Assembly (NCBI GenBank): GCA_964016885.1
Contig: OZ024740.1
Location: 8,618,001-8,682,000, forward strand
Source: Eledone cirrhosa
Taxonomy: Eukaryota
Reading direction: 5' to 3'
Length of the DNA stretch: 64,000 bases
Shown: one piece after another, positions 1 to 64,000 of the stretch
How the letters are laid out: every line of letters begins with the position of its first letter
Position numbering within the stretch: the stretch's first letter is position 1
Notes under the pieces: generated by a model
The model's database searches: none
What the model was told of the DNA's origin: nothing
Seen by the model: the letters and a program-made list of their open reading frames with translations, nothing else
Program-made: the position numbers and the translations under genes

Positions 1-3000
1 ATTGGTATATCAGTTTCTATTGGTATGTCAGTTTCCATTAGTTTATCAGTTTCAATTGGTATGTCAGTTTCGATTGGTATATCAGTGTCTATTGGTATGT
101 CAGTTTCTATAAGTATGTCAGTTTCTATTGGTATATCAGTTTCGATTGGTATATCAGTTTAAATTGGTATGTCAGTTTCGATTCGTATGTCAGTTTCTAT
201 TGGTATATCAGTTACTATTGGTATGTCAGTTTCGATTAGTTTATCAGTTTCAATTGGTATGTCAGTTTCGATTGGTTTGTCAGTATCTATTGGTATATCA
301 GTTTCTATTGGTATGTCAATTTCGATTGCTACGTCAGTTTTGATTGGTATATCAGTTTTGAATGGTATGTCAATCTCGATTGGTAGGTTAGTTTCGATTG
401 GTATATCAGTTTCGATTAGTATGTCAGTTTATATTGGTATGTCAGTTTCAATTAATTTATCAGTTTAGATTGGTATGTCAGTTTCGATTGGTATATCAGT
501 TTCAATTGGTATGTCAGTTTCTATTGGTATTTCAGTTTCTATTGGTAGGTCAGTTTCTATTGGTATGTCAGTTTCGATTGGTATGTCAGTTTCTATTGGT
601 ATATCAGTTTCGATTGATATAACAGTTTCTATTCGTATGTCAGTTTCTATTGGTATATCAGTTTCGATTGATATATCAGTTTCGATTGTTATGTCAGTTT
701 CGATTAGTTTATCAGTTTCAATTGGTATGTCAGTTTCGATTGGTATGTCAGTATCTATTGGTATATCAGTTTCTATTGGTATGTCAATTTCGATTGCTAC
801 GTCAGTTTTGATTGGTATATCAGTTTTAAATGGTATGTCAATCTCGATTGGTAGGTCAGTTTCGATTGGTATATCAGTTTCGATTAGTATGTCAGTTTCT
901 ACTGGTATGTCAGTTTCAATTAGTTTATCAGTTTCTATTGGTATGTCAGTTTCGATTGGTATATCAGATTCTATAGGTATATCAGTTTCTATTGGTATGT
1001 CTGTTTCTATTGGTATATCACTTTCTATTGGTATATCAGTTTCTATTGGTATGTCCGTTTCTATTGGTATATCAGTTTCGATTGGTATATCAGTTTAGAT
1101 TGGTATGTCAGTTTCGATTGGTATGTCAGTTTCGATTGGTATATCAGTTTCAATTGGTATTTCAGTTTCTATTGGTATGTCAGTTTCGATTGGTAGGTCA
1201 GTTTCTATTGGTATGTCAGTTTCGATTGTTATGTCAGTTTCTATTGGTATATCAGTTTCGATTGATATATCAGTTTCTATTGGTAGGTCAGTTTCGATTG
1301 GTATATCAGTTTCGATTAGTATGTCAGTTTCTATTGGGATGTCAGTTTCGATTGGTATATCAGATTCTATTGGTATATCAGTTTCTATTGGTATGTCACT
1401 TTCTATTGGTATATCACTTTCTATTGGTATGTCTGTTTGTATTGGTATATCACTTTCTATTGGTATATCAGTTTCGATTGTTATGTCAGTTTCGATTGGT
1501 ATATCAGTTTCGAATGGAATGTCAATCTCGATTGGTATGTCAATTTTGATTGGTATATCAATTTCGATTGGTATATCAGTTACTATTGGTATGTCAGTTT
1601 CGATTGGTATGTCAGTTTCGATTGGTATGTCAGTTTCTATTGGTATATCAGTTTCGATTGGTATGTCAGTTTCGATTAGTATATCAGATTCTATAAGTCT
1701 GTCAGTTTCTATTGGTATATCAGTTTCAATTGGTATATCAGTTTCGATTGGTATGTCAGTTTCGATTGTTATATCAGTGTCGATTAGTATGTCAGTTTCT
1801 ATTGGTATATCAGTTTCGATTGGTATGTCAGTTTCTATTAGTATGTCAGTTTCTATTGGTATATCAGTTTCTATAAGTATGTCAGTTTCTATTGGTATGT
1901 CAGTTTCGATTGATATATCAGTTTAGATTGGTATGTCAGTTTCGATTGGCATGTCAGTTACTATTGGTATGTCAGCTTCGATTGGTATTTCAGTTTCGAT
2001 TGGTATGTCAGTTTCTATTGGTATATCAGTTTCGGTTGGTATGTCAGTTTCAATTAGTACATCAGTTTTTATTGGTATGTCAGTTTCTATTGGTATGTCA
2101 GTTTCGATTAGTATGTCAATTTCTATTGGTATATCAGTTTCTATAAGTATATCAGTTTCGATTGATGTATCCGTTTCGATTAGTATGTCAGTTTCTATTG
2201 GTATATCAGTTTTTCGATTGGTATATAAGTTACTATTGGTATGTCAGTTTCTATTGTTTTGTCAGTTTCGATTAGTGTATCAGTTTCTATTGGTATGTCA
2301 GTTTCGATTGTTATGTCAGTTTCTATTGGTATATCAGTTTCTATTGGTATGTCAGTTTCGATTGATAGGTCAGTTTCTATTTGTATGTCAGTTTCTACTC
2401 GTATGTCAGTTTCGAATGGTAGATCAGTTTCTATTGGTATGTCAGTTTCTATTGGTATGTCAGTTTCTATTGGTATTTCAGTTTCGATTGGTATGTCAGT
2501 TTCTATTGTTATGTCAGTTTCGATTGGTATATCAGTTTAGATTAATATGTCAGTTTCTATTGGTATATCAGTTTCGAATGCAACGTCAATCTCGATTGGT
2601 ATGTCAATTTCGATTGGTATATCAGTTTCGATTGGTATATCAGTAACTATTGGTATGTCAGTTTCGATTGGTATGTCAGTTTCGATAATTATATCGGTTA
2701 CTATTGGTATGTCAGTTTCGATTGGTATGTCAGTGTCTATTGGTATGTCAGTTTCTATAAGTATGTCAGTTTCTATTGGTATATCAGTTTCGATTGGTAT
2801 ATCAGTTTCGATTGGTATGTCAGTTTTGATTGGTATGTCAGTTTCTATTGGTATATCAGTTTCTATTGGTATGTCAGTTTCGATTAGTTTAACAGTTTCA
2901 ATTGGTATGTCAGTTTCGATTGGTATGTCAGTATCTATTGGTATATCAGTTTCTATTGGTATGTCAATTTCGATTGCTACGTCAGTTTTGATTGGTATAT

Positions 3001-6000
3001 CAGTTTTAAATGGTATGTCAATCTCGATTGGTAGGTCAGTTTCGATTGGTATATCAGTTTCGATTAGTATGTCAGTTTCTATTGGTGTCAGTTTCAATTA
3101 GTTTATCAGTTTCTATTGGTATGTCAGTTTCGATTGGTATATCAGATTCTATAGGTATATCAGTTTCTATTGGTATGTCTGTTTCTATTGGTATATCACT
3201 TTCTATTGGTATATCAGTTTCTATTGGTATGTCTGTTTCTATTGGTATATCACTTTCTTTTGGTATATCACTTTCTATTGGTATGTCTGTTTCTATTGGT
3301 ATATCAGTTTCGATTGGTATATCAGTTTAGATTGGTATGTCAGTTTCGATTGGTATGTCAGTTTCGATTGGTATATCAGTTTCAATTTGTATGTCAGTTT
3401 CTATTGGTATGTCAGTTTCGATTGGTATATCAGTTTCAATTGGTATGTCAGTTTCTATTGGTATTTCAGTTTCTATTGGTAGGTCAGTTTCTATTGGTAT
3501 GTCAGTTTCGATTGGTATGTCAGTTTCTATTGGTATATCAGTTTCGATTGATATAACAGTTTCTATTCGTATGTCAGTTTCTATTGGTATATCAGTTTCG
3601 ATTGATATATCAGTTTCGATTGTTATGTCAGTTTCGATTAGTTTATCAGTTTCAATTGGTATGTCAGTTTCGATTGGTATGTCAGTATCTATTGGTATAT
3701 CAGTTTCTATTGGTATGTCAATTTCGATTGCTACGTCAGTTTTGATTGGTATATCAGTTTTAAATGGTATGTCAATCTCGATTGGTAGGTCAGTTTCGAT
3801 TGGTATATCAGTTTCGATTAGTATGTCAGTTTCTACTGGTATGTCAGTTTCAATTAGTTTATCAGTTTCTATTGGTATGTCAGTTTCGATTGGTATATCA
3901 GATTCTATAGGTATATCAGTTTCTATTGGTATGTCTGTTTCTATTGGTATATCACTTTCTATTGGTATATCAGTTTCTATTGGTATGTCCGTTTCTATTG
4001 GTATATCAGTTTCGATTGGTATATCAGTTTAGATTGGTATGTCAGTTTCGATTGGTATGTCAGTTTCGATTGGTATATCAGTTTCAATTGGTATTTCAGT
4101 TTCTATTGGTATGTCAGTTTCGATTGGTAGGTCAGTTTCTATTGGTATGTCAGTTTCGATTGTTATGTCAGTTTCTATTGGTATATCAGTTTCGATTGAT
4201 ATATCAGTTTCTATTGGTAGGTCAGTTTCGATTGGTATATCAGTTTCGATTAGTATGTCAGTTTCTATTGGGATGTCAGTTTCGATTGGTATATCAGAGT
4301 CTATTGGTATATCAGTTTCTATTGGTATGTCACTTTCTATTGGTATATCACTTTCTATTGGTATGTCTGTTTGTATTGGTATATCACTTTCTATTGGTAT
4401 ATCAGTTTCGATTGTTATGTCAGTTTCGATTGGTATATCAGTTTCGAATGGAATGTCAATCTCGATTGGTATGTCAATTTTGATTGGTATATCAATTTCG
4501 ATTGGTATATCAGTTACTATTGGTATGTCAGTTTCGATTGGTATGTCAGTTTCGATTGGTATGTCAGTTTCTATTGGTATATCAGTTTCGATTGGTATGT
4601 CAGTTTCGATTAGTATATCAGATTCTATAAGTCTGTCAGTTTCTATTGGTATATCAGTTTCAATTGGTATATCAGTTTCGATTGGTATGTCAGTTTCGAT
4701 TGTTATATCAGTGTCGATTAGTATGTCAGTTTCTATTGGTATATCAGTTTCGATTGGTATGTCAGTTTCTATTAGTATGTCAGTTTCTATTGGTATATCA
4801 GTTTCTATAAGTATGTCAGTTTCTATTGGTATGTCAGTTTCGATTGATATATCAGTTTAGATTGGTATGTCAGTTTCGATTGGCATGTCAGTTACTATTG
4901 GTATGTCAGCTTCGATTGGTATTTCAGTTTCGATTGGTATGTCAGTTTCTATTGGTATATCAGTTTCGGTTGGTATGTCAGTTTCAATTAGTACATCAGT
5001 TTTTATTGGTATGTCAGTTTCTATTGGTATGTCAGTTTCGATTAGTATGTCAATTTCTATTGGTATATCAGTTTCTATAAGTATATCAGTTTCGATTGAT
5101 GTATCCGTTTCGATTAGTATGTCAGTTTCTATTGGTATATCAGTTTTTCGATTGGTATATAAGTTACTATTGGTATGTCAGTTTCTATTGTTTTGTCAGT
5201 TTCGATTAGTGTATCAGTTTCTATTGGTATGTCAGTTTCGATTGTTATGTCAGTTTCTATTGGTATATCAGTTTCTATTGGTATGTCAGTTTCGATTGGT
5301 AGGTCAGTTTCTATTTGTATGTCAGTTTCTACTCGTATGTCAGTTTCGATTGGTAGATCAGTTTCTATTGGTCTGTCAGTGTCTATTGGTATGTCAGTTT
5401 CTATTGGTATATCAGTTTCGATTGGTATGTCAGTTTCTATTGGTATATCAGTTTCGAATGCAACGTCAATCTCGATTGGTATGTCAATTTCGATTGGTAT
5501 ATCAGTTTCGATTGGTATATCAGTAACTATTGGTATGTCAGTTTCGATTGGTATGTCAGTTTCGATAATTATATCGGTTACTATTGGTATGTCAGTTTCG
5601 ATTGGTATGTCAGTGTCTATTGGTATGTCAGTTTCTATAAGTATGTCAGTTTCTATTGGTATATCAGTTTCGATTGGTATATCAGTTTCGATTGGTATGT
5701 CAGTTTTGATTGGTATGTCAGTTTCTATTGGTATATCAGTTTCTATTGGTATGTCAGTTTCGATTAGTTTAACAGTTTCAATTGGTATGTCAGTTTCGAT
5801 TGGTATGTCAGTATCTATTGGTATATCAGTTTCTATTGGTATGTCAATTTCGATTGCTACGTCAGTTTTGATTGGTATATCAGTTTTAAATGGTATGTCA
5901 ATCTCGATTGGTAGGTCAGTTTCGATTGGTATATCAGTTTCGATTAGTATGTCAGTTTCTATTGGTGTCAGTTTCAATTAGTTTATCAGTTTCTATTGGT

Positions 6001-9000
6001 ATGTCAGTTTCGATTGGTATATCAGATTCTATAGGTATATCAGTTTCTATTGGTATGTCTGTTTCTATTGGTATATCACTTTCTATTGGTATATCAGTTT
6101 CTATTGGTATGTCTGTTTCTATTGGTATATCACTTTCTTTTGGTATATCACTTTCTATTGGTATGTCTGTTTCTATTGGTATATCAGTTTCGATTGGTAT
6201 ATCAGTTTAGATTGGTATGTCAGTTTCGATTGGTATGTCAGTTTCGATTGGTATATCAGTTTCAATTTGTATGTCAGTTTCTATTGGTATGTCAGTTTCG
6301 ATTGGTATATCAGTTTCAATTGGTATGTCAGTTTCTATTGGTATTTCAGTTTCTATTGGTAGGTCAGTTTCTATTGGTATGTCAGTTTCGATTGGTATGT
6401 CAGTTTCTATTGGTATATCAGTTTCGATTGATATAACAGTTTCTATTCGTATGTCAGTTTCTATTGGTATATCAGTTTCGATTGATATATCAGTTTCGAT
6501 TGTTATGTCAGTTTCGATTAGTTTATCAGTTTCAATTGGTATGTCAGTTTCGATTGGTATGTCAGTATCTATTGGTATATCAGTTTCTATTGGTATGTCA
6601 ATTTCGATTGCTACGTCAGTTTTGATTGGTATATCAGTTTTAAATGGTATGTCAATCTCGATTGGTAGGTCAGTTTCGATTGGTATATCAGTTTCGATTA
6701 GTATGTCAGTTTCTACTGGTATGTCAGTTTCAATTAGTTTATCAGTTTCTATTGGTATGTCAGTTTCGATTGGTATATCAGATTCTATAGGTATATCAGT
6801 TTCTATTGGTATGTCTGTTTCTATTGGTATATCACTTTCTATTGGTATATCAGTTTCTATTGGTATGTCCGTTTCTATTGGTATATCAGTTTCGATTGGT
6901 ATATCAGTTTAGATTGGTATGTCAGTTTCGATTGGTATGTCAGTTTCGATTGGTATATCAGTTTCAATTGGTATTTCAGTTTCTATTGGTATGTCAGTTT
7001 CGATTGGTAGGTCAGTTTCTATTGGTATGTCAGTTTCGATTGTTATGTCAGTTTCTATTGGTATATCAGTTTCGATTGATATATCAGTTTCTATTGGTAG
7101 GTCAGTTTCGATTGGTATATCAGTTTCGATTAGTATGTCAGTTTCTATTGGGATGTCAGTTTCGATTGGTATATCAGAGTCTATTGGTATATCAGTTTCT
7201 ATTGGTATGTCACTTTCTATTGGTATATCACTTTCTATTGGTATGTCTGTTTGTATTGGTATATCACTTTCTATTGGTATATCAGTTTCGATTGTTATGT
7301 CAGTTTCGATTGGTATATCAGTTTCGAATGGAATGTCAATCTCGATTGGTATGTCAATTTTGATTGGTATATCAATTTCGATTGGTATATCAGTTACTAT
7401 TGGTATGTCAGTTTCGATTGGTATGTCAGTTTCGATTGGTATGTCAGTTTCTATTGGTATATCAGTTTCGATTGGTATGTCAGTTTCGATTAGTATATCA
7501 GATTCTATAAGTCTGTCAGTTTCTATTGGTATATCAGTTTCAATTGGTATATCAGTTTCGATTGGTATGTCAGTTTCGATTGTTATATCAGTGTCGATTA
7601 GTATGTCAGTTTCTATTGGTATATCAGTTTCGATTGGTATGTCAGTTTCTATTAGTATGTCAGTTTCTATTGGTATATCAGTTTCTATAAGTATGTCAGT
7701 TTCTATTGGTATGTCAGTTTCGATTGATATATCAGTTTAGATTGGTATGTCAGTTTCGATTGGCATGTCAGTTACTATTGGTATGTCAGCTTCGATTGGT
7801 ATTTCAGTTTCGATTGGTATGTCAGTTTCTATTGGTATATCAGTTTCGGTTGGTATGTCAGTTTCAATTAGTACATCAGTTTTTATTGGTATGTCAGTTT
7901 CTATTGGTATGTCAGTTTCGATTAGTATGTCAATTTCTATTGGTATATCAGTTTCTATAAGTATATCAGTTTCGATTGATGTATCCGTTTCGATTAGTAT
8001 GTCAGTTTCTATTGGTATATCAGTTTTTCGATTGGTATATAAGTTACTATTGGTATGTCAGTTTCTATTGTTTTGTCAGTTTCGATTAGTGTATCAGTTT
8101 CTATTGGTATGTCAGTTTCGATTGTTATGTCAGTTTCTATTGGTATATCAGTTTCTATTGGTATGTCAGTTTCGATTGGTAGGTCAGTTTCTATTTGTAT
8201 GTCAGTTTCTACTCGTATGTCAGTTTCGATTGGTAGATCAGTTTCTATTGGTCTGTCAGTGTCTATTGGTATGTCAGTTTCTATTGGTATATCAGTTTCG
8301 ATTGGTATGTCAGTTTCTATTGGTATATCAGTTTCGAATGCAACGTCAATCTCGATTGGTATGTCAATTTCGATTGGTATATCAGTTTCGATTGGTATAT
8401 CAGTAACTATTGGTATGTCAGTTTCGATTGGTATGTCAGTTTCGATAATTATATCGGTTACTATTGGTATGTCAGTTTCGATTGGTATGTCAGTGTCTAT
8501 TGGTATGTCAGTTTCTATAAGTATGTCAGTTTCTATTGGTATATCAGTTTCGATTGGTATATCAGTTTCGATTGGTATGTCAGTTTTGATTGGTATGTCA
8601 GTTTCTATTGGTATATCAGTTTCTATTGGTATGTCAGTTTCGATTAGTTTAACAGTTTCAATTGGTATGTCAGTTTCGATTGGTATGTCAGTATCTATTG
8701 GTATATCAGTTTCTATTGGTATGTCAATTTCGATTGCTACGTCAGTTTTGATTGGTATATCAGTTTTAAATGGTATGTCAATCTCGATTGGTAGGTCAGT
8801 TTCGATTGGTATATCAGTTTCGATTAGTATGTCAGTTTCTATTGGTGTCAGTTTCAATTAGTTTATCAGTTTCTATTGGTATGTCAGTTTCGATTGGTAT
8901 ATCAGATTCTATAGGTATATCAGTTTCTATTGGTATGTCTGTTTCTATTGGTATATCACTTTCTATTGGTATATCAGTTTCTATTGGTATGTCTGTTTCT

Positions 9001-12000
9001 ATTGGTATATCACTTTCTTTTGGTATATCACTTTCTATTGGTATGTCTGTTTCTATTGGTATATCAGTTTCGATTGGTATATCAGTTTAGATTGGTATGT
9101 CAGTTTCGATTGGTATGTCAGTTTCGATTGGTATATCAGTTTCAATTTGTATGTCAGTTTCTATTGGTATGTCAGTTTCGATTGGTATATCAGTTTCAAT
9201 TGGTATGTCAGTTTCTATTGGTATTTCAGTTTCTATTGGTAGGTCAGTTTCTATTGGTATGTCAGTTTCGATTGGTATGTCAGTTTCTATTGGTATATCA
9301 GTTTCGATTGATATAACAGTTTCTATTCGTATGTCAGTTTCTATTGGTATATCAGTTTCGATTGATATATCAGTTTCGATTGTTATGTCAGTTTCGATTA
9401 GTTTATCAGTTTCAATTGGTATGTCAGTTTCGATTGGTATGTCAGTATCTATTGGTATATCAGTTTCTATTGGTATGTCAATTTCGATTGCTACGTCAGT
9501 TTTGATTGGTATATCAGTTTTAAATGGTATGTCAATCTCGATTGGTAGGTCAGTTTCGATTGGTATATCAGTTTCGATTAGTATGTCAGTTTCTACTGGT
9601 ATGTCAGTTTCAATTAGTTTATCAGTTTCTATTGGTATGTCAGTTTCGATTGGTATATCAGATTCTATAGGTATATCAGTTTCTATTGGTATGTCTGTTT
9701 CTATTGGTATATCACTTTCTATTGGTATATCAGTTTCTATTGGTATGTCCGTTTCTATTGGTATATCAGTTTCGATTGGTATATCAGTTTAGATTGGTAT
9801 GTCAGTTTCGATTGGTATGTCAGTTTCGATTGGTATATCAGTTTCAATTGGTATTTCAGTTTCTATTGGTATGTCAGTTTCGATTGGTAGGTCAGTTTCT
9901 ATTGGTATGTCAGTTTCGATTGTTATGTCAGTTTCTATTGGTATATCAGTTTCGATTGATATATCAGTTTCTATTGGTAGGTCAGTTTCGATTGGTATAT
10001 CAGTTTCGATTAGTATGTCAGTTTCTATTGGGATGTCAGTTTCGATTGGTATATCAGAGTCTATTGGTATATCAGTTTCTATTGGTATGTCACTTTCTAT
10101 TGGTATATCACTTTCTATTGGTATGTCTGTTTGTATTGGTATATCACTTTCTATTGGTATATCAGTTTCGATTGTTATGTCAGTTTCGATTGGTATATCA
10201 GTTTCGAATGGAATGTCAATCTCGATTGGTATGTCAATTTTGATTGGTATATCAATTTCGATTGGTATATCAGTTACTATTGGTATGTCAGTTTCGATTG
10301 GTATGTCAGTTTCGATTGGTATGTCAGTTTCTATTGGTATATCAGTTTCGATTGGTATGTCAGTTTCGATTAGTATATCAGATTCTATAAGTCTGTCAGT
10401 TTCTATTGGTATATCAGTTTCAATTGGTATATCAGTTTCGATTGGTATGTCAGTTTCGATTGTTATATCAGTGTCGATTAGTATGTCAGTTTCTATTGGT
10501 ATATCAGTTTCGATTGGTATGTCAGTTTCTATTAGTATGTCAGTTTCTATTGGTATATCAGTTTCTATAAGTATGTCAGTTTCTATTGGTATGTCAGTTT
10601 CGATTGATATATCAGTTTAGATTGGTATGTCAGTTTCGATTGGCATGTCAGTTACTATTGGTATGTCAGCTTCGATTGGTATTTCAGTTTCGATTGGTAT
10701 GTCAGTTTCTATTGGTATATCAGTTTCGGTTGGTATGTCAGTTTCAATTAGTACATCAGTTTTTATTGGTATGTCAGTTTCTATTGGTATGTCAGTTTCG
10801 ATTAGTATGTCAATTTCTATTGGTATATCAGTTTCTATAAGTATATCAGTTTCGATTGATGTATCCGTTTCGATTAGTATGTCAGTTTCTATTGGTATAT
10901 CAGTTTTTCGATTGGTATATAAGTTACTATTGGTATGTCAGTTTCTATTGTTTTGTCAGTTTCGATTAGTGTATCAGTTTCTATTGGTATGTCAGTTTCG
11001 ATTGTTATGTCAGTTTCTATTGGTATATCAGTTTCTATTGGTATGTCAGTTTCGATTGGTAGGTCAGTTTCTATTTGTATGTCAGTTTCTACTCGTATGT
11101 CAGTTTCGATTGGTAGATCAGTTTCTATTGGTCTGTCAGTGTCTATTGGTATGTCAGTTTCTATTGGTATATCAGTTTCGATTGGTATGTCAGTTTCTAT
11201 TGGTATATCAGTTTCGAATGCAACGTCAATCTCGATTGGTATGTCAATTTCGATTGGTATATCAGTTTCGATTGGTATATCAGTAACTATTGGTATGTCA
11301 GTTTCGATTGGTATGTCAGTTTCGATAATTATATCGGTTACTATTGGTATGTCAGTTTCGATTGGTATGTCAGTGTCTATTGGTATGTCAGTTTCTATAA
11401 GTATGTCAGTTTCTATTGGTATATCAGTTTCGATTGGTATATCAGTTTCGATTGGTATGTCAGTTTTGATTGGTATGTCAGTTTCTATTGGTATATCAGT
11501 TTCTATTGGTATGTCAGTTTCGATTAGTTTAACAGTTTCAATTGGTATGTCAGTTTCGATTGGTATGTCAGTATCTATTGGTATATCAGTTTCTATTGGT
11601 ATGTCAATTTCGATTGCTACGTCAGTTTTGATTGGTATATCAGTTTTAAATGGTATGTCAATCTCGATTGGTAGGTCAGTTTCGATTGGTATATCAGTTT
11701 CGATTAGTATGTCAGTTTCTATTGGTATGTCAGTTTCAATTAGTTTATCAGTTTTTATTGGTATGTCAGTTTCGATTGGTATATCAGATTATATAGGTAT
11801 ATCAGTTTCTATTGGTATGTCTGTTTCTATTGGTATATCACTTTCTATTGGTATATCAGTTTCTAATGGTATGTCTGTTTCTATTGGTATATCACTTTCT
11901 ATTGGTATATCACTTTCTATTGGTATGTCTGTTTCTATTGGTATGTCAGTTTCTATTGGTATATCAGTTTCGATTGGTATATCAGTTTCGATTGGTATGT

Positions 12001-15000
12001 CAGTTTTGATTGGTATGTCAGTTTCTATTGGTATATCAGTCTCTATTGGTATGTCAGTTTCGATTAGTTTATCAGTTTCAATTGGTATGTCAGTTTCGAT
12101 TGGTATGTCAGTTACTATTGGTATATCAGTTTCTATTCGTATGTCAATTTCGATTGGTATGTCAGTTTGGATTGGTATATAAGTTTCGATTGGTATGTCA
12201 GTTTCGATTGCTATGTCAGTTTTGATTGGTATATCAGTTTTGAATGGTATGTCAATCTCGAATGGTAGGTCAATTTCGATTGGTATATCAGTTTCGATTA
12301 GTATGTCAGTTTCTATTGGTATGTCAGTTTCAATTAGTTTATCAGTTTCTATTGGTATGTCAGTTTCGATTGGTATGTCAGATTCTATTGGTATATCAGT
12401 TTCTATTGGTATGTCTGTTTCTATTGGTATATCACTTTCTATTGGTATATCACTTTCTATTGGTATGTCTGTTTCTATTGGTATATCAGTTTCGATTGGT
12501 ATATCAGTTTAGATTGGTATGTCAGTTTCGATTGGTATGTCAGTTTCGATTGGTATATCAGTTTCTATTGGTATGTCAGTTTCGATTAGTTTATCAGTTT
12601 CAATTGGTATGTCAGTTTCGATTGGTATGTCAGTATCTATTGGTATTTCAGTTTCTATTGGTATGTCAATTTCGATTGGTATGTCAGTTTGGATTGGTAT
12701 ATCAGTTTCGATTGGTATGTCAGTTTCGACTGCTATGTCAGTTTTGATTGGTATATCAGTTTTGAATGGTATGTCAATCTCGATTGGTAGGTGAATTTCG
12801 ATTGGTATATCAGTTTCGATAAGTATGTCAGTTTCTATTGGTATGTCAGTTTCAAATAGTTTATCAGTTTCTATTGGTATGTCACTTTCTATTGGTATAT
12901 CACTTTCTATTGGTATGTCTGTTTCTATTGGTATATCTGTTTCGATTGGTATATCAGTTTAGATTGGTATGTCAGTTTCGATTGGTATGTCAGTTTCGAT
13001 TGGTATATCAGTTTCAATTTGTATGTCAGTTTCTATTGTTATGTCAGTTTCGATTGGTAGGTCAGTTTCTATTGGTATGTCAGTTTCGATTGGTATGTCA
13101 GTTACTATTGGTATGTCAGTTTCGATTGGTATTTTAGTTTCGATTGGTATGTCAGTTTCTATTTGTATGTCAGTTTCGATTGGTATATCAGTTTCGATTG
13201 GTATGTCAGTTTCGATTGGTATGTCATTATCTATTGGTATATCAGTTTCGATTGATATATCCGTTTCGATTAGTATGTCAGTTTCTATTGGTATATCAGT
13301 TTCGGTTTGTACATCAGTTACTATTGGTATGTCAGTTTCTATTGGTTTGTCAGTTTCGATTAGTGTATCAGTTTCTATTGGTATGTCAGTTTCGATTGTT
13401 ATGTCAGTTTCGATTGGTATATCAGTTTAGATTAATATGTCAGTTTCTATTGGTATATCAGGTTCGAATGCAATGTCAATCTCGATTGGTATGTCAATTT
13501 CAATTGGTATATCAGTTTCGATTGGTATATCAGTTTAAATTGGTATGTCAGTTTCGATTGGTATGTCAGTTTCTATTGGTATATCAGTTTCTATTGGTAT
13601 GTCAGTTTCGATTAGTTTATCAGTTTCAATTGGTATGTCAGTTTCGATTGGTATGTCAGTATCTATTGGTATATCAGTTTTTATTGGTATGTCAATTTCG
13701 ATTGCTACGTCAGTTTCGATTGGTATATCAGTTTTGAATGGTATGTCAATCTCGATTGGTATGTCAGTTTCAATTAGTTTATCAGTTTCTATTGGTATGT
13801 CAGTTTCGATTGGTATATCAGATTCTATAGGTATATCAGTTTCTATTGGTATGTCCGTTTCTATTGGTATATCAGTTTCGATTGGTATATCAGTTTAGAT
13901 TGGTATGTCAGTTTCGATTGGTATGTCAGTTTCGATTGGTATATCAGTTTCAATTGGTATTTCAGTTTCTATTGGTATGTCAGTTTCGATTGGTAGGTCA
14001 GTTTCTATTGGTATGTCAGTTTCGATTGTTATGTCAGTTTCTATTGGTATATCAGTTTCGATTGATATATCAGTTTCTATTGGTAGGTCAGTTTCGATTG
14101 GTATATCAGTTTCGATTGGTATATCAGATTCTATTGGTATATCAGTTTCTATTGGTATGTCTGTTTCTATTGGTATATTACTTTCTATTGGTATATCAGT
14201 TTCGATTGTTATGTCAGTTTCGATTGGTATATCGGTTTCGAATGGAATGTCAATCTCGATTGGTATGTCAATTTCGATTGGTATATCAATTTCGATTGGT
14301 ATATCAGTTAATATTGGTATGTCAGTTTCGATTGGTACGTCAGTTTCGCTTATTATATCAGTTACTATTGGTATGTCAGTTTCGATTGGTATGTCAGTTT
14401 CGATTGGTATGTCAGTTTCTATTGGTATATCAGTTTCGATTGGTATGTCAGTTTCGATTAGTATATCAGATTCTATAAGTCTGTCAGTTTCTATTGGTAT
14501 ATCAGTTTCGATTGGTATATCAGTTTCGATTGGTATGTCAGTTTCGATTGTTATATCAGTGTCGATTAGTATGTCAGTTTCTATTGGTATATCAGTTTCG
14601 ATTGGTATGTCAGTTTCTATTAGTATGTCAGTTTCTATTGGTATATCAGTTTCTATAAGTATGTCAGTTTCTATTGGTATGTCAGTTTCGATTGATATAT
14701 CAGTTTAGATTGGTATGTCAGTTTCGATTGGTATGTCAGTTACTATTGGTATGTCAGCTTCGATTGGGATTTCAGTTTCGATTGGTATGTCAGTTTCTAT
14801 TGGTATATCAGTTTCGGTTGGTATGTCAGTTTCAATTAGTACATCAGTTTTGATTGGTATGTCAGTTTCTATTGGTATGTCAGTTTCGATTAGTATGTCA
14901 ATTTCTATTGGTATATCAGTTTCTATAAGTATATCAGTTTCGATTGATGTATCCGTTTCGATTAGTATGTCAGTTTCTATTGGTATATCAGTTTCCATTG

Positions 15001-18000
15001 GTATATCAGTTACTATTGGTATGTCAGTTTCTATTGTTTTGTCAGTTTCGATTAGTGTATCAGTTTCTATTGGTATGTCAGTTTCGATTGTTATGTCAGT
15101 TTCTATTGGTATATCAGTTTCTATTGGTATGTCAGTTTCGATTGGTAGGTCAGTTTCTATTTGTATGTCAGTTTCTATTCGTATGTCAGTTTCGATTGGT
15201 AGGTCAGTTTCTATTGGTATGTCAGTTTGTGTTGGTATGTCTGTTTCTATTGGTATATCAGTTTCGATTGGTATGTCAGTTTCTATTGTTATGTCAGTTT
15301 CGATTGGTATATCAGTTTAGATTAATATGTTAGTTTCTATTGGTATATCAGTTTCGAATGCAAAGTCAATCTCGATTGGTATGTCAATTTCGATTGGTAT
15401 ATCAGTTTCGATTGGTATATCAGTAACTATTGGTATGTCAGTTTCGATTGGTATGTCAGTTTCGATTATTATATCAGTTACTATTGGTATGTCAGTTTCG
15501 ATTGGTATGTCAGTGTCTATTGGTGTGTCAGATTCTATAAGTATGTCAGTTTCTATTGGTATATCAGTTTCGATTGGTATATCAGTTTCGATTGGTATGT
15601 CAGTTTTGATTGGTATGTCAGTTTCTATTGGTATATCAGTTTCTATTGGTATGTCAGTTTCGATTAGTTTATCAGTTTCAATTGGTATGTGAGTTTCGAT
15701 TGGTATGTCAGTATCTATTGGTATATCAGTTTCTATTGGTATGTCAATTTCGATTGCTATGTCAGTTTTGATTGGTATATCAGTTTTGAATGGTATGTCA
15801 ATCTCGATTGGTAGGTCAATTTCGATTGGTATATCAGTTTCGATTAGTATGTCAGTTTCTATTGGTATGTCAGTTTCAATTAGTTTATCAGTTTCTATTG
15901 GTATGTCAGTTTCGATTGGTATGTCAGATTCTATTGGTATATCAGTTTCTATTGGTATGTCTGTTTCTATTGGTATATCACTTTCTATTGGTATATCACT
16001 TTCTATTGGTATGTCTGTTTCTATTGGTATATCAGTTTCGATTGGTATATCAGTTTAGATTGGTATGTCAGTTTCGATTGGTATGTCAGTTTCGATTGGT
16101 ATATCAGTTTCAATTTGTATGTCAGTTTCTATTGTTATGTCAGTTTCGATTAGTAGGTCAGTTTCTATTGGTATGTCAGTTTCGATTGGTATGTAAGTTT
16201 CTATTGGTATATCAGTTTCGATTGGTATGTCAGTTTCGATTGGTATATCAGTTTCGAATGGAATGTCAATCTCGATTGGTATGTCAATTTCGATTGGTAT
16301 GTCAGTTTCGATTGGTATGTCAGTTTCGATTATTATATCAGTTACTATTGGTATGTCAGTTTCGATTGGTATGTCAATTTCTATTGGTATGTCAGTTTCG
16401 ATTGGTATGTCAGTTTATATTGGTATGTCAGTTTCGATTGGTATGTCAATCTCGATTGGTATGTAAGTTTCGATTGGTATATCAGTTTCGATTGGTATAT
16501 CAGTTTCGATTGGTATATCAGTTTAGATTGGTATGTCAGTTTCGATTGGTATGTCAGTTACTATTGGTATGTCACTTTCGATTGGTATTTCAGTTTCGAT
16601 TGGTATGTCAGTTTCTTTTGGTATGTCAGTTTCAATTAGTACATCAGTTTTGATTGGTATGTCAGTTTCTATTGGTATGTCAGTTTCGATTAGTATGTCA
16701 GTTTCTATTGGTATATCAGTCTCTATAAGTATGTCAGTTTCTATTGGTATGTCATTCTCCATTGGTATATCAGTTTCGATTGATATATCCGTTTCGATTA
16801 GTATGTCAGTTTCTATTGGTATATCAGTTTCGATTGGTATATCAGTTACTATTGGTATGTCAGTTTCTATTGGTTTTTCAGTTTCGATTAGTATATCAGT
16901 TTCTATTGGTATGTCAGTTTCGATTGTTATGTCAGTTTCTATTGGTATATCAGTTTCTATTGTTATGTCAGTTTCGATTGGTAGGTCAGTTTCTATTGGT
17001 ATGTCAGTTTCTATTGGTATGTCAGTTTCGATTGGTAGGTCAGTTTCTAATGGTATGTAAGTTTCTATTTGTATGTCAGTTTCTATTGGTATATCAGTTT
17101 CGATTGGTATGTCAGTTTCTATTTTTATGTCAGTTTCGATTGGTATGTCAGTTTAGATTAATATGTCAGTTGCTATTGGTATATCAGTTTCGAATGCAAT
17201 GTCAATCTCGATTGGTATGTCAGTTTCGATTGGTATATCAGTTTCGATTGGTATATCAGTTACTATTGGTATGTCAGTTTCGATTGGTATGTCAGTTTCG
17301 ATTATTATATCAGTTACTATTGGTATGTCAGTTTCGATTGGTATGTCAGTGTCTATTGGTATGTCAGTTTCTATAAGTATGTCAGTTTCTATTGGTATAT
17401 CAGTTTCGATTGTTATATCAGTGTCGATTAGTATGTCAGTTTCTATTGGTATGTCAGTTTCGATTGGTATGTCAGTGTCTATTGGTATGTCAGTTTCTAT
17501 TGGTATGTCTGTTTCTATAGGTATATCAGTTTCGATTGGTATATCAGTTTCGATTGGTATGTCAGTTTCGAGTGGTATGTCAGTTTCGATTGGTATATCA
17601 GTTTCGAATGGTATGTCAGTTTCGATTGGTATGTCAGTTTCGATTGGTATATCAGTTTTGAATGGTATGTCAATCTCGATTGGTATGTCAATTTCGATTG
17701 GTATATCAGTTTCGATTAGTATGTCAATTTCTATTGGTATATTAGTTTTGATTGGTATATCAGTTTCAATTTGTATGTCAGTTTCTAATGGTTTATCAGT
17801 TTCTATTGGTATGTCAGTTTGTATTTAGTATAACACTTTCTATTGGTATGTCAGTTTCTATTGGTATGTCAGTTTCGATTAGTATATCAGTTTCTATTGG
17901 TATGTCAGTTTCGATTGGTATGTGAGTTTCTGTTGGTATGTCAGTTTCGATCGGTATGTCAGTTTCTATTGGTATATCAGTTTCTATAATTATGTCAGTT

Positions 18001-21000
18001 TCTATTGGTATGTCATTCTCTATTGGTATATCAGTTTCGATTGATATATCCGTTTCGATTAGTATGTCAGTTTTTATTGGTATATCAGTTTCGATTGGTA
18101 TATCAGTTACTATTGGTATGTCAGTTTCTATTGGTTTGTCAGTTTCGATTAGTATATCAGTTTCTATTGGTATGTCAGTTTCGATTGTTATGTCAGTTTC
18201 TATTGGTATATCAGTTTCTATTGGTATGTCAGTTTCGATTGGTATATCAGTTCCGATTGGTATGTCAGTTTCTATTGTTATGTCAGTTTCGATTGGTATA
18301 TCAGTTTAGATTAATATGTCAGTTTCTATTGGTATATCAGTTTCGAATGCAATGTCAATCTCGATTGGTATGTCAATTTCGATTGGTATGTCAGTTTCGA
18401 TTGGTATGTCAGTTTATATTGGTATGTCAGTTTCGATTAGTATATCAGTTTCTATTGTTATGTCAGTTTCGATTGGTATGTCAATCGCGATTGGTATGTC
18501 AGTTTCGATTGGTATATCAGTTTCGATTGGTATATCAGTTTCGATTGGTATATCAGTTTCGATTGGTATGTCAGTTTCGATTGGTATGTGAGTTACTATT
18601 GGTATGTCAGTTTCAATTAGTACATCAGTTTTGATTGGTATGTCAGTTTCTATTGGTATGTCAGTTTCGATTAGTATGTCAGTTTCTATTGGCATATCAG
18701 TTTCTATAAGTATGTCAGTTTCTATTGGTATATCAGTTTCGATTGATATATCCGTTTCGATTAGTATGTCAGTTTCTATTGGTATATCAGTTTCGATTGG
18801 TATATCAGTTACTATTGGTATGTCAGTTTCTATTGGTTTGTCAGTTTCTATTAGTATATCAGTTTCTACTGGTATGTCAGTTTCGATTGGTATGTCAGTT
18901 ACTATTGGTATGTCAGTTTCAATTAGTACATCAGTTTCGATTGGTAGGTCAGTTTCTATTAGTATGTCAGTTTCTATTGGTATGTCAGTTTCTATTGGTA
19001 TATCAGTTTCAATTGGTATGTCAGTTTCTATTGTTATGTCCGTTTCGATTGGTATATCTGTTCAGATTAATATGTCAGTCTCTATTGGTATATCAGTTTC
19101 GAATGCAATGTCAATCTCGATTGGTATGTCAATTTCGAATGGTATATCAGTTTCGATTGGTATATCAGTTACTATTGGTATGTCAGTTTCTATGGGTATG
19201 TCAGTTTCGATTAGTTTATCAGTTTCTATTGGTACGTCAGTTTCGATTGGTACGTCAGTGTCTATTGGTATGTCAGTTTCTATTGGTATGTCTGTTTCTA
19301 TTGGTATATCAGTTTCGATTGGTATATCAGTTTCGATTGGTATGTCAGTTTCGATTGGTATGTTAGTTTCGATTGGTATATCAGTTTCGAATGGTATATC
19401 AGTTTCGATTGGTATGTCAGTTTCGATTGGTATATCAGTTTTGAATGGTATGTCAATCTCGATTGGTATGTCAATTTCGATTGGTATATCAGTTTCGATT
19501 AGTATGTCAATTTCTATTGGTATATTAGTTTTGATTGGTATATCAGTTTCAATTTGTATGTCCATTTCTAATGGTTTATCAGTTTCTATTGGTATGTCAG
19601 TTTGTATTTAGTATAACAGTTTCAATTGGTATGTCAGTTTCTATTGGTATGTCAGTTTCGATTGGTATGTCAGTTTCTGTTGGTATGTCAGTTTCGATCG
19701 GTATGTCAGTTTCTATTGGTATATCAGTTTCTATAAGTATGTCAGTTTCTATTGGTATATCAGTTTCGATTGATATATCCGTTTCGATTAGTATGTCAGT
19801 TTCTATTGGTATATCAGTTTCGATTGGTATATCAGTTACTATTGGTATGTCAGTTTCTATTGGTTCTTCAGTTTCGATTAGTATATCAGTTTTTATTGGT
19901 ATGTCAGTTTCGATTGTTATGTCAGTTTCTATTGGTATATCAGTTTCTATTGGTATGTCAGTTTCGATTGTTAGGTCAGTTTCTATTGGTATGTCAGTTT
20001 CTATTGGTATGTCAGTTTCGATTGGTAGGTCAGTTTCTATTGGTATGACAGTTTCTATTGGTATGTCAGTTTCTATTGGTATATCAGTTTCGATTGGTAT
20101 GTCAGTTTCTATTGTTATGTCAGTTTCGATTGGTATATCAGTTTAGATTAATATGTCAGTTTCTATTGGTATATCAGTTTCGAATGCAATGTCAATCTCG
20201 ATTGGTATGTCAATTTCGATTGGTATATCAGTTTCGATTGGTATATCAGTTACTATTGGTATGTCAGTTTCGATTGGTATGTCAGTTTCGATTATTATAT
20301 CAATTACTATTGGTATATCAGTTTCGATTGGTATGTCAGTGTCTATTGGTATGTCAGTTTCCCTAAGTATGTCAGTTTCTATTGGTATATCAGTTTCGAT
20401 TGGTATATCAGTTTCGATTGGTATGTCAGTTTCTATTGGTATATCAGTTCCGATTGATATATCAGTTTCGATTAGTATGTCACTTTCTATTGGTATGTCA
20501 GTTTCGATTAGTTTATCAGTTTCTATTGGTATGTCAGTTTCGATTGGTATGTCAGTGTCTATTGGTATGTCAGTTTCTAATGGTATGTCTGTTTCTATTG
20601 GTATATTAGTTTTGATTGGTATATCAGTTTCAATTTGTATGTCAGTTTCTAATGGTTTATCAGTTTCTATTGGTATATCAGTTTGTATTTAGTATAACAG
20701 TTTCAATTGATATATCAGTTTCGATTAGTATGTCAGTTTCGATTAGTATATCAGTTTCTATTGGTATGTCAGTTTCGATTGGTATGTCAGTTTCGATTAG
20801 TATGTCAGTTTCTATTGGTATATCAGTCTCGAATGGAATGTCAATCTCGATTGGTATGTCAATTTCGATTGGTATATCAGTTTCGATTGGTATATCAGTT
20901 ACAATTGGTATGTCAGTTTCGATTGGTATGTCAGTTTCGATTATTATATCAGTTACTATTGGTATGTTAGTTTCGATTGGTATGTCAGTTTCGATTGGTA

Positions 21001-21236
21001 TGTCAGTTTCTATTGGTATATCAGTTTCGATTGGTATATCAGTTTCGATTGGAATATCAGTTTCTATAATTATGTCAGTTTCTATTGGTATATCAGTTTC
21101 GATTGGTATATCAGTTTCGATTGGTATGTCCGTTTCGATTGGTATATCAGTTTCTAGTAGTATATCAATTTCGATTGATATATCAGTTTCGATTAGTATG
21201 TCAGTTTCTATTGGTATGTCAGTTTCGATTAGTTTA
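1..21236. repeat. 18-bp tandem satellite array, left part (consensus ATTGGTAT[G/A]TCAGTTTC[G/T])
   Basis: Continuous head-to-tail 18-mers from base 1 (attggtatatcagtttct attggtatgtcagtttcc ...). The 6-aa periodic ORFs in all frames reflect the 18-nt period. The array runs off the left edge of the window. Confidence 0.98.
469..11726. repeat. Higher-order repeat, 2880 bp (160 monomers), ~3.9 near-identical copies; first period is 2934 bp
   Basis: Near-identical ORF translations recur at 1105/4039/6919/9799, 1437/4371/7251/10131 and 3010/5890/8770 (offsets 2934, 2880, 2880). Rare variants (cagtttttcg, gaatgcaacgtc, attggtgtca) recur at the same offsets. Confidence 0.93.
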
Positions 21237-21494
21237 GAAATATGAGGGATCAGATGTTGTTTACTCGAGAGAAGGCTACGTTGGTATGGTCACGTGATGC
21301 ACATGAAAGACGACAGCTGTATAACAAAGTGCAGGGCAATAAAGATAGACGGTAGCCACGGAGTAGGCAAACCCAGAAAAACCTGGGACGAGCTGATAAA
21401 TTCCGACCTCACACACTTACACCTCTCCAAGACAATGTCACTGGACCGAGACCTTTGGCGGTACTCAGTAATAGAGAAGACACGCGTTACCTAA
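21234..21494 (+). pseudogene. Fragment of the RTE ORF C-terminus (RLRWYGHV motif; GKPRKTW motif) with an in-frame TGA near its 5' end
   Basis: ORF track 21294..21494 extended upstream by hand to the junction. It aligns codon for codon with LSIRGIKCCVQERRLRWYGHVMRMKDDSCIKRC of the full-length copy. Confidence 0.85.
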
Positions 21495-21889
21495 ATACAA
21501 AGTAAAACCTACTACAGTCAGTAGGCATCTCTAACAAAATACACCCCCGTCCCACCACCCTCACCCCATCCACACCGCCCCTTTCAATGTAAAGTTATGT
21601 TGGTGCCACAAAATCCAGGCCAAAACAAATGAGATCGTGTAGGTGTCACGGCAAAAAAAAAAACACACAGTCCACACTGTAATGTGACCGTGTAGGCAAC
21701 ACGGTAAAAACCTCCCAGCCTCACACTGTAAATGTGGTTGGTGTTAGGAAGGGCATCCAACTGTAGAAAACCCACCAGACAGTCCTATGCGAGCAATACA
21801 ACCACTCTTGCCTCAAGTGGGAAAACTCCCGTCCAAACCCATGCAAGCATGGAACACGGACGTTAAACGATGATGATAATGATGATGAT
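21237..21889 (+). mobile_element. 5'-truncated RTE-clade LINE, copy 1 (subfamily A): RT C-terminus, 3' UTR and (GAT)n tail
   Basis: Translates as LEI*GIRCCLLERRLRWYGHVMHMKDDSCITKCRAIKIDGSHGVGKPRKTWDELINSDL..., homologous to the C-terminus of the full-length element at 27870-28135. Stop at 21492-21494. The 3' UTR contains GGTGTTAGGAAGGGCATCCA. Tail gatgatgataatgatgatgat at 21869-21889. Confidence 0.93.
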
Positions 21890-22682
21890 TATCAGTTTCT
21901 ACTGGTATGTCAGTTTCGATTGGTATGTCAGTTTCTATTGGTATATCAGTTCCTATTGGTATGTCTGTTTCTACTGGTATATCAGTTTCTATTGTTATAT
22001 CAGTTTCTAATGCTATGTCTGTTTCTATTGGTATATCAGTTTCGATTGGTATATCAGTTTCGATTCGTATGTCAGTTTCGATTGGTATGTCAGTTTCGAT
22101 TGGTATATCAGTTTAGATTAGTATGTCAGTTTCGATTGTTATGTCAGTTTCGATTGGTATATCAGTTTCGAATGGAATGTTAATCTCGATTGGTATGTCA
22201 ATATCGATTGGTATATCAGTTTCGATTGGTATATCAGTTACTATTGGTATGTCAGTTTAGATTATTATATTAATTACTATTGGTATGTCAGATTCGATTG
22301 TTATGTCAGTTTCGATTGGTATGTCAGTTTCTATTGGTATATCAGTTTCGATTGGTGTGTAAGTTTCGATTAGTACATCAGTTTCTATAAGTATGTCAGT
22401 TTCTATTGGTATATCAGTTTCTATTGGTATGTCTGTTTCTATTGGTATATCAGTTTCGATTGGTATATCAGTTCCGATTGGTATGTCAATTTCGATTGGT
22501 ATGTCAGTTTTGATTGGCATATCAGTTTTGAATGGTTTATCAATTTCGATTGGTATATCAGTTTCGATTAGTATGTCAGTTTCTATTGGTATATCAGTTT
22601 CGATTGGTATATCCGTTTCAATTGGTATGTCAGTTTCTATTGGTATATCAGTTTCGATTGGTATATCAGTTTCGATTGGTAT
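21890..22682. repeat. 18-bp satellite segment between LINE copies 1 and 2
   Basis: About 44 monomers with the same consensus and orientation as the rest of the array. Confidence 0.97.
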
Positions 22683-23295
22683 AGCTGATAAATTCCGACC
22701 TCACACGCTTACACCTCTCCAAGACAATGTCACTGGACCGAGACCTTTGGCGGTACTCAGTAATAGAGAAGACCCGCCTTACCTAAATACAAAGTAAAAA
22801 CCTACTACAGTCAGTAGGCATCTCTATCAAAACACACCCCCGTCCCACCACCTCAACCCCACCCACACCGCCCCTTTCAATGTAAAGTTATGTTGGTCCC
22901 ACAACATCCAGGCCGAAACAAATGAGATCGTGTAGGTGTCACGACAAAAAACACACAGTCCACGCTGTAAATGTGGCCGTGTAGGCAACACGGTAAAAAC
23001 CTCCCAGCCCCACACTGTAAATGTGGTTGGTGTTAGGAAGGGCATCCAGCTGTAGAAAACCCGCCAGACAGTCCACGCTGTAATGTGGCCGTGTAGGCAA
23101 CACGGTAAAAACCTCCCAGCCCCACACTGTAAATGTGGTTGGTGTTAGGAAGGGCATCCAACTGTAGAAAACCCGCCAGACAGTCCTATGCGAGCAAGAC
23201 AACCACTCTTGCCTCAAGTGGGAAAACCCCCGTCCAAACCCATGCAAGCGTGGAACACGGACGCTAAACCTGATGATGATGATGATGATGATGAT
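22683..23295 (+). mobile_element. 5'-truncated RTE-clade LINE, copy 2 (subfamily A), with a ~113-bp internal tandem duplication and (GAT)n tail
   Basis: Starts at agctgataaattccgacc (= 21391 in copy 1) and is roughly 95% identical to copy 1 by eye. ORF stop at 22784-22786. Tail tgatgatgat... at 23271-23295. The 5' truncation point and flanks differ from copy 1. Confidence 0.93.
22955..23186 (+). repeat. Tandem duplication (113/112 bp) in the 3' UTR of LINE copy 2, bounded by ACAGTCC
   Basis: ACAGTCC occurs at 22955, 23068 and 23180. The two units differ by one A (taaatg/taatg) and by ccagctg/ccaactg. Copy 1 has only one unit. Confidence 0.9.
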
Positions 23296-24590
23296 GTCAG
23301 TTTAGATTAGTATGTCTGTTTCTATTGGTATATCAGTTTCGATTGGTATATCAGTTTCAATTGGTATGTCAGTTTCTATTGGTATAACAGTTTCGATTGG
23401 TATATCAGTTTCAATTGGTATGTCAGTTTCTATTGGTATAACAGTTTCGATTGGTATATCAGTTTCGATTGGTATATAAGTTTCGAATGGAATGTCAATC
23501 TCGATTGGTATATCAGTTTCGATTGGTATATCAGTTACTATTGGTACGTCAGTTTCGATTGGTATGTCAGTTTCGCTTATATCAGTTACTATTGGTATGT
23601 CAGTTTCGATTGGTATGTCAGTTTCGATTGGTATGTCAGTTTCTATTGGTATATCAGTTTCGATTGGTATGTCAGTTTCGATTAGTATATCAGATTCTAT
23701 AAGTCTGTCAGTTTCTATTGGTATATCAGTTTCGATTGGTATGTCAGTTTCGATTGTTATATCAGTGTCGATTAGTATGTCAGTTTCTATTGGTATATCA
23801 GTTTCGATTGGTATGTCAGTTTCTATTAGTATGTCAGTTTCTATTGGTATATCAGTTTCTATAAGTATGTCAGTTTCTATTGGTATGTCAGTTTCGATTG
23901 ATATATCAGTTTCGATTGGTATGTCAGTTACTATTGGTATGTCAGCTTCGATTGGGATTTCAGTTTCGATTGGTATGTCAGTTTCTATTGGTATATCAGT
24001 TTCGGTTGGTATGTCAGTTTCAATTAGTACATCAGTTTTGATTGGTATGTCAGTTTCTATTGGTATGTCAGTTTCGATTAGTATGTCAATTTCTATTGGT
24101 ATATCAGTTTCTATAAGTATATCAGTTTCGATTGATGTATCCGTTTCGATTAGTATGTCAGTTTCTATTGGTATATCAGTTTCGATTGGTATATCAGTTA
24201 CTATTGGTATGTCAGTTTCTATTGTTTTGTCAGTTTCGATTAGTGTATCAGTTTCTATTGGTATGTCAGTTTCGATTGTTATGTCAGTTTCTATTGGTAT
24301 ATCAGTTTCTATTGGTATGTCAGTTTCGATTGGTAGGTCAGTTTCTATTTGTATGTCAGTTTCGATTAGTTTCTTAGTTTCTATTGGTATGTCAGTTTCG
24401 ATTGGTATGTCAGTTTCGATTAGTATGTCAGTTTCTATTGGTATGTCAGTTTAGATTGGTATGTCAGTTTCGATTGCTATGTCAGTTTCAATTGTCATAT
24501 CAGTTTTGAATGGTATGTCAATCTCGATTGGTATGTCAATTTCGATTGGTATATCAGTTTCGATTAGTATGTCAGTTTCTATTGGTATAT
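23296..24590. repeat. 18-bp satellite segment between LINE copies 2 and 3; contains the left/right domain switch
   Basis: About 23500-24350 shares rare variants with about 14300-15170 (attgggatttcag, gcttcg, attgatgtatccg). From about 24361 it carries right-domain variants (attagtttcttag, attgtcatatc). Confidence 0.92.
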
Positions 24591-24615
24591 TTTTCATGTC
24601 GTTAATATTATGATG

Positions 24616-24667
24616 TTCCCTGCTGTATTAGCGTTAAATTTTCCCTGCTGTATTAGCGATAAATTTT
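24616..24667 (+). repeat. 25-bp direct tandem repeat (2 copies) in the LINE 5' region
   Basis: ttccctgctgtattagcgttaaatt at 24616 and ttccctgctgtattagcgataaatt at 24641. Confidence 0.85.
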
Positions 24668-25011
24668 CGAGGGTTTCTCTTAGTAGCTTTTTTCATGACG
24701 TTATTATTGTTAATTTTACTGATGTAGTATTAACTTGGATATTTACCATGCGACCCTCAGTTCCTACCTCACAATTTCCCTCCCCCCCACCCCCACACAC
24801 CACCATAGTCTATTCGACCAATCAAACCTAGCATGCCATTTCCACTGCTGCTGCTGCTACTACCTGCCTAACTAACTCTCTCCTCCTCTGGCGCATCCCA
24901 ACACACCCTGCCATTACCCCACCACCACTGTCCTTCTAGCCCTCAATTTTCCCACCGTTAGGGATGGATGAGCTGGGAATACACGAGCAACTCTGAATCA
25001 ATAGATGAAAT

Positions 25012-28000
25012 ATGAATCTGCGAGCTACCAAGCACCCACGTGAAGCGCCAACCCAGAGACCCTCCCCTACGAGTGTCGACAAATGCCCAAAACTCCGAGT
25101 TGGTACCATCAATGTAGGCTCAATGAAAGGAAGAGCAGGAGAAATCGTAGAAATGCTAGAGCGAAAGGAAGTTGATGTATGCTGTGTGCAAGAGACTAGA
25201 TGGAGAGGAGGGTCTGCTAGAGTCCTTGTAGGAAAAAGCCAGTGCTACAAATTTTTCTGGGTGGGAAATGACGATGGGATGGGTGGTGTAGGTATACTAT
25301 TAGCTGACAAGTGGGTAGATAAAGTAATCTCAGTGTACAGGGTAAATGCAAGAATCATTAAACTCAGACTAGTCCTGAATAAGACAATTACCACAATAAT
25401 ATCAGCTTACGCACCCCAATCGGGGCTGCCAGACGAACTTAAGGATAGGTTTTACGAGTCCCTAATACACACTACTGCTCTAACAGACGACAAGGACTTC
25501 CTAATCATTGCAGGAGATTTTAACGGACACGTAGGTAAACACTGCGACGGCTTCAATAGAGTACATGGAGGCCATGGAGTTGGCACAAGGAATGAGGAAG
25601 GATTCAGACTTCTAGAATTCTGCGACGCCAATGACATGTCGATATGTAACACAAACTTTAAAAAACCCGACAACCACCTGATCACCTATAGATCAGGGGA
25701 GCACTCTAGTCAGTTAGATTTTATCCTCATCAGAGGACGTGACAGATGGACGGTCGTAAACACAAAAGCCTTCCCTAGTGAGGAATGTACATCCCAACAT
25801 AGCTTAGTTGTCAGCGACCTCACGGTCAGAACTAGACGAGCCCTGAAACAGAGGCCAACCTGGAGAAGAAAGATCTGGAAGCTGAAAGTCCCCTCAACCA
25901 GTAACAGATTTAAAGATATTTTACTCAACGCCTACGACAGTAAAGAAGAACAGATAGAGACATTTAACGTAGAAGAGAACTGGGAGTTCCTAAAAAATAA
26001 CTTACTAGAGGCGACGGATGAGGTTTGTGGCTGGAGTAAGACCTCAAGCAGGAGGAGAGTGACTTGGTGGTGGAACAATAAGGTAGATGAAGCAGTCAAG
26101 GCCAAGAGACAGGCATGGAAAGAATGGAAGAACGGGGGGAGCAGGGTACATTACATAGAGACCAAGAGGGAAGCTAGGCGACAAGTATACTTAGCTAGGA
26201 GGGAAGCAGAGGATAGAAAATTCAAGCATGTTTTACAACGTGAGGACCAGAAACAGGAGGTATTCAAGATTGCGAGGCAGTGTGTCAGAGATAGTTGTGA
26301 TGTCATTGGAGAGAAGTGTATCCGGAATGATAAAGGTGAGCTTGCCCTCACAAGTGCTGAGAAGAAAGATGCATGGAAGAGTCATTATGATAGATTACTA
26401 AATGAGGAGAATGCATGGGAAGAAGAGACCCTACCCCACGTAGACCCTATAGAGGGACCAGCAGTACAAGTCAGCGGCAGCGTAGTAAGTAAGGCAATCA
26501 GAGATATGAAGATAGGGAAGGCAACCGGTCCATCGGGTATAGCTGCCGAGATGCTGAAGGCATCTGGGTCTGTAGGTCACACTATAACCACACGTATCGT
26601 TAACCAGGTAATACTAGAGGGGGCCATACCAAAAGATTGGTGCAGTAGCATCATTGTCAACTGCTACAAAGGTAATATTAGGCGATGCACTAGATAGAGG
26701 AAACTATAGAGGTATAAAGTTGATGGACCAGGTCATGAAAGTAACAGAAAGAGTTATAGCACAGCTGATTAGGGACCGGGTGAATATAGACGAGATGCAA
26801 TTTGGGTTTGTTCCAGGGAAAGGCACCACTGATGCGCTCTTCCTTGTGAGGCAATTACAGGAAAAGTACCTAGCTAAAAGTAAGCCACTCTACTTGGCAT
26901 TTGTCGACCTTGAGAAAGCCTTTGACAGAGTTCCACGTGCAGTAATCTGGTGGGCTCTTAGAAAACTAGGAGTAGATGAATGGCTTGTGAAAGCGGTACA
27001 AGCCATGTATAGGGGAGCAGTCAGCAAAGTTAGGATTGGCAATGAGTATAGCGAGGAATTTAGCGTACAGGTTGGGGTCCACCAGGGCTCTGTTCTTAGC
27101 CCTCTCCTGTTCATCATAGTCCTGCAGGCAATAACGGAGGAGTTTAAGACCGGATGCCCATGGGAACTCCTGTATGCTGATGACCTCGCACTCATAGCTG
27201 AATCTATGGTAGAACTAGAGAATAAATTCCAAACCTGGAAGCAGGGACTAGAGAGAAAGGGCCTCAAAGTCAACATGACAAAGACTAAGGTCCTTATAAG
27301 TAGACGAGAAAACAGAACCCAGATCCCCTCAGGGAAATGGCCTTGCTCAGTATGTAGGAAAGGTGTAGGTAGGAACTCCATTCTTTGCCCCAAATGCAAA
27401 CAATGGGTACACAAGAGATGTAGCGGGATCTCAGGAAGCTTAATTAAGAATGTAGGATTCACATGCAGCAGCTGTGCTGAAACAGCAAGCAAACAGCCAC
27501 AGGAAACAAGTACCACCAATCTCTGGGAGGGCCCTGTAGAAACAGTAGACAGCTTCTGCTACCTAGGTGACCGAATTAGCAACGGAGGTGGGTGCTCAGA
27601 AAGTACAATAACTAGGGTAAGAACGGGATGGAAGAAGTTTAGGGAACTACTACCACTGCTAGCTGCAAAAGGCTTCTCCCTCAGAATGAAAGGCAGACTG
27701 TATGATGCGTGTATCCGAACAGCAATGTTGCATGGTAGTGAGACCTGGGCGCTGAAGGTGGAAGACTTACGTAGATTAGAGAGAAACGAAGCCTGCATGC
27801 TCCGATGGATGTGTAACAGTAATATACGTGAACGACAAAGCATAAATGAATTGAGAGAGAGACTGAGCATAAGAGGAATCAAATGCTGCGTGCAGGAGAG
27901 GCGGTTACGCTGGTATGGACATGTGATGCGTATGAAGGATGACAGCTGCATAAAAAGGTGCAGAGCACTAGAAGTTGATGGAAACCGCGGAGTGGGGAGA

Positions 28001-28135
28001 CCCAAGATGACTTGGGATGAGGTGATAAAAGCCGACCTTACCCAACTACACCTCTCAAAGTCAATGACACACGACCGTGACTTCTGGCGTCACGCAGTAA
28101 TACAGGGTACCCGACCTCCCATGGGTACATGCTGA
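25012..28135 (+). pseudogene. RTE endonuclease-reverse transcriptase ORF (~1039 aa if repaired), split by one 4-bp insertion at ~26676-26679
   Basis: APE motifs GTINVGSM, CCVQETRW, SAYAPQ, IAGDFNGH, QLDFIL, SQH in ORF 25012..26697. RT motifs NYRGI, QFGF..GKGTTDA, FVDLEKAFDRV, GVHQGSVLSPLLF, LLYADDL, GLKVN..KTK, FCYLG in ORF 26654..28135. Removing TATT from ggt-aa[tatt]a-ggc restores CYKGKGDALDRGNYRG and fuses the two frames (3120 nt). Confidence 0.92.
27344..27475 (+). other. C4HC3 PHD-type zinc finger inserted in the RT between the KTK motif and the FxYLG motif
   Basis: CSVC-x10-CPKC-x4-H-x2-C-x14-CSSC (WPCSVCRKGVGRNSILCPKCKQWVHKRCSGISGSLIKNVGFTCSSC) matches the PHD ligand spacing, including the W-x-H-x-x-C core. 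Confidence 0.8.
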
Positions 28136-28375
28136 AGCATATAAACAATATGCCCCCCCCCCCCACCGCAAGGTGGTCGTGGAGGTGCCACGGCAAAAAA
28201 GCACCCAGCCCACACTGTAAAGTGGACGTGTAGGCGCCACGAAAAAGCACCCAGCACTCACTGTAAATGAGGTTGGTGTTAGGAAGGGCATCCAGCTGTA
28301 GAAATCAAGCCAGATCAGTTCCTGTATGAGCAAGGCATGGTCAGCCGACCAGACACTGCCCACAACAGGACAACC

Positions 28376-28408
28376 CGTCTAACCCATGCTAGCGTGGAAG
28401 AACGGACG
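28376..28408 (+). promoter_or_regulatory. Predicted 3'-terminal RNA stem-loop of the LINE (putative RT recognition element); equivalents at 21830-21862 and 23231-23263
   Basis: CGTC(C/T)-aac-CCATG-c(a/t)ag-C(A/G)TGG-aa..ac-GGACG lies immediately before the tail in all three copies. The stem substitutions give G-U pairs. Confidence 0.65.
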
Positions 28409-28971
28409 TAAAACGGTGATGATGATGATGATGATGATATCAGTTTCTATTGGTATATCAGTTTCTATTGGTATATCAGTTTCGATTGATATATCAGTTT
28501 CGATTAGTATGTCAGTTTCTATTGGTATGTCAGTTTCAATTAGTTTCTTAGTTTCTATTGGTATGTCAGTTTTCGATTGTTATGTCAGTTTCTATTGGTA
28601 TATCAGTTTCTATTGGTATGTCTGTTTCTATTGGTATGTCTGTTTCTATTTGTATATCAGTTTCGATTGGTATATCAATTCTGATTGGTATGTCAATTTC
28701 AATTGGTATGTCAGTTTGGATTGGTATATCAGTTTCGATCGGTATGTCAGTGTCGATTGGTATGTCAATTTCGATTGGTATATCAGTTTCGAATGGTATG
28801 TCAATCTCGATTGGTATGTCAGTTTCGAATGGTATGTCAGTTTCTATCGTTATATCTGTTTCGATTGGTATATCAGTTTTGATTGGTATGTCAGTTTCGA
28901 TTGGTATGTCAGTTTCTATTGGTATATCAGTTTCGTTTGTTATATCAGTTTCGATTAGTATGTCAGTTTCT

Positions 28972-29313
28972 ATTGGTATGTCAGTTTCGATTAGTTTATC
29001 AGTTTCTATTGGTATGTCAGTTTCGATTGGTATGTCAGTTTCTATTGGTATATCAGTTTCTATTGGTATATCAATTTCTATTGGTATGTCTGTTTCTATT
29101 GGTATATCAGTTTCGATTGGTAATTCAGTCTCGATTGGTATGTCAGTTTCGATTAGTTTATCAGTTTCTATTGGTATGTCAGTTTCGATTGGTATGTCAG
29201 TTTCTATTGGTATATCAGTTTCTATTGGTATATCAATTTCTATTGGTATGTCTGTTTCTATTGGTATATCAGTTTCGATTGGTAATTCAGTCTCGATTGG
29301 TATGTCAGTTTCG
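28972..29313. repeat. 162-bp (9-monomer) local tandem duplication
   Basis: The rare variant ggtaattcagtctcg occurs at 29119 and 29281, with the same run of preceding monomers. Confidence 0.8.
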
Positions 29314-30287
29314 CTTGGTATGTCAGTTTCGATTGGTATATCAGTTTCGATTGGTATATCAGTTTCGATTGGTATGTCAGTTTCGATTGGCATGTTAGAC
29401 TCGATTGTTATGTCAGTTTCGATTGATATGTCAGTTTCGATTGGTATGTCAGTTTCGATTGGTATGTCAGTTTCGATTGGTATATCAGTTTCGAATGGTA
29501 TGTCAATTTCGATTGGTATGTCAGTTTGGATTGGTATATCAGTTTCGCCGGTATGTCAGTTTCGATTGCTATGTCAGTTTCGATTGTCATATCAGTTTTG
29601 AATGGTATGTCAATCTCGATTGGTATGTCAATTTCGATTGGTGTATCAGTTTCGATTAGTATGTCAGTTTCTATTGGTATATCAGTTTCGATTGGTATAT
29701 CAGTTTCTGTTGGTATGTCAGTTTTGATTGGTATGTCAGTTTCTATTGGTATGTCAGTTTCGATTAGTTTCTTAGTTTCTATTGGTATGTCAGTTTCGAT
29801 TGGTATGTCAGTTTCGATTGGTATATCAGTTTCGAATGGTATGTCAATCTTGATTGGTATGTCAGTTTTGAATGGTATGTCAGTTTCTATTGTTATATCT
29901 GTTTCGATTGGTATGACAGTTTCGATTAGAATATCAGTTTCTATAAGTATGTCAGTTTCTATTGGTATATCAGTTTCGATTGGTATATCAGTTTCGATTG
30001 GTATGTCAGTTTCGATTGGTATGTCAGTTACTATTGGTATATCAGTTTCGATTGATATATCAGTTTCGATTGGTATGTCAGTTTCGATTGGTATGACAGT
30101 TTCTATTGGTATATCAGTTTCGTTTGTTATATCAGTTTCGATTAGTATGTCAGTTTCTATTGGTATGTCAGTTTAGATTGGTATGTCAGTTTCGATTGCT
30201 ATGTCAGTTTCGATTGTCATATCAGTTTTGAATGGTATGTCAATCTCGATTGGTATGTCAATTTCGATTGGTATATCAGTTTCGATT

Positions 30288-33200
30288 AGTATGTCAGTTT
30301 CTATTGGTATATCAGTTTCTATTGGTATATCAGTTTCTATTGGTATATCAGTTTCGATTGATATATCACTTTCGATTAGTATGTCAGTTTCTATTGGTAT
30401 GTCAGTTTCAATTAGTTTCTTAGTTTCTATTGGTATGTCAGTTTTCGATTGTTATGTCAGTTTCTATTGGTATATCAGTTTCTATTGGTAGGTCAATTTC
30501 GATTGGTATGTCAGTTTGGATTGGTATATCAGTTTCGATCGGTATGTCAGTTTCGATTGGTATGTCAATTTCGATTGGTATATCAGTTTCGATTAGTATG
30601 TCAGTTTCTATTGATATTTCAATTTCGATTGGTATGTCAGTTTCGATTGGTATGTCAGTTTCTATTGGTATATCAGTTTCGATTGATATATCAGTTTCGA
30701 TTTGTATGTCAGTTTCTATTGGTATGTCTGTTTCTATTGCTATATCAGTTTCGATTGGTATATCAGTTTCGATTAGTATGTCAGTTTCTATTGGGATATC
30801 AGTTTCTATTGGTATATCTGTTTCGATAGGTATGTCAGGTTTCTATTGGAATGTAAGTTTCAATTGGTATGTCAGTTTCGATTGGTATTCCAGTTTCGAT
30901 TGGTATATCAGTTTAGATTGGTATGTGAGTTTCGATTTGTATATCGGTTTTCGAATGGTATATCAATCTCGATTGGTATGTGAGTTTCGAATGGTATGTC
31001 AGTTTCTATTGGTATATCATATTCGATTGGTATGACAGTTTCAATTAGTATATCAGTTTCTATAAGTATGTCAGTTTCTATTGGTATATCAATTTCGATT
31101 GGTTTATCAGTTTCGATTGGTATGTCAGTTTTGATTGGTATGTCAGTTTCGATTGGTATATCAATTTCTATTGATATATCAGTTTTGATTAGTATGTCAG
31201 TTTCTATTGGTATATCAGTTTCGATTAATTTATCAGTTTCTATTTGTACGTCAGTTTCGATAGGTTTGTCAGGTTTCTATTGGTATGTCAGTTTCAATTG
31301 GTATGTCAGTTTCGATTGGTTTATCAGTTCCGATTGGTATGTCAATTTCGATGGGTATATCAGTTTGGATTGGTATATCAGTTTCGATCTGTATGTCAGT
31401 TTCGATTGCTATGTCAGTTTCGATTGTTATATCAGTTTTGAATGTTATGTCAATCTCTATTGGTATGTCAATTTCGATTGGTATAACAGTTTCTATTAGT
31501 ATGTCAGTTTCTATTGGTATATCAGTTTCGATTGGTATATCAGTTGCGATTGGTATGTCAGTTTCTATTGGTATGTCTGTTTCTATTGCTATATCAGTTT
31601 TGATTGGTATATCAGTTTCGATTGGTATATCAGTGTCGATTGGTATGTCAATTTCGATTGGTATATCAGTTTCGATTAGTATGTCAGTTTCTATTGGGAT
31701 ATCACTTTCAAATGGTATATCAGTTTCAATTGGTATGTCAGTTTCTAATGATATATCAGTTTCTATTGGTATGTCTGTTTCTATTGGTATATCAGTTTCA
31801 ATTGGTATGTCAGTTTCGATTAGTATATCAGTATCTATTGGTATGTCAGTTTCGATTGGTATGTCAGTCTCGATTGTTATGTCAGTTTCGATTGTTATGT
31901 CAGTTTCGTTGGTATACCAGTTTCGATTGGTATATCAGTTTAGATTGGTATGTCAGTTTCGATTGGTATGTCAGTTTCGATTGTTATATCAGTTTCGATT
32001 GGTATGTCAGTTTCGATTGGTATATCAGTTTAGATTGGTATGTCAGTTTCGATTGGTATGTCAGTTTCGATTGTTATATCAGTTTCGATTGGTATGTAAG
32101 TTTCGAATGGTATGTCAGTTTCTATTGTTATATCTGCTTCGATTGGTATGACAGTTTCGATTAGAAAATCAGTTTCTATAAGTATGTTAGTTTCTATTGG
32201 TATATCAGTTTCGATTGGTATGTCAGTTTCTATTGGTATATCAGTTTCGTTTGTTATATCAGTTTCGATTAGTACGTCAGTTACTATTGGTATGTCAGTT
32301 TCGATTAGTTTATCAGTTTCTATTGGTATGTTCAGTTTCGATTGGTATGTCAGTTTCTATTGGTATATCAGTTTCTATTGGTATATCAGTTTCTATTGGT
32401 ATGTCTGTTTCTATTGCTATATCAGTTTCGATTGGTATATCAGTTTCGATTGGTATGTCAGTTTCGATTGGTATGTCAGTTTCGATTGGTATATCAGTTT
32501 CGATTGGTATATCAGTTTCGATTGGTATGTCAGTTTTGATTGGTATTTCAGACTCGATTGTTATGTCAGTTTCGATTGGTATGTCAGTTTCGATTGGTAT
32601 ACGAGTTTCGATTGGTATATCAGTTTAGATTGGTATATCAGTTTCGAATGGTATGTCAATCTCGATTGGTATGTATGTTTCTATTGGTATGTCTGTTTCG
32701 ATTGAAATATCAGTTCCGATTGGTATGTCAATTTCGATTGGTATGTCAGTTTGGATTGGTATATCAATTTCGATCGGTATGTCAATTTCGATTGCTATAT
32801 CAGTTTCGATTAGTATGTCAGTTTCTATTGGTATATCAGTTTCGATTAGTATATCAGTTTCTGTTGGTATGTCAGTTTTCGATTGGTATGTCAGTTTCTA
32901 TTGGTATATCAGTTTCTATTGGTATGTCTGTTTCTATTGGTATGTCTGTTTCTATTTGAATATCAGTTTCGATTGGTATATCAATTCCGATTGGTATGTC
33001 AATATCGATTGGTATGTCAGTTTGGATTGGTATATCAGTTTCGATCGGTACGTCAGTTTCGATTGGTATGTCAATTTCGATTGGTAAATCAGTTTGGATT
33101 GGTATATCAGCTTCGAATGGTATGTCAATCTCGATTGGTATGTCAGTTTCGAATGGTATGTCAGTTTCTATTGGTATGTCTGTTTCGATTGGTATGACAG

Positions 33201-36200
33201 TTTCTATTAGAATATCAGTTTCTATAAGTATGTCAGTTTCTATTGGTATATCAGTTTCGATTGGTATATCAGTTTCGATTGGTATGTCAGTTTCGATTGG
33301 TATGTCAGTTTCGATTGGTATGTCAGTCTCAATTGTTATGTCAGTTTGATTGTCATGTCAGTTTCGTTGGTATACCAGTTTCGATTGGTATATCAGTTTC
33401 GATTGGTATGTCAGTTTCGATTGGTATGTCAGTTTCGGATGGTATGTCAGTTTAGATTGGTATGTCTGTTTCGATTGGTATGACATTTTCTATTAGAATA
33501 TCAGTTTCTATAAGTATGTCAGTTTCTATTGGTATATCAGTTTCTATTGGTATATCAGTTTCTATTGGTATATCAGTTTCGATTGATATATCACTTTCGA
33601 TTAGTATGTCAGTTTCTATTGGTATGTCAGTTTCAATTAGTTTCTTAGTTTCTATTGGTATGTCAGTTTTCGATTGTTATGTCAGTTTCTATTGGTATAT
33701 CAGTTTCTATTGGTAGGTCAATTTCGATTGGTATGTCAGTTTGGATTGGTATATCAGTTTCGATCGGTATGTCAGTTTCGATTGGTATGTCAATTTCGAT
33801 TGGTATATCAGTTTCGATTAGTATGTCAGTTTCTATTGATATTTCAATTTCGATTGGTATGTCAGTTTCGATTGGTATGTCAGTTTCTATTGGTATATCA
33901 GTTTCGATTGATATATCAGTTTCGATTTGTATGTCAGTTTCTATTGGTATGTCTGTTTCTATTGCTATATCAGTTTCGATTGGTATATCAGTTTCCATTA
34001 GTATGTCAGTTTCTATTGGGATATCAGTTTCTATTGGTATATCTGTTTCGATAGGTATGTCAGGTTTCTATTGGAATGTAAGTTTCAATTGGTATGTCAG
34101 TTTCGATTGGTATTCCAGTTTCGATTGGTATATCAGTTTAGATTGGTATGTGAGTTTCGATTTGTATATCAGTTTTCGAATGGTATATCAATCTCGATTG
34201 GTATGTGAGTTTCGAATGGTATGTCAGTTTCTATTGGTATATCATATTCGATTGGTATGACAGTTTCAATTAGTATATCAGTTTCTATAAGTATGTCAGT
34301 TTCTATTGGTATATCAATTTCGATTGGTTTATCAGTTTCGATTGGTATGTCAGTTTTGATTGGTATGTCAGTTTCGATTGGTATATCAATTTCTATTGAT
34401 ATATCAGTTTTGATTAGTATGTCAGTTTCTATTGGTATATCAGTTTCGATTAATTTATCAGTTTCTATTTGTACGTCAGTTTCGATAGGTTTGTCAGGTT
34501 TCTATTGGTATGTCAGTTTCAATTGGTATGTCAGTTTCGATTGGTTTATCAGTTCCGATTGGTATGTCAATTTCGATGGGTATATCAGTTTGGATTGGTA
34601 TATCAGTTTCGATCTGTATGTCAGTTTCGATTGCTATGTCAGTTTCGATTGTTATATCAGTTTTGAATGTTATGTCAATCTCTATTGGTATGTCAATTTC
34701 GATTGGTATAACAGTTTCTATTAGTATGTCAGTTTCTATTGGTATATCAGTTTCGATTGGTATATCAGTTGCGATTGGTATGTCAGTTTCTATTGGTATG
34801 TCTGTTTCTATTGCTATATCAGTTTTGATTGGTATATCAGTTTCGATTGGTATATCAGTGTCGATTGGTATGTCAATTTCGATTGGTATATCAGTTTCGA
34901 TTAGTATGTCAGTTTCTATTGGGATATCACTTTCAAATGGTATATCAGTTTCAATTGGTATGTCAGTTTCTAATGATATATCAGTTTCTATTGGTATGTC
35001 TGTTTCTATTGGTATATCAGTTTCAATTGGTATGTCAGTTTCGATTAGTATATCAGTATCTATTGGTATGTCAGTTTCGATTGGTATGTCAGTCTCGATT
35101 GTTATGTCAGTTTCGATTGTTATGTCAGTTTCGTTGGTATACCAGTTTCGATTGGTATATCAGTTTAGATTGGTATGTCAGTTTCGATTGGTATGTCAGT
35201 TTCGATTGTTATATCAGTTTCGATTGGTATGTCAGTTTCGATTGGTATATCAGTTTAGATTGGTATGTCAGTTTCGATTGGTATGTCAGTTTCGATTGTT
35301 ATATCAGTTTCGATTGGTATGTAAGTTTCGAATGGTATGTCAGTTTCTATTGTTATATCTGCTTCGATTGGTATGACAGTTTCGATTAGAAAATCAGTTT
35401 CTATAAGTATGTTAGTTTCTATTGGTATATCAGTTTCGATTGGTATGTCAGTTTCTATTGGTATATCAGTTTCGTTTGTTATATCAGTTTCGATTAGTAC
35501 GTCAGTTACTATTGGTATGTCAGTTTCGATTAGTTTATCAGTTTCTATTGGTATGTTCAGTTTCGATTGGTATGTCAGTTTCTATTGGTATATCAGTTTC
35601 TATTGGTATATCAGTTTCTATTGGTATGTCTGTTTCTATTGCTATATCAGTTTCGATTGGTATATCAGTTTCGATTGGTATGTCAGTTTCGATTGGTATG
35701 TCAGTTTCGATTGGTATATCAGTTTCGATTGGTATATCAGTTTCGATTGGTATGTCAGTTTTGATTGGTATTTCAGACTCGATTGTTATGTCAGTTTCGA
35801 TTGGTATGTCAGTTTCGATTGGTATACGAGTTTCGATTGGTATATCAGTTTAGATTGGTATATCAGTTTCGAATGGTATGTCAATCTCGATTGGTATGTA
35901 TGTTTCTATTGGTATGTCTGTTTCGATTGAAATATCAGTTCCGATTGGTATGTCAATTTCGATTGGTATGTCAGTTTGGATTGGTATATCAATTTCGATC
36001 GGTATGTCAATTTCGATTGCTATATCAGTTTCGATTAGTATGTCAGTTTCTATTGGTATATCAGTTTCGATTAGTATATCAGTTTCTGTTGGTATGTCAG
36101 TTTTCGATTGGTATGTCAGTTTCTATTGGTATATCAGTTTCTATTGGTATGTCTGTTTCTATTGGTATGTCTGTTTCTATTTGAATATCAGTTTCGATTG

Positions 36201-36768
36201 GTATATCAATTCCGATTGGTATGTCAATATCGATTGGTATGTCAGTTTGGATTGGTATATCAGTTTCGATCGGTACGTCAGTTTCGATTGGTATGTCAAT
36301 TTCGATTGGTAAATCAGTTTGGATTGGTATATCAGCTTCGAATGGTATGTCAATCTCGATTGGTATGTCAGTTTCGAATGGTATGTCAGTTTCTATTGGT
36401 ATGTCTGTTTCGATTGGTATGACAGTTTCTATTAGAATATCAGTTTCTATAAGTATGTCAGTTTCTATTGGTATATCAGTTTCGATTGGTATATCAGTTT
36501 CGATTGGTATGTCAGTTTCGATTGGTATGTCAGTTTCGATTGGTATGTCAGTCTCGATTGTTATGTCAGTTTGATTGTCATGTCAGTTTCGTTGGTATAC
36601 CAGTTTCGATTGGTATATCAGTTTCGATTGGTATGTCAGTTTCGATTGGTATGTCAGTTTCGGATGGTATGTCAGTTTAGATTGGTATGTCTGTTTCGAT
36701 TGGTATGACATTTTCTATTAGAATATCAGTTTCTATAAGTATGTCAGTTTCTATTGGTATATCAGTTT
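30288..36768. repeat. Higher-order repeat, 3225 bp, 2 near-identical copies
   Basis: ORF pairs 30430/33655, 30996/34221, 31285/34510, 32112/35337, 32996/36221 and 33243/36468 are all offset by 3225. Confidence 0.92.
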
Positions 36769-39700
36769 TGATTGGTATATCAGTTTCGTTTGATATATCA
36801 GTTTCAATTAGTATGTCAGTTTCGATTGGTATGTCAGTCTCGATTGTTATGTCAGTTTCGATTGTTATGTCTGTTTCATTGGTATACCAGTTTCGATTGG
36901 TATATCAGTTTAGATTGGTATGTCAGTTTCGATTGGTATGTCAGTTTAGAATGGTATGTCAATCTCGATTGGTATGTCAGTTTCGAAAGGTATGTCAGTT
37001 TCTATTGGTATATCTGTTTCGATTGGTATGACAGTTTGATTAGTATATCAGATTCTATAAGTATGTGAGTTTCTATTGGTATATCAGTTTCGATTGGTAT
37101 ATCAGTTTCTATTGGTATGTCAGTTTTGATTGGTATGTCAGTTTCTATTGGTATATCAGTTTCGGTTGATATATCAGTTTCGATTAGTATGTCAGTTTCT
37201 ATTGGTATGTCAGTTTCGATTAGTTTATCAGTTTCTATTGGTATATCAGTTTCTATTGGTATGTCTGTTTCTATTGGTATGTCTGTTTCTATTTGTATAT
37301 CAGTTTCGATTATTATATCAATTCCGATTGGTATGTCAATTTCGATTGATATGTCAGTTTGGATTGGTATATCAGTTTCGATCGGTATGTCAGTTTCGAT
37401 GGGTATGTCAATTTCGATTGGTATATCAGTTTCGATTAGTATGTCAGTTTCTATTGGTATATCAATTTCGATTGGTATGTCAGTTTCTATTGGTATATCA
37501 GTTTCGATTGATATATCAGTTTCGATTTGTATGTCAGTTTCTATTGGTATGTCTGTTTCTATTGCTATATCAGTTTTGATTGGTATATGAGTTTCGATTG
37601 GTATATCAGTTTCGATTGGTATGTCAATTTCGATTGGTATATCAGTTTTGAATGGTATGTCAATCTCGATTGGTATGTCAATTTCGATTGGTATATCAGT
37701 TTTGATTAGTATATCAGTTTCTATTGGGATATCAGTTTCGAATGGTATATCAGTTTCAATTTGTATGTCATTTTCTATTGGTATATCAGTTTCAATTGGT
37801 AGGTCAGTTTCTATTGGAATGCCAGTTTCAATTGGTAGGTCAGTTTCTATTGGTATGTCAGTTTCGATTAGTATATCAGTTTCTATTGGTACGTCAGTTT
37901 CGATTGGTATGTCAGTCTCGATTGTTACGTCAGTTTTGATTGGTATACCAGTTTCGATAGGTATATCAGTTTCGATTGGTATGTCAGTTTTGATTGGTAT
38001 GTCAGTTTCGATTGGTATATCAGTTTCGATTGGTATGTCAGTTTCGATTGGTATATCAGTTTCGAATGGTATGTCAATCTCGATTGGTATGTCAGTTTCG
38101 AATGGTATGTCAGTTTCTATTGGTATGTCTGTTTCGATTGGTATGACAGTTTCTATTAGAATATCAGTTTCTATAAGTATGTCAGTTTCTATTGGTATAT
38201 CAGGTTCGATTGGTATATCAGTTTCGATTGGTATATCAGTTTCGATTAGTACGTCAGTATCTATTGGGATATCAGTTTCAATTGGTATGTCAGTTTCTAA
38301 TGATATTTCAGTTTCTATTGGTATGTCAGTTTCTATTGGAATATCAGTTTCAATTGGTATGTCTGTTTCTATTGGAATGTCAGTTTCAATTGGTAGGTCA
38401 GTTTCTATTGGTATGTCAGTTTCGATTAATATATCAGTTTCTATTGGTATGTCAGTTTCGATTGGTATGTCAGACTCGATTGTTATGTCAGTTTCGATTG
38501 GTATGTCAGTTTCGACTGGTATACCAGTTTCGATTGATATATCAGTATAGATTATTATGTCAGTTTCGATTGGTATATCAGTTTCGAATGGTATGTCAAT
38601 CTCGACTGGTATGTCAGTTTCGAATGGTATGTCAGTTTCTATTGGTATATCTGTTTCGATTGGTATGACAGATTGATTATTATATTAGTTTCTACAAGTA
38701 TGTTAGTTTCTATTGGTATATCAGTTTCGATTGGTATATCAGTTTCTATTAGTATGTCAGTTTTGATTAGTATGTCAGTTTCTATTGGTATATCAGTTTC
38801 GATCGGTATGTCAGTTTCGATTAGTATGTCAATTTCGATTGGTATATCAGTTTCGATTAGTATGTCAGTTTCTATTGGTATATCAGTTTCGATTGATATA
38901 TCAGTTTCGATTTGTATGACAGTTTCTATTGGTATGTCTGTTTCTATTGCTATATCACTTTTAATTGGTATATCAGTTTCGATTGGTATATCAGTTTCGA
39001 TTGGTATGTCAATTTAGATTGGTATATCAGTTTTGAATGGTATGTCAATCTCGATTGGTATGTCAATTTCGATTGGTATATCAGTTTTGATTCTATTGGG
39101 ATATCAGTTTCGAATGGTATATCAGTTTCAATTGGTATGTCATTTTCTATTGGTATATCAGTTTCAATTGGTATGTCAGTTTCTATTGGAATGTCAGTTT
39201 GAATTGGTAGGTCAGTTTCTATTGGTATGTCAGTTTCGATTAGTATATCAGTTTCTATTGGTACGTCAGTTTCGATTGGTATGTCAGTTTCGATTTTTAT
39301 GTCAGTTTCGATTGTTATGTCAGTTTTGATTGGTATACCAGTTTCGATTGGTATATCAGCTTCGATTGGTATGTCAGTTTCGATTGGTATGTCAGTTTCG
39401 ATTGGTATATCAGTTTCGATTGGTATGTCAGTTTCGATTGGTATATCAGTTTCGAATGGTATGTCAATCTCGATTGGTATGTCAGTTTCGAATGGTATGT
39501 CAGTTTCTATTGGTATGTCTGTTTCGATTGGTATGACAGTTTCTATTAGAATATCAGTTTCTATAAGTATGTCAGTTTCTATTGGTATATCAGGTTCGAT
39601 TGGTATGTCAGTTTCTATTGGTATATCAGTTCCTGTTGTATATCAGTTTCGATTAGTATGTCAGTTTCGAATGGTATGTCAGTTTCTATTGGTATATCAG

Positions 39701-42700
39701 TTCCTATTGTATGTCAGTTTCGATTACTATATCAGTTTCTATTGGTATGTCAGTTTAGATTGGTATGTCAGTTTCTAATGGTATATCAGTTTCGATTGGT
39801 ATGTTAGCTTCTATTGGTATGTCAGTTTCGATTAGTATGTCAGTTTATATTGGTATATCAGTTTCGATTGGTATATCAGTTTAGATTGGTATGTTAGTTT
39901 CTATTGGTATGTCAGTTTCGATTATTATATCAGTTACTATTTGTATGTCAGTTTCTATTGGTAGGTCAGTTTCGATTAGTTTATCAGTTTCTATTGGTAT
40001 GTCAGTTTCGATTGATATGTCAGTTTCTATTGTTATATCAGTTTCTATTGGTATATCTGTATCTGTTGGTATATCAGTTTAGATTGGTATATCAGTTTCG
40101 ATTGGTATGTCAGTTTTGATTGGTATGTCAGTTTCGATTAGTATGTCAGTTTCAATTGGTATGTCAGTTTCGATTAGTTTATCAGTTTCTATTGGTATGT
40201 CTGTTTCGATAGGTATGTCAGGTTTCTATAGGTATATCAGTTTCAATTGGTATGTCAGTTTCTATTGGAATGTCAGTTTCAATTGGTTGGTCAGTTTCTA
40301 TTGGTATGTCAGTGTCGATTAGTATATCACTTTCTAATTGTATGTCAGTTTCGATAGGTATGTCAGGTTTCTATTGGTATATCAGTTTCAATTGGTATGT
40401 CAGTTTCTATTGGAATGTCAGTTTCAATTGGTATGTCAGTTTCGATTGGTATACCAGTTTCGATTGGTATATCAGTTTCGAATGGTATGTCAATCTTGAT
40501 TGGTATATCATATTCGATTGGTATGACAGTTTCAATTAGTATATCAGTTTCTATAAGTATGTCAGTTTCTATTGGTATATCAGTTTCGATTGGTATATCA
40601 GTTTCTATTGGTATGTCAGTTTCGATTGGTATGTCAGTTTCTATTGGTATATCAGTTTCTATTGGTATGTCTGTTTCTATTGGTATGTCAGCTTCTATTG
40701 GTATATCAGTTTCGATTCGTTTATCAGTTCCGATTGGTATGACAATTTCGATTGGTATATCAGTTTGGATTGGTATATCAGTTTCGATCGGTATGTCAGT
40801 TTCGATTGCTATGTCAGTTTCGATTGTCATATCAGTTTTGAATGGTATGTCAATCTTGATTGGTATGTCAATTTCGATTGGTATATCAGTTTCGATTAGT
40901 ATGTCAGTTTCTATTGGTTTATCAGTTTCGATTGGTATATCAGTTGCGATTGGTATGTCAGTTTCTATTGGTATGTCTGTTTCTATTGCTATATCAGTTT
41001 TGATTGGTATATGAGTTTCGATTGGTATATCAGTGTCGATTGATATGTCAATTTCGATTGGTATATCAGTTTCGATTAGTATGTCAGTTTCTATTGGGAT
41101 ATCACTTTCGAATGGTATATCAGTTTCTATTGGTATGTCAGTTTCTAATGATATATCAGTTGCGATTAGTATATCAGTTTCTATTGGTATGTCAGTCTCG
41201 ATTGGTATGTCAGTCTCGATTGTTATGTCAGTTTCGATTGTTACGTCAGTTTCGTTGGTATACCAGTTTCGATTGGTATATCAGTTTAGATTTGTATGTC
41301 AGTTTCGATTGGTATGTCAGTTTCGATAGGTATATCAGTTTCGATTGGTATGTCAGTTTCGACTGGTATATTAGTTTCGAATGGTATGTCAATCTTGATT
41401 GGTATGTCAGTTTCGCATGGTATGTCAGTTTCTATTGTTAGATCTGTTTCGATTGGTGTGACAGTTTCGATTAGAATATCAGTTTCTATAAGTATGTCAG
41501 TTTCTATTGGTATATCAGTTTCGATTGGTATATGAGTTTCGATTGGTATGTCAGTCTCGGTTGGTATGTCAGTTTCTATTGGTATATCAGTTTCGTTTGT
41601 TATATCAGTTTCGATTAGTATGTCAGTTTCTATTGGTATGTCAGTTTGGATTAGTTTATCAGTTTCTATTGGCATGTCAGACTCGATTGTTATGTCAGTT
41701 TCGATTGGTATGTCAGTTTCGATTGGTATATCAGTTTCAATTGGTATGTCAGTTTCGATTGGTATGTCAGTTTCGATTGGTATATCAGTTTCGATTGGTA
41801 TATCAGTTTCGATTGGTATGTCAGTTTCGATTGGTATGTCAGACTCGATTGTTATATCAGTTTCGATTGGTATGTCAGTTTCGATTGGTATACGAGTTTC
41901 GATTGGTATGTCAGTTTAGATTGGTATGTCAGTTTCGATTGGTATATGAGTTTCGAATGGTATGTCAATCTCGATTGGTATGTCTGTTTCTATTGGTATG
42001 TCTGTTTCGATTGAAATATCAGTTCCGATTGGAATGTCAATTTCTATTGGTATGTCAGTTGGGATTGGTATATCAGTTTCGATCGGTATGTCAGTTTCGA
42101 TTGCTATGTCAGTTTCGATTGTTATATCAGTTTTGAATGGTATGTCAATCTCGATTGGTATGACAATTTCGATTGGTATATCAGTTTCTGTTGGTATATC
42201 AGTTTTGATTGGTACTTCAGTTCCTATTGGTATATCAGTTTCGATTGATATATCAGTTTCGATTAGTATGTCAGTTTCTATTGGTATGTCAGTTTCGATT
42301 AGTTTGTCAGTTTCTATTGGTATGTCAGTTTTCGATTTGTATGTCAGTTTCTATTGGTATATCAGTTTCTATTCGTATGTCTGTTTCTATTGGTATGTCT
42401 GTTTCTATTTGTATATCAGTTTCGATTGGTATATCAATTCCGATTGGTATGTCAATTTCGATTGGTATGTCAGTCTGGATTGGTATATCAGTTTCTATCG
42501 GTATGTCAGTTTTGATTGGTATGTCAATTTCGATTGGTATATCAGTTTCGATTAGTATGTCAGTTTCTATTGATATATCAATTTCGATTGGTATGTCAGT
42601 TTCGATTGGTATGTCAGTTTCTATTAGTATGTCAGTTTCGATTGATATATCAGTTTCGATTTGTATGTCAGTTTCTATTGGTATGTCTGTTTCTATTGCT

Positions 42701-45700
42701 ATATCAGTTTTGATTGGTATATCAGTTTCGATTGGTATATCAGTTTCGATTGGTATGTCAATTTCGATTGGTATATCAGTTTTGAATGGAATGTCAATCT
42801 CGCTTGGTATGTCAATTTCGATTGGTATATCAGTTTCGATTAGTATGTCAGTTTCTATTGGGATATCAGTTTCGAATGGTATATCAGTTTCAATTGGTAT
42901 GTCAGTTTCAATTGGAAGGTTAGTTTCTATTGGTATGTCAGTTTCGATTAGTATATCAGTTTCTATTGGTATGTCAGTCTCGATTGGTATGTTAGTCTCG
43001 ATTGTTATGTCAGTTTCGATTGTTATGTCAGTTTTGATTGGTATATCAGTTTAAATTGGTATGTCAGTTTCGATTGGTATGTCAGTTTCGATTGGTATAT
43101 CAGTTTGGATTGGTATGTCAGTTTCGATTGGTATATCAGTTTCGAATGGTATGTCAATCTCGATTGGTATGTCTGTTTCGATTGGTATGACACTTTCTAT
43201 TAGAATATCAGTTTCGTTTGATATATCAGTTTCTATTGGTATGTCAGTTTTGATTGGTATGTCAGTTTCTATTGGTATATCAATTTCTATTGATATATCA
43301 GTTTCGATTAGTATGTCAGTTTCTATTGGTATATCAGTTTCGATTAATTTATCAGTTTCTATTGGTAGAAAGTTTTGATTGGTATGTCAGTTTCTATTGG
43401 TATATCAGTTTCTATTGGTATGTCTGTTTCTATTGGTATGTCTGTTTCTATTGGTATATCAGTTTCGATTGGTTTATCAGTTCCGATTGGTATGTCAATT
43501 TTGATTGGTATATCAGTTTGGATTGGTATATCAGTTACGATCGGTATGTCAGTTTCGATTGCTATGTCAGTTTCGATTGTTAGATCAGTTTTGAATGGTA
43601 TGTCAATCTCGATTGGTATGTCAATTTCGATTGGTATATCAGTTTCGATTAGTATGTTAATTTATATTGATATATCAGTTTCGATTGGTATATCAGTTGC
43701 GATTGGTATGTCAGTTTCTATTGGTATGTCAGTTTCTATTGGTATATCAGTTCCTGTTGTATATCAGTTTCGATTAGTATGTCAGTTTCGAATGGTATGT
43801 CAGTTTCTATTGGTATATCAGTTCCTATTGTATGTCAGTTTCGATTACTATATCAGTTTCTATTGGTATGTCAGTTTAGATTGGTATGTCAGTTTCTAAT
43901 GGTATATCAGTTTCGATTGGTATGTTAGCTTCTATTGGTATGTCAGTTTCGATTAGTATGTCAGTTTATATTGGTTTATCAGTTTCGGTTGGTATATCAG
44001 TTTAGATTGGTATGTAAGTTTCTATTGGTATGTCAGTTTCGATTAGTTTATCAGTTTCTATTGGTATGTCAGTTTCGATTGATATGTCAGTTTCTATTGT
44101 TATATCAGTTTCTATTGGTATATCTGTATCTGTTGGTATATCAGTTTAGATTGGTATATCAGTTTCGATTGGTATGTCAGTTTCAATTGGTATGTCAGTT
44201 TCGATTAGTATGTCAGTTTCAATTGGTATGTCAGTTTCGATTAGTTTATCAGTTTCTATTGGTATGTCTGTTTCGATAGGTATGTCAGGTTTCTATAGGT
44301 ATATCAGTTTCAATTGGTATGTCAGTTTCTATTGGAATGTCAGTTTCAATTGGTAGGTCAGTTTCTATTGGTATGTCAGTTTCGATTAGTATATCACTTT
44401 CTAATTGTATGTCAGTTTCGATAGGTATGTCAGGTTTCTATTGGTATATCAGTTTCAATTGGTATGTCAGTTTCTATTGGAATGTCAGTTTCAATTGGTA
44501 TGTCAGTTTCTATTGGTATATCAGTTTCGATTGGTATATCAGTTTTTATTGGTATGTCAGTTTCGATTGGTATGTCAGTTTCTATTGGTATATCAGTTTC
44601 TATTGGTATGTCTGTTTCTATTGGTATGTCAGATTCTATTGGTATATCAATTTCGATTCGTTTATCAGTTCCGATTGGTATGTCAATTTCGATTGGTATA
44701 TCAGTTCGGATTGGTATATCAGTTTCGATCGGTATGTCAGTTTCGATTGCTATGTCAGTTTCGATTGTCATATCAGTTTTGAATGGTATGTCAATCTTGA
44801 TTGGTATGTCAATTTCGATTGGTATATCAGTTTCGATTAGTATGTCAGTTTCTATTGGGATATCACTTTCGAATAGTATATCAGTTTCTATTGGTATGTC
44901 AGTTTCTAATGATATATCAGTTGCGATTAGTATATCAGTTTCTATTGGTATGTCAGTTTCGATTGGTATGTCAGTCTCGATTGTTATGTCAGTTTCAATT
45001 GTTATGTCAGTTTCGTTGGTATACCAGTTTCGATTGGTATATCAGTTTAGATTTGTATGTCAGTTTCGATTGGTATGTCAGTTTCGATAGGTATATCAGT
45101 TTCGATTGGTATGTCAGTTTCGACTGGTATATTAGTTTCGAATGGTATGTCAATCTTGATTGGTATGTCAGTTTCGCATGGTATGTCAGTTTCTATTGTT
45201 ATATCTGTTTCGATTGGTATGACAGTTTCGATTAGAATATCAGTTTCTATAAGTATGTCAGTTTCTATTGGTATATCAGTTTCGATTGGTATATGAGTTT
45301 CGATCGGTATGTCAGTCTCGGTTGGTATGTCAGTTTCTATTGGTATATCAGTTTCGTTTGTTATATCAGTTTCGATTAGTATGTCAGTTTCTATTGGTAT
45401 GTCAGTTTGGATTAGTTTATCAGTTTCTATTGGTATGTCAATTTCGATTGGTACGTCAGTTTCTATTGGTATATCAGTTTCTATTGGTATATCAGTTTCT
45501 ATTGGTATGTCAGTTTCGATTGGTATGTCAGACTCGATTGTTATGTCAGTTTCGATTGGTATGTCAGTTTCGATTGGTATATCAGTTTCGATTGGTATGT
45601 CAGTTTCGATTGGTATGTCAGTTTCGATTGGTATATCAGTTTCGATTGGTATATCAGTTTCGATTGGTATGTCAGTTTCGATTGGTATGTCAGACTCGAT

Positions 45701-46464
45701 TGTTATATCAGTTTCGATTGGTATGTCAGTTTCGATTGGTATACGAGTTTCGATTGGTATGTCAGTTTAGATTGGTATGTCAGTTTCGATTGGTATATGA
45801 GTTTCGAATGGTATGTCAATCTCGATTGGTATGTCTGTTTCTATTGGTATGTCTGTTTCGATTGAAATATCAGTTCCGATTGGAATGTCAATTTCTATTG
45901 GTATGTCAGTTTGGATTGGTATATCAGTTTCGATCGGTATGTCAGTTTCGATTGCTATGTCAGTTTCGATTGTTACATCAGTTTTGAATGGTATGTCAAT
46001 CTCGATTGGTATGACAATTTCGATTGGTATATCAGTTTCTGTTGGTATGTCAGTTCTGATTGGTACTTCAGTTTCTATTGGTATATCAGTTTCGATTGAT
46101 ATATCAGTTTCGATTAGTATGTCAGTTTCTATAGGTATGTCAGTTTCGATTAGTTTATCAGTTTCTATTGGTATGTCAGTTTTCGATTTGTATGTCAGTT
46201 TCTATTGATATATCAGTTTCTATTCGTATGTCTGTTTCTATTGGTATGTCTGTTTCTATTTGTATATCAGTTTCGATTGGTATATCAATTCCGATTGGTA
46301 TGTCAATTTCGATTGGTATGTCAGTTTGGATTGGTATATCAGTTTCGATCGGTATGTCAGTTTTGATTGGTATGTCAATTTCGATTGGTATATCAGTTTC
46401 GATTAGTATGTCAGTTTCTATTAGTATGTCAGTTTCGATTGATATATCAGTTTCGATTTGTATG

Positions 46465-47850
46465 TCAGTTTCTATTGGTATGTCTGTTTCTATTGGTATA
46501 TCAGTTTCTATTGGTATGTCTGTTTCTATTGGTATGTCTGTTTCTATTGGTTTATCAGTTCCGATTGGTATGTCAGTTTCTATTGGTATGTCTGTTTCTA
46601 TTGCTATATCAGTTTTGATTGGTATATCAGTTTCGATTGGTATATCAGTTTCGATTGGTATGTCAATTTCGATTGGTATATCAGTTTTGAATGGAATGTC
46701 AATCTCGATTGGTATGTCAATTTCGATTGGTATATCAGTTTCGATTAGTATGTCAGTTTCTATTGGGATATCAGTTTCGAATGGTATATCAGTTTCAATT
46801 GGTATGTCAGTTTCTATTGGAATGTCAGTTTCAATTGGAAGGTTAGTTTCTATTGGTATGTCAGTTTCGATTAGTATATCAGTTTCTATTGGTATGTCAG
46901 TCTCGATTGGTATGTCAGTCTCGATTGTTATGTCAGTTTCGATTGTTATGTCAGTTTCGATTGGTATACCAGTTTCGATTGGTATATCAGTTTAAATTGG
47001 TATGTCAGTTTCGATTGGTATGTCAGTTTCGATTGGTATATCAGTTTGGATTGGTATGTCAGTTTCGATTGGTATATCAGTTTCGAATGGTATGTCAATC
47101 TCGATTGGTATGTCAGTTTCGAATGGTATGTCAGTTTTGAATGGTATGTCAGTTTCTATTGGTATGTCTGTTTCTATTGGTATATCAGTTTCTATTGGTA
47201 TGTCTGTTTCTATTGGTATGTCTGTTTCTATTGGTTTATCAGTTCCGATTGGTATGTCAGTTTCTATTGGTATGTCTGTTTCTATTGCTATATCAGTTTT
47301 GATTGGTATATCAGTTTCGATTGGTATATCAGTTTCGATTGGTATGTCAATTTCGATTGGTATATCAGTTTTGAATGGAATGTCAATCTCGATTGGTATG
47401 TCAATTTCGATTGGTATATCAGTTTCGATTAGTATGTCAGTTTCTATTGGGATATCAGTTTCGAATGGTATATCAGTTTCAATTGGTATGTCAGTTTCTA
47501 TTGGAATGTCAGTTTCAATTGGAAGGTTAGTTTCTATTGGTATGTCAGTTTCGATTAGTATATGAGTTTCTATTGGTATGTCAGTCTCGATTGGTATGTC
47601 AGTCTCGATTGTTATGTCAGTTTCGATTGTTATGTCAGTTTCGATTGGTATACCAGTTTCGATTGGTATATCAGTTTAAATTGGTATGTCAGTTTCGATT
47701 GGTATGTCAGTTTCGATTGGTATATCAGTTTGGATTGGTATGTCAGTTTCGATTGGTATATCAGTTTCGAATGGTATGTCAATCTCGATTGGTATGTCAG
47801 TTTCGAATGGTATGTCAGTTTTGAATGGTATGTCAGTTTCTATTGGTATG
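46465..47850. repeat. 684-bp (38-monomer) tandem duplication
   Basis: ORF pairs 46853/47537 and 47002/47686. The rare variants attggaaggttag and gtttaaattgg recur at an offset of 684. Boundaries are approximate. Confidence 0.8.
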
Positions 47851-50800
47851 TCTGTTTCGATTGGTATGACACTTTCTATTAGAATATCAGTTTCGTTTGA
47901 TATATCAGTTTCTATTGGTATGTCAGTTTTGATTGGTATGTCAGTTTCTATTGGTATATCAATTTCTATTGATATATCAGTTTCGATTAGTATGTCAGTT
48001 TCTATTGGTATATCAGTTTCGATTAATTTATCAGTTTCTATTGGTAGTCAGTTTCGATTGGTATGTCAGTTTCTATTGGTATATCAGTTTCTATTGGTAT
48101 GTCTGTTTCTATTGGTATGTCTGTTTCTATTGGTATATCAGTTTCGATTGGTTTATCAGTTCCGATTGGTATGTCAATTTCGATTGGTATATCAGTTTGG
48201 ATTGGTATATCAGTTACGATCGGTATGTCAGTTTCGATTGCTATGTCAGTTTCGATTGTTATATCAATTTAGAATGGTATGTCAATCTCGATTAGTATGT
48301 CAATTTCGATTGGTATATCAGTTTCGATTAGTATGTTAATTTCTATTGATATATCAGTTTCGATTGGTATATCAGTTGCGATTGGTATGTCAGTTTCTAT
48401 TGGTATGTCTGTTTCTATTGCTATATCAGTTGTGATTGGTATATCAGTTTCGATTGGTATATCAGTGTCGATTGGTATGTCAATTTCGATTGGTATATCA
48501 GTTTCGATTAGTATGTCAATTTCTATTGGGATATCACTTTCGAATGGTATATCAGTTTCAATTGGTATGTCAGTTTCGATTAGTATATCAGTTTCTATTG
48601 GTATGTCAGTTTCGATTGGTATGTCAGTCTCGATTTTTATGTCAGTTTCGATTGTTATGTCAGTTTCGTTGGTATACCAGTTTCGATTGGTATATCAGTT
48701 TAGATTGGTATGTCAGTTTCGATTGGTAAGTCAGTTTCGATTGGTATATCAGTTTCGATTGGTATGTCAGTTTCGATTGGTATATCAGTTTCGAATGGTA
48801 TGTCAATCTCGATTGGTATGTCAGTTTCGAATGGTATGTCAGTTTCTATTGTTATATCTGCTTCGATTGGTATGACAGTTTCGATTAGAAAATCAGTTTC
48901 TATAAGTATGTCAGTTTCTATTGGTATATCAGTTTCGATTGGTATATCAGTTTCGATTGGTATGTCAGTTTCTATTGGTATATCAGTTTCGTTTGTTATA
49001 TCAGTTTCGATTAGTACGTCAGTTTCTATTGGTATGTCACTTTCGATTGGTATGTCAGTTTCTATTGGTATATCAGTTTCTATTGGTATATCAGTTTCTA
49101 TTGGTATGTCTGTTTCTATTGCTATATCAGTTTCGATTGGTATATCAGTTTCGATTAATATATCAGTTTCGATTGGTATGTCAGTTTCGAATGATATGTC
49201 AGTTTCGAATGGTATGTCAGTTTCTATTGGTATGTCTGTTTCGGTTGGTATGACACTTTCTATTAGAATATCAGTTACGTTTGATATATCAGTTTCTATT
49301 GGTATGTCAGTTTTGATTGGTATGTCAGTTTCTATTGGTATATCAATTTCTATTGATATATCACTTTCGATTAGTATGTCAGTTTCTATTGGTATATCAG
49401 TTTCGATTAATTTATCAGTTTCTATTGGTAGTCAGTTTCGATTGGTATGTCAGTTTCTATTGGTATATCAGGTTCTATTGGTATGTCTGTTTCTATTGGT
49501 ATGTCTGTTTCTATTGGTTCATCAGTTCCGACTGGTGTGTCAATTTCGATTGGTATATCAATTTGGATTGGTATATCAGTTTCGATCGGTATGTCAGTTT
49601 CGATTGCTATGTCAGTTTAGATTGTTATATCAGTTTTGAATGGTATGTCAATCTCGATTGGTATGTCAATTTCGATTGGTATATCAGTTTCGATTAGTAT
49701 GTTAATTTCTATTGATATATCAGTTTCGATTGGTATATCAGTTGCGATTGGTATGTCAGTTTCTATTGGTATGTCTGTTTCTATTGCTATATCAGTTTTG
49801 ATTAGTATATCAGTTTCGATTGGTATATCAGTGTCGATTGGTATGTCAATTTTGATTGGTATATCAGTTTCGATTAGTATGTCAGTTTCTATTGGGATAT
49901 CACTTTCGAATGGTATATCAGTTTCAATTGGTATGTCAGTTTCTAATGATATATCAGTTTCTATTGGTATGTCAGTTTCTATTGGTATATCAGTTTCAAT
50001 TGGTATGTCAGTTTCGATTAGTATATCAGTTTCTATTGGTATGTCAGTTTCGATTGGTATGTCAGTCTTGATTGTTATGTCAGTTTCGATTGTCATGTCA
50101 GTTTCGTTGGTATACCAGTTTCGAATGGTATGTCAATCTCGATTGGTATGTCAGTTTCGAATGGTATGTCAGTTACTATTGTTATATCTGCTTCGATTGG
50201 TATGATAGTTTCGATTAGAAAATCAGTTTCTATAAGTATGTCAGTTTCTATTGGTATATCAGTTTCGATTGGTATATCAGTTTCGATTGGTATGTCAGTT
50301 TCTATTGGTATATCAATTTCGTTTGTTATATCAGTTTCGATTAGTACGTCAGTTTCTATTGCTATGTCAGTTTCGATTAGTTCATCAGTTTCTATTGGTA
50401 TGTCAGTTTCGATTGGTATGTCAGTTTCTATTGGTATATCAGTTTCTATTGGTATATCAGTTTCTATTGGTATGTCTGTTTCTATTGCTATATCAGCTTC
50501 GATTGGTATATCAGTTTCGATTAATATATCAGTTTCGTTTGGTATGTCAGTTTCGATTGGTATGTCAGACTCGATTGTTATGTCAGTTTCGATTGGTATG
50601 TCAGTTCCGATTGGTATACGAGTTTCGATTGGTATATCAGTTTAGATTTGTATGTCAGTTTCGATTGGTATATCAGTTTCGAATGGTATGTCAATCTCGA
50701 TTGGTATGTCTGTTTCTATTGGTATGTCTGTTTCGATTGAAATATCAGTTCCGATTGGTATGTCAATTTCGACTGGTATGTCAGTTTGGATTGGTATATC

Positions 50801-53800
50801 AGTTTCGATCGGTATGTCAGTTTCGATTGCTATGTCAGTTTCAATTGTTATATCAGTTTTGAATGGTATGTCAATCTCGATTGGTATGTCAATTTCGATT
50901 GCTATATCAGTTTCGATTAGTATGTCAGTTTCTATTGGTATATCAGTTTCGGTTGGTATATCAGTTTCTGTTCGTATGTCAGTTTTCGATTGGTATGTCA
51001 GTTTCTATTGGTATATCAGTTTCTATTGGTATGTCTGTTTCTATTGGTATGTCTGTTTCTATTTGTATATCAGTTTCGATTGGTATATCAATTCCGATTG
51101 GTATGTCAATTTCGATTGGTATGTCAATTTGGATTGGTATATCAGTTTCGATCGGTATGTCAGTTTCGATTGGTATGTCAATTTCGATTTGTATATCAGT
51201 TTCGATTAGTATGTCAGTTTCTATTGATATATCAATTTCGATTGGTATATCAGTTTCGATTAGTATGTCAGTTTCTATTGGGATATCAGTTTCGAATGGT
51301 ATATCAATTTCAATTGGTATGTCAGTTTCTATTGGAATGTCAGTTTCAATTGGTAGGTTAGTTTCTATTGGTATGTCAGTTTCGATTAGTATATGAGTTT
51401 CTATTGGTATGTCAGTCTCGATTGGTATGTCAGTCTCGATTGTTATGTCAGTTTCGATTGTTATGTCAGTTTCGATTGGTATACCAGTTTCGAGTGGTAT
51501 ATTAGTTTAAATTGGTATGTCAGTTTCGATTGGTATGTCAGTTTCGATTGGTATATCAGTTTGGATTGGTATGTCAGTTTCGATTGGTATATCAGTTTCG
51601 AATGGTATGTCAATCTCAATTGGTATGTCAGTTTCGAATGGTATGTCAGTTTTGAATGGTATGTCAGTTTCTATTGGTATGTCTGTTTCGATTGGTATGA
51701 CACTTTCTATTAGAATATCAGTTTCGTTTGATATATCAGTTTCTATTGGTATGTCAGTTTTGATTGGTATGTCAGTTTCTATTGGTATATCAATTTCTAT
51801 TGATATATCAGTTTCGATTAGTATGTCAGTTTCTATTGGTATATCAGTTTCCATTAATTTATCAGTTTCTATTGGTACTCAGTTTCGATTGGCATGTCAG
51901 TTTCTATTGGTATATCAGTTTCTATTGGTATGTCAGTTTCAATTGCTATGTCAGTTTCGATTGTTATATCAGTTTTGAATGGTATGTCAATCTCGATTGG
52001 TATGACAATTTCGATTGGTATATCAGTTTCTGTTGGTATATCAGTTTTGATTGGTACTTCAGTTCCTATTGGTATATCAGTTTCGATTGATATATCAGTT
52101 TCGATTAGTATGTCAGTTTCTATTGGTATGTCAGTTTCGATTAGTTTATCAGTTTCTATTGGTATGTCAGTTTTCGATTTGTATGTCAGTTTCTATTGGT
52201 ATATCAGTTTCTATTCGTATGTCTGTTTCTATTGGTATGTCTGTTTCTATTTGTATATCAGTTTCGATTGGTATATCAATTCCGATTGGTATGTCAATTT
52301 CGATTGGTATGTCAGTCTGGATTGGTATATCAGTTTCTATCGGTATGTCAGTTTTGATTGGTATGTCAATTTCGATTGGTATATCAGTTTCGATTAGTAT
52401 GTCAGTTTCTATTGATATATCAATTTCGATTGGTATGTCAGTTTCGATTGGTATGTCAGTTTCTATTAGTATGTCAGTTTCGATTGATATATCAGTTTCG
52501 ATTTGTATGTCAGTTTCTATTGGTATGTCTGTTTCTATTGCTATATCAGTTTTGATTGGTATATCAGTTTCGATTGGTATATCAGTTTCGATTGGTATGT
52601 CAATTTCGATTGGTATATCAGTTTTGAATGGAATGTCAATCTCGCTTGGTATGTCAATTTCGATTGGTATATCAGTTTCGATTAGTATGTCAGTTTCTAT
52701 TGGGATATCAGTTTCGAATGGTATATCAGTTTCAATTGGTATGTCAGTTTCAATTGGAAGGTTAGTTTCTATTGGTATGTCAGTTTCGATTAGTATATCA
52801 GTTTCTATTGGTATGTCAGTCTCGATTGGTATGTTAGTCTCGATTGTTATGTCAGTTTCGATTGTTATGTCAGTTTTGATTGGTATATCAGTTTAAATTG
52901 GTATGTCAGTTTCGATTGGTATGTCAGTTTCGATTGGTATATCAGTTTGGATTGGTATGTCAGTTTCGATTGGTATATCAGTTTCGAATGGTATGTCAAT
53001 CTCGATTGGTATGTCTGTTTCGATTGGTATGACACTTTCTATTAGAATATCAGTTTCGTTTGATATATCAGTTTCTATTGGTATGTCAGTTTTGATTGGT
53101 ATGTCAGTTTCTATTGGTATATCAATTTCTATTGATATATCAGTTTCGATTAGTATGTCAGTTTCTATTGGTATATCAGTTTCGATTAATTTATCAGTTT
53201 CTATTGGTAGAAAGTTTTGATTGGTATGTCAGTTTCTATTGGTATATCAGTTTCTATTGGTATGTCTGTTTCTATTGGTATGTCTGTTTCTATTGGTATA
53301 TCAGTTTCGATTGGTTTATCAGTTCCGATTGGTATGTCAATTTTGATTGGTATATCAGTTTGGATTGGTATATCAGTTACGATCGGTATGTCAGTTTCGA
53401 TTGCTATGTCAGTTTCGATTGTTAGATCAGTTTTGAATGGTATGTCAATCTCGATTGGTATGTCAATTTCGATTGGTATATCAGTTTCGATTAGTATGTT
53501 AATTTATATTGATATATCAGTTTCGATTGGTATATCAGTTGCGATTGGTATGTCAGTTTCTATTGGTATGTCAGTTTCTATTGGTATATCAGTTCCTGTT
53601 GTATATCAGTTTCGATTAGTATGTCAGTTTCGAATGGTATGTCAGTTTCTATTGGTATATCAGTTCCTATTGTATGTCAGTTTCGATTACTATATCAGTT
53701 TCTATTGGTATGTCAGTTTAGATTGGTATGTCAGTTTCTAATGGTATATCAGTTTCGATTGGTATGTTAGCTTCTATTGGTATGTCAGTTTCGATTAGTA

Positions 53801-56800
53801 TGTCAGTTTATATTGGTTTATCAGTTTCGGTTGGTATATCAGTTTAGATTGGTATGTAAGTTTCTATTGGTATGTCAGTTTCGATTAGTTTATCAGTTTC
53901 TATTGGTATGTCAGTTTCGATTGATATGTCAGTTTCTATTGTTATATCAGTTTCTATTGGTATATCTGTATCTGTTGGTATATCAGTTTCGATTGGTATA
54001 CCAGTTTCGATTGGTATATCAGTTTAAATTGGTATGTCAGTTTCGATTGGTATGTCAGTTTCGATTGGTATATCAGTTTGGATTGGTATGTCAGTTTCGA
54101 TTGGTATATCAGTTTCGAATGGTATGTCAATCTCGATTGGTATGTCAGTTTCGAATGGTATGTCAGTTTTGAATGGTATGTCAGTTTCTATTGGTATGTC
54201 TGTTTCGATTGGTATGACACTTTCTATTAGAATATCAGTTTCGTTTGATATATCAGTTTCTATTGGTATGTCAGTTTTGATTGGTATGTCAGTTTCTATT
54301 GGTATATCAATTTCTATTGATATATCAGTTTCGATTAGTATGTCAGTTTCTATTGGTATATCAGTTTCGATTAATTTATCAGTTTCTATTGGTAGTCAGT
54401 TTCGATTGGTATGTCAGTTTCTATTGGTATATCAGTTTCTATTGGTATGTCTGTTTCTATTGGTATGTCTGTTTCTATTGGTATATCAGTTTCGATTGGT
54501 TTATCAGTTCCGATTGGTATGTCAATTTCGATTGGTATATCAGTTTGGATTGGTATATCAGTTACGATCGGTATGTCAGTTTCGATTGCTATGTCAGTTT
54601 CGATTGTTATATCAATTTAGAATGGTATGTCAATCTCGATTAGTATGTCAATTTCGATTGGTATATCAGTTTCGATTAGTATGTTAATTTCTATTGATAT
54701 ATCAGTTTCGATTGGTATATCAGTTGCGATTGGTATGTCAGTTTCTATTGGTATGTCTGTTTCTATTGCTATATCAGTTGTGATTGGTATATCAGTTTCG
54801 ATTGGTATATCAGTGTCGATTGGTATGTCAATTTCGATTGGTATATCAGTTTCGATTAGTATGTCAATTTCTATTGGGATATCACTTTCGAATGGTATAT
54901 CAGTTTCAATTGGTATGTCAGTTTCGATTAGTATATCAGTTTCTATTGGTATGTCAGTTTCGATTGGTATGTCAGTCTCGATTTTTATGTCAGTTTCGAT
55001 TGTTATGTCAGTTTCGTTGGTATACCAGTTTCGATTGGTATATCAGTTTAGATTGGTATGTCAGTTTCGATTGGTAAGTCAGTTTCGATTGGTATATCAG
55101 TTTCGATTGGTATGTCAGTTTCGATTGGTATATCAGTTTCGAATGGTATGTCAATCTCGATTGGTATGTCAGTTTCGAATGGTATGTCAGTTTCTATTGT
55201 TATATCTGCTTCGATTGGTATGACAGTTTCGATTAGAAAATCAGTTTCTATAAGTATGTCAGTTTCTATTGGTATATCAGTTTCGATTGGTATATCAGTT
55301 TCGATTGGTATGTCAGTTTCTATTGGTATATCAGTTTCGTTTGTTATATCAGTTTCGATTAGTACGTCAGTTTCTATTGGTATGTCACTTTCGATTGGTA
55401 TGTCAGTTTCTATTGGTATATCAGTTTCTATTGGTATATCAGTTTCTATTGGTATGTCTGTTTCTATTGCTATATCAGTTTCGATTGGTATATCAGTTTC
55501 GATTAATATATCAGTTTCGATTGGTATGTCAGTTTCGAATGATATGTCAGTTTCGAATGGTATGTCAGTTTCTATTGGTATGTCTGTTTCGGTTGGTATG
55601 ACACTTTCTATTAGAATATCAGTTACGTTTGATATATCAGTTTCTATTGGTATGTCAGTTTTGATTGGTATGTCAGTTTCTATTGGTATATCAATTTCTA
55701 TTGATATATCACTTTCGATTAGTATGTCAGTTTCTATTGGTATATCAGTTTCGATTAATTTATCAGTTTCTATTGGTAGTCAGTTTCGATTGGTATGTCA
55801 GTTTCTATTGGTATATCAGGTTCTATTGGTATGTCTGTTTCTATTGGTATGTCTGTTTCTATTGGTTCATCAGTTCCGACTGGTGTGTCAATTTCGATTG
55901 GTATATCAATTTGGATTGGTATATCAGTTTCGATCGGTATGTCAGTTTCGATTGCTATGTCAGTTTAGATTGTTATATCAGTTTTGAATGGTATGTCAAT
56001 CTCGATTGGTATGTCAATTTCGATTGGTATATCAGTTTCGATTAGTATGTTAATTTCTATTGATATATCAGTTTCGATTGGTATATCAGTTGCGATTGGT
56101 ATGTCAGTTTCTATTGGTATGTCTGTTTCTATTGCTATATCAGTTTTGATTAGTATATCAGTTTCGATTGGTATATCAGTGTCGATTGGTATGTCAATTT
56201 TGATTGGTATATCAGTTTCGATTAGTATGTCAGTTTCTATTGGGATATCACTTTCGAATGGTATATCAGTTTCAATTGGTATGTCAGTTTCTAATGATAT
56301 ATCAGTTTCTATTGGTATGTCAGTTTCTATTGGTATATCAGTTTCAATTGGTATGTCAGTTTCGATTAGTATATCAGTTTCTATTGGTATGTCAGTTTCG
56401 ATTGGTATGTCAGTCTTGATTGTTATGTCAGTTTCGATTGTCATGTCAGTTTCGTTGGTATACCAGTTTCGAATGGTATGTCAATCTCGATTGGTATGTC
56501 AGTTTCGAATGGTATGTCAGTTACTATTGTTATATCTGCTTCGATTGGTATGATAGTTTCGATTAGAAAATCAGTTTCTATAAGTATGTCAGTTTCTATT
56601 GGTATATCAGTTTCGATTGGTATATCAGTTTCGATTGGTATGTCAGTTTCTATTTGTATATCAATTTCGTTTGTTATATCAGTTTCGATTAGTACGTCAG
56701 TTTCTATTGCTATGTCAGTTTCGATTAGTTCATCAGTTTCTATTGGTATGTCAGTTTCGATTGGTATGTCAGTTTCTATTGGTATATCAGTTTCTATTGG

Positions 56801-59800
56801 TATATCAGTTTCTATTGGTATGTCTGTTTCTATTGCTATATCAGCTTCGATTGGTATATCAGTTTCGATTAATATATCAGTTTCGTTTGGTATGTCAGTT
56901 TCGATTGGTATGTCAGACTCGATTGTTATGTCAGTTTCGATTGGTATGTCAGTTCCGATTGGTATACGAGTTTCGATTGGTATATCAGTTTAGATTTGTA
57001 TGTCAGTTTCGATTGGTATATCAGTTTCGAATGGTATGTCAATCTCGATTGGTATGTCTGTTTCTATTGGTATGTCTGTTTCGATTGAAATATCAGTTCC
57101 GATTGGTATGTCAATTTCGACTGGTATGTCAGTTTGGATTGGTATATCAGTTTCGATCGGTATGTCAGTTTCGATTGCTATGTCAGTTTCAATTGTTATA
57201 TCAGTTTTGAATGGTATGTCAATCTCGATTGGTATGTCAATTTCGATTGCTATATCAGTTTCGATTAGTATGTCAGTTTCTATTGGTATATCAGTTTCGG
57301 TTGGTATATCAGTTTCTGTTCGTATGTCAGTTTTCGATTGGTATGTCAGTTTCTATTGGTATATCAGTTTCTATTGGTATGTCTGTTTCTATTGGTATGT
57401 CTGTTTCTATTTGTATATCAGTTTCGATTGGTATATCAATTCCGATTGGTATGTCAATTTCGATTGGTATGTCAATTTGGATTGGTATATCAGTTTCGAT
57501 CGGTATGTCAGTTTCGATTGGTATGTCAATTTCGATTTGTATATCAGTTTCGATTAGTATGTCAGTTTCTATTGATATATCAATTTCGATTGGTATATCA
57601 GTTTCGATTAGTATGTCAGTTTCTATTGGGATATCAGTTTCGAATGGTATATCAGTTTCAATTGGTATGTCAGTTTCTATTGGAATGTCAGTTTCAATTG
57701 GTAGGTTAGTTTCTATTGGTATGTCAGTTTCGATTAGTATATGAGTTTCTATTGGTATGTCAGTCTCGATTGGTATGTCAGTCTCGATTGTTATGTCAGT
57801 TTCGATTGTTATGTCAGTTTCGATTGGTATACCAGTTTCGAGTGGTATATTAGTTTAAATTGGTATGTCAGTTTCGATTGGTATGTCAGTTTCGATTGGT
57901 ATATCAGTTTGGATTGGTATGTCAGTTTCGATTGGTATATCAGTTTCGAATGGTATGTCAATCTCAATTGGTATGTCAGTTTCGAATGGTATGTCAGTTT
58001 TGAATGGTATGTCAGTTTCTATTGGTATGTCTGTTTCGATTGGTATGACACTTTCTATTAGAATATCAGTTTCGTTTGATATATCAGTTTCTATTGGTAT
58101 GTCAGTTTTGATTGGTATGTCAGTTTCTATTGGTATATCAATTTCTATTGATATATCAGTTTCGATTAGTATGTCAGTTTCTATTGGTATATCAGTTTCC
58201 ATTAATTTATCAGTTTCTATTGGTACTCAGTTTCGATTGGCATGTCAGTTTCTATTGGTATATCAGTTTCTATTGGTATGTCAGTTTCAATTGCTATGTC
58301 AGTTTCGATTGTTATATCAGTTTTGAATGGTATGTCAATCTCGATTGGTATGACAATTTCGATTGGTATATCAGTTTCTGTTGGTATATCAGTTTTGATT
58401 GGTACTTCAGTTCCTATTGGTATATCAGTTTCGATTGATATATCAGTTTCGATTAGTATGTCAGTTTCTATTGGTATGTCAGTTTCGATTAGTTTATCAG
58501 TTTCTATTGGTATGTCAGTTTTCGATTTGTATGTCAGTTTCTATTGGTATATCAGTTTCTATTCGTATGTCTGTTTCTATTGGTATGTCTGTTTCTATTT
58601 GTATATCAGTTTCGATTGGTATATCAATTCCGATTGGTATGTCAATTTCGATTGGTATGTCAGTCTGGATTGGTATATCAGTTTCTATCGGTATGTCAGT
58701 TTTGATTGGTATGTCAATTTCGATTGGTATATCAGTTTCGATTAGTATGTCAGTTTCTATTGATATATCAATTTCGATTGGTATGTCAGTTTCGATTGGT
58801 ATGTCAGTTTCTATTAGTATGTCAGTTTCGATTGATATATCAGTTTCGATTTGTATGTCAGTTTCTATTGGTATGTCTGTTTCTATTGCTATATCAGTTT
58901 TGATTGGTATATCAGTTTCGATTGGTATATCAGTTTCGATTGGTATGTCAATTTCGATTGGTATATCAGTTTTGAATGGAATGTCAATCTCGCTTGGTAT
59001 GTCAATTTCGATTGGTATATCAGTTTCGATTAGTATGTCAGTTTCTATTGGGATATCAGTTTCGAATGGTATATCAGTTTCAATTGGTATGTCAGTTTCA
59101 ATTGGAAGGTTAGTTTCTATTGGTATGTCAGTTTCGATTAGTATATCAGTTTCTATTGGTATGTCAGTCTCGATTGGTATGTTAGTCTCGATTGTTATGT
59201 CAGTTTCGATTGTTATGTCAGTTTTGATTGGTATATCAGTTTAAATTGGTATGTCAGTTTCGATTGGTATGTCAGTTTCGATTGGTATATCAGTTTGGAT
59301 TGGTATGTCAGTTTCGATTGGTATATCAGTTTCGAATGGTATGTCAATCTCGATTGGTATGTCTGTTTCGATTGGTATGACACTTTCTATTAGAATATCA
59401 GTTTCGTTTGATATATCAGTTTCTATTGGTATGTCAGTTTTGATTGGTATGTCAGTTTCTATTGGTATATCAATTTCTATTGATATATCAGTTTCGATTA
59501 GTATGTCAGTTTCTATTGGTATATCAGTTTCGATTAATTTATCAGTTTCTATTGGTAGAAAGTTTTGATTGGTATGTCAGTTTCTATTGGTATATCAGTT
59601 TCTATTGGTATGTCTGTTTCTATTGGTATGTCTGTTTCTATTGGTATATCAGTTTCGATTGGTTTATCAGTTCCGATTGGTATGTCAATTTTGATTGGTA
59701 TATCAGTTTGGATTGGTATATCAGTTACGATCGGTATGTCAGTTTCGATTGCTATGTCAGTTTCGATTGTTAGATCAGTTTTGAATGGTATGTCAATCTC

Positions 59801-60340
59801 GATTGGTATGTCAATTTCGATTGGTATATCAGTTTCGATTAGTATGTTAATTTATATTGATATATCAGTTTCGATTGGTATATCAGTTGCGATTGGTATG
59901 TCAGTTTCTATTGGTATGTCAGTTTCTATTGGTATATCAGTTCCTGTTGTATATCAGTTTCGATTAGTATGTCAGTTTCGAATGGTATGTCAGTTTCTAT
60001 TGGTATATCAGTTCCTATTGTATGTCAGTTTCGATTACTATATCAGTTTCTATTGGTATGTCAGTTTAGATTGGTATGTCAGTTTCTAATGGTATATCAG
60101 TTTCGATTGGTATGTTAGCTTCTATTGGTATGTCAGTTTCGATTAGTATGTCAGTTTATATTGGTTTATCAGTTTCGGTTGGTATATCAGTTTAGATTGG
60201 TATGTAAGTTTCTATTGGTATGTCAGTTTCGATTAGTTTATCAGTTTCTATTGGTATGTCAGTTTCGATTGGTATGTCAGTTTCTATTGTTATATCAGTT
60301 TCTATTGGTATATCTGTATCTGTTGGTATATCAGTTTAGA
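47640..60340. repeat. Higher-order repeat, 6348 bp, 2 near-identical copies
   Basis: ORF pairs 47686/54034, 48710/55058, 50130/56478, 51507/57855, 52051/58399 and 53777/60125 are all offset by 6348. Confidence 0.92.
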
Positions 60341-63300
60341 TTGGTATATCAGTTTCGATTGGTATGTCAGTTTCAATTGGTATGTCAGTTTCGATTAGTA
60401 TGTCAGTTTCAATTGGTATGTCAGTTTCGATTAGTTTATCAGTTTCTATTGGTATGTCTGTTTCGATAGGTATGTCAGGTTTCTATAGGTATATCAGTTT
60501 CAATTGGTATGTCAGTTTCTATTGGAATGTCAGTTTCAATTGGTAGGTCAGTTTCTATTGGTATGTCAGTTTCGATTAGTATATCACTTTCTAATTGTAT
60601 GTCAGTTTCGATAGGTATGTCAGGTTTCTATTGGTATATCAGTTTCAATTGGTATGTCAGTTTCTATTGGAATGTCAGTTTCAATTGGTATGTCAGTTTC
60701 TATTGGTATATCAGTTTCGATTGGTATATCAGTTTCTATTGGTATGTCAGTTTCGATTGGTATGTCAGTTTCTATTGGTATATCAGTTTCTATTGGTATG
60801 TCTGTTTCTATTGGTATGTCAGATTCTATTGGTATATCAGTTTCGATTCGTTTATCAGTTCCGATTGGTATGTCAATTTCGATTGGTATATCAGTTCGGA
60901 TTGGTATATCAGTTTCGATCGGTATGTCAGTTTCGATTGCTATGTCAGTTTCGATTGTCATATCAGTTTTGAATGGTATGTCAATCTTGATTGGTATGTC
61001 AATTTCGATTGGTATATCAGTTTCGATTAGTATGTCAGTTTCTATTGGGATATCACTTTCGAATAGTATATCAGTTTCTATTGGTATGTCAGTTTCTAAT
61101 GATATATCAGTTGCGATTAGTATATCAGTTTCTATTGGTATGTCAGTTTCGATTGGTATGTCAGTCTCGATTGTTATGTCAGTTTCAATTGTTATGTCAG
61201 TTTCGTTGGTATACCAGTTTCGATTGGTATATCAGTTTAGATTTGTATGTCAGTTTCGATTGGTATGTCAGTTTCGATAGGTATATCAGTTTCGATTGGT
61301 ATGTCAGTTTCGACTGGTATATTAGTTTCGAATGGTATGTCAATCTTGATTGGTATGTCAGTTTCGCATGGTATGTCAGTTTCTATTGTTATATCTGTTT
61401 CGATTGGTATGACAGTTTCGATTAGAATATCAGTTTCTATAAGTATGTCAGTTTCTATTGGTATATCAGTTTCGATTGGTATATGAGTTTCGATCGGTAT
61501 GTCAGTCTCGGTTGGTATGTCAGTTTCTATTGGTATATCAGTTTCGTTTGTTATATCAGTTTCGATTAGTATGTCAGTTTCTATTGGTATGTCAGTTTGG
61601 ATTAGTTTATCAGTTTCTATTGGTATGTCAATTTCGATTGGTACGTCAGTTTCTATTGGTATATCAGTTTCTATTGGTATATCAGTTTCTATTGTTATGT
61701 CAGTTTCGATTGTTATGTCAGTTTTGATTGGTATATCAGTTTAAATTGGTATGTCAGTTTCGATTGGTATGTCAGTTTCGATTGGTATATCAGTTTGGAT
61801 TGGTATGTCAGTTTCGATTGGTATATCAGTTTCGAATGGTATGTCAATCTCGATTGGTATGTCTGTTTCGATTGGTATGACACTTTCTATTAGAATATCA
61901 GTTTCGTTTGATATATCAGTTTCTATTGGTATGTCAGTTTTGATTGGTATGTCAGTTTCTATTGGTATATCAATTTCTATTGATATATCAGTTTCGATTA
62001 GTATGTCAGTTTCTATTGGTATATCAGTTTCGATTAATTTATCAGTTTCTATTGGTAGAAAGTTTTGATTGGTATGTCAGTTTCTATTGGTATATCAGTT
62101 TCTATTGGTATGTCTGTTTCTATTGGTATGTCTGTTTCTATTGGTATATCAGTTTCGATTGGTTTATCAGTTCCGATTGGTATGTCAATTTTGATTGGTA
62201 TATCAGTTTGGATTGGTATATCAGTTACGATCGGTATGTCAGTTTCGATTGCTATGTCAGTTTCGATTGTTAGATCAGTTTTGAATGGTATGTCAATCTC
62301 GATTGGTATGTCAATTTCGATTGGTATATCAGTTTCGATTAGTATGTTAATTTATATTGATATATCAGTTTCGATTGGTATATCAGTTGCGATTGGTATG
62401 TCAGTTTCTATTGGTATGTCAGTTTCTATTGGTATATCAGTTCCTGTTGTATATCAGTTTCGATTAGTATGTCAGTTTCGAATGGTATGTCAGTTTCTAT
62501 TGGTATATCAGTTCCTATTGTATGTCAGTTTCGATTACTATATCAGTTTCTATTGGTATGTCAGTTTAGATTGGTATGTCAGTTTCTAATGGTATATCAG
62601 TTTCGATTGGTATGTTAGCTTCTATTGGTATGTCAGTTTCGATTAGTATGTCAGTTTATATTGGTTTATCAGTTTCGGTTGGTATATCAGTTTAGATTGG
62701 TATGTAAGTTTCTATTGGTATGTCAGTTTCGATTAGTTTATCAGTTTCTATTGGTATGTCAGTTTCGATTGATATGTCAGTTTCTATTGTTATATCAGTT
62801 TCTATTGGTATATCTGTATCTGTTGGTATATCAGTTTAGATTGGTATATCAGTTTCGATTGGTATGTCAGTTTCAATTGGTATGTCAGTTTCGATTAGTA
62901 TGTCAGTTTCAATTGGTATGTCAGTTTCGATTAGTTTATCAGTTTCTATTGGTATGTCTGTTTCGATAGGTATGTCAGGTTTCTATAGGTATATCAGTTT
63001 CAATTGGTATGTCAGTTTCTATTGGAATGTCAGTTTCAATTGGTAGGTCAGTTTCTATTGGTATGACAGTTTCGATTAGTATATCACTTTCTAATTGTAT
63101 GTCAGTTTCGATAGGTATGTCAGGTTTCTATTGGTATATCAGTTTCAATTGGTATGACAGTTTCTATTGGAATGTCAGTTTCAATTGGTATGTCAGTTTC
63201 TATTGGTATATCAGTTTCGATTGGTATATCAGTTTCTATTGGTATGTCAGTTTCGATTGGTATGTCAGTTTCTATTGGTATATCAGTTTCTATTGGTATG

Positions 63301-64000
63301 TCTGTTTCTATTGGTATGTCAGATTCTATTGGTATATCAGTTTCGATTCGTTTATCAGTTCCGATTGGTATGTCAATTTCGATTGGTATATCAGTTCGGA
63401 TTGGTATATCAGTTTCGATCGGTATGTCAGTTTCGATTGCTATGTCAGTTTCGATTGTCATATCAGTTTTGAATGGTATGTCAATCTTGATTGGTATGTC
63501 AATTTCGATTGGTATATCAGTTTCGATTAGTATGTCAGTTTCTATTGGGATATCACTTTCGAATAGTATATCAGTTTCTATTGGTATGTCAGTTTCTAAT
63601 GATATATCAGTTGCGATTAGTATATCAGTTTCTATTGGTATGTCAGTTTCGATTGGTATGTCAGTCTCGATTGTTATGTGAGTTTCAATTGTTATGTCAG
63701 TTTCGTTGGTATACCAGTTTCGATTGGTATATCAGTTTAGATTTGTATGTCAGTTTCGATTGGTATGTCAGTTTCGATAGGTATATCAGTTTCGATTGGT
63801 ATGTCAGTTTCGACTGGTATATTAGTTTCGAATGGTATGTCAATCTTGATTGGTATGTCAGTTTCGCATGGTATGTCAGTTTCTATTGTTATATCTGTTT
63901 CGATTGGTATGACAGTTTCGATTAGAATATCAGTTTCTATAAGTATGTCAGTTTCTATTGGTATATCAGTTTCGATTGGTATATGAGTTTCGATCGGTAT
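59190..64000. repeat. Higher-order repeat, 2500 bp, ~2 copies (second copy cut by the window end)
   Basis: ORF pairs 59251/61751, 59565/62065, 60509/63009, 60991/63491 and 61247/63747 are all offset by 2500. Confidence 0.9.

Follow-up and report, generated by a model that had tools for sequence, protein, structure and literature searches.

Three LINE insertions interrupt an 18-bp satellite on C1 at what looks like the same place in the repeat unit, and the question raised by this locus is whether the element is directed to the satellite or merely finds there a site of a kind that it uses elsewhere. The window that we analysed is a stretch of 64,000 nt (C1, OZ024740.1, 8,618,001-8,682,000, in a 3.0-Gb genome). 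The whole of it is satellite array, with 3539 copies of the monomer and exactly three long interruptions, all of which lie on the + strand and end in (GAT)n. A first-pass annotation of the same DNA took them for candidate insertions of a satellite-targeted LINE. Our analysis points to another answer, to which we give a probability of about 0.8: the LINE copies sit at one dinucleotide of the satellite through a short Y^ATR preference, which the monomer offers once. The features of the window are as follows.

1..64000, + strand: 18-bp satellite ATTGGTATRTCAGTTTCK, a portion of what appears to be one array of ~2.37 Mb (C1, ~7.23-9.59 Mb).
21237..21889, + strand: copy 1, a 5'-truncated subfamily A LINE with a (GAT)n tail, within the variant monomer ATTAGTTTATCAG.
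22684..23295, + strand: copy 2, a 5'-truncated subfamily A LINE; target duplication AT.
23294..23295, + strand: 3' junction of copy 2, where the tail and the target have A7-T8 in common.
24591..28438, + strand: copy 3, a near full-length subfamily B LINE; target duplication up to ATAT (up to 4 bp).
25012..28135, + strand: single ORF of copy 3, with APE endonuclease, reverse transcriptase and PHD finger (Pfam).
28437..28438, + strand: 3' junction of copy 3, where the tail and the target have A7-T8 in common.

The three copies are separate events, as was first proposed. Copies 1 and 2 share 93.7-94.5% identity and have different 5' ends, and copy 3 belongs to a second subfamily, the identity between subfamilies A and B being ~74%. 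The 3' UTR of copy 2 carries a 112-bp tandem duplication (22955-23186). Copy 3 has an intact counterpart at C1:9.054-9.059 Mb, with which it shares 99.6% identity and from which it differs by five mismatches in 3160 bases and by a 4-bp insertion near 26675 that breaks its ORF. The intact subfamily B copy encodes a 1039-aa ORF, with no second long ORF and no ORF1. Pfam domains PF03372, PF14529 and PF00078 were detected in the element, many of the 120 best homologues share its APE-RT-PHD layout, and its closest solved structure is human L1 (E = 9 × 10−33). A further family (C), SINE-like and ~350 bp long, bears the same (GAT)n tail as A and B. The element probably belongs to the RTE clade, judging from an architecture of a single APE-RT ORF, a microsatellite tail and a partner SINE.

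The satellite appears to form one array. Its length was estimated at 2.37 Mb from 28,050 forward satellite matches beginning at 7.23 Mb and the measured density, and this estimate agrees with insertion junctions reaching 9.59 Mb. We analysed in detail 1.464 Mb, or 62% of the array, with the window included. The scan returned 90 gaps and 85 tail-satellite junctions, which gave 65 events after ~20 duplicates were removed. We then set aside one inverted duplicate and two elements with (ATT)n tails and restored one wrongly merged SINE, which left 63 independent (GAT)n-tailed events (32 A, 25 B and 6 SINE); nested non-satellite junctions and family E rows were also left out of this set. Seven variant-monomer sites among the events were assigned by eye. 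One of the two (ATT)n-tailed elements is located at the monomer's ATT, not at A7-T8.

The first-pass annotation had noted that behind each tail the satellite picks up again at monomer position 7, and had argued, from only three copies, that such agreement was unlikely by chance. The restart is true for all three, and the case over the array is stronger than was claimed: 59 of the 63 events open at A7-T8, the central dinucleotide of the monomer (probability ~4 × 10−41, even allowing 6 of the 36 slots). This register is found in both orientations, in 52/55 events that run with the satellite and 7/8 that run against it. Among the four events off A7-T8, one uses the AT at monomer positions 1-2, and the remaining three are ambiguous or deleted. 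When the genome was searched in any register, all 100 listed of the 192 same-strand matches resumed at position 7, and all 10 opposite-strand rows read tail-AT-ACCAAT. The common orientation of the three window copies, in contrast, reflects a bias and not a rule, since 55 of the 63 events lie along the satellite strand and 8 against it. Raw junctions across the whole array are divided into 87 same and 16 opposite (16/103).

TPRT primes from a bottom-strand nick. Four variant monomers lack the AT (that of window copy 1 and those at C1:8309031, 8597774 and 8968199), and by eye their flank still begins at position 7, which is a T in copy 1. Therefore, on the TPRT model, we infer that the priming nick lies on the bottom strand between positions 7 and 6, where it had been placed at first reading. 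The 5' junctions of the window copies do fall at positions 8-10 as read, but their bases match the element in part too, so the duplications are only 0-3 bp in copy 1, AT in copy 2 (2 bp, with position 9 unlike on its two sides) and up to ATAT in copy 3. Over the array, position 9 is the same on both sides in 19/23 events with an overlap of 3-8 bp, and in 9/18 events with longer apparent overlaps, which is the chance level. Because agreement is found at short overlaps only, the true duplications are short and the remainder are small deletions. Duplications of 9-18 bp in the array were rejected on this ground, and target duplications there are ~2-8 bp. Outside the array, duplications of at least 4 bp were found at 14/25 non-microsatellite sites, against 21% in shuffled pairs, and 13 of these 14 are 4-6 bp long.

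The preference of the element was then taken from insertions outside the array. The sample comprised 121 junctions from 89 loci, of which 60 lie in the first 2 Mb of C1; none of the 121 junctions touches the satellite. In 96% of them a purine (A or G) directly follows the tail. Among sites with both ends, 54/79 lie in (AT)n tracts; (AT)n runs make up 5.1% of the bases in a 200-kb spread sample. We built a profile of P-1 to P+3 on 55 duplication-anchored sites, all outside the array, and at 37 of these the duplication begins with AT. This four-base profile places slots -8 and +7 at the top of the 36, with 60% of the weight together, and the same pair leads, less strongly, when only the 14 non-microsatellite sites are used. 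The concentration observed at A7-T8 (94%) is sharper than the 60% of the profile. A profile made from the downstream flank alone gave its top ranks to slots +5 and +6 and not to those that are used; the duplication-anchored profile was adopted because the phase of (AT)n is ambiguous without the duplication. Per-site insertion rates in the array are 1.3-4 times those of the genome, on background counts of just 23-43 with duplicates included.

Thus, the register of the LINE likely reflects a general 4-base motif and not recognition of a 13-base satellite site. The 13-base APE preference suggested earlier survives to the extent that a short preference plus tail pairing fits the data, whereas the motif itself is general and four bases long. 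The events may be explained as follows. The APE would nick the primer strand directly 3' of AT, at 5'-GAYAT^ACC-3' in the bottom strand and at 5'-GGTAT^RTC-3' in the top strand, the free 3'-OH would pair with 1-3 nt of the GAU tail and prime reverse transcription, and the second nick would fall 2-8 nt away.

Only part of the 55:8 orientation bias can be accounted for. In the short profile slot -8 is at least equal to slot +7, so the bias is not reproduced. An extension of the profile to P-12 gave slot +7 the advantage when all 55 sites were used; the 14 non-microsatellite sites by themselves did not. Seven-mer-matched genome rates gave an expectation of 73% same-orientation events, compared with 84-87% seen (P ~0.007). 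A preference for T^A over T^G was rejected as the cause, since both occur among the opposite events (3 A and 4 G by eye) and same-orientation events are split into 23 ATAT and 22 ATGT.

The bias fits the T-run published for RTE elements ~10 nt upstream of the insertion, as the monomer has a T-run on one strand only. With A7 as the first base, T14-T16 of the preceding monomer occupy P-11 to P-9, and the opposite strand reads G-M-T there. In a weaker part of our proposal, contact with A/T-rich DNA roughly one helical turn upstream, at T14-T16 and on the favoured strand only, could give rise to the 7:1 bias. T was found at P-11 in 9/14 outside non-microsatellite sites, a set of only 14, although a larger sample of such sites (478 and 467 matches) was located in the genome. 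The TTT is intact upstream of 26/27 same-orientation sites against a background of 90%, which is not significant. G at monomer position 18, the P-10 of opposite events, occurs in 0/8 of them (local P = 0.002, post hoc, one ambiguous), and two further opposite events beyond the counted stretch have T there, not G. It is possible, although we would not bet on it, that an RTE-type endonuclease reads a bipartite site composed of Y^ATR and a T-run one helical turn upstream of it, strictly enough for insertions into a uniform substrate to fall 94% in one register and 7:1 in one orientation; the other strand would be blocked by G, or by methylated CpG, at P-10.

Alternatively, the short motif could set the register while the orientation bias came from the direction of the replication fork or of transcription, from chromatin or from CpG methylation, and not from the T-run. 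We consider this rather unlikely. It would accord with the lack of orientation bias in the short profile and with the PHD finger that the element bears, and CpG monomers are slightly under-used downstream (18/49 vs 23.9 expected, P = 0.06). However, the bias is present in both halves of the analysed stretch (23:2 and 31:6), and strands are balanced in the adjoining 0-7.2 Mb of C1 (31 + and 34 - rows). The single insertion within a 10.7-kb inverted block also keeps to the strand of the satellite and not to that of the chromosome, though it may predate the inversion.

A second possibility raised by the first-pass annotation was that AT(G) microhomology between tail and target selects the site by itself, among random nicks. 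The AT of the tail overlaps the target in nearly all events, and the position of one of the two (ATT)n-tailed elements is in line with pairing of this kind. However, the slot richest in such homology (minus-strand TGAY, with at least 3 nt in 89% of monomers) is used in 0/63 events and is absent from the 10 genome-wide opposite rows. GATT at positions 18-2, with at least 3 nt in 57% of monomers, has one clear event, and the minus slot that is used has at least 3 nt in just 1%. Microhomology is therefore refuted as the sole cause, a role in which it is very improbable, and is better seen as a contributing step.

The idea of a site-specific LINE that recognises the monomer, as R1, Tx1, SART and TRAS recognise their targets, has in its favour the near-perfect register, the 55:8 orientation and a density of exact 20-base 3' ends in the array of 3.2 (A) and 4.0 (B) times the genome mean. 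However, the genome contains 18,489 such ends of A and 16,252 of B, 34,741 in all and with balanced strands, and only 29 A and 32 B, or 61 (0.18% of all), lie within the 1.464 Mb of array. The share inside the satellite is ~0.2-0.3%, with >99% of copies elsewhere. The array density (19.8 and 21.9 per Mb for A and B, raised by segmental duplicates) is about the same as that of non-satellite C1 at 0-2.3 Mb (16.5 and 21.3 per Mb; 38 and 49 rows), and this shows that the LINE family is dispersed; it is abundant throughout the genome. Among the best 30 genome matches to the 3' end of copy 1, 29 are outside the satellite and the sole satellite match is the window locus. The comparison of satellite fraction with genomic share proposed at first reading thus gives an excess over the mean, yet a density about equal to that at the start of the same chromosome. 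That reading had also named what would speak against targeting: most copies outside the satellite and both orientations within it, which is what we found, and a uniform register inside, which is not, as the register is concentrated at A7-T8. Satellite targeting is accordingly not supported, and we think it extremely improbable. Amplification of a few insertions together with the array, which would make the register a duplication artefact, does account for ~20/85 junctions but is refuted by the de-duplicated set, whose 63 events are of several families, range in length from 64 bp to >5 kb and have different variants in their flanks.

With the short Y^ATR preference as the preferred reading, a false lead, a satellite-targeted RTE, is removed. 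The preference explains the clustering of very abundant elements in (AT)n tracts. A 2.4-Mb array of an 18-mer with ~100 insertions gives the nick, the tail overlap and the duplication length at base level, which (AT)n targets cannot, and on it the split-signature model of RTE integration can be tested directly. If the bipartite reading is true, the array would be a natural in vivo cleavage map, and an (AT)n-seeking RTE lineage with short duplications would be an intermediate between non-specific and site-specific LINEs.

Human L1 has a preference for TTTT^AA. Our element is similar to it in a weak preference for a pyrimidine-purine step and in tail-target pairing, but its motif and tail are different, it has no ORF1 and its duplications are shorter. 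Site-specific APE LINEs (the R1 and Tx1 clades; SART, TRAS) occupy a fixed position in a tandem repeat unit. The element is like them in using one position of the unit (59/63). However, it lies mostly outside the repeat (61/34,741 in 62% of the array), is found on both strands (8/63 opposite), and has one ORF and a site of ~4 bases. It is not of the R1/Tx1 kind, because two defining features failed.

The RTE clade is the closest comparison, with one ORF carrying APE and RT, no ORF1, and a microsatellite 3' tail common to a partner SINE, as here. Nishiyama and Ohshima (2018, PMC6007223) reported that the insertion sites of RTE retroposons have a T stretch ~10 bases upstream and begin with a base that matches the tail repeat, and named R1 and Tx1 as the only site-specific APE clades. 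Their search covered only duplications of at least 10 bp, and they quoted Ichiyanagi and Okada (2008) for duplications of 7-15 bp in vertebrate RTE. One part of this split signature is in accord with our element: the first target base matches the tail, with AT as the overlap. A T-run ~10 nt upstream is supplied by the monomer structure, on the favoured strand only, and may play the corresponding role. The duplications are different (~2-8 bp in the array and 4-6 bp in 13/14 outside, against 7-15 bp), and the strong bias to (AT)n tracts is not described in that paper from its abstract to its discussion. A narrow search, with subscription papers and Repbase notes excluded, found no paper in which an RTE element favours (AT)n or one register of a satellite.

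RTE LINEs of octopuses, RTE-2_OV among them, are described in passages of PMC9115989 and PMC13282606 as recently active single-ORF elements with endonuclease, RT, zinc finger and a microsatellite 3' end; these passages contain no target analysis, and 'target site' is absent from the former, 'target' and 'satellite' from the latter. The host of our element is likely an octopod too, to judge by its repeat motifs and genome size. Compared by description, our element shares the single ORF with endonuclease, RT and zinc finger and the microsatellite 3' end, whereas RTE-2_OV has 1109 aa with a C2H2 finger and the element has 1039 aa with a PHD-type finger. In its mechanism, the element would be a LINE of weak sequence bias whose tail pairs with the target, in the way reported for RTE.

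The 18-bp satellite seems to form a single array of ~2.4 Mb (G000:C1, about 7.23-9.59 Mb) and apparently occurs nowhere else in the genome; this array is a candidate centromeric or heterochromatic block. Local higher-order repeats were found in it (window 1-11000 and 28500-64000), and within the window its indel variants recur at spacings of about 2880-2934, 3225 and 6348 bp. Microsatellite-rich, non-satellite sequence breaks the array at G000:C1:9080317-9082000, and satellite junctions are still found beyond this interruption, up to 9.59 Mb. Two inverted blocks lie within the array, the smaller being an inverted duplicate of the stretch that carries the 7.87 Mb insertion:

G000:C1:8068426-8079095, inverted block 1, 10.7 kb
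G000:C1:7889002-7894063, inverted block 2, 5 kb

The SINE-like element of ~350 bp with a (GAT)n tail (G000:C1:8290081-8290453 and others) was also inserted at A7-T8 of the monomer, which is expected if the LINE mobilises the SINE. Other insertions in the array are as follows:

G000:C1:8321066-8324366, two-ORF LINE with (ATT)n tail
G000:C1:8847901-8853174, two-ORF LINE with (ATT)n tail
G000:C1:8704413-8704982, non-tailed insertion, 569 bp
G000:C1:8716226-8716487, non-tailed insertion, 261 bp

The two-ORF LINE (ORF frames of 502 and 957 aa) is likely CR1/L2-like, and its insertion sites are other monomer positions that match its own tail. The two non-tailed insertions have ends related to each other and an apparent AGTAT duplication; they are possibly a small DNA element.

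Copy 3, the subfamily B LINE in the window, encodes a further domain directly C-terminal of the RT domain:

Window 27344-27475, PHD finger, residues 243-286 of the 505-aa frame

This finger is common to many homologues and could have a role in reading histone marks.

Tandem repeats were found in the UTRs of both LINE subfamilies. In subfamily A, the 3' UTR holds a 112-bp unit that is present twice in copy 2 (window 22955-23186) and in about ten tandem copies in L021, another sequence carrying it. In subfamily B, variable-number tandem repeats lie at the start of the 5' UTR (window 24591-24760), and the intact copy L248 (C1:9054085-9058820) has about 890 bp more of them than the window copy; these repeats look like promoter monomer arrays.
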